This document shows positions 1-64,000 of a stretch of DNA of 64,000 nucleotides, piece by piece. Within the stretch, counting starts at the first letter, position 1; each line of letters begins with the position of its first letter. The stretch comes from Blastocatellia bacterium AA13. GTDB taxonomy: Bacteria; Acidobacteriota; Blastocatellia; UBA7656. Location of the stretch: positions 67,441 to 131,440 of the forward strand of contig QHVH01000004.1 of NCBI GenBank assembly GCA_003222245.1, given 5' to 3'. The position numbers were made by a program, and so were the translations under genes. The notes under the pieces were generated by a model. That model worked only from the letters and a program-made list of their open reading frames with translations. It did no database searches and had not been told where the DNA came from.

Positions 1-8368: not shown

Positions 8369-10669
8369 GTGAAAGTACCGTTGCCAAATCTTGATGATCG
8401 CCGCTGGGCCGACCTCGTCGACGAAGGCCGCTCGCTGATACCGGTCTATGCGCCCGATTGGACGGATCACAATGCGCACGATCCCGGAATAACGCTCATC
8501 GAGTTGTTCGCGTGGATCGCGGAGATGGATGTCTATCAGCTCAATCGCATCTCCGATGAAGAAAAGCTGAAGTTCCTCGCCCTGGTCGGAATAACTCCGG
8601 AGCCGCCCCAGACCGCCCACACGGTCCTGAGCCCTTCCTTAAAGGGCGCGGTTTCGCGTCGCTTCGATAGAGGCGCACAGTTCGGCTGCAAGGATTCATT
8701 CGGCGAGCCGATTCTGTTCAGGCTTACGCATCCGGTCACCGCAATGCCCGGTCAGCTTGCGGCGGTTCAGTTCAAGGACGCGAAAGGGTTCCACGACCTC
8801 ACTCCGCGACTGCGGAGAGGCGAGCCGCTGGGCCTGTTTGGCGATGTGCCCGTAATCGGAACCGAGCTCTATCTTGGATTCACACTGCAACCGGTTCTAA
8901 ACGAACCTCTCAATCTGTACTTCGGCTTCACCGGAAGCCGCTCGGGTTTCGATGAACGGCGTCGGTTGCTTGAAGAAAAGAAGAGTCTCTTAAGCGGATG
9001 CCGTCACGCCGCCGATTGCGATAAGGAAGATTGTAGGAACAAGAATTATCACGGCGATCACCATCACCATCACGATCACGATCACCATCACCGTGATCGT
9101 GAAGCGCAAAGGCCGCATCAATCGCTCTCGTTGAACCGAGTGCGGCTGACGTGGGAGTTTGCCGCGAAGGTTAACGACAAACTGGTATGGAAGCCCTTCG
9201 ATGGAAAGCTGAAACAGGTTCGCGATTTCACTCGAAGCTTCACGCTCGACGGCCGCGTGTTGATTCAGGTTCCCGCCGAGATGATTTCTCAATCGCTCGG
9301 TCACGTTGCGCCGGCGCTCTACTACATTCGCTGCAGGTTCGAAGCCGGAGCCTACGACGCGCCGCCGACAGCATCGAACATCGTTATGAACGCCGCGCTC
9401 GCGGAGCAATCCGCGCCCGTTACCGAGAGCTTACCGATCACGTCGGGAGTGACCGCGACGGGAACGGCGCCGAATCCTGGAGACATTCAGGCCATCGAGA
9501 TTGATCTCGATCAAACAGGGTTCATAACAAGCCTGGAATTCAAAGCTCCGACAAACGAATCGCCGGGTTTCCAGATCATCGAATATAAGCCCGCAACCAA
9601 TACCGCAAGCGGGCGGCTGATCATAAGAGCAGCGTGGCTCGGATACGCCAACGGCCGGCCTCATCAACAAGCAGCATTGCCCATTGCCGAAGCTCAACAG
9701 AAAAGCCTCAGGCTCTACTCCGAAGAGGAAGGCCGCTGGCGAATCTGGACCCGGGTCAACGATTTCATTCGTTCAACGCGGCGAGACGCGCGCTTCGAGC
9801 TCGATGCGGCCGAAGCGACGATCATTTTCAGCGACGGCGAGCACGGCCGGGTTCCGCCTGAAGGCGCGAAGCTCTTCGCCGTTTACCGAGCGACCCGGGC
9901 GGAACACGGAAACATAGCTGCTGGAGCCGATTTCAATCTTAGCGACTCGCTTCTCAATCGGATTATTGTTCCGGATTTCGATGCCGTGAGCGCGGACATA
10001 ACGGGTATCACCAACGCCGTAGAAGCGACAGGCGGAACGCCCGCGGAAACTCTGGATCACGCTATTGGTCGAGCCGTCGAATTGATGGACTCGAACTGGC
10101 GGGCCGTAACGCTTCGAGACTGTGAGGAGCTTGCGATCAAGACTCCAGGGGCTCGAATCGCCAGAGCGACGGCCCGCCCCGCACTCCACCCGGGGTTCCC
10201 GTGTTTCGACGCGCCGGGATTGATCACGCTGATCGTGTTGCCGGATATGCCCTCGGCCCGGCCGATGCCGGGCGTCGGTTTGCTTCACGATGTCGAGGCC
10301 TACCTGCGTCCGCGCGAGATCATCGGCACTCGGGTCGAGGTCGTCGGCCCGCGTTACCTCGAAGTAACCGTCGCCGCCGCGGTGAAGGTCCTGGACAAAG
10401 CAAGCAAGACCGCTGTTCAGCGAGACGTGATTGCGGCCTTGAATCGCTTCTTCAATCCGCTCAACGGCGGTCCGGATGGAACCGGTTGGCCCTTCGGCCG
10501 GGATGTATACAGATCGGAAGTCTTACAGGTAATCGACGAGGTTCCGGGCGTCGACTACGTGATTAGTCTGGAGCTCTTCGCCGATGGCTGCGGGCCGCAA
10601 TGCGGCAACGTGTGCCTTGGCCCAACGTGGCTGGTCGCGGCCGGCGATCACGAAATTACCGTTAGCTGA
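8369..10669 (+). CDS. second baseplate wedge protein (baseplate-J-related, Afp12/Cis12-like), with internal His/Asp-rich insert
   Basis: The segment TGGTPAETLDHAIGRAVELMDSNWRAVTLRDCEELAIKTPGARIARATARP is baseplate-J-like. A GTG start follows the previous stop. The insert YHGDHHHHHDHDHHHRDRE lies at about nt 9046-9108. Confidence 0.55.
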   Translation: MKVPLPNLDDRRWADLVDEGRSLIPVYAPDWTDHNAHDPGITLIELFAWIAEMDVYQLNRISDEEKLKFLALVGITPEPPQTAHTVLSPSLKGAVSRRFDRGAQFGCKDSFGEPILFRLTHPVTAMPGQLAAVQFKDAKGFHDLTPRLRRGEPLGLFGDVPVIGTELYLGFTLQPVLNEPLNLYFGFTGSRSGFDERRRLLEEKKSLLSGCRHAADCDKEDCRNKNYHGDHHHHHDHDHHHRDREAQRPHQSLSLNRVRLTWEFAAKVNDKLVWKPFDGKLKQVRDFTRSFTLDGRVLIQVPAEMISQSLGHVAPALYYIRCRFEAGAYDAPPTASNIVMNAALAEQSAPVTESLPITSGVTATGTAPNPGDIQAIEIDLDQTGFITSLEFKAPTNESPGFQIIEYKPATNTASGRLIIRAAWLGYANGRPHQQAALPIAEAQQKSLRLYSEEEGRWRIWTRVNDFIRSTRRDARFELDAAEATIIFSDGEHGRVPPEGAKLFAVYRATRAEHGNIAAGADFNLSDSLLNRIIVPDFDAVSADITGITNAVEATGGTPAETLDHAIGRAVELMDSNWRAVTLRDCEELAIKTPGARIARATARPALHPGFPCFDAPGLITLIVLPDMPSARPMPGVGLLHDVEAYLRPREIIGTRVEVVGPRYLEVTVAAAVKVLDKASKTAVQRDVIAALNRFFNPLNGGPDGTGWPFGRDVYRSEVLQVIDEVPGVDYVISLELFADGCGPQCGNVCLGPTWLVAAGDHEITVS

Positions 10670-10691
10670 GAATCGAGTTTAGAGAAGGCCT

Positions 10692-11873
10692 ATGTTCACA
10701 TCAGGCGAATTCGATGTAGAGCGGTTTCGCTACTGGCAGGGACAGATGCTCCGGTCGCGCGATTTTCGCGATCAGTTCAATGTCGAAGCCGAGCTGCGAT
10801 GGTGGCACAACCGGGCGCTGCACGGCGCCTACGGCGTTCGCAGCGGCTTGAGCGTGACCGCGATCAAGGGTGAGCGGCGATCGATAACCGCCGTGGCGGT
10901 GGATTGCGGAGTCGCATATGACTGCTACGGGCGCGAGATCCTGCTTCAATGTCCGCGCGAGTTGCCGCTTCCGGTATCGAGCCGTCCGGTTCGCCGGTTT
11001 TCTTTGGTGCTTCGCTATAGAAACACGGAGGACTTTCCGAACGGAAGAGAGAGCCGAACCATATGCGCGGCTCCGATAGAAGAACCGGAGATCGCGTGGG
11101 TTCCGTCCGCGCGAATCGACGTGCGGTCGGGTGTCGTCATCGCGCAGTTGAGTTACGAATCCGCGGCGCCTCTCGAAGTCTTGCCGCCCGAGGTGAAGTT
11201 CCCGGATTCGCTTTCGGACCGGATCAGCTACGATGCGGCGAAGAAGCAGCTCGAATTTATCGGCGTAATGACGGCCGCGGAACAATCGCAGTTGCTCGCT
11301 ATTTCAGCGGATGCAGCCTATCCGCGAGCCGTTGAAAAGCTCTTCGAAGCCTCACGGCGGATCCCTGTTATTGTCGAAAACTTCATGCGAACGCCGGCCC
11401 GCGCGCTGACCCGGCCTCGCGTTGCGAGCGGCATGACCGTGGCCGGAGATACGCCGTGGGAGCCATGGATCGAATCCCTCGCGCTGAGGCGTGAAAAAGT
11501 ATCGAGCACGACGATCGGCATGCAGGTGACCATTGATACCTCGGCCGCGGGGTTCACCGAGACACCCTGCTACTTCGCGTGGTTGGAAGGAAAGTTGTGG
11601 GACAGGGGTAACCTCGCGTTCTTTCCCGTTCCGCTGACTCACATAGATAACCCTTCGATAAACCGCTTCAGATTTCGGCTGTGGATGCCGCCCATAGCGC
11701 TTGCGCTTGGATCGCGGCTTCGCAGGGCCAACGTGAACGTGGACGCGGAATTTATAAATTACGCTCGCGAGCACGGACTTGGCGTGTGCTGGATCGGGAT
11801 TCAGCCGATGCCATTTGTAGACAGGCCGTGCGGCGGCCACCCCATGGACTGCGCGACCGCGAGCGAGGAGTAG
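10692..11873 (+). CDS. paralogue A of a 4-member family (conserved N-terminal about 90-aa domain); candidate fibre / baseplate-attached protein
   Basis: The N-terminal pattern FRYWQGQML..RDF..QF..E.ELRWWHNRALHGAYGVRSGLSV...VAVDCGVAYDCYGREILL is shared with 11877, 15233 and 16045. A VIDTS..GF.TPCY block is shared with paralogue B. Confidence 0.55.
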   Translation: MFTSGEFDVERFRYWQGQMLRSRDFRDQFNVEAELRWWHNRALHGAYGVRSGLSVTAIKGERRSITAVAVDCGVAYDCYGREILLQCPRELPLPVSSRPVRRFSLVLRYRNTEDFPNGRESRTICAAPIEEPEIAWVPSARIDVRSGVVIAQLSYESAAPLEVLPPEVKFPDSLSDRISYDAAKKQLEFIGVMTAAEQSQLLAISADAAYPRAVEKLFEASRRIPVIVENFMRTPARALTRPRVASGMTVAGDTPWEPWIESLALRREKVSSTTIGMQVTIDTSAAGFTETPCYFAWLEGKLWDRGNLAFFPVPLTHIDNPSINRFRFRLWMPPIALALGSRLRRANVNVDAEFINYAREHGLGVCWIGIQPMPFVDRPCGGHPMDCATASEE

Positions 11874-11876
11874 ACG

Positions 11877-12962
11877 ATGGATTTCCTGCAAGAGACACGC
11901 TTCATAGAACGGCTTCAGTTCTTCAACGGCGAACGGCTCGATGAATCAGATCTTCAGGGGCTCGAAGCCTTCAATCGCGAGATGCGCTGGCTTCACAATG
12001 CCAGCCTTCATCAACCGGGAATCGGGAACGGATTCGCGGTCTCGGGAAAGAAGGGCGACCGCGAAGTTCAAATCGGACCCGGCTACGCCATCGATGCGCT
12101 GGGCCGCGAAATCGTGATGACACAAAGCCGAATTGAGGCCGTTCCGCCCGTGGCAAAGGAGGATGACGGCAGCGCCGTGCTGTTTGACCTTACGGTCTCA
12201 TATCCCGACGACCAGTATCTGGAAGCCGCCGAAACGCGCGTCGGCATCTGCACCGGACCCGGGGTGATTCGTCTCAAAGAAGAGCCTGTCTTCTGCTGGG
12301 TAAAACTGAGGACGAACGGCCAGCCCGTCGATCCATCAATCAAGCAGGAGATTCTCTCAGGCATGCGGATCATCCTTTGCCGCGCCGAGGTGCTCAATTG
12401 CCAGCTCTATAAAGATGTTTCTATCGCTCAGCGTTTGAACGCGCGTCCGGCAAAACAGCCGTACATATGCTGCGCTTCGGCTGATCTTGGATGGAAAGAA
12501 TGGACGATAGGAACTTTTGACGCCGACGCAATGGACTTTCAGGGATTTATCAGGCTCTTGTTTTCGGGCCTGCCGATGATTCTTCCGGTCGGCTTGCAAG
12601 CGGTGATCGACACTTCCTCGTGTGGATTCCTGACGACGCCCTGCTACAACGCGAGGATCTCGGGTCCTCGATTGAAACAATTCGAAGCGCCGGCTCCCGG
12701 CGGAAACACAATCGAGTCCAGTGAGGCGGGCTCCATCCTGATTCCGTTTATAGCGGATGGACAGATTCAGATTGTGGACCCATCTCCGACCAGCTTCACC
12801 GTAAACGTGCTGCTGATGGTTCAGACTCTGGTGAATCAGCAATTCACCGGCGGAGTTTCTCTTGTCGCTGCTCCGTCCGGCAGCGCCGGCGACGCCATTG
12901 GAAAACTGATCGAGAAATATTTCAGCGATTGGGACCTTGTATGGATGGGGGTCGAGGGTTAA
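11877..12962 (+). CDS. paralogue B of the same family
   Basis: RLQFFNGERL...DLQGLEAFNREMRWLHNASLHQPGIGNGFAV...GYAIDALGREIVM. The central AVIDTSSCGFLTTPCY matches paralogue A. Confidence 0.55.
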   Translation: MDFLQETRFIERLQFFNGERLDESDLQGLEAFNREMRWLHNASLHQPGIGNGFAVSGKKGDREVQIGPGYAIDALGREIVMTQSRIEAVPPVAKEDDGSAVLFDLTVSYPDDQYLEAAETRVGICTGPGVIRLKEEPVFCWVKLRTNGQPVDPSIKQEILSGMRIILCRAEVLNCQLYKDVSIAQRLNARPAKQPYICCASADLGWKEWTIGTFDADAMDFQGFIRLLFSGLPMILPVGLQAVIDTSSCGFLTTPCYNARISGPRLKQFEAPAPGGNTIESSEAGSILIPFIADGQIQIVDPSPTSFTVNVLLMVQTLVNQQFTGGVSLVAAPSGSAGDAIGKLIEKYFSDWDLVWMGVEG

Positions 12963-12965
12963 GAA

Positions 12966-15188
12966 GTGGAAGGAGACAACCGCACAAACTTTTCATACCT
13001 GAATCGCGACGGCGAGTGGCCCGGCTTTCATCGAAGCGGACTCGAGCTTCTGAGCGACGGCGCGCTGCGGTTGCACTCAGTGCCGCTGTTCGACGGCGAC
13101 TTGCCAGATGAGCTGCACGACGCGCCCGATCCTTCGGGTCCGGCCGGCATTGCCGCGGCTCCGGATGGATCGATCTTCTACAGCGACCCGGCCGGCAATC
13201 GCATCATTAGAATAGACGGCTGCGATGGGTCTACGGATGTAGTCCGCTGCATCGCGCGGGAGACCGGGTCGCCGGTTGGACTCAAGACGCCTCGCGGACT
13301 CTTGATTCCGAAGTACAGGCCTTCGCTATTTGTCGCCGACTCCGGAAACAGTCGAATTCAAGTATTCGACCTCGACACGTTTCAGCTTGTGGACGTGTGG
13401 GGACAGACGGACAAGGCGCACGGTGTAAGCCCCAACGCCGGGCCGGGCCGGTTCGATACGCCGTGGGCGCTCGATGCCGACGACAAAGGCGCCATATACG
13501 TAGTCGATTGGGGCAATGCTCGAGTGCGGAAGTTCAACCGCGCCGGAACCCTCGTGCCTTCATTCTGGGACACGATGAAGCAGGCGGGCCTGCTCGAGAA
13601 ACCGTCCGGCATCAGCGTCGCTTCGAAGGCCGGTCATACGCGGTTGTACGTTTTGGATGAATCCAAATTATGTATCTTCGTTTTTGACCAGGACGGCAAT
13701 CCGGTTAGCGACAGCGGCGGAAACCCCATCAATTTTGGAACGGGACTGTTGTCGAAGCCGATGGGTCTCGCGGCGTCAGACGATGCGGTTTACGTTGGTG
13801 ACAATCAGCGGCGCCGCATACTGGTATTCAAGCACGAAGATGATTACGGCTTCGCGGGTGAGGCGGTCGGTTATCAGGGTCCAATAGCGGCGCTGGCTTT
13901 GGATGGCAAAGGCCATCTGCTCGTGCACAGCGGCCTTGATGTCGCGCCGTTCAGCCTTGCAATCGACGAAGGATTTCAGAACAAAGGCGCATTGTGGAGC
14001 GGCCCAATTCGCGTTCGCGAGCTTCCGGTTAGATGGCATCGCCTGCAAGCGCTGATGAGCCGCACCGGATCAGGAGCGCGCCTCAGATTATTCGTTCACA
14101 CAGCAGACGACCAGACCGATCAGCCCGTCGTCAATTTCGCGGCGGATGACCCCTTCGCCGATCTTCGCTGGCGGCCTGCGTCGAGCGAGCCGTTTACGAA
14201 TCTGGACGACCTCTATATAGGAGGCGACGCGGCGACATATGTCTGGGTCGGAGCGCTCTTCTTGAGCGACGGTGTTTCGACCGCGGTGCTCTCTCAGCTC
14301 CGCGTCGAGTTCGATCACGAAACTTATTTGAAGCACCTGCCCGCGATCTATGGCGAGCCGTCTCCCTGCGGCGATTTCTTAACCAGGTTCCTGTCTCTGT
14401 TTGAGACGTTCTTTGATGGAACCGAGCAAACGATTGCCGAGATTGCGCGCTTCTTCGATCCGGCGGTTATCCCGTCCGAGTTCCTGTCGTGGCTCGCGGG
14501 GTGGCTCGCGCTCGAGCTCGATGAAGACTGGGACGAAGCGCGCAAGCGAGAGCTGATCGCCGAGGCATTTCAGATCTATGGAAGGCGTGGAACCGCGCGC
14601 GGCTTGCGAGAAGCGTTGCGGCTCTATGCGGGTGTGGACGCGATCATTGAAGAACCGATCAGATATGCGCAGTGGTGGGCGTTGCCTCGTGAATCCGCCT
14701 CGTGTGAATGCAGCGACGGTTCGCAAGCCTCAAACGAACCGAGATGGGAAGGCACGGAGAACTCGATTCTCGGCGTCAGCACTTCGCTTGCCGGAGCCGA
14801 GCCGCAGGGCGCCGTAGTCGGCTCGACCGCGATACTCGACCAGTCTCATTTGATAGGCAGCGAAGAATACGGCTCGCCGTTATTCGTGGATCTGGCGGAT
14901 CGATTTACGGTGCAGATCTACCGCGGCCAGTTGAGCTGCCCCGAAACTCTTGCGCGTGTACACGACGTGATACGCCGCGAGAAACCCGCGCATACGGACT
15001 ATCACCTGTGCGTGATCGAACCGCGATTGCGCGCCGGTTATCAAGCGCGAGTCGGAATAGACACCGTAGTCTCCGGACCTCCGCTGCCTTCGGCGCTTGA
15101 TGAAGCAAGCGAGATAGTGCTGGGCGGACAACCTGCCGGCCGCGCAGGCTCTGGAAACATGATCGGCATCACGGCCCGTGTCGGATGA
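12966..15188 (+). CDS. baseplate wedge / fibre-attachment protein, P2 gpI-family C-terminal domain fused to an N-terminal NHL-repeat beta-propeller
   Basis: NHL-type repeats are present (SIFYSDPAGNRIIRID; LFVADSGNSRIQVFD; IYVVDWGNARVRKFN; VYVGDNQRRRILVF). The C-terminal block FLSWLAGWLALELDEDWDEARKRELIAEAFQIYGRRGTARGLREALRLY is typical of phage tail protein I. It has a GTG start. Confidence 0.6.
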   Translation: MEGDNRTNFSYLNRDGEWPGFHRSGLELLSDGALRLHSVPLFDGDLPDELHDAPDPSGPAGIAAAPDGSIFYSDPAGNRIIRIDGCDGSTDVVRCIARETGSPVGLKTPRGLLIPKYRPSLFVADSGNSRIQVFDLDTFQLVDVWGQTDKAHGVSPNAGPGRFDTPWALDADDKGAIYVVDWGNARVRKFNRAGTLVPSFWDTMKQAGLLEKPSGISVASKAGHTRLYVLDESKLCIFVFDQDGNPVSDSGGNPINFGTGLLSKPMGLAASDDAVYVGDNQRRRILVFKHEDDYGFAGEAVGYQGPIAALALDGKGHLLVHSGLDVAPFSLAIDEGFQNKGALWSGPIRVRELPVRWHRLQALMSRTGSGARLRLFVHTADDQTDQPVVNFAADDPFADLRWRPASSEPFTNLDDLYIGGDAATYVWVGALFLSDGVSTAVLSQLRVEFDHETYLKHLPAIYGEPSPCGDFLTRFLSLFETFFDGTEQTIAEIARFFDPAVIPSEFLSWLAGWLALELDEDWDEARKRELIAEAFQIYGRRGTARGLREALRLYAGVDAIIEEPIRYAQWWALPRESASCECSDGSQASNEPRWEGTENSILGVSTSLAGAEPQGAVVGSTAILDQSHLIGSEEYGSPLFVDLADRFTVQIYRGQLSCPETLARVHDVIRREKPAHTDYHLCVIEPRLRAGYQARVGIDTVVSGPPLPSALDEASEIVLGGQPAGRAGSGNMIGITARVG

Positions 15189-15232
15189 TCGCGGGGAGAG
15201 GCAAGCCTCGCAAACAACCAGGAGGACAATTC

Positions 15233-16030
15233 ATGTCACATCACAACGTACAACAATCTCAGCGCCGCGATCTGAAGACGCCGGCCGATTTGAAGACCCC
15301 GGTGCGCAATCGGTACTTCTACGGCAAGCTGCTCGACGTCATGCAGCTCACGATGGAGCAGGATTACTTCAACTCCAAGCGGTCGCTGGCGAATCGTCTG
15401 ATCACTGGTCCGGGAGTTGTGTGCGGGCTGGACGTCGAGCTGACGAGCGACAACAAAGGCGTGATCGTTTTGCCCGGGGTCGCCATAGATCGATGCGGGC
15501 GCGAGATCATAGTCACGCATCCATCGAAACCCGTCGAGCTTCCGCCGCTCCCGCCGCACGAGTCCGAATCCGAAGACTACAAGCCGCGATACGGCGGCAG
15601 GTCCGAGCACCATCACTACTGCGAAGAGGAATACGCGCACGTGCTGCTCTGCTATCACGAATGTGAGAGCGATCCGGTTCGAGCAGTCGCGGGTGATTGC
15701 GAGACCGTTGCTTTTTGCGAGCCCGGTTGCATTCGCGAGCAATACGAAGTCGAAGTCCGTGAAGGCTTCGCGCCCGAGCGCAAGAGCAACTTTCCCGACG
15801 TGATCGACGGCCGGCGGATCAGCTACGCGGCGATAGCCGAATACGTGACCAGAGGATGCCGCGCTCTTCCGGACGATTGTTGCATACCGCTCGCGAATAT
15901 ACGGCTCAGGGACACCGACAACGGATGGGAGCCCGAGGTCGATATCGCTATTCGCCCAATCGTGTACAACAACCGGCTCTTGTTCGACCTGATCCAATCG
16001 CTGGTCAAAGACGAAGACACCGAATATTGA
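15233..16030 (+). CDS. paralogue C (short, 265 aa) of the 4-member family
   Basis: RNRYFYGKLLDVMQLTMEQDYFNSKRSLANRLITGPGVVCGLDV......VIVLPGVAIDRCGREIIV. An AGGAGGA ribosome-binding site precedes ATG 15233. The ORF track's 5' extension overlaps the gpI-like stop. Confidence 0.55.
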   Translation: MSHHNVQQSQRRDLKTPADLKTPVRNRYFYGKLLDVMQLTMEQDYFNSKRSLANRLITGPGVVCGLDVELTSDNKGVIVLPGVAIDRCGREIIVTHPSKPVELPPLPPHESESEDYKPRYGGRSEHHHYCEEEYAHVLLCYHECESDPVRAVAGDCETVAFCEPGCIREQYEVEVREGFAPERKSNFPDVIDGRRISYAAIAEYVTRGCRALPDDCCIPLANIRLRDTDNGWEPEVDIAIRPIVYNNRLLFDLIQSLVKDEDTEY

Positions 16031-16044
16031 GAGGGAGACGAGTC

Positions 16045-17277
16045 ATGAAAACCGCTACTGTATGCCGTGAGATTCCGTGCGATCACAGCGTCGCGGAGAG
16101 GCCTCGCTACTATGCGGGCAAGGTGATCACGCACTACGACCTGAACCTGGAACAGGATTACTTTCGCAGCAAGCTTCGCCGGCACAATCGCATGCTCCAC
16201 GGCTGGGGCGTGGTATGCGGCGCGCTTGTATGCAAGCTCCCGAAGTCCAAAGAGAACGGAACAAAGTTCGAGCCGTGGAAGGTCGTCGTCAAGCCGGGCT
16301 GCCTTCTCGGCCCCTACGGAGACGAGATCATCATCGACTGCATCCGCACCGTCGATCTTCGGACCCAGGGAGTCGTCGGAATCACCGGCGAGCCTTGTGT
16401 GGACGCCGTCGATCCATGGTGCAGTCAGGTCGTTCAGGAGCCTTCGGGCGGCAAGCTCTACATCGCGGTCAGGTACAAAGAGGTTCCGGCGAGGCCGGTT
16501 CGAGTACAGCCCGTTGGGTGCGGCTGCGATGACAGCCAGTGCGAGAATTCGCGATACGTGGATGGGTATGAGATCGCGGTATTGGATCACTGTCCTAACT
16601 CGGAAGATATTCCGCCGGGAAGGATTAGTACGAAGACCGGACCAATTCCGGAGTGTCCTCCGTGCCCGGACGAGCCGTGGGTCGGTTTGGCGGAAGTGGA
16701 AATCGATGCGGACGGCAATGTGACGATCGACAACTGCATCTGCAGACGCCTTGTTGTCTCGCTGGCGAACTCCTGGTGGCAATGCAGCGACGAGCAGGTC
16801 GCAGCGCGGCCGGCGCCCGAGGGCGGCCCCGAGGGCGGCATGAATTCTCCGGCTCCGCCCGTCAATCTGCCTCGCGCGGTTGTCATAAGAGCCGCTCAAC
16901 CCGCTGAAAGACTTCAACCCAATTCGGAAAACACCATCACGGTGACCGGCGAGAATCTGGATATGGTCAAGAGGGTCGACTTCGGGTCCGGAGCCGGAAT
17001 TGCGGTTGCGGGATTCGAAGCGACTCCGACCCAGCTAGTCGTACACGTCAAGCTCGATTCCAGCGCCGCCGCGGGTCCGCGCAGCCTGCTGCTTAGAGAC
17101 GCGGACGGCAGGGAGGTCGAGATGAAGAATGCCGTTTCGATTGAGGGAACGGCGCCGACGGGAAGCAACCCGTCTCAGCCGGCCCCGGCCAATCAGCCGC
17201 CGGCGGCTAAAGCGCAGGCATCAAGCTCGAAGACAGCAAGCAAACGGCCGCGCAAGACACCGAAGGAAGAGGTCTGA
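16045..17277 (+). CDS. paralogue D, with C-terminal IPT/TIG-like Ig domain and a Pro/Ala/Lys-rich tail
   Basis: RPRYYAGKVITHYDLNLEQDYFRSKLRRHNRMLHGWGVVCGALV. The C-terminus ITVTGENLDMVKRVDFGSGAGIAVAGFEATPTQLVVHVKLDSSAAAGPRSLLLRDADGREVEM is IPT-like. This is followed by NPSQPAPANQPPAAKAQASSSKTASKRPRKTPKEEV. A GAGGGAGA ribosome-binding site precedes ATG 16045. Confidence 0.55.
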   Translation: MKTATVCREIPCDHSVAERPRYYAGKVITHYDLNLEQDYFRSKLRRHNRMLHGWGVVCGALVCKLPKSKENGTKFEPWKVVVKPGCLLGPYGDEIIIDCIRTVDLRTQGVVGITGEPCVDAVDPWCSQVVQEPSGGKLYIAVRYKEVPARPVRVQPVGCGCDDSQCENSRYVDGYEIAVLDHCPNSEDIPPGRISTKTGPIPECPPCPDEPWVGLAEVEIDADGNVTIDNCICRRLVVSLANSWWQCSDEQVAARPAPEGGPEGGMNSPAPPVNLPRAVVIRAAQPAERLQPNSENTITVTGENLDMVKRVDFGSGAGIAVAGFEATPTQLVVHVKLDSSAAAGPRSLLLRDADGREVEMKNAVSIEGTAPTGSNPSQPAPANQPPAAKAQASSSKTASKRPRKTPKEEV

Positions 17278-17332
17278 TGAAGTAATCAGCGCCCAGGAAT
17301 CGAATCAACCGCGCGCTCTAGAAACAAATGTA

Positions 17333-17367
17333 GGGGCGGCCTCGGAGGGACCTCGGAGGGCCGCCCC
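17333..17367 (+). terminator. GC-rich stem-loop without a U-tract, between paralogue D and effector 1
   Basis: ggggcggcc at 17333-17341 pairs with ggccgcccc at 17359-17367. The loop carries a direct repeat tcggaggga/cctcggaggg. Confidence 0.3.
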
Positions 17368-17380
17368 TCCTGGCTAATCA

Positions 17381-19075
17381 ATGTTTACTAGAAAACATAA
17401 AAAGACCGGGGAACGGGATTCCGAACAGGGCTCCGCATCGCGCTCCGAAGCCGTTCAATCAAATCCCATACTCGCGTTGCAGCAAACCGCGGGCAATCAA
17501 GCGGTGCAGAGGCTCCTTGCGGGCCCGAATGACGAAACCGCCCAGACGGTCGATGGAAGCTCGGCTAGTTTGCAGCCGATGCGTTCCGGCCTTGTCGGAC
17601 CTGAATCCAATGCGGCGCCGCCTATAGTTCACGAAGTATTGCAGTCTGCCGGCGAGCCGTTGAACGAGTCCGCGCGGGAATATATGGAGCCGCGCTTCGG
17701 CCACGACTTCAGCCAGGTGCGGATTCACACGAATTCGCAAGCAACCGAGTCCGCGCGAGCCATCAACGCGAACGCCTACACAGTTGGACGTCACGTCATC
17801 CTCGATCGAAATAAGAACCCCGAAGGCTCGGCGGCCGAGCAGCAGGTGCTCGCGCACGAGCTGGCTCACGTAGTCCAACAGAAGGGGGCTGCTCCAGGAC
17901 CGAAGCTCACAATAGGCGCTGCCGGCAATGCAGCCGAGCGTGAAGCGGATACCGCCGCGGATAAAGTCACCGGCGGCTCCAAAGCGGCTCCCCGAGCCGG
18001 TTCGAGCGCGCAATCCGGGGAAGTTCAACGGGACGGCCCCGATAAGACGCCGACTCCTCCGCGCACTCCATACGACAAAATGATCGTCGCGCGAGCGAAG
18101 AAGCGGCTCGAGCTGCTGAACCAGTACGTCACCGAATACACGATCCGCGAGGCGCGGCGGCTTCGGTCGAAATCGGAGCTCAATACAACTCTCGACAAAC
18201 GGGAGAAGATGGATACCGAAGGCGACAACCCCTTCGAGGAATTCGAACAGCGCGGAAAAATGGAGAAGCAGCGAATGGCTGCTCTGAACAAACGGCCCCT
18301 CGATATCGAGATCACGGAGACCGATGTCAAAATCAAGGTCAAGTTTCAGGTTCGCTTCGAAGACCCGACTCAAGATTCAAGATTCAGCGAAGTGAAATCC
18401 GGCCTCGAGAAAGGCATCGATCAAATATGGAACCAGACCCTGAAAGGCGATGTCTTCGGCGGGCGCACATTCACGGTTGAGCCGGACATCGTGAAGATGG
18501 GGCCGAAGGATGGCCGAGACTTGAATCGATGGCTGGTCACCGTGCGTCCTACCGACTCCAGTCCGGTCGCCTATCCCGGTTGCACGCTCGATCAACCTCC
18601 GCCGGGCACGCCTACCTCGGTTACCGATCCGGGATGTGACGGCGGCGTGATGAGCATCCCGCCTTCGCATATCACGAAGCCGGATATACTCGGCCACGAG
18701 CTGCTTCATCTGTTCGGCTTCGTAGACCGTTACATCATGCAGACTATAGTCATACCGGGAAGAAAGCCTCGGACGGTTACTCAATCGACTCGGAAAACGG
18801 GCGGCCGCCCCGATCCGCTGGGATCTGAATCCGGCAAGGTTCTCTCCGAAGACATAGCATTTCTGTTCGACAATCTGGGCGTCTATCAAATGGAGCAGAG
18901 CCGCGGGCTCGAGACCCTGCGTTCGCTGGAAAAACAAGGCCTCAGCTTTGCCGCCGTTCAAGGAGAGATACATCGGCAAGAAGAGATCATTCAGACGGGC
19001 CGCGACCCTCATTCGCTCATCCGGATACGCCCGAACTTCAACGACGTGATGATCAAAGAAGCGGAAGATCTATGA
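17381..19075 (+). CDS. eCIS-associated putative toxin: DUF4157 (HExxH) domain protein with a C-terminal second metallopeptidase-like domain
   Basis: The DUF4157 signature is LQSAGEPLNESAREYMEPRFGHDFSQVRIHTNSQATESARAINANAYTVGRHVIL...QQVLAHELAHVVQQ. The N-terminal motif is NPILALQQTAGNQAVQRLL. The C-terminus carries ILGHELLHLFGFVDRY. Confidence 0.8.
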   Translation: MFTRKHKKTGERDSEQGSASRSEAVQSNPILALQQTAGNQAVQRLLAGPNDETAQTVDGSSASLQPMRSGLVGPESNAAPPIVHEVLQSAGEPLNESAREYMEPRFGHDFSQVRIHTNSQATESARAINANAYTVGRHVILDRNKNPEGSAAEQQVLAHELAHVVQQKGAAPGPKLTIGAAGNAAEREADTAADKVTGGSKAAPRAGSSAQSGEVQRDGPDKTPTPPRTPYDKMIVARAKKRLELLNQYVTEYTIREARRLRSKSELNTTLDKREKMDTEGDNPFEEFEQRGKMEKQRMAALNKRPLDIEITETDVKIKVKFQVRFEDPTQDSRFSEVKSGLEKGIDQIWNQTLKGDVFGGRTFTVEPDIVKMGPKDGRDLNRWLVTVRPTDSSPVAYPGCTLDQPPPGTPTSVTDPGCDGGVMSIPPSHITKPDILGHELLHLFGFVDRYIMQTIVIPGRKPRTVTQSTRKTGGRPDPLGSESGKVLSEDIAFLFDNLGVYQMEQSRGLETLRSLEKQGLSFAAVQGEIHRQEEIIQTGRDPHSLIRIRPNFNDVMIKEAEDL

Positions 19076-19144
19076 TGGAATTGTCCGAGGGGCATCCGGG
19101 AATAACGCACGGTTCATTGAATGGCATTCCGAGGAACAGTGGGG

Positions 19145-19470
19145 AATTGTCCCTTCGGGACAATCAGAATTGTCCCGGAGGGACATTCGGCAATAGCCCA
19201 CCAGTTCACTGGTGGGTTCGTCGGGCAAGTTGATCGAGAAGTGCCGAAGGCACGGCTGACTTGTTGTTGTCAGAGCGCCGCAACAGGACCAGACAGATAT
19301 TGCAGATCATTGATGTGGTTGTCCCGAAGGGACAATCGGCAATAGCCCACCAGTTCACTGGTGGGTTCGTCGGGTAATTTGATCCGAGAGGCGCCGAAGG
19401 CACGGCTGACTTGTTGTTTCAGAGCGCCGCAACAGGACCACATACATATTGCAGATTTCTGATATGGTTC
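19145..19470. repeat. two tandem copies of a roughly 149-bp repeat, plus flanking partial copies, rich in perfect palindromes
   Basis: Unit 1 spans about 19169-19318 and unit 2 about 19318-19468, with roughly 90% identity. Each unit contains tgtcccNNNNgggaca, cccaccagttcactggtggg and gccgaaggcacggc hairpins. The tgtccc..gggaca motif recurs at 19149 and 19500. Confidence 0.8.
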
Positions 19471-19565
19471 AAAGCCTCCACACACGAACGACATCAGCCG
19501 TCCCTTCGGGACTAGATCGCCGCAGCGCTCTGGGACCCACCGATGAATCGGTGGGCTACGTTGGA

Positions 19566-19623
19566 CAATCCCTACGGGATTCACAATCCCTACGGGATTG
19601 ACAACGATCTCTACGGGATCGTA
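19566..19623. promoter_or_regulatory. candidate operator: two perfect 15-bp palindromes (aatccctacgggatt) spaced 18 bp apart plus a degenerate third copy, 36-92 bp upstream of effector-2 ATG
   Basis: aatccctacgggatt occurs at 19567-19581 and 19585-19599. The degenerate copy atctctacgggatcgta is at 19607-19623. A further palindrome cccaccgatgaatcggtggg lies at 19536-19555. Confidence 0.4.
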
Positions 19624-19658
19624 CGCACTCTATTGTTGCTAGTGACCGAAGCAGGTGA

Positions 19659-21641
19659 ATGGAGAAGCAGGCTACACAAACCAATAAACAAGTCTCCGCG
19701 GCCCAGTCGCGAAGCGCCAACGGACAGCTCGCTCCTGAACTCATCTCGAATCCCATTCTTCAACTCCAAAAAAAGGCGGGCAATCGCGCGGTGCTCAATC
19801 TGCTTGGTCCTATGGTGGAGCCCCAATCCGCGGCCGATCCGGCAAAGACCCAGCGTCCGAATCTCTCAGCCGCCGCGCTGAGCGTTCAGCGTGTCCCGAA
19901 TGGACGCGGCTCCGAAGCAAGTCCCCAGAATCAAGATTCGCATGCAGCCGCCTCGTTCATAGTTGAGGACAATGCGGAGTCGCTTGCGCACGGCCAGATG
20001 CACAAGAGCGAATTCCTCGCTCAACTTCGCGCGAGTGTCTGCCGAACCGCCGACGAAGAGTTGCAGCGAGCAGGCCAGACCGCCAAAGGCTGCCCCTATA
20101 TCGAAAAGTGGCTCGCTCATTATCGAGACAAGGATCCCGTTCATATCGAACGCGCGCTTCGCAAGTACGCTCCCGAAGCGGCGCGAGCCACGACCGCGCG
20201 AGAATACATTCCGGCGGTCGAGAACCGCGTGCGCCGTGCGATCAATAACTGGGCAAGAACCGGCGAGATCACCGGCGTTCCGGACGAGTTGAAGGGCTTG
20301 ATCCCTGGAGCGGGAGGAGGGCTCGCCGGAATGATCGGCGGCGCGGTGTCGAGTATCTTAAGCGGCATCGGCAGCGCGCTGTCCTCGGCTGCGGGAGCGA
20401 TCGGGGGTGCATTCGCGAGCATCGGACGCGCCTTGTTCAAAGGCAAAGAAGGCAGGGCTCCCGCAAACAACAGTCCTCGAAATATTCAATCGAGATTGGG
20501 GACCGGTCAGCCGCTCGAGGGAAGCGTTCGCTCGCGGATGAGCAGTGCCTTTGGGCACGACTTTTCAAACGTTCGAGTTCATACGGAAACGCATGACGCT
20601 GCTATGTCCGAGAGCCTCAACGCCAGGGCCTTTACCATCGGCAGCGACATTGCGTTCGGCCCGGGCGAGTATCAACCTGGTACGTTAGTAGGCGATGCGC
20701 TCTTGGCTCACGAGCTCGCTCACGTAGTCCAGCAGCGGAACGCTCAACCCGCCGTCGCCGCTCAAGTCGGCAATCACGCAACCGAAGTCTACGAGGCCGA
20801 AGCCGATGTCGCGGCGGCCAATGCCGTAGCCGGGCTTCACGGCCTGCGCACGGCTCGCCCGACCACATCGTTGTTGAGCGCGCCTCGTCTGCAGAGCTGC
20901 GGCAAGAAGCCGCCGCAGATTCGCGTGCCGTTCGGCGCGTCGCTCACCGAGCAGCAGGCGGATCAGCTTCTCGCAAGCGATCCCGTGATCTGGCCTCGCA
21001 TCAAGAACCGAGTCGCGAAAGGGGTCAAAGCCGAAGGGCATACGAGAGAACTGGGCTCCGAAGCATACCTGTACGCGGCGAGGGAAAAGGTGTTCAAGGA
21101 CAAGCTCAGTCTTCGACAGACTTCGTTCCAGATGATGAACGCTGGAGGCTTCGCTCAGGACGGCGAGATATACCTGCATAGGAAGGACGCCGAGATGCTG
21201 GATGTGATGGGAGGCCCCGACCGAGGGCCGGTTCCTATTCCGCCAAGCCGCCATCCGGCCACAATAGTTCACGAAGACGTCCATCTGTACGGTTCGGGCG
21301 CCTGGGTGACTAAAACAGGACGAGCGGGTAACGAAGGCACGACCGAGTACTTCACACGCCGAGTGCTTTCAAAGCAGAAGAACCCGGAAATCGAAGGCGG
21401 AGAGAAGATATTCGAGAGGGATTCGTATCCCGATGAGTACGAGGCCGTGAAGTGCCTGGCAAAGAAAGCCAATGACGAGCTTCTGGCGGACGCTTTCTTC
21501 CTCGGCACAATCGATCCGCTTAGAAAAAAAGTCGGCGAAGCCAAGTTCGATGCGTGGGCCACGGCCATGACCAACGACAATTACAACGGCGCTTACGCCG
21601 CTCTCGGCTCCAAGCCTCCCGCCAAGAAGAAAGAAGATTGA
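19659..21641 (+). CDS. eCIS-associated putative toxin 2: central DUF4157 (HExxH) domain, N-terminal glycine-zipper hydrophobic segment, C-terminal HEDVH-containing domain
   Basis: The N-terminal motif is NPILQLQKKAGNRAVLNLL. The DUF4157 region is GQPLEGSVRSRMSSAFGHDFSNVRVHTETHDAAMSESLNARAFTIGSDIAF...LLAHELAHVVQQ. The glycine-rich segment is GAGGGLAGMIGGAVSSILSGIGSALSSAAGAIGGAFASIG. The C-terminus carries TIVHEDVHLYG. Confidence 0.8.
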   Translation: MEKQATQTNKQVSAAQSRSANGQLAPELISNPILQLQKKAGNRAVLNLLGPMVEPQSAADPAKTQRPNLSAAALSVQRVPNGRGSEASPQNQDSHAAASFIVEDNAESLAHGQMHKSEFLAQLRASVCRTADEELQRAGQTAKGCPYIEKWLAHYRDKDPVHIERALRKYAPEAARATTAREYIPAVENRVRRAINNWARTGEITGVPDELKGLIPGAGGGLAGMIGGAVSSILSGIGSALSSAAGAIGGAFASIGRALFKGKEGRAPANNSPRNIQSRLGTGQPLEGSVRSRMSSAFGHDFSNVRVHTETHDAAMSESLNARAFTIGSDIAFGPGEYQPGTLVGDALLAHELAHVVQQRNAQPAVAAQVGNHATEVYEAEADVAAANAVAGLHGLRTARPTTSLLSAPRLQSCGKKPPQIRVPFGASLTEQQADQLLASDPVIWPRIKNRVAKGVKAEGHTRELGSEAYLYAAREKVFKDKLSLRQTSFQMMNAGGFAQDGEIYLHRKDAEMLDVMGGPDRGPVPIPPSRHPATIVHEDVHLYGSGAWVTKTGRAGNEGTTEYFTRRVLSKQKNPEIEGGEKIFERDSYPDEYEAVKCLAKKANDELLADAFFLGTIDPLRKKVGEAKFDAWATAMTNDNYNGAYAALGSKPPAKKKED

Positions 21642-21648
21642 GGCTCGA

Positions 21649-22926
21649 ATGACGATGCGAGGCGATAAGCTCTTCTTCAAAACGGCCGCGGCCGGACCTG
21701 GAGAGTTGTTGAACAAAGTCTGCGATGCGCTGGCGACGCCGAGGCTTCACTTTCTCGATATCGATCTGCCGGCCTACGGAGTTTTTGTTTGCCTGGGCGG
21801 CGCGGCCGGACTTGTTATGACCTTCGTGATCGCGATTAGTATTCGTCTTCCGCCGGCGCCGCTGTTTATAGCGGCCGTTGGAGGAATCTTTGTAGCGCTG
21901 ACGTTTGCATATCTGACTAAGGTAGTCACCGGAACCGAGGTATATACGTTCTATCACTATCAGATTGCCGTGCTGGCGGGCGCAGGGATGCTGCTCTGGC
22001 TTGTGGGCGAGCCGCCATTGCGAAATATAGACGTGTTGACTCTATCGTTGGGTCTGACACAGGCGATTGGCCGAATAGGATGCTTTGGTGCCGGCTGCTG
22101 TTATGGGAGACCGAGGCGCTTTGGCGTTTGCTACAACCGCCGGCATGCTTCAATCGGATTCCCGAGCTCACTTGTCGGCGTGCGGCTCTTTCCGATTCAA
22201 CTGGTCGAATCGTGTTGGATTGCAATTGTCGTTAGCAGTGGAATCCTGTCGATCGTCCGTGGCGCGGCGCCGGGTTCGGCTCTGGCGTGGTATGTCGTCC
22301 TCTACGGAAGCGGCCGATTCATTTTCGAGTTTCTGCGGCTCGACACCGGCTTTGTTCCCGGAAAATTATCCGAGGCGCAGATCACATCTCTAACTCTGAT
22401 TCTTGCGGTCGTCTGCGCGGAGTTGCGCGGGCTGCTGGTGATGGAATCCGTACACCTGATCTGCGTCGCCCTATTGATTGCGTCGGCCTGCGCGATTCGA
22501 ATGCTTCGAAAAAGAGAAATACCGTTTTCCGCGTCGCACGTGTTCGAAATCGCGGAGGCGGTTCAACGAGCCGAGCGCGATATGACTTCATCACCTGAGC
22601 TCGAACGAATCGCGGTTGAACAAACCTCGCGCGGCGTGTTGATCTCCGCGGGCAGAATTCCCAGGGGCGCTAACTCCTTCTCCCAACCGCGCGACACGAG
22701 ACACCAGATAGCGGTCACCTCTCACCTGTACCCTGTCACTCCTACCCTCTCACTTCTAACCTCTCCGGGCTCCTATTCTTCGATCTTCCACTACTGCGTC
22801 TCGGGCGCGGAGATCGGTGAACGGAGCGCCCTCGCCGTAGCCCGCTTGATAGGGCGCCTACGATGCGGAAGCGGCTCCTTTAGCCTCTTTGAGGGCGATC
22901 AAGCCTTTCACGTGATCATCGATTAG
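21649..22926 (+). CDS. Lgt-family (prolipoprotein diacylglyceryl transferase-like) polytopic membrane protein with a roughly 130-aa C-terminal extension. The signature is divergent.
   Basis: GLTQAIGRIGCFGAGCCYGRP aligns with the Lgt signature G-R-[IL]-G-N-F-x-N-x-E-x-x-G-R, with Cys at the N and E positions. It has multiple transmembrane segments. It starts 8 nt after the effector-2 stop. Confidence 0.55.
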   Translation: MTMRGDKLFFKTAAAGPGELLNKVCDALATPRLHFLDIDLPAYGVFVCLGGAAGLVMTFVIAISIRLPPAPLFIAAVGGIFVALTFAYLTKVVTGTEVYTFYHYQIAVLAGAGMLLWLVGEPPLRNIDVLTLSLGLTQAIGRIGCFGAGCCYGRPRRFGVCYNRRHASIGFPSSLVGVRLFPIQLVESCWIAIVVSSGILSIVRGAAPGSALAWYVVLYGSGRFIFEFLRLDTGFVPGKLSEAQITSLTLILAVVCAELRGLLVMESVHLICVALLIASACAIRMLRKREIPFSASHVFEIAEAVQRAERDMTSSPELERIAVEQTSRGVLISAGRIPRGANSFSQPRDTRHQIAVTSHLYPVTPTLSLLTSPGSYSSIFHYCVSGAEIGERSALAVARLIGRLRCGSGSFSLFEGDQAFHVIID

Positions 22927-23174
22927 CAGCGCGATTGGAGACCGGGCCAAGGCCGGAGCGGTCCGGTCGGCGCGTAACCCACGGGTTGCCGTCCCGCCGA
23001 ACGTCAGTGCTATGATGGTCGAACCAAATGGGGATGTCCGGCTCCTCAAACAAATACCCTGTGTGGAACCCAGTTTGGGTCGAATATCTGAGCGTATGAA
23101 TCCCGCTTCGCATTCATCCGGCAATTTTTGTGAAAGCCGTTGACTCGCGTCAAAAGGACTTTGAGGGAAACTCC

Positions 23175-24611
23175 ATGAATAGACTCATAAATCGATTCTT
23201 CTTCTCGCGCCGAGCAGGCTTGTTCTGCGCGCTGTTTTTGATATCTCTCACGGCTCACGGTCAGGATATATCCTGGCAGCAATTCCGAGGACCCGAATCA
23301 AACCCCGTGGGAGCCAACGCGCGACTTGCGGAGCGTTGGTCCAAAACTGAAAACGTGGAGTGGTCGCAAGAGATTCCGGGGCGTGGGTGGTCCTCGCCAA
23401 TCGTCGCCGGAGGCAAGGTGTACCTGACGACCGTAACAACCGACGGCAAGTCGAAGAAGCCTCAGATAGGCACGGAATATAGCAACGAGTACATCGCCGA
23501 ACTGGTAAAACAGGGACTCCCGGAGGAGGAGGTTTTGAAGCGCGTCACTGAACGCGACGTCGAGTTGCCGAATGAAGTAACGATCCACTACCTGCTCTAC
23601 TGCCTGGATCTGAAGAGCGGCAAGGCGGAATGGACAAAGGAGTTTCACACAGGCCGCCCGCCGGGAGGCCGCCATCGCAAGAATAGCTTTGTCTCGGAGA
23701 CTCCAGTGACCGATGGAAAGTTTATCTATGTCTATGTCGCGAACCTGGGGCTGTGGGCGTTCGACTTGAAAGGCAGCGTTGTCTGGACCACTCCGTTGGA
23801 AGCGAATCCGATTTACCTCGATTTCGGAACGGGCAGCTCGCCGGCCCTGTCCGGAAACCTGATGATCATCGTTAGCGATAATCAAAAGCAGCAGTACATA
23901 GCCGCTTTCGACAAGCAAACGGGCAAGCAAGTCTGGCGCGTTAATCGAGACATCGGCAGTTCTGAACCGCCAAGGCAGCGGTCAGGATGGGCGACCCCTT
24001 ACATTTGGAGGCACGCGCTGCGAACCGAAATCGTCGCGATTGGACCGGAGACCGTGGTCAGTTACGACCAGGCGGGGAAAGAGCTGTGGCGAATGGCGGG
24101 AATGGCGATGACGCCGATTCCGACGCCCTTCGCCTACGAAGGCCTCCTTTACATCAATGGAGGCCGCGGCCGTCCGTTGTTCGCGATTCGCCCCGGCGCC
24201 ACGGGCGATATTTCTCTTAAGGAGGGCCAAACCTCTAACGAATTCATCGTATGGTCGCAGGCGCGCGGGGGAACTTATTTGCCGTCGTCGCTCGCTTATG
24301 AGGGAGCCGTGTACACGCTGACCGAGACAGGAATCCTGAATCGCTTTGACGCCAAAACCGGAAAACAGACCTACAAGACGCGGATTGATCCCGCTGCAAC
24401 GGCTTTCACGACTTCGCCGTGGGCCTATAACGGAAAGTTGTTCTGCCTGAGCGAAGAGGGCCAGACGTTTGTCGTCAAAACCGGCGAGCAGTTCCAATTA
24501 CTGCACGTGAATGAGCTGGATGACATGGCGCTGGCGTCGCCGGCGCTCGTGGGTGAGCGATTGTTGATACGGACCGAACATCGGCTCTATTCGATCCGCC
24601 GCAAGGGCTAG
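23175..24611 (+). CDS. secreted PQQ-like beta-propeller repeat protein (BamB/PQQ enzyme-repeat family)
   Basis: A signal peptide is present (MNRLINRFFFSRRAGLFCALFLISLTAHGQ). Repeats of the form G.VY..T..G.L.A.D..TGK..W.. occur (GKVYLTT, GKFIYVYVANLGLWAFDLKGSVVW, AAFDKQTGKQVWR, NRFDAKTGKQTYK). Confidence 0.65.
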   Translation: MNRLINRFFFSRRAGLFCALFLISLTAHGQDISWQQFRGPESNPVGANARLAERWSKTENVEWSQEIPGRGWSSPIVAGGKVYLTTVTTDGKSKKPQIGTEYSNEYIAELVKQGLPEEEVLKRVTERDVELPNEVTIHYLLYCLDLKSGKAEWTKEFHTGRPPGGRHRKNSFVSETPVTDGKFIYVYVANLGLWAFDLKGSVVWTTPLEANPIYLDFGTGSSPALSGNLMIIVSDNQKQQYIAAFDKQTGKQVWRVNRDIGSSEPPRQRSGWATPYIWRHALRTEIVAIGPETVVSYDQAGKELWRMAGMAMTPIPTPFAYEGLLYINGGRGRPLFAIRPGATGDISLKEGQTSNEFIVWSQARGGTYLPSSLAYEGAVYTLTETGILNRFDAKTGKQTYKTRIDPAATAFTTSPWAYNGKLFCLSEEGQTFVVKTGEQFQLLHVNELDDMALASPALVGERLLIRTEHRLYSIRRKG

Positions 24612-24935
24612 CGTCCGTTAGTTAGTTTGAACTGCACGGTGAGCGCATCAATGGTCTCTTGATTGTTGTGTTGCTTGCCGTGATCTAGGCGGCGAAGCAG
24701 AGGCAGCATAAGGGTCCCACACAATGCATCGGTCACTGAAAAGGAAGGGGCGTCCACGGCGTGGAAGACGAAAGAAGAATGGGATTAGAGCAAGAAAACA
24801 AGTGCCATGACGGAGCAAAGAAAGACTAATCCTTCAATAATCTTCTTGGTTTTGCATCTAAATGGGAAACCGTTGATTTACTTAGTCTTTCAATGTAATG
24901 CCCGCGAAAATCAGCCTAGCGTCTAAATGAGAACT

Positions 24936-26370
24936 TCAATCCCAATAGGGTACGTATTTTGCGTATCGTCTCGATCTATTGGAAGGATCGTCCGGCTTAA
25001 TCCTCCCCTGTTGGATTGCATCCGCAATCACTCTGGATACCGCCTCCTTCTTGCTCTCCGGCAGTTTGAATCGATCTCGTAAGGTCGTGTTGGTCATTTT
25101 CTTATTCATGATCCACCGGAGAACAGAGTGCTGGAAACAGGCTCGTACACGTTCCTTTGCATCCATATCATCGAAGGATTTATGGGCGTACATGATTGCT
25201 AGAGTGTGCCTATCACTTACACGAAAATCGGGTGGCGGCAGTTGGTATATCTCGGCGTGCGCTATTACCCTATCTATCCCGAGCCCCTGTTCTTCGCAAA
25301 TGCCTAACCGTCGCATAATGTCGGCAAGCTTTTCGTTTCGCGACTCATATTCATCAATGAATCGATCTGGTGAGATAATAGACTTACCAGGATTTGAAAT
25401 CTCGATGCGATCACTATACAGCTCAATCGTCACGGATGTTCCGGTTGCTCTGAATTCCTGATGGATAAGAGCATTCGCAACTAATTCTCGTATCGCGATT
25501 TCGGGAAACATCTTCACTTCTTGACGGAAGGCTGGGCCGATTACATCGTTGGCTGGAATCTGAGCCTTAATGAAGCTAATCAAACTCGCAAAACCGAGAA
25601 CGTATCCTTTGTTGCCGTGCGCAAAGACCCGACTATTTTCAAGTTTGTTAGGACCGTCATATACAATGACCCTTGGGCCTTTCCGGGTAAGGCCCTCGAA
25701 TTGTTTTAGGTTCTTTGCGAATAGGACCGCACCAAGATTACTAATGGCATAGTCATGATTGCCTTCGGAGATCAGGTGTTCATTCTTGAAGCGTTCAAGA
25801 ACGGCATCCCGATTTGTGGGATAGGTTTTGCCGGTCGTAGTAAATCTGAGTATCTAGCAGCCGAATCACGTCACTGGCGGAGCAATTATCGAGCGCTGTA
25901 CGCCTAAACCATTCCGGATTCCCCTCATCGAAGATTTCACGAAGCCTTTCGGCGGTCATAGGTATCAGTTCTTCACCCGAGCGCATCCAATAGGCTCCCT
26001 CAAGATGACAGGCGGTGCCGCGATGTCGAGAGGGAACATGAAAAATTACAACTCGACCGTTTGGATGGCTCAACGCTTCCACTTTCACCAAGAAATGCAG
26101 TTTGTTGAGAATCTTCTGTTGAATGTCGCCGGGATTCTCAAATGCATTTGTCCCAACTACTTGTCTAGGAATCTTATTGGTGACGCCGAGAACCAATTTT
26201 CCGCCACGTTCATTGGCGAGAGCCACGCAATACCGAAATAGCTTTGTAGTATCAAACTGAGTCTTTGCTTCTTTGAATTCTAGGTTCTCGGTTTCTCGCG
26301 GCGCGTCCATCCATCGCTCCAAGTCTGCGATTGTGGTGGTCGCGCTCATAATCCCTACACGATAGAACAC
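24936..26370 (-). pseudogene. AlbA_2 (divergent AAA/Schlafen-like) plus HATPase_c_4 ATP-binding protein, split by a frameshift or short deletion into two ORFs (25795-26370 N-terminal half; 24936-25583 C-terminal half)
   Basis: The N-terminal piece LEFKEAKTQFDTTKLFRYCVALANERGGKLVLGV is AlbA_2. The C-terminal piece IRELVANALIHQEF...TIELYSDRIEISNPG is HATPase_c_4. The two domains normally form one polypeptide. A 211-nt gap and a frame change separate the pieces. The region is lower in GC than its flanks. Confidence 0.6.
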
Positions 26371-27276
26371 GCACTAGAATGAGACAAGTCATATTGTCTA
26401 TTGATAGTATGTCCCAGTTTTGGGGTTTTGTGCTCGGATTCAAGTCCTTTCTTTCCATTGTATTCGCTCTGAGAGAACCTGAGAAGTAGTAAGCCGGGCA
26501 CAGGCACGCATGGCAAATTGAATTGCTTTCGATGCTGCTCGACGGCCTCCCTTGCCCTCTTCGATCATTTCTCGGAGCGAAGCCAATCGAGCGAGCACGG
26601 CATCCCTCTGAACTGATTTTGCTTGAATCCGTCGAGACCTATTCCGTCCGGGCCGCGGAGTTGTGAAAGTAAGTTATTGCCCTAAACAGAAAGTGTGACC
26701 ATCAACTGAAAGCGACCCGCAAGGTTCGCCGTTGTCGGCGTGCTTCTGAGTGTGGTTTGAGGTTTGCTGCTACGTGGTCGAAGCAGATGTTCGTCGACGC
26801 GTTAATCGTTCTCGGTAAGCCTCCCAGAATGGCCTACTGAAAAAAGCCACAGTTTATAATGTGGACGGAGAGAACATCAGGGTAAAGAAAGGGGCGGGGC
26901 GCTTTGGCTCATGACCGGCCAGCATAAAGAATCTCACCCGCCAACACGCGATCAGAGCAGTCAATGCGTTTGCCCCTATCAGCGTTCGCAGGATTGCAGC
27001 TTGTAAGACCTGACTTCTCGTGCCGAACGCAATCCCGCCAGATGTATTTATTGAAACACGCCGTTCCCGCTGTTTATGGCATTTCATCCCAAGAGACCTT
27101 AACGTGGCGCGCGCTCATCAGAGCGAGCCCGATACATTCTTTACCGCCGGCTTCTACGGCTTCCCGTGAGGGCTTACGCATCTCTCTCTTCGTGTGCCTG
27201 CCCGCGTGGATCAAAGCTGACCGCGGCCAAACCACATCGGGTCTGAATTGAACTTCGGCTTCTCTCAGGAGCGGCT

Positions 27277-28548
27277 TTGACTGTCCGAATACGCCTCAAC
27301 AGCATAGCAGTTCGAATCATCTTCGCGTTGACTGCCGCGGCTTTTTGCATCGCGCTCGTAATGGCCTCGGTAAGCCGATTCGTAGCAGCGACGCTGGCCG
27401 ATGACAGGGCGGTTCCGGATCCGGCGCTGCTTGCGCGGGTCTCCGACTTGTTTCCCGGTTCCGGCAGGCTGCATCAACGAGTCGCCGAATCCGAACTGGC
27501 GAAGGCGGCGCCCGATTCGAAGCTGGCCCGGGATCACGCGCGCTCCGCACTCCGCATCTGCCCAAAGAGCTACAAGAGCGCCGAGCTGCTCGCGGCCGCG
27601 GAAGAGATGGACGGCGACAGCGACGCGGCGGCCGAAACGCTTACACGGGCGTTGCTTGTTGCACCGAATGACGCGGGGCTCCGATGGCGACTGGCGAACG
27701 TGTTGTTGAGAAGGGGCAGGCTCGATGAAGCCGCCGCGCAATTGAAGCTCGCAAGCGCTCTCGATCCTCCGATATTCGCCGCCGCGATGGACGTGCTCTG
27801 GCGGGCTTCAGGCGGGAGCGTTTCTTTGCTCGAAAGGATAACCGGCGGCGCGCCTGATCAGCGCGTTTCGGCCGCGGTCTTCCTGTTGAAGCATTATCGA
27901 ATCGACGAAGCGTGCCGGGTCTTCACGTCGGCGTCCGGGTCTTTCGTTCCAAACTCGAAACGGCTTGAGTTCGTCAACAACCTGATCGAGGCGGACGCAG
28001 CCGCTGAAGCGCGAGCCCTCTGGCTCGGCTTGATTGGAGTGGAGAGCGCGCCGCCGGTTTGGAACCGCGGTTTTGAGACCGACATTAAGACGTTTCGCTG
28101 CCGCTTCGACTGGACGTTGAAGCAATCGGACTTCGCGCGCTTAGCCATCGAATCGGGTACGGGACGAGGAGGCGGGCGAGCTTTGCGACTCGATTTTATG
28201 TCCCGAGACACGCCCAGGCTGGATGACGAACTGAGTCAACTGATCGTTGTTCGTCCCGGAGTCAACTACGAGCTTCGATTCTGGGCAAAGACAGAGCGGT
28301 TCGACGCGGAAGGCGGACCGGTGATCACGGTGGCGGCTGCCGCGAAGCGCGTCATCGGTTTCTCGGAGCCCGTTTCACCGGGATCGGCTGATTGGAGGGC
28401 GTATGCATTTAACTTTGCTACACCGCCGAGTGAAGGCGGACGGCAGGCGGCGCTCGTGATAGGCATACAGCGCCAGCCTCGTTTCGCGTATGAGAAACCG
28501 GCCTCGGGAACTATCTGGCTGGATGATTTCGAGTTAATCGAGAGATGA
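27277..28548 (+). CDS. membrane-anchored TPR-repeat protein with a C-terminal beta-rich domain; EPS-locus accessory protein. The start (TTG 27277 or ATG 27361) is uncertain.
   Basis: An N-terminal hydrophobic anchor is present (IIFALTAAAFCIALVMASV). TPR-like helices follow (AELLAAAEEMDGDSDAAAETLTRALLVAPNDAGLRWRLANVLLRRGRLDEAAAQLKLASALDP). The stop overlaps the next ATG. Confidence 0.5.
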   Translation: MTVRIRLNSIAVRIIFALTAAAFCIALVMASVSRFVAATLADDRAVPDPALLARVSDLFPGSGRLHQRVAESELAKAAPDSKLARDHARSALRICPKSYKSAELLAAAEEMDGDSDAAAETLTRALLVAPNDAGLRWRLANVLLRRGRLDEAAAQLKLASALDPPIFAAAMDVLWRASGGSVSLLERITGGAPDQRVSAAVFLLKHYRIDEACRVFTSASGSFVPNSKRLEFVNNLIEADAAAEARALWLGLIGVESAPPVWNRGFETDIKTFRCRFDWTLKQSDFARLAIESGTGRGGGRALRLDFMSRDTPRLDDELSQLIVVRPGVNYELRFWAKTERFDAEGGPVITVAAAAKRVIGFSEPVSPGSADWRAYAFNFATPPSEGGRQAALVIGIQRQPRFAYEKPASGTIWLDDFELIER

Positions 28549-29921
28549 ACTCCGAAGAAAAACCCATCGGTTCGGATGAAGCTGGCGGAGGCCTCGCGAA
28601 GGCGCTCGGCGTGGGCGTCCTCTCGACCGCCGCGTTTGCGGTCCTTGCTCACGGCGCCGTCGAACCATGGTCCGCGTGGGCGTGCCAGCTCCTGACTGCG
28701 GCGCTTGTATTGATATGGATCATCAAAGCGGTACGAGACCGGTGCGTCAATATTACCGTGCCGGGACCGGTGATTCCGCTGGCCGCGCTTACATGTGTGG
28801 CCGCGCTACAGAGCATCGCCGTGCGCAAGAGCGACGGATCTCTGCTGAGCCTGTCGGTCGATGTGGAAGCGACGCGAGGCGCCGCCCTCATGCTGGCCTT
28901 CGCTCTGCTTGCGTCATTGATGGCGGCTACTTTTATTCAGGGGCGGGCATGGTGGAGGCTCGCCGCTTCGTCGGTTGTCGTGTTCGGATTCCTGCTGGCG
29001 CTGTTCGCATTGCTTCAACACGTATTCTGGAACGGAGCCATTTACTGGCTCCGGCCCGCGCGAGCGATTGCATATGGTCCTTTCGTGAACCGGAATCACT
29101 TTGCGGGGTTCATCGGGATGTTGGCGCCAACGGCTCTTTCTCTCGCGCTGATGGCTCCGATCAGGCGGGAACTGAGGGCGCTTTATCTGTTCGCGGCCCT
29201 ATTCATGGCGCTGGCGGAAGCGGTGTCGGTCTCTCGGGCTGGGATCATGAGCCTGCTGGCGTCGTCGTTGATGGTGATCGTATGCGTCAAGGGTTCGCGG
29301 CGCGAAGACGAAAGTGAAAGTTCGGCGAAGCACAGGGGACGCCTTGTAAAACTAACTCTCGCGGCCGCTCTGTTGATGATCACTGCCGGCGGCATAGTCT
29401 GGATAGGAGCCGATCCGCTTCTAAGCCGGGCCGCGGAAACAATGGGGGCCGCGCGCGGCGTATCGAACATCGCATCGGATCCTGCATCGTTTCTGAGCAG
29501 GGAGTGGATATGGAAGGATGCGTTCGCGATGTTTCGGGCAAATCCGGTTCTTGGAGTGGGCCTGGGCGGATTCGAAACCGCGTATCCTTCATATGGGCAT
29601 GGCAACGGCCGCGTCGTCGTCGATTACGCTCACAATGATTATCTACAGGTTCTGACCGACTGCGGGATTGCGGGAGCCGTTCTTGCGGCCTGGTTTTTGT
29701 TTGCGGTGATACGGAGCATCATCGCGGCAACCAGAACTCGCGAGCCTCTGCTCAGGGCGATTGCCGTAGGCTTTGGCGCCGGCGTCGTCTCGATGCTGGT
29801 TCACAGCGCTTTTGACTTCAACCTTCAAATCCCATCGAACGCGTTGACGTTCTTGATTCTTGTCACTCTTGTATCTGGAATCGCGGGCCGTACAAGGCAA
29901 AGGGCCGCGACCGGCTTCTAA
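28545..29921 (+). CDS. O-antigen ligase / Wzy_C-family polymerase-like membrane protein
   Basis: It has about 10-12 transmembrane segments. The Wzy_C motif YAHNDYLQVLTDCGIAGAVLAAWFLF lies in a periplasmic loop. Confidence 0.7.
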   Translation: MNSEEKPIGSDEAGGGLAKALGVGVLSTAAFAVLAHGAVEPWSAWACQLLTAALVLIWIIKAVRDRCVNITVPGPVIPLAALTCVAALQSIAVRKSDGSLLSLSVDVEATRGAALMLAFALLASLMAATFIQGRAWWRLAASSVVVFGFLLALFALLQHVFWNGAIYWLRPARAIAYGPFVNRNHFAGFIGMLAPTALSLALMAPIRRELRALYLFAALFMALAEAVSVSRAGIMSLLASSLMVIVCVKGSRREDESESSAKHRGRLVKLTLAAALLMITAGGIVWIGADPLLSRAAETMGAARGVSNIASDPASFLSREWIWKDAFAMFRANPVLGVGLGGFETAYPSYGHGNGRVVVDYAHNDYLQVLTDCGIAGAVLAAWFLFAVIRSIIAATRTREPLLRAIAVGFGAGVVSMLVHSAFDFNLQIPSNALTFLILVTLVSGIAGRTRQRAATGF

Positions 29922-29948
29922 CGAGATCACGTCAGGCAGGAGGTAACG

Positions 29949-30992
29949 ATGATTCGCCCCGCGATTCACTTCGCTCTAGCGTTCTTACTGGCCGCATCCT
30001 CCCCCGCGCTTGCGGTTGTTGGACAGAGTAAGAGGGCGCAGACGCCTCAGTATCAGCAGCAGCCGGTCACACAGGCAGACGGGGGCGCCGTTGGAGTTCT
30101 TGTGTCGTCCGATGAAGATTACAAGATCGGATCGAGCGACATCGTCGAGATTCGCGTAGACGATGCGCCTGAACTGTCAGGGTTGTTCCGCGTCAGCGCA
30201 TCGGGGCTCGTCGCGATGCCGTTCCTTGGACGCGTGGCAGTAGCGGGCAAAACCGCCGATGAGGTTTCTGATGAGATTGCCGGTCGGCTGCGCGGCCGGT
30301 ATCTCATGAACCCCAATGTGCTGGTGGCGGTCCGGCAAGTCAACAGCCGGGCTTTCTTTGTTCAGGGCGCGGTGCACCGGCCCGGCGTGTATCAGATCGA
30401 AGGGCGTCCGTCGCTGCTTCGGTTGATCACGGTGGCGGGCGGCCTATCCGAGAATCACGGCTCGTCCGCGTTCATAATACGTGAGAACAAGCAACCGCCG
30501 TCGGATGCCGCCGCTCCAGCCGCGGCCCCTGATAATGCGGAGGGCGACGCCAGATATACATTGTTGAGCGCCAACATAAACGGGCTGCTCAAGGGCAGGT
30601 TCGATCAGAACCTGCCGGTCGAGCCGGGCGACATAGTAAACATCCCGCCGACCGATGTTTTCTTTGTTTCAGGAGAGGTAAATGCTCCCGGCTCCTTTCC
30701 TCTGAAAGACGGCACGACGCTGCAACAGGCGCTGTCGCTCGCGCAGGGGGCGACGTTCAAGGGTTCGCTGAAAGACGGGTTGATCTTCAGGGAAGACCCC
30801 TCGACCGGCAAGCGTGAAGAGATCAGGGCCGACTTTGCCGCCGTGATGGGCGGGAAGAAGGAAGACATCGTGATCAAGCCCAACGACGTAATAATGGTTC
30901 CGAACAGCAAATTCAAATCCGCGATGGCTCCGATCCTGAACGCGTTCGGCTACGGCGCATCAGTCGCCGCGGGCGGCCGCGTCATCAGGTGA
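29949..30992 (+). CDS. wza: polysaccharide export outer-membrane protein (Wza/Poly_export plus SLBB)
   Basis: Signal peptide; Poly_export block YKIGSSDIVEIRVDDAPELSGLFRVSASGLVAMPFLGRVAVAGKTADEVSDEIAGRL; SLBB blocks FFVQGAVHRPGVYQIEGRPSLLRLITVAGG and FFVSGEVNAPGSFPL. Confidence 0.85.
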   Translation: MIRPAIHFALAFLLAASSPALAVVGQSKRAQTPQYQQQPVTQADGGAVGVLVSSDEDYKIGSSDIVEIRVDDAPELSGLFRVSASGLVAMPFLGRVAVAGKTADEVSDEIAGRLRGRYLMNPNVLVAVRQVNSRAFFVQGAVHRPGVYQIEGRPSLLRLITVAGGLSENHGSSAFIIRENKQPPSDAAAPAAAPDNAEGDARYTLLSANINGLLKGRFDQNLPVEPGDIVNIPPTDVFFVSGEVNAPGSFPLKDGTTLQQALSLAQGATFKGSLKDGLIFREDPSTGKREEIRADFAAVMGGKKEDIVIKPNDVIMVPNSKFKSAMAPILNAFGYGASVAAGGRVIR

Positions 30993-31024
30993 GCCGGTTC
31001 CTCATTCACACAGGAAAGCACGAA

Positions 31025-33418
31025 ATGGCACAAGAGAGAGTGGAACTCGAACGCGTATCGACGGCGCGAGTAGCGCTCGATGCCGCGCCGCCGCCGCGGT
31101 ATCCGGCGCTGGCCGGAGCCGCCGGAACGGAGTACGGCCTTGGATACCCGGAAGAATACGGCCGCATTCATCTGCTCGAGGTGTGGCGAACGATCCGCAA
31201 ACGAAGATGGCTCATCGCGGCCACGGTCGTGATAGTTACCTCAATCGTCACGGTCGAGATGTTCAGGATAAAGACGGCCTATCAGGCCTCCGCGATGATC
31301 GAGATCGGCAAAGACGTTCAGGCCGTACAAGGGCCAAGCGCGGCCGCGGTCCAGGACGACTCCGACAATTTCTATCCGCTGGTCAGAATCAAGACATACA
31401 TGATCGAGTTGAAGAGCAGGCCGCTGCTGTCCGATGTGGCGGCGAGGTTGCGGCTCGATCAACGGCCCGAGTTTCTGGCGGCGGAAGACCGGAGGGGCGT
31501 CTGGAGCGCCATCAAATCGATCGGTGGCAGAAGCGCTCTGCGTGAAGCAGGCGAATCGCCGCCGGAACAGGCTTCGGACGCGGCGGATACGGACAAGCAG
31601 CCCGGTCCGGGAGCCGACGCAAACGATCTCGCGGCCCTCATTCGCGCGCTCGACAAGAATCTTTCGGTCGAGCCTATACGCGACACGCGGGTGATCAAGG
31701 TGGTGTTCACCCATACCGATCCCAAGCTTGCGGCCGAGGTAGTCAACGCGGTCACGCAGAGCTTTATCGCCAGGAGTTTCAGTACCAAGGCTGAAAAGTA
31801 CAACAACGCGGCCAGTTGGCTGGATCGTTCGACCCGCGAGCTCCAGGCAAAAGTGCAGAAGGCCGAGCAGTCGGTCGCCGATTACACGCGCGATCACAAT
31901 ATCTACTCCACCGAAGGGAAAGAGACGCTGACCACGGACAAGCTCTCGCGGCTTCACGACCAGGTGATGCGCGCCGAGACCGATAGACTATTGAAGGGCT
32001 CGCTCTACGAAGAGCTGAACATGGGCAGGCTCGACCGGCTCTCGGAAGCATTCTCGGATCCCAAGATAAGCGAACTCACGAAGATCCGCGGTGAACTGGC
32101 CGCGACGTATGCGCAGTTGAGCGTCAGGTATGGGCCGGAGAATCCGCGGGTGGCCGAGAGCAAAAAGCAGATGGCCGAAATAGACAACCAGATTCGCGCG
32201 AGCCGCGCCTCGCTTGAAGCGCGGTTGAGAGCGGACTATGAAAGGTCCGCCCGCGATGAGGTGTCGCTGAAAGGCGCGCTGGATCGCGCCAAGACCGAAG
32301 CGGCTCGCCAGAATCAGGATGCGATTCAGTACGGCATCCTTAAACAGGACGTCGATACGGCGAAATCGCTGTACACCGAGTTCCTGCAAAAGACGAATCA
32401 GGCGAACCTGGAACTGGCTCAGCAATCGAGCGCGCTTCACGTCATCGAGCCGGCCGAAGTGCCTACGTTCCCGGTCGATGCGAAACGCCTTCAGGGTGTG
32501 CTGATCGCCCTCTTTGTGAGCCTGTGCGCAGGCCTGATCTTCGCGTTCCTGCTGGAGTATCTCGACAACACGATAAAGACGGTTGACGATGTGGCTAGAT
32601 TCGTTCGCCTCCCCGCGCTTGGCGTTATCCCGATGATGACCGCGGGCAAGCGAGGCCTGGGACCGAAGCGGCGCGCGTACGCCCTGGCGGCCGCAGGACC
32701 GGCTGCCCGAGCCTTATTGGCGAGCCAGGCCGAGATCGTGGAATGCGACAGCGCGTCGAGCGCGGCCGAAGCCTACCGCGTCCTGCGGACTTCGGTGCTG
32801 TTGTGCGCGGCCGGCAGCCCGCCAAGGACGATCCTGGTCACCAGCGGCCAACAGGGTGAAGGAAAGACGACCACCGTCATCAATACCGCGGTCTCGCTGG
32901 CCCAGCTTGGCGCAAAAGTTCTGATCATCGATTGCGATCTGCGCCGCCCTTCCGCGCACAAACTGTTCAAGCTGCCCAATACCGCGGGACTGTCGACCTA
33001 CCTCTCGCGGGAGATAGACGTCGAGGCATTGATTCACACACAGGAGCTGAAGAACCTCTCATTATTGCCGTGCGGCCCGATCCCTCCGAATCCGGCCGAG
33101 CTGCTGTCGTCGCAGAAGATGAAAGATCTCCTGTCCGCCATGTCCGAAAGGTTCGATCACGTGCTCATCGATTCTCCGCCGCTGATAAACGTTACCGATC
33201 CCATCATTCTTTCGACCATTGTCGACGGGGTGATTCTGGTCGTTCACGGAGGCAGGAGCACGCGGGACGTCGCCCGCCGGGCTCGTCAGGAACTGGTCAA
33301 CGCAGGCGCGAAGATCTTTGGCGTGGTGCTGAACAACGTAGATATGAGACAGCACAAATACGACGATTATTATTGCTACTACTCGAAACAGTACGACAGC
33401 TACGGTCACGCACAGTGA
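31025..33418 (+). CDS. wzc: polysaccharide co-polymerase / chain-length-determinant tyrosine autokinase (Wzc/GumC/EpsB type). An alternative GTG start lies at 30989.
   Basis: It has two transmembrane segments flanking a coiled-coil periplasmic region. Walker A is TSGQQGEGKTTT. The C-terminal Tyr cluster is YDDYYCYYSKQYDSYG. Confidence 0.85.
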   Translation: MAQERVELERVSTARVALDAAPPPRYPALAGAAGTEYGLGYPEEYGRIHLLEVWRTIRKRRWLIAATVVIVTSIVTVEMFRIKTAYQASAMIEIGKDVQAVQGPSAAAVQDDSDNFYPLVRIKTYMIELKSRPLLSDVAARLRLDQRPEFLAAEDRRGVWSAIKSIGGRSALREAGESPPEQASDAADTDKQPGPGADANDLAALIRALDKNLSVEPIRDTRVIKVVFTHTDPKLAAEVVNAVTQSFIARSFSTKAEKYNNAASWLDRSTRELQAKVQKAEQSVADYTRDHNIYSTEGKETLTTDKLSRLHDQVMRAETDRLLKGSLYEELNMGRLDRLSEAFSDPKISELTKIRGELAATYAQLSVRYGPENPRVAESKKQMAEIDNQIRASRASLEARLRADYERSARDEVSLKGALDRAKTEAARQNQDAIQYGILKQDVDTAKSLYTEFLQKTNQANLELAQQSSALHVIEPAEVPTFPVDAKRLQGVLIALFVSLCAGLIFAFLLEYLDNTIKTVDDVARFVRLPALGVIPMMTAGKRGLGPKRRAYALAAAGPAARALLASQAEIVECDSASSAAEAYRVLRTSVLLCAAGSPPRTILVTSGQQGEGKTTTVINTAVSLAQLGAKVLIIDCDLRRPSAHKLFKLPNTAGLSTYLSREIDVEALIHTQELKNLSLLPCGPIPPNPAELLSSQKMKDLLSAMSERFDHVLIDSPPLINVTDPIILSTIVDGVILVVHGGRSTRDVARRARQELVNAGAKIFGVVLNNVDMRQHKYDDYYCYYSKQYDSYGHAQ

Positions 33419-34581
33419 AGCGGACGGTGTTGCTTGCGGCTGTCGGCGACGTCAACTCGCCCGCGACGTGGAGCGGTATCCCTTTCCATTTTCTTCAGGC
33501 GGCGCGCGGCGCGGGACTGATAAATCAAGGGCTGGCGCTGTCGGCCTCCGGACGAGACTGGAGAATTCGCCGGCTCGCCTGGAATGCCCGCTCGGTTCTG
33601 AAAGGCGATCATCACGGCGGCTATCAGTATTCCCCGGGGTTCCTCGAACGGCTTTGGGAACGTGATCGACGGCGGCTCGGCGGATCCGTAATCGTCAACT
33701 GCTTTCAACTCTTTCCTGACTCGATCGTGCTCGATTCCACGATCGAGAAGTGGTTCTTCATCGATCAGACGCTCACGCAGTTGTTCGATTTCTATGGTGA
33801 ACGGCGCAAGATCGGCTCGTCGATTGCCGCCGATGCCGTCGCAAGGGAACGTGAAGGATACCTGGCCTCGGCTGGAGTTATTGCACATAGCCGATGGGCG
33901 GCTGACAACGTGATCTTCGGCTATGGCGTTCCGCCGGAGAAGGTTCACGTAGCGACGCCGGGAGCCAGCCTTGACGAAGCCGAGTACGAATGTTGGGAAC
34001 GCGAGCGGGCGAAGGAGCCGCGGCGGGCGCCGAATCGGCCGGAAGAGCTCCGGCTGGTCTTCGTCGGCAAGGATTGGCGGCGCAAGGGGCTGGACAGGCT
34101 GCTCGCCGCATTCGGCCTGGCACGGAAGCTCGGCCTTCGAGCCACGCTCCGAGTCATCGGCGTAGCCAGACGCGCCATCCCGGCAAAGTACCGGGACTGT
34201 GACGGCGTTGAATGGGCAGGCTTCATCGACAAGCGGAACCATGCCTCTGAATTCATCAACGCGGTTGCTTCGTGCGATCTTGGCTGTCTTTTGTCCAGGG
34301 CGGAAGCGGGCGGAATCGCTTTCCGTGAGTATCACGCGTTGGGGCTCGGAGCGCTGGGCTCCAATGTTGGAGGCGCGGCCGAGCACATGATTCCCGAAGC
34401 TTCTCTGCTCATGCCGCCCGAGTCGTCTGACGAAGAGATAGCCCGTGCGCTGCTGGCTCTGCAGCGGGAACCCGAGCGGTTGTTGTCGATGCGACGTCAC
34501 GCATGGGAGAGGCGGCGCACGGCGCTCTGGCGAGAATCGATAAGCCGGTTGATGACCTTCTGGCCGCACGCGCCGGACTGA
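33415..34581 (+). CDS. glycosyltransferase family 4 (GT1-fold)
   Basis: A GTG start overlaps the wzc stop (GTGA). The motif is ELRLVFVGKDWRRKGLDRLL....FINAVASCDLGCLLSRAEAGGIAFREYHALG. The ORF track's 5' extension from 32932 overlaps wzc by 480 nt and is not credible. Confidence 0.65.
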   Translation: MKRTVLLAAVGDVNSPATWSGIPFHFLQAARGAGLINQGLALSASGRDWRIRRLAWNARSVLKGDHHGGYQYSPGFLERLWERDRRRLGGSVIVNCFQLFPDSIVLDSTIEKWFFIDQTLTQLFDFYGERRKIGSSIAADAVAREREGYLASAGVIAHSRWAADNVIFGYGVPPEKVHVATPGASLDEAEYECWERERAKEPRRAPNRPEELRLVFVGKDWRRKGLDRLLAAFGLARKLGLRATLRVIGVARRAIPAKYRDCDGVEWAGFIDKRNHASEFINAVASCDLGCLLSRAEAGGIAFREYHALGLGALGSNVGGAAEHMIPEASLLMPPESSDEEIARALLALQREPERLLSMRRHAWERRRTALWRESISRLMTFWPHAPD

Positions 34582-34592
34582 GCGATATCACG

Positions 34593-35378
34593 ATGCGGTT
34601 ATCGAGTTTGATAAAGCACGCGCTTCCCTCTGCCGCGGTCAAAGCGCTTGATTGGAGGAAGCGCTTTGAAGCTGCCGGAGTGCCGCCAGCCCAATCGATT
34701 GCATATTCCCTGTCGCGCGCGGCCAGAGCGGATCTGTCGAATTCCCGAATCGAGCAGTTGCCGCCCGAACTGCGGCGGCGAATCCCGCTCGCCGTCGATG
34801 CCGGAGCCAACCGCGGCCAGTGGTTGTCGGCTTTGCGGCGGTTCGCTCGAATCGATCGCGCCGAGGTCTTTGAACCTAACCCCGAGGCGTTTAACGCGTT
34901 GTCGGCCATGTTCGCGACAGATGAGGGCATCAGGTTACACGAGTGCGCATTGGGGGCGGCGCCGGCGCGAATGGCGTTGAACGTGACCGCGTCGTCGGAT
35001 CTCGCTTCATTGTTGAATCCGGCGCACGCGCTTAGAGCCAACTATCCCGGAGGCAGCCGTATTACAGGATCGCTGCCGGTTCAGGTCGTTCGGCTCGATG
35101 ACGTGCTCGGGGAGGATGACCACGTTGACCTGCTGAAGATCGACGTGCAGGGCTTTGAGAAGAATGTGCTCGATGGCGCCCGGCGGACGCTGGCGAGGAC
35201 CAGGGCCATCATCATCGAAATGAACTTTGTTCGCCACTACGAGGGCGAGTTGTCGTTCGGGCCGCTGTACGACCGGCTCATTGACGAGCTCGACTTCGAG
35301 TTCTGGGATATTTCTCCGCCGCATCGAAACACGGACGGCCGCGCGCTGTGGGCGGATGCGGTCTTTGTCAGAGTTTGA
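34593..35378 (+). CDS. FkbM-family SAM-dependent methyltransferase (1 of 3)
   Basis: VDAGANRGQW...EVFEPNPEAF...DLLKIDVQGFEKNVLDGARRTLARTRAIIIEMNF. Confidence 0.75.
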   Translation: MRLSSLIKHALPSAAVKALDWRKRFEAAGVPPAQSIAYSLSRAARADLSNSRIEQLPPELRRRIPLAVDAGANRGQWLSALRRFARIDRAEVFEPNPEAFNALSAMFATDEGIRLHECALGAAPARMALNVTASSDLASLLNPAHALRANYPGGSRITGSLPVQVVRLDDVLGEDDHVDLLKIDVQGFEKNVLDGARRTLARTRAIIIEMNFVRHYEGELSFGPLYDRLIDELDFEFWDISPPHRNTDGRALWADAVFVRV

Positions 35379-35384
35379 AAGAAA

Positions 35385-36293
35385 ATGATCGACGCTTTCG
35401 AGACGCCGTTGGCCGCGCGACTCTTTAAATCTCTCCTTCGGTCCGCGCGGCCCAGGGGTTACATGCGGCTTCTATCCTGGATGGCACGGCTCGCGCCGTC
35501 GATGCGGAGCGTGAAAGTTCGCCTCGACTCCGACAGCTTTCTGGTGCTCGATCTCCGGAAGATAGATCATCAGCCCATCTTTCTGGATGGCGCGGTCACC
35601 TTTGAAGCCCAGGAGCGCGCGCTGCTCCACGCTCTCATTCCGCGCGGCGGCACGGCCATCGACGTAGGCGCGAATCAAGGCGTATACGCTCTCACCCTGG
35701 CCCGGATTGCAGGCGAGGACGGCCTGGTCATCGCCTATGAGCCGGAACCCCAGAGCCTGATCGCAAACGCGGCGCCCTGGTCTCAAATAGTCGTCAGGCC
35801 GTTCGCGGTCGGAAATTCCGAAGGCAGGGTCATATTCAGAAAAGAGAGATCGACCGCACTCTCGCACATCGTTCCCGGCGCCGAACGAAAGGCGCGAGAC
35901 GTGGAACGGCACTGCGTTACCCTGGATGCCGAGCTTCACCGGCTGCGGATCAAGCAGGTCGATTTCATCAAGATCGACGTCGAAGGCGGCGAAGACCGCG
36001 TCCTGATGGGCGCAGCCGCGTTGCTTGGCTCAACAGACCCGCCGGTGGTGATGTTTGAAATCGTCCCGGCCTTTCGCTCGCGCTGGGTAATGGGAGCGAT
36101 CGAGGCCTTGAGCCGGGTTACTCGCCGGCCGTGGCGCCTGTTTCGAGTTGGATGGGGGAAACCCACGGGTGAACTCCTGGACGGCAAGGAGCCCGACGGG
36201 CCTTGCAACATCATAGCGTTTCCGCCTTCAAGAGAGGCCGCGCTCATTCGCTTCCTGGCGCACACTATGCCGCCCGCTCTTCATAGAAGATGA
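35385..36293 (+). CDS. FkbM-family SAM-dependent methyltransferase (2 of 3)
   Basis: AIDVGANQGVYAL...VIAYEPEPQS...VDFIKIDVEGGEDRVLMGAAALL. Confidence 0.75.
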   Translation: MIDAFETPLAARLFKSLLRSARPRGYMRLLSWMARLAPSMRSVKVRLDSDSFLVLDLRKIDHQPIFLDGAVTFEAQERALLHALIPRGGTAIDVGANQGVYALTLARIAGEDGLVIAYEPEPQSLIANAAPWSQIVVRPFAVGNSEGRVIFRKERSTALSHIVPGAERKARDVERHCVTLDAELHRLRIKQVDFIKIDVEGGEDRVLMGAAALLGSTDPPVVMFEIVPAFRSRWVMGAIEALSRVTRRPWRLFRVGWGKPTGELLDGKEPDGPCNIIAFPPSREAALIRFLAHTMPPALHRR

Positions 36294-37834
36294 GTTCCGC
36301 CGCGATCGACACGAAGTCCGCGACTGATTCGGCCGCAACCGTCCGGAGTGAGCCCGTCACGCCGGACTCGCTGGCCCGAGTGTTCGTTCGCGGAGGAATG
36401 AGCCTTGGCGCGGCGTACTCGATAGAGAGGGGGACCACCTTTCTCGCCGGTCTGCTCGCGGCCCGCATAGCCGGGGCATCGGCGTTTGGCGCATACGCGC
36501 TGGCTCTATCAACCGCGTCGATGGTTGCTTCATATTCAGGCGCCGGAATTGGCTCGACTGCGAACCGGTTCTCGGGTCAGTTCCAACGATCGAGTCCGGG
36601 CTATCGCGGCTTTGTGAGAGCACTGGCGCTCATCAGCCTTGCTTCGGCCTCCTTAGCGACGTTGCTCCTCTTGGCGGGATCGGGTCCGCTGGCGGCGGTA
36701 CTCTTACACAACAGCGGTCTTGCCGGGCTTCTGAGAGGGGCCGCGTTCATGGGGGGCGCTGTAGTTTTGGCCGAATGCTGCAAGGGCTTTTTGATCGGAC
36801 AGAGACGCGTCGGCGCGCTTATTCTGTGGTCAATCGTCTCCGGCGCGGGTTTGCTCGTCGTGTTGCCGCTGACCGCGAGAATCAATCCCGCGGCGATGAT
36901 TACGGGCCAAACAGCGGTGCTGACAGGCGCGGTGGCCGCGGTGATCTTATTCAGAAGACGGCTTGGCCTTTCGCCGATTCGAGCTGACTCGAATGCGGTC
37001 GCCGGTCCGGCGATCAAGCCGGTGCTGATGTTCGGACTGGTTCAGTTGAGCGGGGTGGCGGGCATAAACATCGCGAGCTGGTGGATCGCCGCTCTGGTTG
37101 CCAGCTCCGACCCGGCGCTTCATCAGATGGGCTACTACTCGGCGGCGAATCAACTTAGAGCGCTGGCTTGCATAGCGCCGGGGCTGCTGGCCCAGGCGAC
37201 CTATCCTCTGTTGAGCCGCGAGAGCGGCGACGCCTATGGCGGACCTGATCGAGTGATGGCGCAGGGCGCGATTGTCTCCACAATAATGGCGACCTGCGCG
37301 GCGCTTGCAATAGTGCTCGTCCTGCCGTGGGCGGTCGCGGCCATGTATGGCGCGTCTTTTATATCGAGCGAACCGGTTGCGGGGCTGCTCCTTGGCGCCG
37401 CCGTCATTCATATGGGAGGCATACCGGCGGCGAACCGGCTCAGCATCGTAAGCCCGCGCGCGCTGGCTCTGGTTAATGGTTTATGGGCGTTGCTGCTGTG
37501 CGGGTTGGGGAGTCTGTTTGCCGTTCGCTGGGGCGCGTTGGGTGCATCGGCGGCCTTCCTGATCGCTCACGCGTGCTCGCAGTGCTTTGTGATGTTTTGC
37601 CTCAAGTTGAGAGGCGCCTTGCCGCGGTTGCTCCTGCTTTCGTTTTTTGGAGGACTGCTCGCCGCGATGATGATTGCCGGTTTGGCGATGGCCCGAGTTT
37701 GGAACGTCGGGATTTCGCCCGGGGCGGCCTGTTTCACAACGGCGGGATGCCTGACCATCGTTGCAATTCTGTTCCGCGGCTTGAGGGCGGGCGCGGTGAA
37801 CAAACCTGGCGCGGCGAACACCGCGGATGAGTGA
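36290..37834 (+). CDS. wzx: polysaccharide flippase (Wzx / MOP-superfamily oligosaccharide flippase)
   Basis: 514 aa with about 12-14 transmembrane helices. It sits in a GT-rich EPS locus. Its ATGA overlaps the upstream stop. Confidence 0.6.
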   Translation: MSSAAIDTKSATDSAATVRSEPVTPDSLARVFVRGGMSLGAAYSIERGTTFLAGLLAARIAGASAFGAYALALSTASMVASYSGAGIGSTANRFSGQFQRSSPGYRGFVRALALISLASASLATLLLLAGSGPLAAVLLHNSGLAGLLRGAAFMGGAVVLAECCKGFLIGQRRVGALILWSIVSGAGLLVVLPLTARINPAAMITGQTAVLTGAVAAVILFRRRLGLSPIRADSNAVAGPAIKPVLMFGLVQLSGVAGINIASWWIAALVASSDPALHQMGYYSAANQLRALACIAPGLLAQATYPLLSRESGDAYGGPDRVMAQGAIVSTIMATCAALAIVLVLPWAVAAMYGASFISSEPVAGLLLGAAVIHMGGIPAANRLSIVSPRALALVNGLWALLLCGLGSLFAVRWGALGASAAFLIAHACSQCFVMFCLKLRGALPRLLLLSFFGGLLAAMMIAGLAMARVWNVGISPGAACFTTAGCLTIVAILFRGLRAGAVNKPGAANTADE

Positions 37835-37909
37835 TGCCGAAAGGCGCGAAGACGGCGGGGCTTGCAACAAAAAGCGCCGCCGGGCAGCCGCCCTGCTTCA
37901 GAAAAAATC

Positions 37910-39034
37910 ATGCTACACGTCCTGGATGTGCGCGCCATATGGCTGAAGGAATTCGCTTCGGCGCTGGCCCGGATCACGCCGACCCTCGGATGGATTCCCG
38001 AAATCAGCGCGGTGGGCGCGCTGCACTCCCGAGAACGCAGCGATTCGCTTGCGGACCCGAAGCTCAACATTCGGAGGTTCCCGCTTCAACGCGGATTCGC
38101 GCGCGCGCCTGTGAGCGCGGCGTTGCGGCCCGCTTCAAAGATAAATCGACGTCTTGCGGCGCAATCCCAGGAACCGTCCAGGGCGGTGCTCGTTTGCAGC
38201 TCGCCGCATTACGCGGATGTGGCAAGGGAGTGGCCGGGACCATCCGTCTACTACGTGACCGATCTGTTTGCTGCTTATGGCGAGAAGCCGGCCCGCATCG
38301 AAGCGCTCGATCGCCGCATGTGCGCCGCCGCCGATCTTGTTTGTCCGAACTCAAAGCGAATAGCCGAGTATCTGATTTCGATAGGTTGTTCAGAAACCAA
38401 AATAGTGGTCATCCCCAACGCCACCCGCGCTGAGAACGTTTCTGATAGCCCGATCCTGAGCCCCGATCCTCTGCCTGAAGGAGCAGCCGATCTGCCAAGG
38501 CCGGTTGCGGGCGTGATCGGGAACCTCGCCGAGAACATCGACTGGGTTCTGATGTCGGAGGTCATCGGGCGCACCCCGTGGTTGTCGTGGCTCTTTGTTG
38601 GGCCAACCGATATGCGGATCGCCGACCGAACTCAGAGACAGGCGCGGCTCGCGGTGATGCAGTCGGGCAGAGCGCGATTCACTGGCTACCGGCCGTACGG
38701 CAGCCTCCGTGATTACGCAAGAGCGGTTGACGTTGCCGTGCTGCCCTATCGAAAGCGTGAGCCGACCTATTCAGGCAGCTCGACCCGGTTTTACGAACAC
38801 CTCGCCGCCTGCAGGCCCATCGTGTCGACACGCGGCTTTGAAGAGTTGTTGAGCAAGGAACCGCTGCTTCGGCTTGTTGACGGTACGGCTGAAATGGTGG
38901 ACTCGCTCGAACACCTTCGAGAGAGCGGCTTCAAAGACGGGCTCGAACAGCGCCGTTGCGATCAGAGCCGCGGCGAGACATGGGAAGCGCGCGCCAGAGT
39001 AATGTTGGATCAAATCGGCAAGCTCAGCCTGTAG
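37910..39034 (+). CDS. glycosyltransferase (GT1/GT4-like); start uncertain (ATG 37862 or 37910)
   Basis: The C-terminal half has a GT-B-like pattern (VIPNATRAE...VAGVIGNLAENIDW....LFVGP...AVLPYRKREPTYSGSSTRFYEHLAACRPIVSTRG). Confidence 0.5.
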   Translation: MLHVLDVRAIWLKEFASALARITPTLGWIPEISAVGALHSRERSDSLADPKLNIRRFPLQRGFARAPVSAALRPASKINRRLAAQSQEPSRAVLVCSSPHYADVAREWPGPSVYYVTDLFAAYGEKPARIEALDRRMCAAADLVCPNSKRIAEYLISIGCSETKIVVIPNATRAENVSDSPILSPDPLPEGAADLPRPVAGVIGNLAENIDWVLMSEVIGRTPWLSWLFVGPTDMRIADRTQRQARLAVMQSGRARFTGYRPYGSLRDYARAVDVAVLPYRKREPTYSGSSTRFYEHLAACRPIVSTRGFEELLSKEPLLRLVDGTAEMVDSLEHLRESGFKDGLEQRRCDQSRGETWEARARVMLDQIGKLSL

Positions 39035-39040
39035 CACGAT

Positions 39041-40267
39041 ATGTCGATCACGACTGATTCGAGAACGATGCATTCGCCGCTCGAGGCCGCGGCCGTTTCA
39101 ACCGCGGGCGCAAGGATTCGAGTTGCGATAGCGCTCTATCGCGACAACGCGATTGCGGGAGGATCGCTTCGCGTCGGAGAGACTCTCGCGAATTATCTCG
39201 AGGAAGCGAACGTTGAAGCCCATCTGATTTTCGCGTACGGCGGGCCCGGACCCGTGACCAGCCGCGCGCGCGCCGCATGCCACTTCCTGAATGCGGACGG
39301 GCGGTTTGACGCAGGGGCATGGCTTCGCGCCCGCGGCCTTATGAGAAAGCTGCAGCCGGACATCGTTCATTTTATGGAGCCGGTCGCGTGGCTGCGGGGC
39401 GCGTTGACGGGTACGGAGCCGATGAAGTTACTGCATCTGCACGGGCGCTTCAAACCTTCGTACATGAGCCGGCGCGGCAAGCTTCTTACACGCTCGATGT
39501 TATCGGCCTTCGACGCGCTGGTCTTCATATCCAACGAAGCGAGGCTCGATACGCAACGATTGGGGTGGGGCGAAGCGGCGGCTATGCATACCGTCTACAA
39601 TGCAATCGACTGCAGCCTCTTTGATGATCTGCCCTCGAAGCGCGCGGCGCGGGAGAGGCTTCGCTTGCCGCAGGACGCAAGAATAGCCGGAATGACTTGC
39701 AGGCTGGTACGACACAGGGGTTGCGACGACGCGATTCGAATCCTGGAGCGTCTTGATCGGAGCTGGCATCTCGCGCTGGTTGGCGACGGCCCATACCGGG
39801 CCGAGTTGGAGCGCTTGGCCGGCGCGGTACGGCTTCAGAATAGAGTCCACTTCACCGGTTTGATGGATGATGTGAGGCCTGCTCTTGCGGCCTTCGATGC
39901 GGCCCTTTTTCTTGCGCGGTACGAACCGTTCGGGCTCGCCATCTGCGAGGCGATGGCGGCGGGCGTTCCAGTGTTCGCGCTGTCGGGCGAGAACGAGTTC
40001 GCGGAGGCCGAATACCCGTTGATCACGGATGACAACGCCGTTTGCGTCCCGCGAAACAGACCGCACGAATTTGAAGAGCGTGAGAGCTCGGAGACACTGG
40101 ATCTGATAGCCGGGAGAATCCGGGACTACGGCGAGAATCCAGCCCGGCATCAGCGCATGGTCACCGAGGCGTATGAGTGGGTTCGCGAGAGGTTCGACGC
40201 GCCGGTTCTGGCCGCTTCGATGGCCGGGCTTTATAGAAGCCTCTTGCACGAAGGGGCGCGGGCGTGA
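39041..40267 (+). CDS. glycosyltransferase family 4
   Basis: LALVGDGPYRAELERLAGAVRLQNRVHFTGLMDDVRPALAAFDAALFLARYEPFGLAICEAMAAGVPVFA. Confidence 0.8.
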   Translation: MSITTDSRTMHSPLEAAAVSTAGARIRVAIALYRDNAIAGGSLRVGETLANYLEEANVEAHLIFAYGGPGPVTSRARAACHFLNADGRFDAGAWLRARGLMRKLQPDIVHFMEPVAWLRGALTGTEPMKLLHLHGRFKPSYMSRRGKLLTRSMLSAFDALVFISNEARLDTQRLGWGEAAAMHTVYNAIDCSLFDDLPSKRAARERLRLPQDARIAGMTCRLVRHRGCDDAIRILERLDRSWHLALVGDGPYRAELERLAGAVRLQNRVHFTGLMDDVRPALAAFDAALFLARYEPFGLAICEAMAAGVPVFALSGENEFAEAEYPLITDDNAVCVPRNRPHEFEERESSETLDLIAGRIRDYGENPARHQRMVTEAYEWVRERFDAPVLAASMAGLYRSLLHEGARA

Positions 40268-41169
40268 GCAACGCCAGCTCTCAGATCTCCTGGACAACTT
40301 CGTCCCCAGTACCGGCCCTGTTGCGGGGCCTGGCGAAGCTCGGAATGAGGCGGGGTCTGTCGCGCCTTGCAAGCGGTATCGGGGGCCGGATTCGGGTTCG
40401 CTGCGGGACGGTGACTTTGCAGCTTGATCTGGCTTCGGCGCAGGAGCGGCATCTCTTTCTTGGTCTCAGCGAGCGCGAGGTGATCGCACTAACTCGAACG
40501 TTCCTCCGGGCCGGAGATACGGCGGTGGACATCGGAAGCAACATCGGATTTCATACGGCGGTGATGGCGAATCTGGCGGGCGCGTCGGGCCGCGTCTATT
40601 CCTTCGAGCCCAATCCCGATTTGCGCACCCGGCTGGACTACATCGTCGATCACAATCCGCTGAAGAACATCGAAGTCATACAGGCGGCGGTGAGCGACAC
40701 CGGCGGCGAGGCGCTTCTACAAGTCTCCTCGCTCAGCGGGCTATCGAGCCTCCTCACCAACTGGAATCCCGAAACGACGATTCGAAGCGAGCGGGTTCCG
40801 GCCGTGACGCTGGATGGATTTCTTGAGGTGCGCGGCGTGGACTCGATTGCGGTGGTCAAGATCGATGTGGAAGGTCACGAAGCCGCTGTTTTCAAGGGTG
40901 CACGGAGCACGCTGGAACGGCGGGCGGTCAAGGTTTTCGTTTTTGAGCTAACGCCGCCGAGCCACCCCGCTTATTCGCGCCGGCGCACCGATGAAATGCT
41001 GGCAAGTCTCGAATCATGCGGGTATTCGCTGGTGAACTTGGCCCAGAACAAGGGACGGCGCAAAGCGCGGAACAGGGCCATCGATCGCCGCTCCATCCTG
41101 GATGAACCGGAGCGTCTCGCTCCCGGATATAACATCGCGGCCATAAGGGGCGGCGATCACGAAAGATAA
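40264..41169 (+). CDS. FkbM-family SAM-dependent methyltransferase (3 of 3)
   Basis: AVDIGSNIGFHTAVMANLAGASGRVYSFEPNPD...VVKIDVEGHEAAVFKGARSTLERRAVKVFVFEL. GTG start within a GTGA overlap. Confidence 0.75.
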   Translation: MSNASSQISWTTSSPVPALLRGLAKLGMRRGLSRLASGIGGRIRVRCGTVTLQLDLASAQERHLFLGLSEREVIALTRTFLRAGDTAVDIGSNIGFHTAVMANLAGASGRVYSFEPNPDLRTRLDYIVDHNPLKNIEVIQAAVSDTGGEALLQVSSLSGLSSLLTNWNPETTIRSERVPAVTLDGFLEVRGVDSIAVVKIDVEGHEAAVFKGARSTLERRAVKVFVFELTPPSHPAYSRRRTDEMLASLESCGYSLVNLAQNKGRRKARNRAIDRRSILDEPERLAPGYNIAAIRGGDHER

Positions 41170-41175
41170 CGTGAG

Positions 41176-42342
41176 ATGACTGAGCCGGTCAGGACCGCGC
41201 ACGTAATCGGCGCGCTCAATTATGGCGGTGTCGAGACCTGCGCCTTGAACCTGCTGAGGGAGCTTCCGCGTTCCCTCATCGAGTCGCGGGTCTACTTCAC
41301 CGGGGAAGCTCTCACCGACCGCGCCCAGGAATTCGCGCGGGCCGCCGCCGGATTCAAGCACGTTCCTTTCATAACGCCGCATCGCGTGAGGTTCATAAGG
41401 CGGCTGGCGGAGTCGTTCAGGGCGGACAGGATTGAGGCGGTCCTTTGCTACAGCTTCGGGAATCACGCGTGGGTGTCGATGGCGGCGGCGATCGCGCGAG
41501 TATCGCGCTGCTACGTTCGCGTGGGAGGGTCGCCGTTGCGCGGCGCGATGACCCGGTTGAAGTGCATCGTGCTCAGTCATCTTGCGCGCCCGTTCTGCGG
41601 CGGCGAGATCGCTCAGTCTTATCAGATCCGGCAGGAACTGGTCGCCGGGCTTGGCTTGCCCGCGCGCCGCGTTTGCGTAATCGAGAATTTCGTCGATGTC
41701 TTTGAAGTGGCTCGCAGAGCCGCTATCGGCCGGGCCATGCGTCTCGATGCGGCCGGCGTCATCATTATGGCGGCTCGCATGGATGACGCCAAGGATCACG
41801 CGACGATGATCAAGGCGTTCGCGGAACTCATTCGCGAGGGGCTTGCTCTTCGGCTCAGGCTGGCGGGCGACGGTCCTGCGCGGGCCGCTCACGAAGCTCT
41901 GTGCCGCGCGGAAGGAGTGGAGTCATTCGTTGAATTTCTCGGCGCCAGAAGCGACGTTCCGGAGCTGCTCGGGGCCAGCGACGTAGCCGTATTGTCCACT
42001 CACACCGAAGGCTTCGGACTGGCGATGGCGGAAGCCATGAGCGCCGGAGTGCCGATTGTCGCGACTTCGCTCGCCGTCACCCGGGAGGTTCTTGACGAAG
42101 GATTCAGCGGCTTGCTCGTGCCTCCTCGTGATCCCCATTCGCTGGCTGACGCGATAAAGCGGTTGCTGGCGGACCCGGCGCTGCGAGAGAGGCTTGTGTC
42201 AAGCGCGTTCGAAAAAGCCGCCCGCCGGTATGACATCGGCAGGGCGATTCAGGAATATAGCCTGTTGCTTGCGGGAACCCGCGCTCATCTATTTGCCGGA
42301 CAGTCGGGCAGCGTCTTGAGCCGTTCGGTCAGAGTCCAGTGA
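41176..42342 (+). CDS. glycosyltransferase family 4
   Basis: LRLAGDGPARAAHEALCRAEGVESFVEFLGARSDVPELLGASDVAVLSTHTEGFGLAMAEAMSAGVPIVATS. Confidence 0.8.
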   Translation: MTEPVRTAHVIGALNYGGVETCALNLLRELPRSLIESRVYFTGEALTDRAQEFARAAAGFKHVPFITPHRVRFIRRLAESFRADRIEAVLCYSFGNHAWVSMAAAIARVSRCYVRVGGSPLRGAMTRLKCIVLSHLARPFCGGEIAQSYQIRQELVAGLGLPARRVCVIENFVDVFEVARRAAIGRAMRLDAAGVIIMAARMDDAKDHATMIKAFAELIREGLALRLRLAGDGPARAAHEALCRAEGVESFVEFLGARSDVPELLGASDVAVLSTHTEGFGLAMAEAMSAGVPIVATSLAVTREVLDEGFSGLLVPPRDPHSLADAIKRLLADPALRERLVSSAFEKAARRYDIGRAIQEYSLLLAGTRAHLFAGQSGSVLSRSVRVQ

Positions 42343-43913
42343 ACTCGCATATGAACAAATCCGGCTTCAATGATTGGGAGTCCCCGGCCGCGGGCGAGTT
42401 GGTGTTTCCTCCAATCGCGAGAATCGTCGCCGTCTGTCTTGCGGCCGTGATAGTGCTCGCTTTGATCAAGCCTCTGATTTTGGGAAGCGGGATGCCGCGG
42501 CTGCTTCCGCTCTTTGCCTCGATCGTGTCCGTCGTCTCTCTCGGCGCGGCAGGCATAAAACGGGATGCTTCAGCGTCGCTCATGCGCGTGGGATTTCACG
42601 CGGGGCTTTTCGCATTCTTCCTGTCTTTCCCGGTCATCTCGCCCGATGACCTTGATCCGAACATACCGGACGACGTTCATTGGGCTACGGGTTGGGTTCT
42701 GCTGCTGACGCTGGCCGGATTCGAGGTTGCGTATTCGCTGCGAATGCGAACGCGCCGGAAACCGAATCAGAAGCCGATGTGGGTCGTTATAAGACCGTAC
42801 GATCAAAGATGGCTGTGCAGCGCGATGTGCATAGGACTCCTGGCGTGGGCCATAACGGTATGGGATTACGCGCGCTCGGCGAACGCATCGCTGAGCCAGG
42901 TAATACTAACAATGCGCGGACCGATTGAAGGCGCGACAGTCGAACCGGTGACCAGTCTTGGCGCGTTTGGTTATCTCTTCGGGATGGGGATCAGCGCGGC
43001 GGGCGTGGCGGCGTCGATTCTGGTCACGGCTTTCGGTGCGCGCATCTCGAAGAGCCTCAAGGCCGCAAGCTGGTCTGTGATTCTGACGTGCGCGGCCATC
43101 GGATTCTTGAGGGGCTCGCGAGCGGTGTTTCTTTATTCATTTGTACCGCTGGCCGCGACCTGCTGGACATTGTTTCAGCAGCGGCGAACCAACCGTTCGA
43201 TCCGCTGGCTCTGGTTCGGCGCCGCGACCGGGCTCGTTATTGTAGCGTGGAGTGCTATCGCGGCGATGCGCGGCGCCGATATTCGCGCCTACGAGGGCGG
43301 GTGGGAGCACATATCACCCGTGATTCAGGCGCGAGGCGCGTTCGACATCTATTCGGCTCTGGCGGTGATAGTGAAGGCGTTTCCCGAGCAGATCGAATTC
43401 GAGCATGGATACTCGCTTGTGCCGCTCGCGCTCGGCTGGGTTCCGCGGACGGTGTGGCCGGAGAAGCCCTACCCGTTCAGCCTGTATGCCAGCCTCATAA
43501 ACGGAGAGACCCTCGAAGTAAGAAAGGCGAGCATCGCGGTCGGTTTGCCCGGTGAAGGCTACGGGAACTTTGGATTGGCGGGCGCGCTTGTGTGGGGCGC
43601 GTTGATGGGACTTGCGTGCAGGAAGGGCGACGACTACATAAACGGGCTTCGGCACGGCCACCCTCTCTGTCTGCACCTGGCCGGCTTCGCGGGAATATGG
43701 GCGGCCATGATCGTCAGGGGCGGAGTGCCGGAGATGTTCTATATGGGTCTGAACGTCATCGCGATTCCGGTGTTGATGTCCCTCTATCTCGCGCGGCGCG
43801 GCAGAGCGCGGTATGGCCGCTCCGCCGCCGGCTTCGTTGAACCGGCAAGAACCCGAATACCTGTGCCTGAGACACCCGTGCCGGAGACATGTGCCCGTGC
43901 CGGAGACATGTAA
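42339..43913 (+). CDS. polytopic membrane protein, putative Wzy-type oligosaccharide repeat-unit polymerase
   Basis: It has about 12 transmembrane helices and a large loop, and sits in the EPS locus between glycosyltransferases. A C-terminal PVPETPVPET short tandem repeat is present. Confidence 0.4.
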   Translation: MNSHMNKSGFNDWESPAAGELVFPPIARIVAVCLAAVIVLALIKPLILGSGMPRLLPLFASIVSVVSLGAAGIKRDASASLMRVGFHAGLFAFFLSFPVISPDDLDPNIPDDVHWATGWVLLLTLAGFEVAYSLRMRTRRKPNQKPMWVVIRPYDQRWLCSAMCIGLLAWAITVWDYARSANASLSQVILTMRGPIEGATVEPVTSLGAFGYLFGMGISAAGVAASILVTAFGARISKSLKAASWSVILTCAAIGFLRGSRAVFLYSFVPLAATCWTLFQQRRTNRSIRWLWFGAATGLVIVAWSAIAAMRGADIRAYEGGWEHISPVIQARGAFDIYSALAVIVKAFPEQIEFEHGYSLVPLALGWVPRTVWPEKPYPFSLYASLINGETLEVRKASIAVGLPGEGYGNFGLAGALVWGALMGLACRKGDDYINGLRHGHPLCLHLAGFAGIWAAMIVRGGVPEMFYMGLNVIAIPVLMSLYLARRGRARYGRSAAGFVEPARTRIPVPETPVPETCARAGDM

Positions 43914-45092
43914 ATGAACGCGGCGGTCATCTATGAAAAGCTCGCGCCCTTTCACGTAGCGCGATTGGAGCAGGCGGGGCGGCTGTGGAAAGCGCGAGGA
44001 TCAACCCTGGCCTGCATCGAGATCGCGGGCGAGCAATCAAGCTACCGCTGGCCCTCGATTCCAAGGAGTTCCGGTGAGTTCACGCTGCTAACGCTGTTCC
44101 CCAAACGCGAGAGCGGTGAACTGGCGGCGGGCGAGGTTCGTCAGGCGATCAAACAGGCGCTCGAAGATCTGGACGCGGATGTGATCGTGATCAACGGCTG
44201 GGCGTCCAGCGCATCAAGGGCGGCGCTCGCGTGGTGTTGCGGGCGCGGCACGCCTCGCGTCGTCATCTCCGACAGCCAGTACATAGACCGGCCTCGCCGC
44301 TTCTGGAAAGAATCGCTCAAGCGCTTCTTCGTCAAGCAGTGCCACGCGGGCTTTGCGGGCGGCAGCCCTCACGTTCGCTACCTTCAATCGCTCGGGCTGC
44401 CGGCAGGCTCATGCGTGGTTGGTTGCGACGTTATCGACAACAGCTTCTTCGGCGCCGCCCTTCGAAGAAAACTCGAAAATGGCGCCGGAAACACGCCGGA
44501 GGTAATGAACCTTTTGAGCTGCGTGCGGCTTCTCGAAATCAAGAACATCCCTTTCGTGCTTCGGACGCTGAAGAGGTTGACGATCCCATGGAAATGGACC
44601 ATCGCGGGAGACGGCCCCGAGCGCGAGCGGATTTCACGGCTCCTTGACGCGCCCTCGCTGCGCGAGCGCGTCGTGATGATCGGACGCGTCGACTATGACG
44701 GGATTCCGCCGGTGTATGAAGCCGGCGGGGTCTATCTTCAGCCGAGCGTTTCGGAACCGTGGGGACTTGCGGTGAATGAGGCGATGGCGTCAGGGCTGCC
44801 GGTGCTGGTTTCCAAGCGCTGCGGATGCCGCGAAGACCTGATCACCGAAGGCTTGAACGGCTATGTATTCGATCCGACGAATTCCGACGATCTCGCGCGC
44901 GTTCTGAACCTGATGTGGGCCCGCCGGAGTGACTGGCGCGAAATGGGGCTTCAATCAAGCATGCTGATTCGATTCTGGTCGCTCGATCTGTTCAGCCGAA
45001 GCCTGTGGCGCGCTTGCGAGATCGCGATTCAACGGGCCGCCGAAAGCGAGGGGCGGCGCACCGGACTCGATCTGCTGTGGCGGCTCGTGTGA
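43914..45092 (+). CDS. glycosyltransferase family 4
   Basis: WTIAGDGPERERISRLLDAPSLRERVVMIGRVDYDGIPPVYEAGGVYLQPSVSEPWGLAVNEAMASGLPVLVS. Confidence 0.8.
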   Translation: MNAAVIYEKLAPFHVARLEQAGRLWKARGSTLACIEIAGEQSSYRWPSIPRSSGEFTLLTLFPKRESGELAAGEVRQAIKQALEDLDADVIVINGWASSASRAALAWCCGRGTPRVVISDSQYIDRPRRFWKESLKRFFVKQCHAGFAGGSPHVRYLQSLGLPAGSCVVGCDVIDNSFFGAALRRKLENGAGNTPEVMNLLSCVRLLEIKNIPFVLRTLKRLTIPWKWTIAGDGPERERISRLLDAPSLRERVVMIGRVDYDGIPPVYEAGGVYLQPSVSEPWGLAVNEAMASGLPVLVSKRCGCREDLITEGLNGYVFDPTNSDDLARVLNLMWARRSDWREMGLQSSMLIRFWSLDLFSRSLWRACEIAIQRAAESEGRRTGLDLLWRLV

Positions 45093-45115
45093 GTCTCGTG
45101 AGTCTCGTGTGAATA

Positions 45116-46312
45116 ATGAGAGTGCTTCACGTTGTCCCCAGCCTCAACTCCGAATCCGGCGGGCCGGCCAGATCAGTGCCCGGGCTTTGCCGCGCGCTTG
45201 CCCGAGCCGGGGCCGACGTCACACTGTATGCCGCTCATTCAAACAGCGGCGCACTGACAATCGAGCCTGCCGGCGAGCCCTTTCGATGGCGTCTGTTTGG
45301 ATCGCTCGCGGGCAGGCTGGGCGCGGCCGCGAGGATTCGGGATGCCATTCACCGGCGCGCGTACGAGTTCGACATCATTCACATTCACAGCTTGTGGAAT
45401 CCGGTCGCGACGCTGGCTGCGATGGCCGCGCGGGAAAAGTCCATCCCCTATGTTCTGTCGCCGAGAGGTATGTTGAGCCGCCACAGCCTGAGAATATCTT
45501 CCATCAAAAAGCGGGTGTACGGCGCGCTGTTTGAACGGAGCACGGTCGAAGCCGCTGCCGCAATCCATTTCTTGAACGAGCGCGAGCGCGCCGAGTCAGG
45601 TTCGCGCGGGTTTCGCCTGCCGGAAAGCTTTGTCGCGCCCAACGGCGTTCCCGCGGGTCTTGAGGCAATGGACGGCGAACGCTTCCTGGCGAGATTCCCG
45701 GAGCTTCGCGGACGAAGGCGCCTGCTGTTTCTTGGCAGGCTTCACCGCATCAAGGGACTGGAACTGCAGATCGAAGCGCTCAGCAAGCTGGCGCGGCCGC
45801 ATCCGGATCTGGTTTGGATTGCCATTGGTCCCGATGGCGGCGACCTGAAGCGGCTTCAACGCCTGGCCGTAAGCAAGCGGGTCGATGCGAATGTCAAGTG
45901 GCTTGGCGCAATCGACGGCGATTTGAGATATGCGGCGATTGCCGCCGGGGACGTTGTGCTCCAGACCTCCGAATACGAGTGTCACTCGATGGCGGTCAAT
46001 GAAGCGCTTGCGGTTGGCGCCCCTCTGGTTGTGGCCCGCGCGGCGGGCGCCGATTGCGTCGAACAAAGCGGCGCGGGTTTCGCGGTCCCGCCCGATGCGG
46101 ATGCTATCGCGAGGGCCGTTGAAGAGATACTCAACTCTCCAGGCCTTGCAGCCGGAATGCGATTGAACGGCCGCCGCTTCGCGAGAGAGGAACTGAGCTG
46201 GGACGCGATAGGCCAATCGGTTCTGTCTCGATACGAAGAACTCATTCACGTTGCAGTTCCGGCTTTGCCGGAACACCGCGCCCCAGGCGCATCAGTCGCG
46301 CGCGTTTTTTGA
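45116..46312 (+). CDS. glycosyltransferase family 4
   Basis: MRVLHVVPSLNSESGGPARSV..L...LARAGADVTLYA...; the C-terminal half has the GT1 fold (LLFLGRLHRIKGLE....EYECHSMAVNEALAVGAPLVV). Confidence 0.8.
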   Translation: MRVLHVVPSLNSESGGPARSVPGLCRALARAGADVTLYAAHSNSGALTIEPAGEPFRWRLFGSLAGRLGAAARIRDAIHRRAYEFDIIHIHSLWNPVATLAAMAAREKSIPYVLSPRGMLSRHSLRISSIKKRVYGALFERSTVEAAAAIHFLNERERAESGSRGFRLPESFVAPNGVPAGLEAMDGERFLARFPELRGRRRLLFLGRLHRIKGLELQIEALSKLARPHPDLVWIAIGPDGGDLKRLQRLAVSKRVDANVKWLGAIDGDLRYAAIAAGDVVLQTSEYECHSMAVNEALAVGAPLVVARAAGADCVEQSGAGFAVPPDADAIARAVEEILNSPGLAAGMRLNGRRFAREELSWDAIGQSVLSRYEELIHVAVPALPEHRAPGASVARVF

Positions 46313-46325
46313 GGGACAACAGGCA

Positions 46326-48269
46326 ATGTGTGGAATCGCAGGTTTGACCGGCGAGTTTTCTGGATTAGCGGCGGAGTCGGCGATCCGCGCAATGCTGGAC
46401 AGCCAGATTCACCGCGGACCGGATGATGACGGCATGTTTCTGCTCGAGGAGGGCGATGCGGTCATAGGCCTGGGCAGCAGGCGGCTGGCGATCCTCGATG
46501 TCTCGGCGGCAGGCAAGCAGCCGATGGTGAATCCTGACACGGGCGACGCGCTGGTCTTCAACGGCGAGATCTATAACTTCAAGGAGCTGCGCCGCTCGCT
46601 CGAATCTTTCGGATATGCTTTTCGAAGCGGCAGCGATACGGAGGTGATCCTCCGGGGCTATGAGCAATACGGCAGGGAGTTGCTTTCGCGGCTGAGCGGG
46701 ATGTACGCGCTCGCGGTATGGGATCGGCGCGCGAGCTGCTTGCTGCTTGCGCGAGATCATCTTGGAATAAAACCTCTCTACTATTCGCTGATGAAAGGCG
46801 GCGGCCTGATCTTTTCGTCCGAGATTCGCAGTTTGCTTGCGTCATTCATGATCGCTCCCGAGGTGAATCAAAAGGCGGTCGCCGGGTATCTGGCGTACGG
46901 TTCGGTGCAGGAACCTCTGACGATCATCGAAGGCGTTGCTCAGGTTCCAGCCGGCGCGTGGATCGAAGCTGACGCGTCGGGGAGGATAACCGGCAGCGGC
47001 GTGCACTGGTCGATACCGGAGACCGAACCGGGCAACACGTCGATAGCGGCTCTCGCCGAGGAAGGCCGCTGCCTGCTCGAATCCGCGGTCGCTTCACATC
47101 TTGTCAGCGACGTGCCTAGCGGCATTTTTCTGAGTTCAGGGCTGGACTCGACGGCCATCCTCGGGCTCGCGAGAAAGAGATCGCAGGAGGTTCATGCTTT
47201 TACGGTATCGTTTCCGGACGATCCGGATTTCGACGAAAGGTCGATCGCGCTTTCCAGTGCTCGCCGTCTGGGCGCCGTCTATCACGAGTTCCCGATTGAA
47301 TCCCGAGTCGCCCTCGATTGGACAAGAGAGGGCCTCGATCGAATGGATCAACCGACTATGGACGGCCTGAACACTTACATAGTTTCGAGAGCGGTACGCG
47401 AGCAGGGAATCACGGTGGCGCTGTCGGGCCAGGGCGGCGACGAAGTGTTTGGAGGCTACCGTTCATTTCGCGGCGTGCCGCGATGGCGGCGCCGCGCGCA
47501 ATGGATGCAGCCGCTGCCTCAAGCGGTCAAGGGAGCGCTGGCGGCCGCGGCCGCCTCGTATTACGGCCGCGTGGTTCAGAAGAAATTTCACGATCTGGCT
47601 CGCAGCGGCCCCGACCTTTCCGGAATCTACTTCCACTATCGCCGCTTGATGTCGAACGCGGATCTTGAGTCGCTGGGCTTCACCGCGGAAAGCCTGGGTC
47701 TGTCTCCGTCGTTTCACCTCGCGGGCGCGGGCGCCGGAACTTCGTGCATCATTCCGGGCGACGGCGTCGCATCGGTGAGCAGGCTCGAATCCGTCTTTTA
47801 TCTCGGCAACACACTGCTCAGGGACGGCGACGTATTCGGCATGGCGAACTCAGTCGAGATAAGGGTGCCCTTTCTGGACAAGGAACTGGTCGATTGGGCG
47901 TTCAGGATCCCGGGGGACGCCCTGCTGCCCGAAGGCGCGCCGCCGAAGTTCCTCTTGAGGAGGATGTGCGGCGAGTTCTATTCGCCCGAGCAAATCTATC
48001 AGAAGAAGCGCGGCTTTACGTTGCCGCTCTCGAGATGGCTCCTAGGGCCGCTTCGGGGGTTCATGGAAAACTGTCTGGAGTCAGTTAAGGAATCCGGCCT
48101 GGTAGATCCGGAAGGCGTGGACAGGCTTGTCGAAGTTTTTGTCCGAGAGCCGCAAACCGCCGCCTGGTCCCGTGTGTGGTCGCTGGTCGCGCTTGGCCAT
48201 TGGCTGTCGATGCATCTCGCGCGAGCCGCGGCCGGAAGCCCCGCGCAAACCGCGTTGTTAATATCGTGA
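46326..48269 (+). CDS. asnB: asparagine synthetase (glutamine-hydrolysing)-family amidotransferase, AsnB-like
   Basis: The N-terminal nucleophile motif is MCGIAGL. The PP-loop is FLSSGLDSTAI. The length is typical, and it is a common EPS-locus paralogue. Confidence 0.85.
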   Translation: MCGIAGLTGEFSGLAAESAIRAMLDSQIHRGPDDDGMFLLEEGDAVIGLGSRRLAILDVSAAGKQPMVNPDTGDALVFNGEIYNFKELRRSLESFGYAFRSGSDTEVILRGYEQYGRELLSRLSGMYALAVWDRRASCLLLARDHLGIKPLYYSLMKGGGLIFSSEIRSLLASFMIAPEVNQKAVAGYLAYGSVQEPLTIIEGVAQVPAGAWIEADASGRITGSGVHWSIPETEPGNTSIAALAEEGRCLLESAVASHLVSDVPSGIFLSSGLDSTAILGLARKRSQEVHAFTVSFPDDPDFDERSIALSSARRLGAVYHEFPIESRVALDWTREGLDRMDQPTMDGLNTYIVSRAVREQGITVALSGQGGDEVFGGYRSFRGVPRWRRRAQWMQPLPQAVKGALAAAAASYYGRVVQKKFHDLARSGPDLSGIYFHYRRLMSNADLESLGFTAESLGLSPSFHLAGAGAGTSCIIPGDGVASVSRLESVFYLGNTLLRDGDVFGMANSVEIRVPFLDKELVDWAFRIPGDALLPEGAPPKFLLRRMCGEFYSPEQIYQKKRGFTLPLSRWLLGPLRGFMENCLESVKESGLVDPEGVDRLVEVFVREPQTAAWSRVWSLVALGHWLSMHLARAAAGSPAQTALLIS

Positions 48270-49180
48270 AACCAGAAGCAGCTCTCTCAGTGATCATCCT
48301 CGCCTGCAATGAAGCGGCGAAACTGCCCGACTGTCTTGCAAGTCTGCAGGGACTGGATTGCCCGGTTTACGTTGTTGATTCGGGCAGCATCGACCAGACG
48401 GTCAGGATCGCCGAAGAATGGGGAGCGGCGGTATTCGCGCATCCATTCGAGAATTACTCCGCGCAGCGGAACTGGGCTCAAACTAATCTGGGCATAGACA
48501 CCGAATGGATTCTCCACCTGGATGCGGACGAGCGGCTGACGGCGTCGCTTGTGAGCGAGATCCGCGAGGCGATCGGCTCCGCGCCTGAAGAGGTTTCGGG
48601 ATTTCTTCTTCGAAGGCGCACCGTTTTTCTGGGGCGGTGGATCAGGCATGGCGGACACTATCCTTCATACCAGATGAGACTCTTTCGCAAAGGCCGGGGC
48701 AGATGCGAATCACGATTATACGATCAGCACTTCATCGTGACTGGCGCGGTGAAGCGTTTGAAGAACGACTACATCGACATCGTAGCGTCAAGCCTTGAGC
48801 AGTGGACGCTGCGCCATTTGCGATGGGCGCGAGTAGAAGCGCTCGAGATGAGGGGAGTGGAAGCCGGCCGCCCGGGCCGCCTCCGCGCGAAGCTGCTGGG
48901 CGATCCAAGGGAGAGGCGTCGATGGCTGCGTGAACAGGTTTACGCCCGGTCGCCGGTCTATCTGCGCGCTGTTTCCTATTTTCTTTATCGATACGTGATC
49001 CGGCTCGGCTTTCTCGACGGCAGGCAGGGATTTGTTTTCCATCTTCTGCAAGGGCTGTGGTATCGCATCCTGATCGATGCCTATGTCGCCGAAGCCGTAT
49101 CGCCGAAGGCGATCGGCGAGCGCGAATCAGGGGACCGTGACCAGGCCGCGCTCGCCCGTGACTCCGCTGAGTTCTCGTAA
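48266..49180 (+). CDS. glycosyltransferase family 2
   Basis: LSVIILACNEAAKLPDCLASLQGLDCPVYVVDSGSIDQTVRIAEEWGA....LHLDADERL. GTG start overlapping the asnB stop. Confidence 0.7.
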   Translation: MKPEAALSVIILACNEAAKLPDCLASLQGLDCPVYVVDSGSIDQTVRIAEEWGAAVFAHPFENYSAQRNWAQTNLGIDTEWILHLDADERLTASLVSEIREAIGSAPEEVSGFLLRRRTVFLGRWIRHGGHYPSYQMRLFRKGRGRCESRLYDQHFIVTGAVKRLKNDYIDIVASSLEQWTLRHLRWARVEALEMRGVEAGRPGRLRAKLLGDPRERRRWLREQVYARSPVYLRAVSYFLYRYVIRLGFLDGRQGFVFHLLQGLWYRILIDAYVAEAVSPKAIGERESGDRDQAALARDSAEFS

Positions 49181-49220
49181 CCAGATCGATAGCGCCTCTT
49201 AACCGATCATCAATCGCAAT

Positions 49221-51044
49221 ATGCTGATACTTGGAATCAACGCTTTTCATCCCGACGCAGCCGCCGCGATCTATGCGGATGGACAATTGATTGCCGCGGC
49301 TGAAGAAGAGCGGTTCAACCGGATTAAGCACTGGGCCGGCTTCCCCGTTGAGTCAATAAGATATTGCCTGCAAGCCGCCAACGCGGAGATCAAAGAAGTG
49401 GATCACGTGGCCGTTTCACGAAATCCAAGAGCGCGCTTTTTCGACAAGGTGCTGTTCGCGCTGCGGAACCGCCCGCGAATAAGCCTGATTCGCGACCGAC
49501 TGAGGAATGCGGCCCGGATGGGCGACCTCAGGGCGCTGCTTGCCGAAGCGCTTTCGGTAGACCCGGCAGGAATGAAGCAAGCGCAGCATCATATCGAACA
49601 CCACGACGCGCACATGGCGTCAGCGTTCTTTGTTTCACCGTTTGATGAGGCGGCTTGCCTGTCGATCGATGGCTTCGGTGATTTTCTCAGCACGAAGTGG
49701 GGCATTGGGCGCGGTACTACGATCGAGCCTCTGGGCGCGGTCGCGTTTCCTCACTCGCTGGGGATCCTCTACACCGCCGTAACCCAGTATCTCGGGTTTG
49801 CGAGTTTTGGAGATGAGTACAAGGTAATGGGGCTTGCGCCGTACGGCGAACCTGAGTTCGCGGAGACCCTCAGGGCCGTCATTCGGCCTTCGGCGCACGG
49901 GTTTGAGCTCGATCTCAGTTGCTTTCGGCATCACAGCGAAGGCGTTTCCATGACCTGGAACAACTGCGCGCCGGTCCTTGGAGCGGTCTATTCAAACGAG
50001 CTTGTTCGCAGGCTTGGTCCCTCGCGCAAGCCCGGTACGCCCCTCGAATGCAGGCACAGAAACATAGCGGCATCGCTTCAGCACGTGACCGAAGAGATCT
50101 ACCTGACGTTGTTGCGGCGGCTTCAAGCGGCTACCCGTGTGAAGTCGGTTTGCATCGCCGGCGGCGTCGCTTTCAATAGTGTCGCGAACGGAAAAATACT
50201 CCAAGAAACCGGTTTCGACCGTGTCTACATTCAACCCGCGGCAGGCGACGCGGGTACGGCGATCGGCGCGGCGGCGGCCGTGAGGCACACCGCTCTGGGC
50301 TTCCGCCGAGAATTCATGATGAGCCACTCATACTGGGGGCCTGAGTATTCGGCTTTCTCGATCAACTCGGCCCTCGATCGCGCGCGCGGCAAACTTGATG
50401 CGGTCAATACCAGCCGGCAAGGAGTTGATGACGACGATGCCGTTTGCGCATACGCCGCCGAAGCGATCTCATCGGGCCTGGTTGTCGGATGGTTCCAGGG
50501 GCGCATGGAATGGGGTCCGCGAGCGCTCGGCAACCGGAGCATTCTGGCTGATCCGAGAAACCGGGAGATGAAGGACATCCTCAACACGAGGATCAAGAAT
50601 CGCGAGTCGTTCAGACCCTTTTGTCCCTCGGTGATTGCCGAGCGCATGGACGACTACTTCGAAAGCTCCTACCCGGAGCCGTTCATGATCAAGGTGTATA
50701 CCGTGAGGCCGGCCCAACGCGAGGTTATTCCGGCGGTAACCCACGTCGATGGCACGGGGAGGGTTCAAACCGTCAGGCGGGAAGACAACCCGCTGTATTA
50801 CAAACTGCTGGAGAGATTTCACCGGCTAACCGGCGTGCCGGTGCTCCTGAACACTTCTTTCAACGAGAATGAACCGATTGTCAGATCGCCCGAGGAGGCC
50901 ATCGACTGTTTCGCAAGAACCGCCCTTGATGTGTTGATCATCGGGCGGAACATTCTCGCCAAGCCCGCCGCCGCTTCATTCCATGCCGTGAATAAGGCCG
51001 TCACAGCCGCTTTGACGGCCACGCAGCCGGCGGGTTCAAGGTGA
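49221..51044 (+). CDS. carbamoyltransferase (NodU/CmcH family)
   Basis: The N-terminus MLILGINAFHPDAAAAIYADGQLIAAAEEERFNRIKHWAGFP is typical of Carbam_trans_N. The C-terminal Carbam_trans_C block is VTHVDGTGRVQTV.... Confidence 0.8.
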   Translation: MLILGINAFHPDAAAAIYADGQLIAAAEEERFNRIKHWAGFPVESIRYCLQAANAEIKEVDHVAVSRNPRARFFDKVLFALRNRPRISLIRDRLRNAARMGDLRALLAEALSVDPAGMKQAQHHIEHHDAHMASAFFVSPFDEAACLSIDGFGDFLSTKWGIGRGTTIEPLGAVAFPHSLGILYTAVTQYLGFASFGDEYKVMGLAPYGEPEFAETLRAVIRPSAHGFELDLSCFRHHSEGVSMTWNNCAPVLGAVYSNELVRRLGPSRKPGTPLECRHRNIAASLQHVTEEIYLTLLRRLQAATRVKSVCIAGGVAFNSVANGKILQETGFDRVYIQPAAGDAGTAIGAAAAVRHTALGFRREFMMSHSYWGPEYSAFSINSALDRARGKLDAVNTSRQGVDDDDAVCAYAAEAISSGLVVGWFQGRMEWGPRALGNRSILADPRNREMKDILNTRIKNRESFRPFCPSVIAERMDDYFESSYPEPFMIKVYTVRPAQREVIPAVTHVDGTGRVQTVRREDNPLYYKLLERFHRLTGVPVLLNTSFNENEPIVRSPEEAIDCFARTALDVLIIGRNILAKPAAASFHAVNKAVTAALTATQPAGSR

Positions 51045-52294
51045 GAATACTGCTCCTGAATCAGGCGTTTTATCCAGATGTCGTCAGCAGCGCCCAGCAC
51101 CTGGCCGATTTGGCTCGCGGCCTTATTGAAAGAGGCTGCGAGGTTACGGTCGTGTGCGGCGACCGCGGTTACGACGACCGGCGGACGCGGTTTCCCAAGG
51201 ACGAGATCTGGAAGGGCATTTCAATAAAGCGGGTCTCGTCATTCGGCTTTGGAAAGGGCGCAAGATGGCGCCGCGCTTTGGACTTTGGAAGCTTCCTGTT
51301 CCGCGCCGCGCTTAAGCTCACCGCGGCGCCGCGATTCGACGTGGTGATATGCCTGACGTCGCCGCCGTTCATCTCGCTGCTCGGCGTCCTGTTTACCAGG
51401 TTCAGGGGCGGCCGCCTGGTGTTGTGGGTGATGGACTTGAATCCTGATGAGGCCATCGCCGCGGGCTGGCTTAAACCCGAGTCGCTCAGCGCAAAGATTC
51501 TTAAGGCGATAAGCAGGCGAACGTTTCGGTGGTCGGAGAAGGTGATCGTCCTGGATCGATTCATGGAAGAGCGTCTTTTGCGTGACGGTGTCGCCGGCGA
51601 GAAGATCAGGGTCATACCGCCGTGGGCCCAGGACGATTCAGTCCGGTATGACGAGGAGGGCCGGAATCGGTTTCGGCAGGAACATGGATTGGCGGGCAAG
51701 TTCATCGTGATGCATTCGGGCAATCACAGCCCGTGTCATCCGCTGGATACGTTGCTGCAGGCAGCCCGTGAACTGGCTGATGACGCTGGAGTGCATTTCT
51801 GTTTTGTAGGCGGCGGCAGCGAGATGAAAAAAGTAAAAGCCTTTAAGAAAGCGCACAACCTCGAAAACATTTTGTGCCTGCCCTATCAGCCGATGGATTC
51901 ATTGCCGGGCTCGCTTTCATCGGCCGATCTTCACGTTGTCGTCATGGGCGGCGAGTTTGTAGGAATCGTCCACCCCTGCAAGGTGTACAACATTCTGGCG
52001 CTCGGCTTGCCGGTACTGTATATCGGACCGACATCGAGTCACATTGAAGACCTGGCGGCGCGCGACAGCGAATCCAGTCTGTGGCATCGAACCCGGCACG
52101 GCGACGCCTCGTCCGTGGTTAAGGAAATACTGGCGGCCCGGCAAAGCCGGGAGGCTTGCACTCGGCGCGGCTCACACGCTGCTTATTCGAAATCAATCCT
52201 GTTGCCGCGTCTAATCGAGGAAGCGGTCTTCCCGCCGTCGAGCGCCGCGGCCGCTTCACGTTCTCTGGATGCCCCTGCATCGGTTACTCGCTGA
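51041..52294 (+). CDS. glycosyltransferase family 4 (WcaI-like)
   Basis: MRILLLNQAFYPDVVSSAQHLADLARGLIERGCEVTVVCGDRGY. GTG start within a GTGA overlap. Confidence 0.75.
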   Translation: MRILLLNQAFYPDVVSSAQHLADLARGLIERGCEVTVVCGDRGYDDRRTRFPKDEIWKGISIKRVSSFGFGKGARWRRALDFGSFLFRAALKLTAAPRFDVVICLTSPPFISLLGVLFTRFRGGRLVLWVMDLNPDEAIAAGWLKPESLSAKILKAISRRTFRWSEKVIVLDRFMEERLLRDGVAGEKIRVIPPWAQDDSVRYDEEGRNRFRQEHGLAGKFIVMHSGNHSPCHPLDTLLQAARELADDAGVHFCFVGGGSEMKKVKAFKKAHNLENILCLPYQPMDSLPGSLSSADLHVVVMGGEFVGIVHPCKVYNILALGLPVLYIGPTSSHIEDLAARDSESSLWHRTRHGDASSVVKEILAARQSREACTRRGSHAAYSKSILLPRLIEEAVFPPSSAAAASRSLDAPASVTR

Positions 52295-52452
52295 GTTGAA
52301 GTCCGTTTGAGCCAGGCTCTGAATCTTCAAAGTGATTTCGACAAATGCCTGACTCAATCGAGGCATTGCAAACGCTGATCGAGCCGCACGGTGAAGGCCG
52401 CAGGAGAGTTTTTGCGGACCTGAGCTTCGGCTCACGGCGAGGAGGTCGGATT

Positions 52453-53451
52453 ATGTCCGAGCAGGTGAGAGTTCTAGTGACCGGCGCGGGCGGATTTATC
52501 GGGCATCATCTAACGAAATACCTGGCGGACCGCGGTTATTGGGTTAGAGGCGTAGATATCAAGGAGCCGAATTATGAGCCCACGGCCGCCCACGAGTTCC
52601 GGCCGCTCAATCTCCGGTATGAGACAGACTGCCTTCGTGCTACGAAAGGCATTGATGAGGTTTACGCGCTGGCGGCGAACATGGGCGGCATAGGGTTCAT
52701 TGAAAACAACAAGGCGGTCATCTGTCACGACAACAGCCTTATCAATATGAACACCATCGAAGCCGCGCGCTTGAACGGCGTGAAGAGGTTCTTGTTTACC
52801 TCGAGCGCCTGTGTGTATCCGGGCTATTTGCAGAACGAGCCGAACCCGGCGCCGCTGAAAGAGGACGATGTTTATCCCGCCGACCCTGAAGACGGCTACG
52901 GCTGGGAGAAATTGTTTATGGAGCGCGTGTGCCGGCACTACCTGGAAGACTACGGGCTGCCGACGCGAGTCGTCAGGTTTCACAACATCTTCGGCCCCCT
53001 CGGCGCGTTTGAAGGAGGGCGCGAGAAGTCTCCTGCGGCCATATGCAGAAAAGTCGCGCTCGCGCGCGAAGGCGAAGCCATTGAGGTTTGGGGTGACGGA
53101 GAGCAGTCAAGATCGTATTGCTACATCTCCGACTGCATCGAAGGTCTTCATCGCATCATGCGATCCGGCTGGTCCAGCCCGATCAACCTTGGACAGGATC
53201 GATCCGTCACCATCAACGAACTGGTTGATATCGTGGCCGGCATAGCGGGCAAAAGAATAATGAAGCTGTATGACCCGTCCAAGCCGCAAGGCGTCCGCGG
53301 CCGCAACAGCAACAATACCTGTCTGAGACAGGTCCTGGGTTGGGAGCCTTCTACTACGCTCGAAGCAGGGCTCGCAAAGACCTATGAATGGATAGCCGGG
53401 CGATTGAACATATCCAGGGCCTCCGCAATCGGGTCCGCCGCCACGCCCTAA
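52453..53451 (+). CDS. NAD-dependent sugar epimerase/dehydratase (SDR extended family)
   Basis: The Rossmann motif VLVTGAGGFIGHHLTKYL is present, with the catalytic YxxxK context (SSACVYPGYLQNEP...YGWEKLFMERVC). The ORF track's start at 52345 is probably too far 5'. Confidence 0.75.
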   Translation: MSEQVRVLVTGAGGFIGHHLTKYLADRGYWVRGVDIKEPNYEPTAAHEFRPLNLRYETDCLRATKGIDEVYALAANMGGIGFIENNKAVICHDNSLINMNTIEAARLNGVKRFLFTSSACVYPGYLQNEPNPAPLKEDDVYPADPEDGYGWEKLFMERVCRHYLEDYGLPTRVVRFHNIFGPLGAFEGGREKSPAAICRKVALAREGEAIEVWGDGEQSRSYCYISDCIEGLHRIMRSGWSSPINLGQDRSVTINELVDIVAGIAGKRIMKLYDPSKPQGVRGRNSNNTCLRQVLGWEPSTTLEAGLAKTYEWIAGRLNISRASAIGSAATP

Positions 53452-53560
53452 AAACGCATAGTCCCGTCAACCGGTCGAGTGTTTTTACCCGAAGATCACC
53501 GCCTGGCTGAATCGAATCTATTTACGATTCCGCCGGCCCCAGAAACTCCTGAGAGGTTCC

Positions 53561-55105
53561 ATGGCGCTGACGTATGTCACTGCGTTTCTGACCGCGGTTG
53601 TGCTGTCGTTTGTTCTGACGCGCTGCGTCCGCAACATCGCTCTGTCAAGGAACTGGTTTCCCGCGCATCACAAACATCACATTCACGGCGGCCATGTTCC
53701 TCGGCTGGGCGGAGTGTCCATCTTTGTAACCGCCGTCCTGCTGATGGCGGGAGCCGGCGCGGCGGCGAAGTTATTCTCGATCGATCTCGGGTTCAATTTT
53801 GCGGCGGCAGCGGGACTGCTGATTCCGGGCGCGCTGGTCTTTGGCGTGGGTTTGTACGACGATCTTCGGCCGATAAAGCCTGGGACGAAATTCATTGCCC
53901 AGGGCCTGGCCGCGCTGATGCTCCTTGCTGGAGGCTACGGAGCGCCCTCGTTCGGTCTGTTTGGAGCGAAATATTTCCCCTGGCTGTCGGCGCCCGCAAC
54001 TGTTCTGTGGGTCATTCTGATTTCAAACGCATTCAATCTCATCGACGGCCTGGACGGACTAGCGGCTGGGTCCGCGCTGTTCTCAACGGTAGTAGTGCTG
54101 GTGCTCGCGCTGATTACTCACAGTCCGCTCGTATCACTGATGGCGCTGGTGATGGCGGGAGCGATTGCGGGGTTCCTGCGCTTCAACTTCAACCCCGCTA
54201 CGATCTTTCTCGGCGATTGCGGGAGCTTGTTTATCGGATTCATGCTCAGCGCGCTCGCGCTTGCGGGATGTCAGAAGACGCCGACGCTGGTGGCCGTCGC
54301 CATTCCGGTCGTATCTTTCGGATTGCCCATTGCCGAAACGGTGCTATCGGTCCTCCGCCGTTCCTTGAGCGGGCAACCGCTCATGCGGCCTGACCGCAAC
54401 CATATTCATCACAGGCTTCTTGAACGCGGGCTGTCACAGCAGCAGGCGGTCATCACGCTTTACGGTGTGTCCGCCATATGCGCTTTGCTCGCGCTGTTCC
54501 TGCTCTATCCGGGCGGCGGATCGATAGGGATTGTTCTGGTAGTGCTTGGAACCGTGGTCTCATTCGGGGTCAAGGGGCTCCACTATCCCGAGCTTCGCGA
54601 GCTTGGGCGCGCCGCCCAGCGAACGGTTGATAGAAAGAAGACCATCGCTAATAACGTCGCTGTGCGCAGGGCATCCGAGCGGCTGCTGAATGCGCATAAC
54701 TTTTTGGAGATTCGCACCGCGCTGATCGATGGTTTCTCCGTGAATGACTTTGATGGATTCAGCCTTCAGCTCGACAGCCGCGCCCAGCGCTTTGGCCCGG
54801 ATTGCGGTGTCATACGATGGGAGGATACAAGCGAGTGGGCTCATGCGAGCGCTGAGACTCCGACCGCCGAGTGGCGGCTCGTTCTTGATCTGATCGGATC
54901 AGACGGACGGATGCTTGGATACCTCAATCTCTACCGATTCTATTCACACAGCAAACCGGCGCTGGTTGATGTCAATCTCATAACAGCCGAGCTGAGAGGC
55001 TCGCTCACTGAAGCCATCGAACGGCTCCTGAATCAGGATGAGACCGCCGACCTTCGAGTGCCGGCAAAGGCGGACAGGATAGCGAACCCGCTGCTGGCCT
55101 CTTAA
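53561..55105 (+). CDS. initiating phosphoglycosyltransferase, MraY/WecA (GT4) family undecaprenyl-phosphate sugar-1-phosphate transferase, with a roughly 150-aa C-terminal cytoplasmic extension
   Basis: The pattern LYDDLRPIKPGTKFIAQ....NAFNLIDGLDGLAAG....ATIFLGDCGSLFIGF is the characteristic D-D/NxxNxxDGxDGL pattern. It has about 10 transmembrane segments. Confidence 0.8.
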   Translation: MALTYVTAFLTAVVLSFVLTRCVRNIALSRNWFPAHHKHHIHGGHVPRLGGVSIFVTAVLLMAGAGAAAKLFSIDLGFNFAAAAGLLIPGALVFGVGLYDDLRPIKPGTKFIAQGLAALMLLAGGYGAPSFGLFGAKYFPWLSAPATVLWVILISNAFNLIDGLDGLAAGSALFSTVVVLVLALITHSPLVSLMALVMAGAIAGFLRFNFNPATIFLGDCGSLFIGFMLSALALAGCQKTPTLVAVAIPVVSFGLPIAETVLSVLRRSLSGQPLMRPDRNHIHHRLLERGLSQQQAVITLYGVSAICALLALFLLYPGGGSIGIVLVVLGTVVSFGVKGLHYPELRELGRAAQRTVDRKKTIANNVAVRRASERLLNAHNFLEIRTALIDGFSVNDFDGFSLQLDSRAQRFGPDCGVIRWEDTSEWAHASAETPTAEWRLVLDLIGSDGRMLGYLNLYRFYSHSKPALVDVNLITAELRGSLTEAIERLLNQDETADLRVPAKADRIANPLLAS

Positions 55106-55238
55106 TGGACCATAGATCAACAGAAGGCTCTTCATCAGAGTGAAGCCGAGTAAAGAAGCCGCGTAAAGCTGAGCTTGAGCTGTGCAGCCTCCCGATGCGA
55201 GGCGCGCTTGTTCCAACCGAGGAAAAAGAGGTGTGGTT

Positions 55239-56015
55239 ATGAAAGTGAAAATACTGAGATCAGTCCGAAGCTCGTTTAAGAGATTGAGCCGTTCAATTGT
55301 GGCGTGCGCGGTCGCGAGCATGCCGCCGCTCTATTCGCCGCCGTTTCCTGCGTCCGCGCGCGTCGAGCCGGGGGCGAGCCGGCAATCAGGGCAGCAATCA
55401 GGCCAGCAATCGGGCCAGCAATCAGGGCAGCAATCAGGGCAGCAATCGGGAGGATCGTCAAATCGGCTCCAGGAGCCGTCCGGGACGATATTCGGCAGCG
55501 GGCAGATCACGCTCAACGGAAACACGGTTCCGAGCGGCGCGACCGTGTTCAGCAACAGCACGGTTGGCGCGGGCACGGTCAACCCGGTCGTGGTCGATCT
55601 GGGTTCGATCGGGAGAATCGAACTGGGAGCAGGCGTTACTGTGACGTTGACCTTCTCACCCGAGCAGTTCAGCGTCGCCCCTCATCAGTGCACTCGCATA
55701 AAGATCCGGGTTGTGCAAGGCGCCGCTGAGGCGAGATTGAGCAAAGGCATAAGGCCTCTGGCGGGTGACCGTGAAGACACGCTGACGGGAGTGTCTGAGA
55801 TAGTGGCTCAAAAAGGCTCTATCCTGTCGTTGAACTGCGGGACTGGAAAGGCAGCGAGCGCCGTGGGCGGCGCGGCCGGTAGCGGAGGCGGTCTGTCGGC
55901 GCCCCTGATTGGCGTCATCAGCGCTGTCGGAGCCGCGGGCGCGGCTGCGGTCGGAGTCGCCCTGTCGCGCAATTCCGATTCCCGAGAGAACAGAGTAAGC
56001 CCGAGCGTTCCGTGA
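55239..56015 (+). CDS. secreted protein with a (S-G-Q-Q)x6 tandem repeat and a Gly/Ala-rich C-terminus; hypothetical
   Basis: A signal-peptide-like N-terminus is present (MKVKILRSVRSSFKRLSRSIVACAVASMPPLYS). The repeat SGQQSGQQSGQQSGQQSGQQSGGSS is encoded by 12-nt DNA repeats. A GAGGAAAAAGAGG ribosome-binding site is present. Confidence 0.5.
   Translation: MKVKILRSVRSSFKRLSRSIVACAVASMPPLYSPPFPASARVEPGASRQSGQQSGQQSGQQSGQQSGQQSGGSSNRLQEPSGTIFGSGQITLNGNTVPSGATVFSNSTVGAGTVNPVVVDLGSIGRIELGAGVTVTLTFSPEQFSVAPHQCTRIKIRVVQGAAEARLSKGIRPLAGDREDTLTGVSEIVAQKGSILSLNCGTGKAASAVGGAAGSGGGLSAPLIGVISAVGAAGAAAVGVALSRNSDSRENRVSPSVP
55381..55452 (+). repeat. 6 x 12-nt perfect or near-perfect tandem repeat (cagcaatcaggg) inside the CDS
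   Basis: Direct reading of 55381-55452. Confidence 0.85.
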
Positions 56016-56549
56016 CCTCCGCCATCATTAATAAATCCAACACAGATCCAACCTGAACCGATCGATCTCAGAACCGCTCCTCCTGTGCTGGTTAAGAACC
56101 GGTCTTCGGTGTGCTTCACACCATTAAGCGGCGAAAAACGTGCGACGGCAATTCGCGAGGAAAGAGCAACCTCTTCAGCCAAATTTGCGCTGCAGCAATT
56201 CGCGTCATGGGATGCGCAAGTCGGCCAGATATAGGCCGACCCTTGATCTCAATTTCTCTCCGCTCCCAGAATCAATGCTCAACGGTTAATGAGCACGTCA
56301 CATTCTTATTACACTTTTATTTATCGCTCACCGTTGAGAGGTAACATTACTAGAATGTCGCCTTGAGAGCGTATCCCGTGACGGTTCGCGATTAGGCAGG
56401 GCAATTTTCATTATCTTCTGATTGACAAGCCCTTTGCATACCTATAGAGTTCGCCACGAATCGAGCTTAGCTCACTCTCTTCTTCAGCTTCTCTGGAACC
56501 ATCCAGTCCATCTGAATCTTACACAGCTCACCTACACAAAGGAGCTCGA

Positions 56550-56864
56550 ATGTTTATAGGTAACGTGACGCTAAAACTGAAAGCGAATACCGCGCCGGAA
56601 TTCAACAGCTTAATTGAAAACGAAATTCTTCCGATGCTTCGCAAGCAGCAAGGCTTTCGCGATGAGGTCACCCTGGTCGCCCCGGAACGGTCCGAGGCAA
56701 TTTTAATCACTTTCTTTGAGTCGAAAGAGAACCTCGAGACCTACAACCGCACCGCATATCCCGAGCTATTAAAGATCGTCGCGAAGGTCGTTGATGGAAC
56801 GCCCAAGACCGAGACCTTTGAGCTTTTCACCTCAACACTCCACAAGCTCGCCGCCAAGGTGTGA
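56550..56864 (+). CDS. hypothetical small protein (possible ABM/Dabb-type alpha+beta barrel)
   Basis: 104 aa, with a GGAG ribosome-binding site. The size and alternating beta/alpha hydrophobic pattern are compatible with ABM. The call is weak. Confidence 0.3.
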   Translation: MFIGNVTLKLKANTAPEFNSLIENEILPMLRKQQGFRDEVTLVAPERSEAILITFFESKENLETYNRTAYPELLKIVAKVVDGTPKTETFELFTSTLHKLAAKV

Positions 56865-57092
56865 GCCATGCAGGACTATAGGGAGGGCGGATTGACTGCC
56901 CTCTCGACACCCTTCTGCTCTTTGGCAAACAAACGGAGATGCGCCTGGGTCAAACGTGATCCGGGCGGTCAACCGCCTGAAGAGCGGACCATCGTTCACC
57001 TGTTAGAGGCTTCGCCCGAGAATAGTAATCGCCCGCAACCGTTTCCCGCGAATCGCTCGGCCTGCTTCCAACTTCACCAAAGGAAACTCATT

Positions 57093-57386
57093 ATGTCAGC
57101 TAAATTGTATGTTGGTAATCTCTCGTTCGATACGACGAGTGATGAAATACGCGATCTTTTCAGCGAGGTGGGCCCCGTGGAATCGTGCCAGGTGATAACG
57201 GACCGAGACACAGGCCGATCGAAAGGCTTTGGCTTCGTAGAGATGAATTCGACTGCCGAGGCTAGTTCAGCTAAAGCAAAATTCGACGGGCAAGACCTGC
57301 ACGGGCGGACGCTCAAAGTCGATGTGGCGAGACCGAAGATTGAGAGCCGCAACAATGGCGGCGGCTACGGCGGCTTGCGCTACTGA
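57093..57386 (+). CDS. RRM-domain RNA-binding protein (glycine-rich C-terminus)
   Basis: RNP-2 is LYVGNLSF and RNP-1 is KGFGFVEM. The C-terminus is NNGGGYGGLRY. The ORF track's start at 56868 is a 5' overextension. Confidence 0.85.
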   Translation: MSAKLYVGNLSFDTTSDEIRDLFSEVGPVESCQVITDRDTGRSKGFGFVEMNSTAEASSAKAKFDGQDLHGRTLKVDVARPKIESRNNGGGYGGLRY

Positions 57387-57525
57387 TTCTACGTGCGACA
57401 TCGGCCCGATTATTGGGCTTTCGCGCACAAAGTCGGCGGGGAAGCGAGCCGGGCTCGCTCCTTCTCACGCCCTCTTTTAAGCATTCGGACAATCCAATAG
57501 AAGGGCCGCGATCAAAGAGGTTTCG

Positions 57526-57804
57526 ATGAAAATTCAAAGTGTCTCGCTGAATATGATGAGAGTATCCGCGGGCGCATTCTCGCGCCCCACGCAGCTCTTC
57601 TGGTTCGTCGCCGCTGCGCTGATCGGGCCGTTTGCCCTTTTGACCTTAGGTGGGAGGCAGTCAAGCAACCTGCCGTGGTTCTTCTGGGCATCAACGTCGC
57701 TCGCCATTTCCACGGTAATTTGCATTGGCTTTTTGAGGTTCGCGAACGAATCTCAAACTGCTGAAGCAATATCCATTAACCCGGACGGCCGCCGACTTAA
57801 ATAA
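57526..57804 (+). CDS. hypothetical small membrane protein (2 transmembrane segments)
   Basis: Two hydrophobic helices are present (LFWFVAAALIGPFALLTL; WFFWASTSLAISTVICIGFL). There is no strong ribosome-binding site. Confidence 0.3.
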   Translation: MKIQSVSLNMMRVSAGAFSRPTQLFWFVAAALIGPFALLTLGGRQSSNLPWFFWASTSLAISTVICIGFLRFANESQTAEAISINPDGRRLK

Positions 57805-58706
57805 CTCTCGATCGCATGGACGTTGGTGATTCGTCCAACGGCAACCCCAATAGGTTCTTTTCAGAAACGTCCAATATTGAACAGAAGTTCACCTGTAAGA
57901 CGGCTTATTCTCTGTGGTGCGTCAGGGTCCTCGGTGTCTATCCAGGGTCAGGTATATGAGGTCCGACTTTCATTCTGGCGAGCGTTCTGCCAACGACGTC
58001 TGACGCAGGGAGGGTAGTGCTGATGACTAGTATCTGCGCGTGGTGCCAATCAATCCTCGGCGACACCTCGGAAGAATCTGGCAAATCAAGGCTTGGCAAA
58101 CCGAGCCTTGGAATCTGCAACGAGTGCGAAGCAAAACGGCAACAAAACATTCTTGACATCAAGCGGCAGTTGGGTTGGTCGGCCGCGATGGCCAACTTGT
58201 ACTGAACCTGCTGGTGTAGTGCGCCCAACGGATCGTAACTTAAAACCGCCATACTACGATTCGCTCCCTCACCGCCCCTCAGGAAGAATCTAGATTGACT
58301 GTGCCTTGGGCCAGTCCATCGCCCGCCTGGCGAATATTTTTGAGAACTGTTCAATACTGAACTGAAAGCAATTGCGATTGGACGTAGCATCGAAGATGCG
58401 AACCGGAGTTGGGCGTCACCAGAACACCGCGCTGCATTCGCCACCGGGTTTCAAGCCGAGATTGACGCTGTGAGCAGAGGTCAATCCATCGAGAGCTGTG
58501 CGGTGGACCGTTTCAAATCATTGATGACCGGCGGCGGCCATTGAAAATGAGAGGCAGATATGAAGAGAATTTCTTACACCGATGTCCAATACTGGACGGA
58601 AACCGATCTCGAAGAGGCGTAGCATTTGAAATGTAAACCGGAGTCGGGATAGCGCCCTGAGGGGGCCTTCGACACGGAGGATGACCTACATTTAGGAGGT
58701 GGAATT

Positions 58707-58856
58707 ATGCTTTGGACAATCCTGGTTATTCTTTTGATTCTTTGGCTGCTGGGAATGATCGGCGGCATCGGCGGCGGGCTTATTCATCTATTGCTTGTTA
58801 TTGCGGCGATCGTGTTGATCTTCAACCTGCTGAGCGGCCGCAGGAGGCTCGTCTAA
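58707..58856 (+). CDS. lmo0937-family small membrane protein (49 aa); below the ORF-track size cutoff
   Basis: MLWTILVILLILWLLGMIGGIGGGLIHLLLVIAAIVLIFNLLSGRRRLV matches the widespread MLWTIIVILLVLWLLG...LIHLLLVIA family. A strong AGGAGG ribosome-binding site lies 7 nt upstream. Confidence 0.7.
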   Translation: MLWTILVILLILWLLGMIGGIGGGLIHLLLVIAAIVLIFNLLSGRRRLV

Positions 58857-59025
58857 GCAAAGCGGAACCCCTCCCTGCAATCAGGAACCGATCGAAGTAA
58901 GGGATCTGATTCGGAATCAGGCAAAGTAGACCCTCATCTGCGAGGCATACGGTCCGCTAGACGGGGCATCGCTACGTCACTTGTCAGAAGTCACGGAGCT
59001 CTAAGAAAGGAAGGAGGGTTCAGAC

Positions 59026-60891
59026 ATGAGCACTCACAGAGGAAGGCTCGGAAGCGTTGTCCTACCACTGGCGATGGTTATGGCATTGGTCGTTCCGGCG
59101 TTAGGACAACGCCTTCTCACGGTACCCGCGGGTACAGTCATTGCACTGAGGATGGATACCTACTTGAGTTCGGATTCCTCACGCGTAGGCGACCGGTTCA
59201 CTGCGACAGTTTTTCGCCCGGTCGTAGTTGATGGCCGGGTAGTTGTCGCGGAGAACACTAAGATAGAAGGGCACGTCACCGGGACTACCCCCACTGAGAG
59301 GCGGAGCAAAGCCGGGACGCTTGCGGTGGGGTTCGACAGAATGGTTTTTTCGACCGGCAGCCCGGTTCAGATCGATGGCACTCTCACAACCCTCAGCGAG
59401 GAAGGGCGGCGCACGATCGAACGGGATATCAGCGACGAAGACAGAATTGAGGGTGGCAGGCAGACTCGGCGCGCGGTGATCTTTATTGGCGGCGGCGCAG
59501 GAGCCGGCGCCGGCGCTGTGATTGGCGCGATGGCCGGGGGCGGCAAGGGTGCTGCTGTGGGGGCGGGCGGCGGCGCAATACTCGGCACAATCGGCGTCTT
59601 ACTGAGCAAGGGTGAGCCGGCAGAAGTGCGGCCCGGCACTGAGTTCGGAATTATGGTAGAGAGTCCAATCACCGTTGAGTCAATCGATGTGGCACGTGAT
59701 CGACGTGATCGAGATGTGCGTGACCCCGACGTCATCGACAACGATACGCCGTCTCAAACTGTTTTGACTTCGGCTGATTCCGTACGTTCGGCTCAAATCG
59801 CTCTCAAGAGCCGGCGCTACTACAATGGCCCGATCAATGGAGTGATGAATCAGACGACGCGGGATGCGATTAACAACTTCCAGCATGACCGTCGCATACC
59901 AATCAGCGGCGAGCTGGACATCGCCACAGCGCGGGCGCTTGGCATACCTGCTGAACCGGCCGGCCCGCCGGCACAGACGATATTCACTTCGGCCGATTCA
60001 ATTCGATTCGCTCAGATAAGTCTGAGAGATCGTGGTTACTACACCGGTCCCATCAATGGAGCGATGAATCAGGCAATGCGCAACGCAATTCGTCAGCTCC
60101 AGCGTGACCGTAACCTCATTACGAACGGCGACCTTGATCTGAGCACGGCTCGCGAGCTGGGGATTGCCAACGATTCCGGCATTGAATCGGCGGCGATTGA
60201 GATCATGAACCCGCGCGCCGAACGCATCGGACCAGGTTCGATTCGCATCAGCGCGGACCTTCACACTCAAGGCAGCGGCTGGCAAGTGTTTGTCAATCGG
60301 TTTGTAACCGGCGACACCTTGCACGTTTATCTGCGCGGAGCGCCGCCGCGCCACTCGACGGGCGCCGCGGTTGATCATCATCCGTTCACCGAGACCTATA
60401 ACGATCTGCCAAATGTGGCGCGGGTAATTATTCACGGTCCTCAGCGTGACTTCACTGCTGACCTGCGTGGGGGAGCGCCCGGTACGGTCGGCGCGACAAG
60501 CATCGGCCATCCTCGCGAGATCTCTCTTCTTGCCAACCGCCTGTTGCAGGATTTTCAGCGAGAGTTGAACATGCGCAACAATCGAGGCCAGGTCATTTTT
60601 GATGCGCGCCACGATCTCAAGTCTAACGAGGTTGAGTTGCTTTTTCAGATAACCAGCCTGCAGGCGGCGGCTGAACTCTACAATCAGATGACTGCGTCGA
60701 TCACTGACCCTGATGCCGTCAAGGGCGCGGCCGGCGGGTTGATGCGGCAGGCGCGTCTCCTCGATCGGATTATGAAGCGGGACACGCAGTCGGCGCTTTC
60801 ATCAACAGTCCGCTCTGACTGGCAGCAGTTGCAGGCGGAGCTTGCCCAAATCAATGTAACGGAATCAAATCTGGATGGAGACATCAGGTAG
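59026..60891 (+). CDS. secreted protein with a glycine-zipper segment and three putative peptidoglycan-binding (PG_binding_1-like) domains
   Basis: A signal peptide is present. The glycine-zipper segment is GGGAGAGAGAVIGAMAGGGKGAAVGAGGGAILGTIGVLL. The block [ST]ADS[VI]R.AQI.L..R.YY.GPING.MNQ..R.AI...Q.DR........LD..TARALGI occurs three times. Confidence 0.6.
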   Translation: MSTHRGRLGSVVLPLAMVMALVVPALGQRLLTVPAGTVIALRMDTYLSSDSSRVGDRFTATVFRPVVVDGRVVVAENTKIEGHVTGTTPTERRSKAGTLAVGFDRMVFSTGSPVQIDGTLTTLSEEGRRTIERDISDEDRIEGGRQTRRAVIFIGGGAGAGAGAVIGAMAGGGKGAAVGAGGGAILGTIGVLLSKGEPAEVRPGTEFGIMVESPITVESIDVARDRRDRDVRDPDVIDNDTPSQTVLTSADSVRSAQIALKSRRYYNGPINGVMNQTTRDAINNFQHDRRIPISGELDIATARALGIPAEPAGPPAQTIFTSADSIRFAQISLRDRGYYTGPINGAMNQAMRNAIRQLQRDRNLITNGDLDLSTARELGIANDSGIESAAIEIMNPRAERIGPGSIRISADLHTQGSGWQVFVNRFVTGDTLHVYLRGAPPRHSTGAAVDHHPFTETYNDLPNVARVIIHGPQRDFTADLRGGAPGTVGATSIGHPREISLLANRLLQDFQRELNMRNNRGQVIFDARHDLKSNEVELLFQITSLQAAAELYNQMTASITDPDAVKGAAGGLMRQARLLDRIMKRDTQSALSSTVRSDWQQLQAELAQINVTESNLDGDIR

Positions 60892-61770
60892 CGCTGGGCT
60901 AGCAGAGGACGATGGGAAGGAGGTTCTATCCTCCCATCGCCTTGCTTGCGGCGATGAGAAGATTTGATTGGAGGCGCGATGAAACGGGAAATGACAGATT
61001 CGGATGTCGTGGATCTTTACGAAGCGATGCTCTACGAGCGCGCGGCGAAAGGCATCAGGCCGATACTTTATATCTCATCATCCAAGGATTTTGAATGGAG
61101 CGAGCTTATACTGCTGGATAAACCCGCGCATGTCGTAAGCTGGGGAGAACAACAGCCGCCTGCAAGAGGAATCCGCTACAACTCGTGAAAAGACTTGAAG
61201 GCTGCTATGGGATGGTGTTGTTCATATTCTCCGCCTTCAAATGCTCTTCAGAAGCCAATCTTCACTGCTTGCGGTAGTAGAAGACAGTTTAGGGCGTTCC
61301 ACGGTGTCGATCTACGCACGACGAATTATTCCGAATCTTGTCCAGTATTGGACAGAAAGACTCCGATAGTCGGCGTATCATCATAGCGGTATCACTGGGC
61401 CTGCGGGCGGGCCGAATGAAGATGCGGAGTGCGAGATGGAGGAAATTGCGGCCATGGCGATGGGAGTGATAATGACCGGAGTGTCCGCAGTAGTTGCCGG
61501 GCCGGCCTTCGAAGCAATGCTCTTGATCCTGAGCTGGGCCCTCCAAGTCGCGCCCCGCGAAATATTAGTGTCATCCGCGGAGCCTTCCGCCGGCCATCTT
61601 GGAGGAGACAGCAGACTATATGCGTAACTCAAGCCGCATTAACAGTCTTGCACTGATCACGACGGCGGCAGGATTTGCGATTTCGTCCGTAGAAACACGA
61701 GTACGATCGTCGCCGTCCGATTGCTGACGAAGCATCGGTATCTCCGATTTAGACCTCTGGAAGGAGAGTT

Positions 61771-62304
61771 ATGCCTCTTAGTGAAGACGTTGAAACAAAC
61801 AGTGTGCTGTTAGACGAAGAGCGCAGACAGGCTTCGCATCAGGAGGTCAAGGCCTCGGTTGATGACGACGTAAACTCCAGCATCAAGCGAGAGTCGGCGC
61901 GAGTCGAGCCAGAGGAATCGGCCGAGGTGGCCGAAGTGGCTCACCAACTAAGACAGAAGTCCGTTCGCGAGGCGGTGGGCACTGAACGCGAGCTGGGGCG
62001 CGGCCGGGCTGCGGCCCGGATTTCACAGGTAGTCGACTACGTTTTCTATCTGATCTACGGCCTGATCGCCCTGGAGTTTATGCTGGGATTGATGGGCGCT
62101 CGCGCCGGCAACGGATTCGTTCAGTTTATAGGCGCCGTCACCGGACCATTGCTCGCCCCATTCGAGCGAATAGTGGGGACTCCGTCGTCCGGAGGATTTC
62201 AAGTTCACATATCTTATTTGTTCGCGCTCGTTGTCTATGTGCTGATTCATCTCGCAATCAATGGTGCATTTCGCTTAGTCGCGCACCGCAAAGTAACAGT
62301 GTAA
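61771..62304 (+). CDS. YggT-family membrane protein with an acidic N-terminal extension
   Basis: VVDYVFYLIYGLIALEFMLGLM.....FVQFIGAVTGPLLAPFERIVG...GFQVHISYLFALVVYVLI fits the YggT/Ycf19 pattern. A strong GGAAGGAGAG ribosome-binding site is present. Confidence 0.5.
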   Translation: MPLSEDVETNSVLLDEERRQASHQEVKASVDDDVNSSIKRESARVEPEESAEVAEVAHQLRQKSVREAVGTERELGRGRAAARISQVVDYVFYLIYGLIALEFMLGLMGARAGNGFVQFIGAVTGPLLAPFERIVGTPSSGGFQVHISYLFALVVYVLIHLAINGAFRLVAHRKVTV

Positions 62305-62350
62305 GTCTGACTAGATGGGCGTTCGCCAACCTCATCCAGGGAGAGCAGTC

Positions 62351-62977
62351 ATGCGAACAAGATCAATTCGATCAATTGCCGTTGCCGCCGTCACGATACT
62401 GATCATCGCCGGTGCGTTGTACTATATCTATGGTTATCGCCATCGAGACGTCTCGTCGGACTTTGACGCCGCGAAGGAATACTCGGAGGACGCGGCCACC
62501 ACCTCCGCCGTCAAGAGCGCTCTGGCTTTAAATAAACAGCTCTCTTCTTTAGACATCCACGTGAACTCGAGCAACAACCCTGATACAAAGGACAACAATG
62601 TATCTCTAACGGGCCATGTGCCAACCGAAGATGACAAGCGAGTCGCCGAAGAGATCGCGCGCAGCACCAAAGGCGTCGCCAACGTCGTGAACAATCTCGA
62701 GGTCGATTCGCCAGGCCATGGGGCAAGAGCGGACAAGAAGTATGTCCCGGATCTTGAAATCAAAGCCGCGGTCCTGCAGTCCATCCTGAATAATCCGAGT
62801 CTTAAGACTCAGCAGATCGAGGTCGATGTTTACAACGCCGAAGTAAAGCTGAGCGGCAGCGTGCAATCTTCGACACAGAAGGCCGACGCCGAATCGGCCG
62901 CCCGGGCTATCGCCAATGTCCACGGCGTCGATTCACACGCTCTCGCGGTGACGAATAGCGGACTGGAGCAACAATGA
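62351..62977 (+). CDS. BON-domain protein (OsmY-like), two BON domains
   Basis: A signal anchor is present. The blocks DIHVNSSNNPDTKDNNVSLTGHVPTEDDKRVAEEIARSTKGVANVVNNLEV and QQIEVDVYNAEVKLSGSVQSSTQKADAESAARAIANVHGV are BON-like. Confidence 0.65.
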   Translation: MRTRSIRSIAVAAVTILIIAGALYYIYGYRHRDVSSDFDAAKEYSEDAATTSAVKSALALNKQLSSLDIHVNSSNNPDTKDNNVSLTGHVPTEDDKRVAEEIARSTKGVANVVNNLEVDSPGHGARADKKYVPDLEIKAAVLQSILNNPSLKTQQIEVDVYNAEVKLSGSVQSSTQKADAESAARAIANVHGVDSHALAVTNSGLEQQ

Positions 62978-63367
62978 AAGTGCGATTGATTAAAGCGGAC
63001 ACATCTCCTCCCACCGAGAAAGACAAACCGCCCCCTGTTGAGGTTCCAATAGTCGATACCATCCAGTCGTGGGTCCGTGACTTCAGATCTGATAAAGCTG
63101 ATAAAGCCCGCTTAGACTCTCGGCAAGTACGCAATCCCTGGACATAACCGATGCTTGAGACAAAATGGGCCGGAGGCCTATGCTGGCGAGCGTATTTCCT
63201 GGGCCAGCACACCAGCACACCCCAAATCAAGGCTGCCAATTCTCTAGACGGCAGGGTTAATTGTGGTAGTGGGGACGTCACCCACTGTTATCGCCGGCGT
63301 CTTTGACGCGCTAGTGGTTTCGCGCGACTTCGCGGAACGCGGTCAATGATATCGGGCAGCGAGGATG

Positions 63368-64000
63368 CATGGACTTCAACCGCAAGAACTTCCTCTGGGC
63401 AACTGCTGCGTTCGCATTATTCTTTTTCAGCGCTTCCTCAGCCTCCGCCCAGATATCACTGGGTACGGCGCAGAGTTTCGGCGTCCTGGCCGGTTCGGCT
63501 GTGACGAATACGGGCGCGACCTCCGTCACCGGAAACCTTGGCGTGAGCCCGGGTACCGCGGTTACCGGGTTTCCTCCGGGCACCGTAACCGGAGGAACGA
63601 TACACCTGAACGATGCGGTCGCATCTCAGGCTCAGAGCGATGTCACTACCGCCTACAATGCCATAGCGGGCACGGCGTGCACTGTCGACTTGACCGGTCA
63701 GGATCTCGGGGGACTCACGCTGACACCCGGGGTCTATTGTTTTTCGTCGTCGGCCCAGTTGACGGGAACACTCACTCTTAACGCACTGGGCAACCCCAAT
63801 TCGCTCTTCATCTTCAAGATCGGCAGCACGCTTACGACCGCGAGCAGCTCGACTGTTCAGGTGATCAATCCAGGAAGTAACTGCAACGTGTTTTGGCAGG
63901 TCGGCAGCTCCGCGACGCTCGGCACAGGCGCCAATTTTGTGGGGAACATTCTGGCGCTCACGAGCATCACGCTCACTACCGGCGCAAACGTCACCGGTAG
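63368..64000 (+). CDS. DUF3494 / ice-binding-like family secreted protein; the 3' end runs off the window
   Basis: A signal peptide is present (MDFNRKNFLWATAAFALFFFSASSASA). AQSFGVLAGSAVTNTGATSVTGNLGVSPGTAVTGFPPGTVTGG is the canonical DUF3494 N-terminal motif. There is no stop before position 64000. The ORF track missed it because the ORF is open-ended. Confidence 0.7.

Follow-up and report, generated by a model that had tools for sequence, protein, structure and literature searches.

In a soil Acidobacteriota genome, a complete contractile injection system (CIS) cluster closes on its 3' side with the genes for two adjacent DUF4157 proteins, P1 and P2, which are probably cargo effectors of the CIS encoded immediately upstream. 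Both belong to the known PVC-metallopeptidase/DUF4157 polymorphic effector class (Zhang 2012, PMC3482391; Geller 2021, PMC8213781; Danov 2024, PMC11297309), and their locus is a textbook case of it rather than a novel type of system. Gene context, domain content, catalytic-residue conservation, predicted folds and modularity are established for both proteins, which end in different C-terminal domains (CTD1 in P1, CTD2 in P2). The most useful novelty is a sequence-defined leader, LxLQRxAGNRAVxxLL. An earlier note on this DNA had proposed the pair as injected effectors; the idea stands, and was already in the literature (Zhang 2012, Geller 2021, Xu 2022).

Gene context of P1 and P2

The window (the whole 64,000-nt stretch of DNA analysed) begins its CIS structural genes with those for tube/LysM, gpD-like, gpV spike, PAAR, gp25 and two Baseplate_J proteins, followed by four CIS13-family proteins with a tail-fibre-type N-terminus and an NHL plus Tail_P2_I protein (Table 1). 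Contigs L021 and L022, identical to the window, add what lies upstream of it: a WHD+AAA ATPase of the Cis15/CDC48-type AAA+ kind, a third PF13699 protein, a Pvc16_N cap, sheath and gp19 tube, with PAAR and gp25 inside the window itself. The third DUF4157 gene adjoins the ATPase gene among the assembly genes. A Pyrinomonadaceae MAG and one further contig repeat the order NHL/P2_I, two CIS13-like genes, DUF4157 array and LGT.

The tandem pair described in the earlier note was recovered at 17381-21641, each ORF opening with ATG and preceded directly by an in-frame stop, and every string that had been quoted could be located (SNPILALQQTAGNQAVQRLL and SNPILQLQKKAGNRAVLNLL, HELAHVVQQ in both proteins, HELLHLFGFVDRY and HEDVHLYG); with the copy encoded immediately upstream of the window, the family has three members here. 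By BLASTP, the DUF4157 cores of P1 and P2 share 40% identity (E 2e-18), the N-terminal motifs form a separate match (E 7e-5), and the C-terminal parts show no significant similarity.

Table 1. Features of the P1/P2 locus in window coordinates.
Feature	Coordinates	Strand	Residues or length	Basis or remark
CIS structural genes	1488..17277	+		upstream of P1/P2; Pfam, NCBIfam matches
P1 ORF	17381..19075	+	564 aa	leader, PF13699, CTD1 (predicted metzincin-like peptidase)
P1 leader SNPILALQQTAGNQAVQRLLAG	17459..17524	+	aa 27-48	independent HMM, E 4.5e-9
P1 PF13699 core	17657..17890	+	aa 93-170	E 3.1e-29; ends in HELAHVVQQ (aa 159-167)
P1 helix KLTIG..AEREAD..	17903..17968	+	aa 175-196	sequence
CTD1	18068..19072	+	aa 230-564	long helical hairpin, then predicted metzincin-like catalytic domain
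CTD1 zinc motif HELLHLFGFVDRY	18695..18733	+	aa 439-451	alignment A2
P2 ORF	19659..21641	+	660 aa	
P2 leader SNPILQLQKKAGNRAVLNLLGP	19746..19811	+	aa 30-51	independent HMM, E 5.5e-7
Domain X	19956..20309	+	aa 100-217	118 aa, strongly conserved; profile over 120 relatives
P2 glycine-zipper segment	20310..20444	+	aa 218-262	conserved in relatives
P2 PF13699 core	20511..20744	+	aa 285-362	E 1.2e-30; HELAHVVQQ aa 351-359
P2 EVYEAEAD helix	20784..20828	+	aa 376-390	after PF13699 core
Junction motif SAPRLQSC	20877..20900	+	aa 407-414	P2
CTD2	20901..21638	+	aa 415-660	predicted gluzincin-like peptidase head
CTD2 zinc motif HEDVH-x16-NEGTTEYFTRR	21270..21362	+		alignment A3
LGT-like membrane protein	21649..22926	+	425 aa	PF01790 partial match, E 1.3e-19

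A stable hairpin separates the structural genes from P1, and a repeat-filled spacer of 584 bp separates P1 from P2. No plausible ORF for an immunity gene was found in this spacer, and P2 is followed after 8 nt by the LGT-like gene, a conserved gene with which the effector array also ends in related Acidobacteriota clusters (its counterpart in L001 is 40% identical, and in L025 the LGT gene lies directly 3' of a CTD2-bearing DUF4157 gene). Many PVC-type toxins lack immunity genes (Zhang 2012, PMC3482391); these are often absent for DUF4157-marked EATs and PVC-metallopeptidase toxins, among which peptidase heads are a listed toxin class. In the related cluster L026, DUF4157 effectors alternate with small ORFs resembling immunity genes.

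The leader and the DUF4157 core

The shared N-terminal motif that the earlier note had placed about 30 aa into both proteins was confirmed by BLASTP and by an independent HMM; the 81 leaders that went into it came from other proteins and were at most 73% identical to those of the window. Searched against the six-frame translation of the window (104,502 residues), this HMM returned P1 and P2 only, with the next best match at E 3.3; as a matter of sequence, the leader match is far beyond chance. The cluster's three DUF4157 proteins all have the 20-aa leader, which was found in 112 of 369 relatives, where it always starts within the first 65 residues and never coexists with an alternative Cys-rich leader. 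Since 15 of the 112 lack DUF4157, the leader behaves as an independent N-terminal module. The motif was detected in Acidobacteriota loci only. The N-termini of P1 and P2 are strongly hydrophilic and slightly basic, properties reported for eCIS signals (Danov 2024, PMC11297309), and contain no hydrophobic Sec/Tat-type segment.

A PF13699 search found exactly two cores in the window, scoring 101.4 bits in P1 and 105.9 bits in P2 against the Pfam cut-off of 22, as expected from the earlier reading of both as DUF4157 proteins. PF13699, which is DUF4157 or PVC-metallopeptidase and is now named 'eCIS core domain' in Pfam, marks eCIS loci with high specificity (odds ratio 2614; Geller 2021, PMC8213781). 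The HExxHxxQ...E signature defined for PVC-metallopeptidase by Zhang et al. 2012 (PMC3482391) is present in both proteins, with HELAHVVQQ followed 20-30 residues on by AEREAD in P1 and EAEAD in P2. The P1 helix at aa 175-196 is probably the third helix of the DUF4157 peptidase, carrying the signature Glu, and we provisionally assign the ligand Glu of each protein to these segments. PF13699 retains the full signature and would most likely have an accessory role, for example in autoprocessing, in head release or in refolding; our literature search found no demonstration of autoproteolytic or releasing activity for any member. The domain probably does not determine loading.

Two predicted zinc-peptidase heads and a constant P2 carrier

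The second, distinct HExxH domains noticed earlier are indeed present at the C-termini (HELLHLFGFVDRY in P1; HEDVHLYG, aa 538-545, in P2), and they are as nameless as was thought, neither having a Pfam, NCBIfam or PDB-sequence match. CTD1 and CTD2 are both predicted to be zincin peptidases, a view that draws on invariant zinc-site residues and confident models; they match no toxin peptidase family named in Pfam (Tox-MPTase families, ATLF, M91).

CTD1 is C-terminal in all relatives and follows varied N-termini. Of 85 members, 69 join it to PF13699, and in none of the 85 does a Pfam family cover it; in many phyla it adjoins CIS baseplate genes and DUF4157 arrays. Residues H439, E440, H443, D449, R450 and Y451 are invariant in the 85 sequences (alignment A2). 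The metzincin zinc motif HExxHxxGxx(H/D) appears as HELLHLFGFVD, its Gly conserved in at least 90% of the sequences, and the confident predicted model has a metzincin catalytic fold, with metzincins as its top structural matches. CTD1 shares HExxHxxGxxD and a similar predicted catalytic fold with snapalysin (M7, with Asp as third ligand) and ulilysin/adamalysin-type enzymes, but no more than 13% of about 140 aligned residues are identical, and CTD1 adds an N-terminal helical hairpin of about 75 residues and a helical C-terminal extension. Since it lacks a conserved Met-turn methionine, no Met column reaching 50% after the DRY motif, we call CTD1 metzincin-like and do not place it in any metzincin family.

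CTD2 contains HExxH-x16-NEGxTEY, with E559 as the downstream Glu of gluzincins; all 114 sequences of alignment A3 share H538, E539, H542, E559 and G560. Its confident model has a thermolysin/M1-type catalytic fold with gluzincins as top matches, and CTD2 shares with the M1 aminopeptidase catalytic domain and thermolysin both this predicted fold and an HExxH with a Glu further on, in an NEGxxEY-type helix. The C-terminal stretch of about 115 aa is a widespread module, always at the extreme C-terminus, and is also found behind WXG100 and VgrG3-like regions.

The proposed architecture of leader, DUF4157 and variable head holds and agrees with the published model of the effector class, with the refinement that in P2 a 118-aa domain and a glycine zipper precede DUF4157. 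This domain X (LIVEDDA..PGQMRKSEFL..GCPYIE.W..HIERALRKYAPE..RVRR..W..TGEITGVP) has 20 invariant columns (alignment A4) and no Pfam or PDB match, hence no named relative. The glycine zipper is 66% Gly/Ala/Ser in a continuous small-xxx-small pattern and is moderately hydrophobic (KD19 maximum 1.44), and may act on membranes. Similarity among P2 relatives stops at the junction motif (aa ~400-430; family consensus (L/M)(R/K)SGL(R/K)LQ(R/S)C), which, speculatively, could be a processing site. We found no description of the leader, domain X, glycine zipper or junction motif in the eCIS-associated and PVC-metallopeptidase toxin literature. Residues 1-414 of P2 (leader, domain X, glycine zipper, PF13699, junction motif) are conserved in at least 120 proteins and form a constant carrier to which the toxin head is joined. 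In relatives this carrier bears CHAP/DUF7689, ATLF, TGL, Aspzincin_M35 or CTD2, which makes P2 one allele among those of a polymorphic toxin family. Of the hallmarks of polymorphic toxins (Zhang 2012), P1 and P2 show a constant N-terminal region and unrelated heads, and lack an adjacent immunity gene.

Probable cargo effectors and alternative roles

P1 and P2 would be made in the cytoplasm, each with a hydrophilic N-terminal region whose sole conserved element is the ~20-aa LxLQRxAGNRAVxxLL, some 30 residues in. Upon contraction the cargo would be expelled into or onto a target cell, where the C-terminal heads would be the active parts: in P1 a metzincin-like zinc endopeptidase with Asp as putative third zinc ligand (HExxHxxGxxD), in P2 a gluzincin-like zinc peptidase (HExxH-x16-E). 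Injection, toxicity, proteolytic activity and target are parts of this proposal that we infer.

The closest parallel is AlgoCIS, whose Cgo1 and Cgo2 are tube-lumen cargo released on contraction (PMC8894135). They too are DUF4157 proteins encoded side by side in an eCIS cluster, with similar hydrophilic N-terminal regions, a central DUF4157 and differing C-terminal domains, and Cgo1 resembles P1 and P2 in carrying a further HExxH within the C-terminal domain. Loading of Cgo1 and Cgo2 requires the N-terminal region, DUF4157 being dispensable (PROCIS preprint, bioRxiv 10.64898/2026.05.27.728243); what is demonstrated there we infer for P1 and P2. AlgoCIS belongs to another phylum, and its leaders have no detectable similarity to those of P1 and P2. 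No Algoriphagus locus came up when one genome per species was scanned for the CTD1 pattern. Unlike Cgo1 and Cgo2, P2 has a further conserved domain plus a glycine zipper ahead of DUF4157.

Might P1 and P2 instead be accessory factors of the machine, which process, mature or chaperone components or effectors inside the producer, in cis or trans? Loading, maturation and chaperone roles have been raised (Geller 2021, PMC8213781; Danov 2024, PMC11297309), the Pfam name 'eCIS core domain' and the third DUF4157 gene beside the ATPase, among assembly genes, fit them, and neither P1 nor P2 has an immunity gene. We consider this unlikely given the polymorphic-toxin layout with a variable head at the extreme C-terminus, the classical toxin heads (CHAP, ATLF, transglutaminase) on P2-type carriers, and the physical presence of the homologous AlgoCIS class in the tube, from which it is freed on contraction.

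The four CIS13-family fibre-type proteins and the NHL-repeat baseplate protein are typical target-binding equipment of extracellular particles, and the immunity-like ORFs of L026 point to targets in other cells. Both argue against a CIS that fires inside the producer, as in Streptomyces, or whose P1 and P2 help to lyse it, with proteins of the producer itself as peptidase substrates during regulated cell death or the release of particles. Streptomyces has cytoplasmic CISs with DUF4157 effectors (Tme, PMC11126660), and the missing immunity gene and the conserved LGT-like membrane protein closing the effector array would suit such a system, which we nonetheless regard as quite improbable here. 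That P1 and P2 are ordinary peptidases merely neighbouring the cluster, exported or not independently of the CIS, is very hard to credit: the spacer and the hairpin mean that they need not share a transcript with the structural genes, yet PF13699 is eCIS-specific (Geller 2021, PMC8213781), gene order is conserved across several genomes, and the hydrophilic N-termini do not resemble Sec/Tat signals.

Read as cargo effectors, P1 and P2 can also be compared with the PVC/Afp payloads Pdp1, Pnf and Afp18, in which a hydrophilic N-terminal stretch of ~20-50 aa is required for loading, helped by the Pvc15 ATPase; the P1/P2 cluster encodes an ATPase matching this loading ATPase. PVC/Afp payloads lack DUF4157 and their leaders have no conserved sequence, whereas P1 and P2 have a sharply conserved motif at a fixed distance from the N-terminus. 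Tme of Streptomyces davawensis (BN159_7576; PMC11126660), a DUF4157 CIS effector, differs from P2 in its length of more than 2,200 residues, its relation to tape-measure proteins, its nuclease head and its cytoplasmic CIS. Its predicted membrane-spanning segments, between DUF4157 and the C-terminal toxin, are comparable to the P2 glycine zipper, which precedes DUF4157.

Two DUF4157 proteins with unrelated C-terminal heads

The earlier note had read two neighbouring genes of the window as encoding candidate injected toxins, here P1 and P2, and both open reading frames were recovered on the plus strand exactly where it had placed them, with every sequence string it had quoted. The Pfam HMM search that it had proposed located the predicted DUF4157 domain (PF13699, "eCIS core domain") at residues 93–170 of P1 (E = 3.1e-29) and residues 285–362 of P2 (E = 1.2e-30). 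These are the only two PF13699 cores in the whole window, and the HExxHxxQ...E signature of the family is complete in each. In a direct BLASTP comparison the cores share 40% identity (E = 2e-18) and the N-terminal motif forms a separate significant match (E = 7e-5); the C-terminal regions show no relationship, as expected from the note's proposal of a shared N-terminal motif followed by different C-terminal domains. Those domains could not be named from databases either: NCBIfam holds no model for P1 or P2, sequence searches of all PDB chains gave nothing significant for P1, P2 or the profiles of their C-terminal heads (CTD1 and CTD2) and of domain X in P2, and no Pfam family covers CTD1 in any of 85 aligned members. 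Weak Pfam matches to Peptidase_M91 and M78 were discarded as head identities because they fall on the DUF4157 HExxH region, outside the C-terminal heads.

At 90% clustering, CTD1, a predicted metzincin-like peptidase head, has at least 101 relatives, every one spanning its full length and carrying it at the C-terminal end; it stands behind PF13699 in 69 of the 85 aligned members. The alignment contains an invariant HExxH...D-R-Y signature (H439, E440, H443, D449, R450, and Y451) together with a nearly invariant Gly, so that HExxHxxGxxD corresponds to the extended metzincin zinc motif with Asp as third ligand, like that of snapalysin. Scanning one genome for each species returned 20 CTD1 loci, and the genes occur in at least eight phyla, among Acidobacteriota, Rokubacteria, Alpha- and Gammaproteobacteria, Cyanobacteria, Bacteroidota, Actinomycetota, and Myxococcota. 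Their neighbours almost always include more PF13699 genes, in rows of as many as seven, and often genes for baseplate, spike or tube proteins. As to whether CTD1 is the head of Cgo1, a DUF4157 cargo of the AlgoCIS particle, Algoriphagus was absent from these 20 loci.

In five of the 20 loci (L002, L003, L004, L010, and L018, from Rokubacteria, Alphaproteobacteria, and Bacteroidota), the gene immediately beside the CTD1 gene encodes a CTD2-like gluzincin domain (E ≤ 1e-12), as in the window; L009 and L016 do so weakly, and a further listed case is L025 14012–14668. This adjacency may mark two effectors that recur as a pair, or may result only from how abundant the CTD2-like module is.

Features of the effector genes and their surroundings (window nucleotides unless a protein or another contig is named)
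Feature	Location	Strand	Size	Remark
P1 ORF	17381–19075	+	564 aa	
P2 ORF	19659–21641	+	660 aa	
CTD1	P1 aa ~230–564			Predicted peptidase head, after PF13699
Domain X	P2 aa 100–217		118 aa	Strongly conserved; no named relative
Glycine-zipper stretch	P2 aa 218–262			66% Gly/Ala/Ser
Acidic helix LEE.AD	Between PF13699 and junction			In P2 family profile
Junction motif	P2 aa 407–414			Consensus (L/M)(R/K)SGL(R/K)LQ(R/S)C
Third PF13699 protein	L022 1105–2514, upstream of window start		469 aa	Directly after Cis15-type AAA+ ATPase
CIS13-type N-terminus (tail-fibre-type), four paralogues	10692–11873, 11877–12962, 15185–16030, ~16045–17277			
P2_I-type baseplate protein with NHL repeats	12966–15188			
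GC-rich stable hairpin	17332–17368			No U-tract; 13 nt before P1 start codon
P1–P2 spacer	19076–19658		584 bp	No plausible ORF
Acido-Lenti-1 (RF01687), three copies	19171–19216, 19320–19365, 19536–19581	-, -, +		37.6–41.8 bits; gathering score 37
Three short hairpin repeats (ACAATCCCTACGGGATT)	19565–19621			In P1–P2 spacer
LGT-like membrane protein (PF01790, partial match)	21649–22926; L001 7306–8427; L025 14829–16043		~400–425 aa	

A contractile injection cluster and its common leader

Upstream of P1, the window encodes a tube/LysM protein, a gpD-like protein, a gpV spike, two Baseplate_J proteins, an NHL plus Tail_P2_I protein, and four CIS13-family N-termini, all components of a contractile injection system (CIS). 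The four CIS13-type paralogues have a common N-terminus and differing C-terminal parts; the listed ORF 15856–17277 overlaps the preceding gene, and its true start is probably an internal ATG near 16045. The window begins mid-cluster, and the remainder is seen on L021 and L022, two contigs with genes identical to those of the window (ENA metagenome assemblies, records named CRIT18-1). There a Cis15/Pvc15-type WHD+AAA ATPase comes first, followed in order by a third PF13699 protein, two small proteins, the Pvc16_N cap, sheath, gp19 tube, and DUF6760, with PAAR and gp25 genes further along, inside the window; on L022, HEAT-like and CxxCxxCC proteins lie between the third PF13699 protein and the cap gene. 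P1 and P2 have their closest relatives in Blastocatellia and Pyrinomonadaceae; together with the Acidobacteria-typical RNA motif in the spacer between the two genes, this makes an Acidobacteriota bacterium the very probable source. Related clusters (L025) keep the same order of NHL/P2_I gene, two CIS13-like genes, PF13699 array, and LGT-like gene.

P1 and P2 share their leader with the third PF13699 protein, where it reads ALVGLQQSIGNRAVGHLLQS and is followed at the C-terminus by a differing domain of about 230 residues that has neither HExxH nor a Pfam match. The leader, with the consensus LxLQRxAGNRAVxxLL, is present in 112 of 369 collected proteins, where its start never lies beyond residue 65 and is typically at 29–37. 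To avoid circularity, a leader HMM was built from 81 leaders of other proteins, each at most 73% identical to those of the window; a search of the window in all six frames gave P1 (E = 4.5e-9) and P2 (E = 5.5e-7) alone, the next match having E = 3.3. Fifteen of the 112 carriers lack the PF13699 core and consist only of the leader and then a CTD2-like head, and among the genome loci the motif occurs in Acidobacteriota only. Because the leader stands on proteins without PF13699, is restricted to Acidobacteriota among the loci, and is found in all three cargo candidates, its distribution in sequence marks it as an independent, N-terminal, lineage-restricted module common to all cargo candidates of the window's CIS.

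LLQRKCACG..C..C, a second type of leader with four Cys in a zinc-ribbon-like arrangement, is carried by 22 PF13699 proteins (P0300, P0315, P0316, and P0324 among them) and never co-occurs with the LxLQRxAGNRAV leader. P1, P2, and the third PF13699 protein are strongly hydrophilic over their first 50 residues, with a net charge of +2 over residues 6–21, a hydrophilicity and charge like those of the extracellular CIS (eCIS) signals described by Danov 2024 (PMC11297309). Leaders are reported to differ between systems, with no conservation (preprint 10.64898/2026.05.27.728243), and a full-text literature search with the leader string returned no relevant paper.

The modular carrier of P2

Among 8000 candidates scored, 962 relatives matched the first 415 residues of P2 at E ≤ 1e-5. 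Their conservation profile starts with the leader and a poorly conserved linker; domain X, the glycine zipper, PF13699, an acidic helix, and the junction motif (SAPRLQSC in P2) follow in that order, and past the junction the relatives share no similarity. The heads behind this carrier include CHAP/DUF7689, anthrax-lethal-factor-like, transglutaminase, and Aspzincin_M35 domains, with a CTD2-like head in 19 of 120 relatives; the CTD2-like family itself numbers at least 358 representatives. Since one carrier bears unrelated heads and similarity ends at the junction, P2 represents, at the sequence level, a single allele in a family of polymorphic toxins. We speculate that its glycine zipper might help it to cross or disturb a membrane.

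Hydrophobic-Gln-Arg/Lys triplets lie at residues 215–217 of P1 and at residues 76–78 and, within the junction, 411–413 of P2, and tend toward module boundaries. In the 35 residues before CTD1, 78 proteins have 22 such sites against 4 expected. As a cleavage mark at every module boundary the triplet was rejected and kept only as a weak lead, since only 19 of the 78 proteins carry it upstream of CTD1; at the P2-type junction it is found in 47 of 116, the third residue often being Ser, Asn or Gly instead. That this enriched, not universal, triplet is a protease site is only a guess. To our knowledge, autoprocessing by DUF4157 has long been suspected and never demonstrated, and the sharp junction motif offers a concrete place to seek it.

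Proposed delivery and the flanks of the effector genes

It is already established that DUF4157 effectors are encoded at the 3′ ends of eCIS operons. Zhang et al. 2012 (PMC3482391) named the domain PVC-metallopeptidase, defined it by HExxHxxQ...E, and proposed that it frees the head by autoproteolysis. Cgo1 and Cgo2 of AlgoCIS, both DUF4157 proteins, occupy the tube lumen and leave on contraction; they have a disordered N-terminal domain in common, a central DUF4157, and different C-terminal domains, with a second HExxH in that of Cgo1 (Xu et al. 2022, PMC8894135). Every sequence-readable feature of P1 and P2 agrees with this model, and the note's reading is supported, for a class already known. 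We consider it probable that P1 and P2 are cargo: their leaders would direct them, with assistance from the AAA+ ATPase, into the tube of the particle that the genes upstream encode, contraction would expel them, and they would act as zinc peptidases in the target, with PF13699 probably in an accessory role. The polymorphic-toxin layout, conserved synteny, fibre-type genes in the cluster, and AlgoCIS precedent all argue against P1 and P2 being accessory or maturation factors, acting inside the producer as in Streptomyces, or being unrelated neighbours of the CIS, each of which is less likely than delivery as cargo.

The published accounts of DUF4157 effectors consulted here do not describe either head family, the conserved leader, the Cys-rich leader, domain X, the glycine zipper or the junction motif. 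Two well-defined, unnamed zinc-peptidase head families (CTD1 and CTD2-like) are added to the catalogue of CIS-delivered effectors, one with its full modular carrier documented; the main value lies in the leader and junction motif as testable handles on loading and DUF4157 function. Tentatively, the Cis15-type ATPase or some other assembly factor of a large CIS lineage found mostly in soil could read the leader as a sequence-specific loading signal, with the Cys-rich leader as an alternative for the same purpose and the SGL(R/K)LQ(R/S)C junction as the site where the DUF4157 peptidase frees the variable head. If so, the motif would be the first eCIS leader that is defined by sequence and transplantable, and the junction the first defined substrate of DUF4157. 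Engineering of eCIS for protein delivery now depends on long, poorly defined N-terminal regions; the practical value of the finding is that a 20-residue motif shared by all cargo of one system can be tested directly as a minimal loading tag.

A search for small immunity-type ORFs behind P1 and P2 found none, which fits targets unlike the producer (Zhang 2012, PMC3482391). In the related locus L026 (10001–21755), PF13699 effectors of 584, 1256, and 1095 residues alternate with small ORFs of 111–165 residues in what looks like an effector-immunity arrangement, suggesting that some relatives aim at bacteria. An LGT-like gene stands behind the last DUF4157 effector in the window, 8 nt past the P2 stop, and in two related Acidobacteriota clusters, directly after a CTD2-bearing gene in the window and L025; its product may serve in immunity, envelope modification or release.

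The P1–P2 spacer contains two direct repeats of about 149 bp and three copies of the Acidobacteria-typical RNA motif Acido-Lenti-1, the sole Rfam matches in the 64-kb window; the motif is absent from six related loci checked. The presence of copies on both strands suggests a repeat element and not an sRNA gene. The hairpin upstream of P1 sits in a 103-nt gap behind the last structural gene (118-nt region, MFE -42.8 kcal/mol, z -2.2), and scans for promoters and terminators returned no signal above background that would define transcription units. On the 3′ side of the cluster, the minus strand encodes a Schlafen AlbA_2 protein and an HATPase_c_4 protein (24936–26370), followed on the plus strand (27277–33418) by a polysaccharide set of TPR, Wzy_C O-antigen ligase-like, Poly_export/SLBB, and Wzz-GNVR tyrosine-kinase-type proteins.

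Follow-up and report, generated by a model that had tools for sequence, protein, structure and literature searches.

An Lgt-like membrane protein genetically linked to a cargo subclass of extracellular contractile injection systems: a candidate enzyme for cargo lipidation at the cytoplasmic face

Prolipoprotein diacylglyceryl transferase (Lgt) is usually viewed as an essential housekeeping enzyme that occurs singly and faces the periplasm, and it is considered an antibiotic target. The described reference is the E. coli protein (PDB 5AZB/5AZC; PF01790, TIGR00544), whose cytoplasmic face is cationic and whose head is periplasmic (PMC4728403, PMC8689077). Its signature reads G142RLGNFINGELWG154 (Mao 2016, PMC4728403), PG-binding or catalytic roles have been assigned to R143, Y235, R239, E243, R246 and E202 (PMC8689077, PMC4728403), and both the A/Q mutants of E151 and the Y26F mutant are inactive (PMC4728403). 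A lipobox needs small residues at positions -2 and -1 for Lgt (PMC12462473). A second related case is AatD, an acyltransferase resembling Lnt, which belongs to the Aat secretion system and acts on an exported soluble protein at its N-terminal Gly (PMC8689077). The third comparison is provided by the DUF4157/eCIS_core cargo of extracellular contractile injection systems (eCIS), which consists of a leader, DUF4157 and a variable C-terminal effector (Geller 2021, PMC8213781; AlgoCIS Cgo1/Cgo2, bioRxiv 10.64898/2026.05.27.728243). In a survey of 1,249 eCIS genomes pfam01790 is not enriched, with 2 occurrences in eCIS operons vs 65,421 outside (odds ratio 0.35, FDR 0.89; PMC8213781 supplementary file 4). 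Lgt is not mentioned in the main texts of PMC8213781 and PMC11297309, nor in the DUF4157 passages of bioRxiv 10.64898/2026.05.27.728243. Literature searches joining extracellular contractile injection with diacylglyceryl transferase gave no paper, those for eCIS with Lgt gave unrelated medical papers, and those for lipidation of contractile injection system effectors gave nothing relevant as judged by title and start of abstract; the matches listed for Lgt homologs and paralogs contain nothing on eCIS.

The window, i.e. the whole stretch of DNA analysed, comprises 64,000 nt of contig QHVH01000004.1 (67,441-131,440, forward strand) of Blastocatellia bacterium AA13 (GCA_003222245.1, genome G000). 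It carries part of an eCIS cluster (locus L083) that begins 5' of the window with AAA+ ATPase, eCIS_core protein, HEAT, CxxCxxCC, Pvc16_N and sheath genes. The final gene of this cluster encodes a 425-aa Lgt-like protein (P0001). The genes within the window are as follows.

1488-17277, + strand: eCIS structural genes inside the window, whole span (Pfam/NCBIfam)
1488-2168, + strand: eCIS tube gene (Pfam/NCBIfam)
3404-4075, + strand: eCIS spike gene (Pfam/NCBIfam)
4942-8364 and 8369-10669, + strand: two eCIS Baseplate_J genes (Pfam/NCBIfam)
12966-15188, + strand: eCIS CIS12-like/NHL gene (Pfam/NCBIfam)
15856-17277, + strand: eCIS CIS13-like gene (Pfam/NCBIfam)
17381-19075, + strand: "effector 1", a further eCIS_core cargo of 564 aa, with the Pfam eCIS_core domain spanning residues 93-170
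19659-21641, + strand: "effector 2", the partner cargo of 660 aa, with the Pfam eCIS_core domain spanning residues 285-362 (E 1.2e-30)
21649-22926, + strand: Lgt-like gene, 425 aa, ATG start (ORF and translation, Pfam LGT, AF2, Foldseek)

The stop of effector 2 at 21641 is separated from the Lgt-like gene by a spacer of 7 nt, and GAGG lies 7 nt ahead of the ATG. An earlier reading made from the sequence alone had placed this ORF just 3' of effector 2 and had described a polytopic protein with a non-membrane C-terminal extension of about 130 aa. All three points agree with the present data: the gap is 7 nt, the AlphaFold2 (AF2) model contains eight membrane helices, and the extension corresponds to a conserved folded domain at about residues 290-425.

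P0001 matches Pfam LGT (PF01790) with an E value of 1.3e-19 and 70.9 bits (gathering cut-off 24.9). The match is partial, profile positions 89-236 of 240 corresponding to residues 107-256; unlike in Lgt itself, it is confined to the C-terminal 60% of the model. The NCBIfam equivalog cut-offs are missed (TIGR00544, 44.8 vs 118.9; NF000778, 67.1 vs 334). The AF2 model (pLDDT 85.3, pTM 0.83) has E. coli Lgt 5azb as its top Foldseek match (E 2.6e-4, prob 1.0, 276 columns), with a TM of 0.56 by target. Because sequence searches of the PDB were weak, with phmmer not recovering Lgt from the single P0001 sequence and the family profile reaching 5azb only at E 0.12, recognition of the Lgt relation needed the fold search and Pfam. 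The protein can be divided into the following parts.

21772-22425, + strand: Lgt-fold core, residues 42-259, seven helices (42-64, 69-94, 101-118, 123-148, 183-203, 210-229 and 242-259) and the head loop 149-182 (AF2)
22069-22113, + strand: signature motif GRIGCFGAGCCYGRP, residues 141-155, with C145, C150 and C151 in 121/121 family members
22447-22515, + strand: eighth membrane helix, residues 267-289 (AF2), which canonical Lgt lacks
22516-22923, + strand: conserved C-terminal alpha/beta domain, residues 290-425 (alignments; domain model pLDDT 76.9)
22675-22779, + strand: disordered insertion inside the C-terminal domain, residues 343-377 (35 aa), pLDDT <50, lineage-specific

The same genome contains a canonical lgt of 274 aa (G000:C42), located directly after lspA and separate from the eCIS cluster. 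It covers nearly the whole Pfam LGT profile (166-167 bits, positions 2/8-240) and, although it also falls under the NCBIfam cut-offs, it comes far closer to them (TIGR00544, 113.9 vs 118.9; NF000778, 181.4 vs 334). The Lgt-like gene is not the sole lgt of the genome, and its description as a second, divergent member of the Lgt family proves correct. The motif GRIGCFGAGCCYG(RP) begins at residue 141 of P0001; given the E. coli signature, Cys therefore occupies the positions of N146 and E151. The canonical copy, which reads GRLGCFAAGCCWGKP and matches GRLGNFINGELWGRV of 5azb column for column, also has Cys at the counterparts of C145, C150 and C151. The same pattern occurs in 57 further canonical-length Lgt ORFs from other phyla, a count which indicates that the pattern exists and not how frequent it is, since these loci were retrieved with a pattern containing the Cys residues. 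The sequence-only reading had taken Cys in place of Asn and Glu as a mark of divergence. The substitutions are present relative to E. coli, but the argument for divergence fails because the housekeeping lgt has identical Cys.

The remaining essential positions were mapped from P0001 to E. coli via the canonical copy and 5azb. R142, Y219, R223, R230 and E187 (E. coli R143, Y235, R239, R246 and E202) are invariant in the family, and D128 and E227 (D129 and E243) nearly so, as seen in the alignments, including the 50-row alignment A1. The latter has 30 invariant columns, among them those five residues together with Q184, P182, C145, C150 and C151. The comparison of essential residues suggested earlier thus gives a divided answer: the Arg/Tyr/Glu network is kept, but Cys stands at the N146 and E151 positions. 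At the position of Y26, Phe is found in 93 of 121 family members, and P0001 has Tyr. These substitutions bear on an alternative in which the protein is no enzyme but a membrane dock that uses the Lgt fold as an anchor and, through its C-terminal domain and its CxxCxxCC partner, holds either the cargo with N-domain and Cys box (described below) or the particle under assembly at the inner side of the cytoplasmic membrane. Phe for Y26 and Cys for N146 and E151 are consistent with a dock, changes at these positions being inactivating in E. coli (PMC4728403), and so is the conservation of the soluble C-terminal domain in all members; the gene linkage is equally tight under this alternative and under the preferred one. 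Yet the PG-binding and catalytic network is kept although identity to the query across the family is only 31-45%, a degree of conservation not readily expected if the protein did no more than anchor, and the Cys substitutions also occur in the housekeeping Lgt of the genome. A dock devoid of enzymatic function is accordingly regarded as unlikely.

The Lgt-like gene is a member of an uncharacterised, distinct clade of Lgt paralogues comprising at least 400 sequence clusters, and each member combines an Lgt fold that retains the Arg, Tyr and Glu residues of PG binding and catalysis with the eighth helix and the conserved C-terminal domain. Among 8000 candidates scored, 220 homologues were found at E<=0.001, and the best 120 of these 220 all carry PF01790. 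In a quick maximum-likelihood tree, the 50 family rows stand apart from 57 canonical rows (SH-aLRT 99 and 99), one long-branch row, L026, being placed on the family side. The eighth helix, the C-terminal domain of 135 aa and the separate clade all distinguish the family from Lgt, and in the alignment the canonical copy stops around the eighth-helix region. Within the C-terminal domain H297, T326, G329, S333, S385 and H421 are nearly invariant, and its profile matches 642 cluster representatives at E<=0.001. The 343-377 insertion is confined, among the 121 members, to P0001 and the 97%-identical P0002. Foldseek gave no match to the C-terminal domain at E<=0.001; its best VIA-align match is the PscP substrate-switch domain 5cuk_A (Z 7.3, rmsd 3.2, 86 residues), a modelled likeness that may serve as a lead only, the Z value lying within the noise band of the tool (7-8). 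The ESM Atlas returned automatic "Lgt domain-containing" names for P0001.

The partner cargo shares with described DUF4157/eCIS_core cargo the leader-DUF4157-effector layout and the position at the 3' end of the cluster. Effector 2 shows, in order, a leader, an N-domain, a Gly/Ser-rich stretch, the eCIS_core HExxH domain, a Cys box and a variable C-terminal part, and its residues 31-420 are 42-47% identical to cargo beside Lgt-like genes elsewhere. Two of these elements set it apart from described cargo.

19950-20288, + strand: cargo N-domain, residues 98-210 (alignment A3), without a Pfam family
20877-20900, + strand: Cys box SAPRLQSC, residues 407-414, 55 residues past HExxH, with Cys414 as candidate modification site

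The cargo subclass is thus defined by the conserved N-domain and a (S/T)GLxLQRC box after HExxH, followed by a variable toxin domain; in the sampled genomes the two additions occur only with the Lgt-like gene. Neither of them is present in effector 1, and the ESM Atlas returned nothing for the N-domain. Among the eCIS_core ORFs of Lgt-like loci, the box is found in 18/24 with the N-domain and in 2/9 without it; cargo proteins of the latter kind, with the box but no N-domain, still lie beside an Lgt-like gene in L004 and L016. Of 72 metagenome cargo ORFs of the A3 type, 59 carry the strict pattern and 11 more carry near variants, compared with 0/16 eCIS_core proteins in genomes lacking the Lgt-like gene. 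The strict matches have L at -3 in 56/59, Q at -2 in 52/59 and R at -1 in 51/59. All rows of alignment A4 (20/20) have the box Cys, which together with L at -3 gives a lipobox-like arrangement. Compared with the lipobox of Lgt, position -3 is alike, while Q at -2 and R at -1 deviate. A Cys acceptor with Leu at -3 would be plausible for the cargo of an Lgt-like protein, as it is for Lgt; unlike the substrates of Lgt, the protein holding the candidate LQRC box lacks a signal peptide, the N-termini of the cargo being hydrophilic.

The Lgt-like clade is genetically locked to this one eCIS cargo subclass. Unlike lgt, the Lgt-like gene is located in eCIS clusters and not beside lspA, and this position is conserved. 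Genes for eCIS or eCIS_core (DUF4157) lie within about 4.5 kb in 15 of 16 genomic loci that had been found via the Lgt-like gene (L003-L018), in another four loci from G131, G279 and G345, and in the cluster of the window, which extends from the ATPase to the Lgt-like gene. The exception, L013, has LanC-like/HopA1 and kinase neighbours and no eCIS gene on its 10-kb contig. The linkage spans records of Acidobacteriota, Chloroflexota, Desulfobacterota and Myxococcota. In the phylum, represented by 401 genomes, the C-domain profile finds G000, G131, G279 and G345, with one weak, broken match in G061; the profile of the cargo N-domain finds exactly the same four genomes, on the same contigs and 1-7 kb from the Lgt-like gene, and gives 0 matches in the remaining 397. 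Since eCIS_core was found in 46 of the 401 genomes, the pair occurs in 4/46 and in 0/42 others. Among 291 genomes around that of L019, in a second phylum, the C-domain profile matches the centre genome alone, a result uninformative on co-occurrence.

Reverse sampling by the cargo N-domain retrieved 76 metagenome loci. Of these, 30 contain an Lgt-like ORF, always on the same strand, with a cargo-to-Lgt-like spacing of -21 to +58 nt in 23/30. Where each flank shows 3 kb or more, the proportion is 8/9, and it is 6/6 for flanks of 4 kb or more; the exception is L128, whose cargo domain has 3 kb or more to either side but no Lgt-like gene. The earlier suggestion that the attachment of the gene to a toxin cassette is meaningful therefore stands, the linkage being conserved across genomes and metagenome loci. 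Its companion suggestion, a membrane-embedded immunity protein shielding the membrane of the producer from neighbouring toxins, fits the location directly 3' of a toxin gene (7-nt spacer) and the polytopic character of the product. In contrast, the C-terminal toxin parts vary by locus (Ntox4, ATLF, toxin-deaminase, TGL, Transglut_prok or none recognised) and the Lgt-like protein is conserved throughout, so a toxin-specific immunity role is unlikely. The gene is tied to the conserved N-terminal part of the cargo and not to the toxin part, and one Lgt-like gene serves two or three such cargo genes in some loci. Furthermore, SUKH, HEAT or unknown small ORFs are often placed between toxin and Lgt-like gene, thereby holding the immunity position in several loci; in L005, L009, L017 and L018 the small ORFs 5' of the Lgt-like genes match no Pfam family and do not resemble CxxCxxCC. 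Immunity is therefore a very improbable function for this protein.

With regard to membrane topology, assessed by the positive-inside rule (charge counts) and by domain fusions, the family differs from canonical Lgt. The mean number of Lys and Arg residues is 16.0 on the side holding the N-terminus, head loop, L2-3, L6-7 and the post-TM8 segment, and 1.78 on the opposite side, the loops of which are cytoplasmic in Lgt. This bias runs the same way in 111/111 family members, whereas the canonical Lgt controls are biased oppositely (11.3 vs 7.2, in 46/58). CxxCxxCC (PF03692) is fused N-terminally in L014, L084/P0137 and P0017 and C-terminally in P0132 and P0164; L087 and L019 encode it next to the Lgt-like gene, and the cluster of the window has it as a gene of its own (L083:14792-15538). 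The reversed charge bias, together with CxxCxxCC fusion at either end, points to an inverted topology: relative to Lgt, the protein is probably upside down, with termini, head loop and active-site cavity facing the cytoplasm, and the canonical N-out/C-in arrangement is, by charge count, not predicted for the family. This bears on a further alternative, namely an ordinary second Lgt in canonical orientation that lipidates exported lipoproteins and lies in the cluster incidentally. The Pfam LGT score above threshold, the Lgt fold and the catalytic residues are all as expected for such an enzyme. Nevertheless, the genome has its housekeeping lspA-lgt pair elsewhere, the family forms a separate clade with charge bias reversed in every member counted and cytoplasm-type fusions at both ends, and the linkage is kept across four phyla; the PQQ_2/BamB-like protein encoded downstream carries a signal peptide yet lacks a lipobox. 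An incidental housekeeping copy is thus hardly credible.

Lipidation or anchoring of a system component, already proposed in the sequence-only reading, remains the best-supported role and is favoured from the gene linkage and by analogy. In its specific form, which we prefer tentatively and with something less than even confidence, the protein would be a cytoplasm-facing transferase lipidating the box Cys of eCIS cargo. Its active site would face the cytoplasm, where eCIS particles and signal-peptide-less cargo are made, and a diacylglyceryl group would pass from inner-leaflet phosphatidylglycerol to the box Cys (Cys414 of the neighbouring cargo). This transfer step, parallel to that of Lgt on the lipobox Cys, is possible, if somewhat less secure. 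The C-terminal domain and the CxxCxxCC protein, fused or separate, may assist cargo recognition. The outcome would be lipid-anchored cargo, either a membrane-tethered loading intermediate or a lipidated toxin, and the adjacent HExxH domain may then cut beside the Cys, as LspA does after Lgt. The complete sequence of events, in which an inverted Lgt S-lipidates the internal LQRC box, the DUF4157 HExxH domain cuts at the lipidated Cys and the particle is loaded or tethered via an intracellularly made lipoprotein toxin, is a doubtful extension by analogy. The proposed role resembles that of AatD, in that a housekeeping lipoprotein enzyme has a paralogue, encoded alongside a secretion system, whose task is to lipidate the cargo of that system; AatD is a relative of Lnt, whereas here an Lgt paralogue, a phage-tail-like injector and predicted action at the cytoplasmic face are involved.

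Several observations count against the lipidation reading: the departure of LQRC from the lipobox at -2 and -1, Phe for Y26 in most members, Cys for E151 (an objection softened by the same Cys in the housekeeping copy), L013 without visible eCIS, L128 without the Lgt-like gene, and the non-enrichment of pfam01790 in PMC8213781. A complex prediction for the Lgt-like protein (A1) with the cargo module (A4), run without controls, scored 0.00 where the mark is 0.32 and gave no verdict for or against. An active transferase could also have another acceptor, such as a lipid, some other protein of the eCIS or a cargo Cys outside the box (e.g. that of KGCPY in the N-domain), or could remodel the membrane for particle release. 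The conserved catalytic residues are compatible with this, the N-domain has a nearly invariant Cys47-Pro48 (A4 column numbering) besides the box Cys, and eCIS particles are freed by lysis (PMC8213781, discussion). In contrast, the box Cys and its Leu at -3 are the more constant features, the N-domain Cys is replaced by Gly-Ser in the partner cargo of L005 and L011, and the cargo of L004 and L016 retains the box and the Lgt-like neighbour without any N-domain. A different acceptor is hence quite unlikely.

If the complete sequence of events is correct, Lgt-type lipidation would for the first time be seen at the cytoplasmic face, and DUF4157 would gain a function. The kept catalytic residues, the apparent inversion and the tie to one cargo class suggest that lipoprotein chemistry was perhaps recruited for intracellular modification of injected toxins, and the clade offers a testable handle on two eCIS questions, the purpose of DUF4157/eCIS_core and the maturation or positioning of cargo before loading. 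A portable box of the SGLRLQRC type, together with one lipidating enzyme, could serve engineered protein-delivery particles.

Among the sequencing runs listed as carrying the window stretch there is no RNA run; the six listed are DNA runs, all of them soil metagenomes.

The Lgt-like gene closes an extracellular contractile injection system (eCIS) cluster of about 31 kb as its last gene, as follows from the gene content of the window and of the 19 kb preceding it. This preceding DNA (L083, the window's own region) encodes an AAA+ ATPase, a further eCIS_core protein, one HEAT and one CxxCxxCC (PF03692) protein, Pvc16_N and the sheath. On the 3' side, a 203-nt gap separates the Lgt-like gene from a PQQ_2 beta-propeller gene, whose product has a signal peptide and no lipobox.

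Genes of the eCIS cluster and the canonical lgt of the same genome
L083:14792-15538 (contig C61 of G000, this genome; about 3.9 kb 5' of the window and part of the same eCIS cluster), CxxCxxCC (PF03692) gene, 248 aa
1488-2168, tube, upstream of the Lgt-like gene
3404-4075, spike, upstream of the Lgt-like gene
two Baseplate_J genes, upstream of the Lgt-like gene
12966-15188, CIS12-like NHL protein
15856-17277, CIS13-like protein
17381-19075 and 19659-21641, two eCIS_core/DUF4157 proteins (cargo)
21649-22926, + strand, Lgt-like gene, uninterrupted ORF from ATG, 425 residues
contig C42, canonical lgt, 274 aa, between a signal peptidase II gene (immediately 5'; PF01252, E 1.1e-40) and a pseudouridine synthase gene

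A spacer of 7 nt separates the Lgt-like ATG from the end of the preceding gene (21641), and a GAGG is found 7 nt 5' of this ATG. The product matches Pfam LGT (PF01790) with E 1.3e-19 and 70.9 bits (cut-off 24.9), only positions 89-236 of the 240 in the profile being aligned (residues 107-256), and scores far under the cut-offs of the NCBIfam Lgt equivalogs. Its signature motif, GRIGCFGAGCCYGRP, starts at residue 141. The AlphaFold2 model, calculated from 50 relatives (pLDDT 85.3, pTM 0.83), predicts eight long helices (42-64, 69-94, 101-118, 123-148, 183-203, 210-229, 242-259 and 267-289) and a folded alpha/beta domain at 295-425. Within this domain a predicted disordered 35-residue insert (about 342-377; window 22675-22779) is absent, among 121 members, from all but this protein and a relative 97% identical to it. 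In a Foldseek search of the PDB, the E. coli Lgt structure 5azb is the top match and the only one under E 0.001 (E 2.6e-4, probability 1.0, 276 columns). The ORF, the motif, the model and the structural match therefore show the sequence-only description of this ORF to be correct.

This genome, 98.9% complete at 7.0 Mb in 106 contigs, contains a further PF01790 match, of 167 bits over the entire profile, on contig C42; together with the upstream signal peptidase II gene it is the housekeeping lspA-lgt pair. The presence of this canonical gene after lspA upholds the claim of a second, separate Lgt copy. The same copy defeats the argument that Cys at the positions of E. coli N146 and E151 marks divergence, because it carries those Cys too: in the HMMER alignment its signature, GRLGCFAAGCCWGKP, matches GRLGNFINGELWGRV of 5azb column for column, the E. 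coli motif being G142RLGNFINGELWG154 (Mao et al. 2016, PMC4728403). On this alignment, the two Cys are therefore a trait of ordinary Lgt in this lineage. The pattern recurs in 57 of 61 canonical-length Lgt ORFs extractable from loci L021-L082 (Clostridia, Bacteroidota, Elusimicrobiota and other records), a count that proves existence and is no measure of frequency, since the retrieval pattern itself includes these Cys.

A word-indexed search with the Lgt-like protein yields 220 proteins at E<=0.001 among 8000 candidates scored. PF01790 is precomputed in every one of the best 120, which are mostly 380-440 aa long, with query coverage of 90-96% and identity of 31-45% (97% for one relative). In the family, 30 columns are invariant, as seen from aligning the 121 sequences plus the canonical copy and from a second, 50-row alignment (A1). 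These include R142, Y219, R223, R230 and E187, corresponding to E. coli R143, Y235, R239, R246 and E202, as well as Q184, P182, all three signature Cys and, in the C-terminal domain, H297, T326, G329, S333, S385 and H421; D128 (E. coli D129), E227 (E243), K91, Y102 and H103 reach 90% conservation or more. Residues were mapped through the canonical copy and also directly by the family profile, and functional roles of the E. coli residues are as described in PMC8689077 and PMC4728403. Searching with only the C-terminal domain, as a 16-row profile (A2), retrieves 642 cluster representatives (50% identity) at E<=0.001, 405 of them at E<=1e-10; full-length matches are proteins of roughly 400 aa with the domain at about 280-395. 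In a quick maximum-likelihood tree based on the membrane region (50 family and 58 canonical rows), the two sets are separated by branches with SH-aLRT values of 99 and 99, with one exception: L026, labelled canonical, groups with the family on a long branch (support 81). This Microlunatus record has an Lgt-like ORF of canonical length, and its very long branch and weak support make its position unsure. An ordinary second Lgt would share the scaffold, as this protein does; however, the Lgt-like protein differs from housekeeping Lgt in equivalog scores, predicted topology, context and clade.

The adjoining cargo protein, the product of 19659-21641, is 42-47% identical over residues 31-420 to cargo adjoining Lgt-like genes elsewhere. 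The shared module begins with an N-domain (profile A3), conserved over about 113 aa and without a Pfam family, followed by a Gly/Ser-rich stretch, an HExxH domain and an LE-DAD element. At 53-65 residues past HExxH lies an invariant box, consensus L(R/K)SGL(R/K)LQRC, and C-terminal to it a Lys/Ser/Pro/Gly-rich linker leads to a variable part. In Lgt-like loci, 18 of the 24 eCIS_core ORFs with the N-domain carry the strict box pattern, versus 2 of the 9 without this domain; both of the latter are cargo genes adjoining an Lgt-like gene, one in L004 and the other in L016. Among the metagenome ORFs, 59 of the 72 with sufficient sequence past HExxH have the strict pattern (-3 Leu 56/59, -2 Gln 52/59, -1 Arg 51/59), and 11 of the remaining 13 have a near variant, for example TGLKLQRC or AGLRLQRC. 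The control consisted of 20 eCIS_core regions from same-phylum genomes that lack an Lgt-like gene; none of the 16 parsable regions has the box in the 130 residues past HExxH. Two eCIS_core domains flank the N-domain in some cargo (L014:11036-13702; L084:6851-9577, 9579-12011 and 12593-15040; L085:7640-9931 and 10594-13206).

The linkage between the two genes was followed from both sides. Sampling by the Lgt-like gene gave 80 loci, one genome per species, with full family members in L003-L018 (Acidobacteriota, Chloroflexota/Anaerolineae and Desulfobacterota records). In a neighbour scan with a simple greedy ORF caller (96 of 123 ORFs, leaving out L019, L020 and some distal ORFs), 15 of these 16 loci have eCIS structural or eCIS_core genes at a distance of at most about 4.5 kb; the exception, L013, is a 10-kb contig with LanC-like/HopA1 and kinase genes. 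Its family member (8729-10006) comes after a LanC-like/HopA1 fusion and an APH-type kinase, again a thiol-chemistry context, and the contig stops just past it. Among 401 genomes of the window's phylum, the A2 profile finds G000, G131, G279 and G345, plus one weak match in G061 (E 2.3e-4, broken by a stop), and the A3 profile finds exactly the same four, on the same contig as the Lgt-like gene and 1-7 kb from it. These genomes belong to four different families; in the remaining 42 of the 46 genomes with eCIS_core (PF13699; two flagged unpublished) the search gave no such pair. Of 76 metagenome loci retrieved by the cargo N-domain, 30 contain an Lgt-like ORF above 100 bits, always on the cargo strand: 19 downstream, 8 between two N-domain cargo genes and 3 upstream, with a spacing of -21 to +58 nt in 23. 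The ORF is present in 8 of 9 loci with at least 3 kb visible on each side (L128 being without it) and in 6 of 6 with at least 4 kb. Cys-box cargo and the Lgt-like protein thus form a conserved two-gene module in eCIS clusters, sometimes of three genes with CxxCxxCC, and it is highly probable that the Lgt-like protein is a dedicated partner of this cargo class. The module is rare (judged by the C-domain, 4/401 and 1/291 genomes in two phylum samples), yet occurs in several phyla.

The position next to the toxin genes had suggested an immunity protein. This reading is rejected, because the constant neighbour is the cargo N-terminal module with its Cys box and not a toxin: depending on the locus, the C-terminal part is Ntox4, ATLF, toxin-deaminase, TGL, Transglut_prok or none recognised. 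Furthermore, two or three N-domain cargo genes accompany a single Lgt-like gene in G131, G279 and G345, and the space between cargo and Lgt-like gene often contains small ORFs (SUKH, HEAT or unassigned). No C-terminal toxin domain is recognised in the window's own two cargo proteins: neither C-terminal part has a Pfam family, and that of 19659-21641 has no PDB sequence match. Second HExxH motifs in these parts, HELLH (17381-19075) and HEDVH (19659-21641), suggest putative metalloprotease-type toxin domains in both.

The cytoplasmic face of the seven-helix E. coli Lgt is cationic and has the C-terminus; its periplasmic face is negative and bears the head domain, two arms and the mouth of the active-site cavity. 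Substrates reach the enzyme only once exported (PMC4728403, PMC8689077). In 58 canonical sequences, the loops that are cytoplasmic in Lgt carry 11.3 K+R and the head-domain side 7.2, with the expected direction in 46 of 58. In 111 Lgt-like members the values are 1.78 (loops of 4-7 residues) and 16.0, reversed in 111 of 111; the head-domain side here comprises the N-terminal segment, L2-3, the head loop, L6-7 and 15 residues past helix 8, and its internal loops alone still carry 6.9. Eight helices place both termini on the same side. The soluble, Cys-cluster CxxCxxCC domain is fused N-terminally in L014, L084/P0137 and P0017, with no hydrophobic segment between it and helix 1, and C-terminally, beyond the C-domain, in P0132 and P0164; it is a neighbouring gene in L087 and L019. 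The L083 protein, closely similar to the domain fused in L014 and L084, is likely a third component of the module. The cargo N-terminus is hydrophilic, without a signal peptide, and eCIS load their cargo in the cytoplasm via the cargo's N-terminal region (bioRxiv 10.64898/2026.05.27.728243). Collectively, the charge bias, the termini and fusions, the cargo without signal peptide and cytoplasmic loading point to an inverted orientation, in which the N-terminus and the C-domain, as well as the head loop and the opening of the active site, are probably all cytoplasmic. Cargo N-termini (window 19659-19800; L005-L018) share NP-x-L-x-LQ-x-x-x-GN-x-A-V-x-x-L before a disordered region, possibly a system-specific loading signal.

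The second copy reported by the sequence-only reading is real; its function, like its topology, is predicted from sequence. With inner-leaflet phosphatidylglycerol as donor, the enzyme would move diacylglycerol onto the box Cys (Cys414 of the 19659-21641 product), a transfer that we propose tentatively and consider somewhat doubtful. The linker past this Cys resembles the type found after the lipidated Cys in lipoproteins. The box shares Leu -3 and Cys +1 with the lipobox, [LVI][ASTVI][GAS]C (as given in PMC12462473), but differs at -2 and -1. By analogy, the HExxH domain, at 55-65 residues N-terminal to the box, could speculatively follow as LspA follows Lgt. The full mechanism as proposed has a little under an even chance. 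Two rivals bear on it: a membrane dock independent of catalysis, to be weighed against the invariant catalytic-type residues, and a transferase with another acceptor, which would keep these residues and is to be weighed against the conserved box Cys.

The literature search found no paper combining eCIS and 'diacylglyceryl transferase', and Lgt terms are absent from the main texts of Geller 2021 (PMC8213781) and Danov 2024 (PMC11297309). In the Pfam enrichment table of the former (supplementary file 4), pfam01790 has 2 occurrences in eCIS operons (odds ratio 0.35), one being a 770-nt gene of a Candidatus Accumulibacter record. In these texts and this table, no printed description of the family was found. 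The nearest concept is AatD of the Aat system, an Lnt paralogue dedicated to Aat cargo in the account of PMC8689077.

In the remaining parts of the window, the 583-nt gap between the cargo genes (19076-19658) has a single + strand ORF of at least 60 aa (19121-19345; 74 aa, Cys-rich, otherwise without obvious features). Adjoining HATPase_c_4 and Schlafen AlbA_2 ORFs on the - strand (24936-25583 and 25795-26370) look like a split AlbA_2-HATPase_c_4 regulator gene. Downstream of the eCIS, a TPR protein and a Wzy_C O-antigen-ligase-like membrane protein (27277-29921) look like the start of a surface-polysaccharide cluster.
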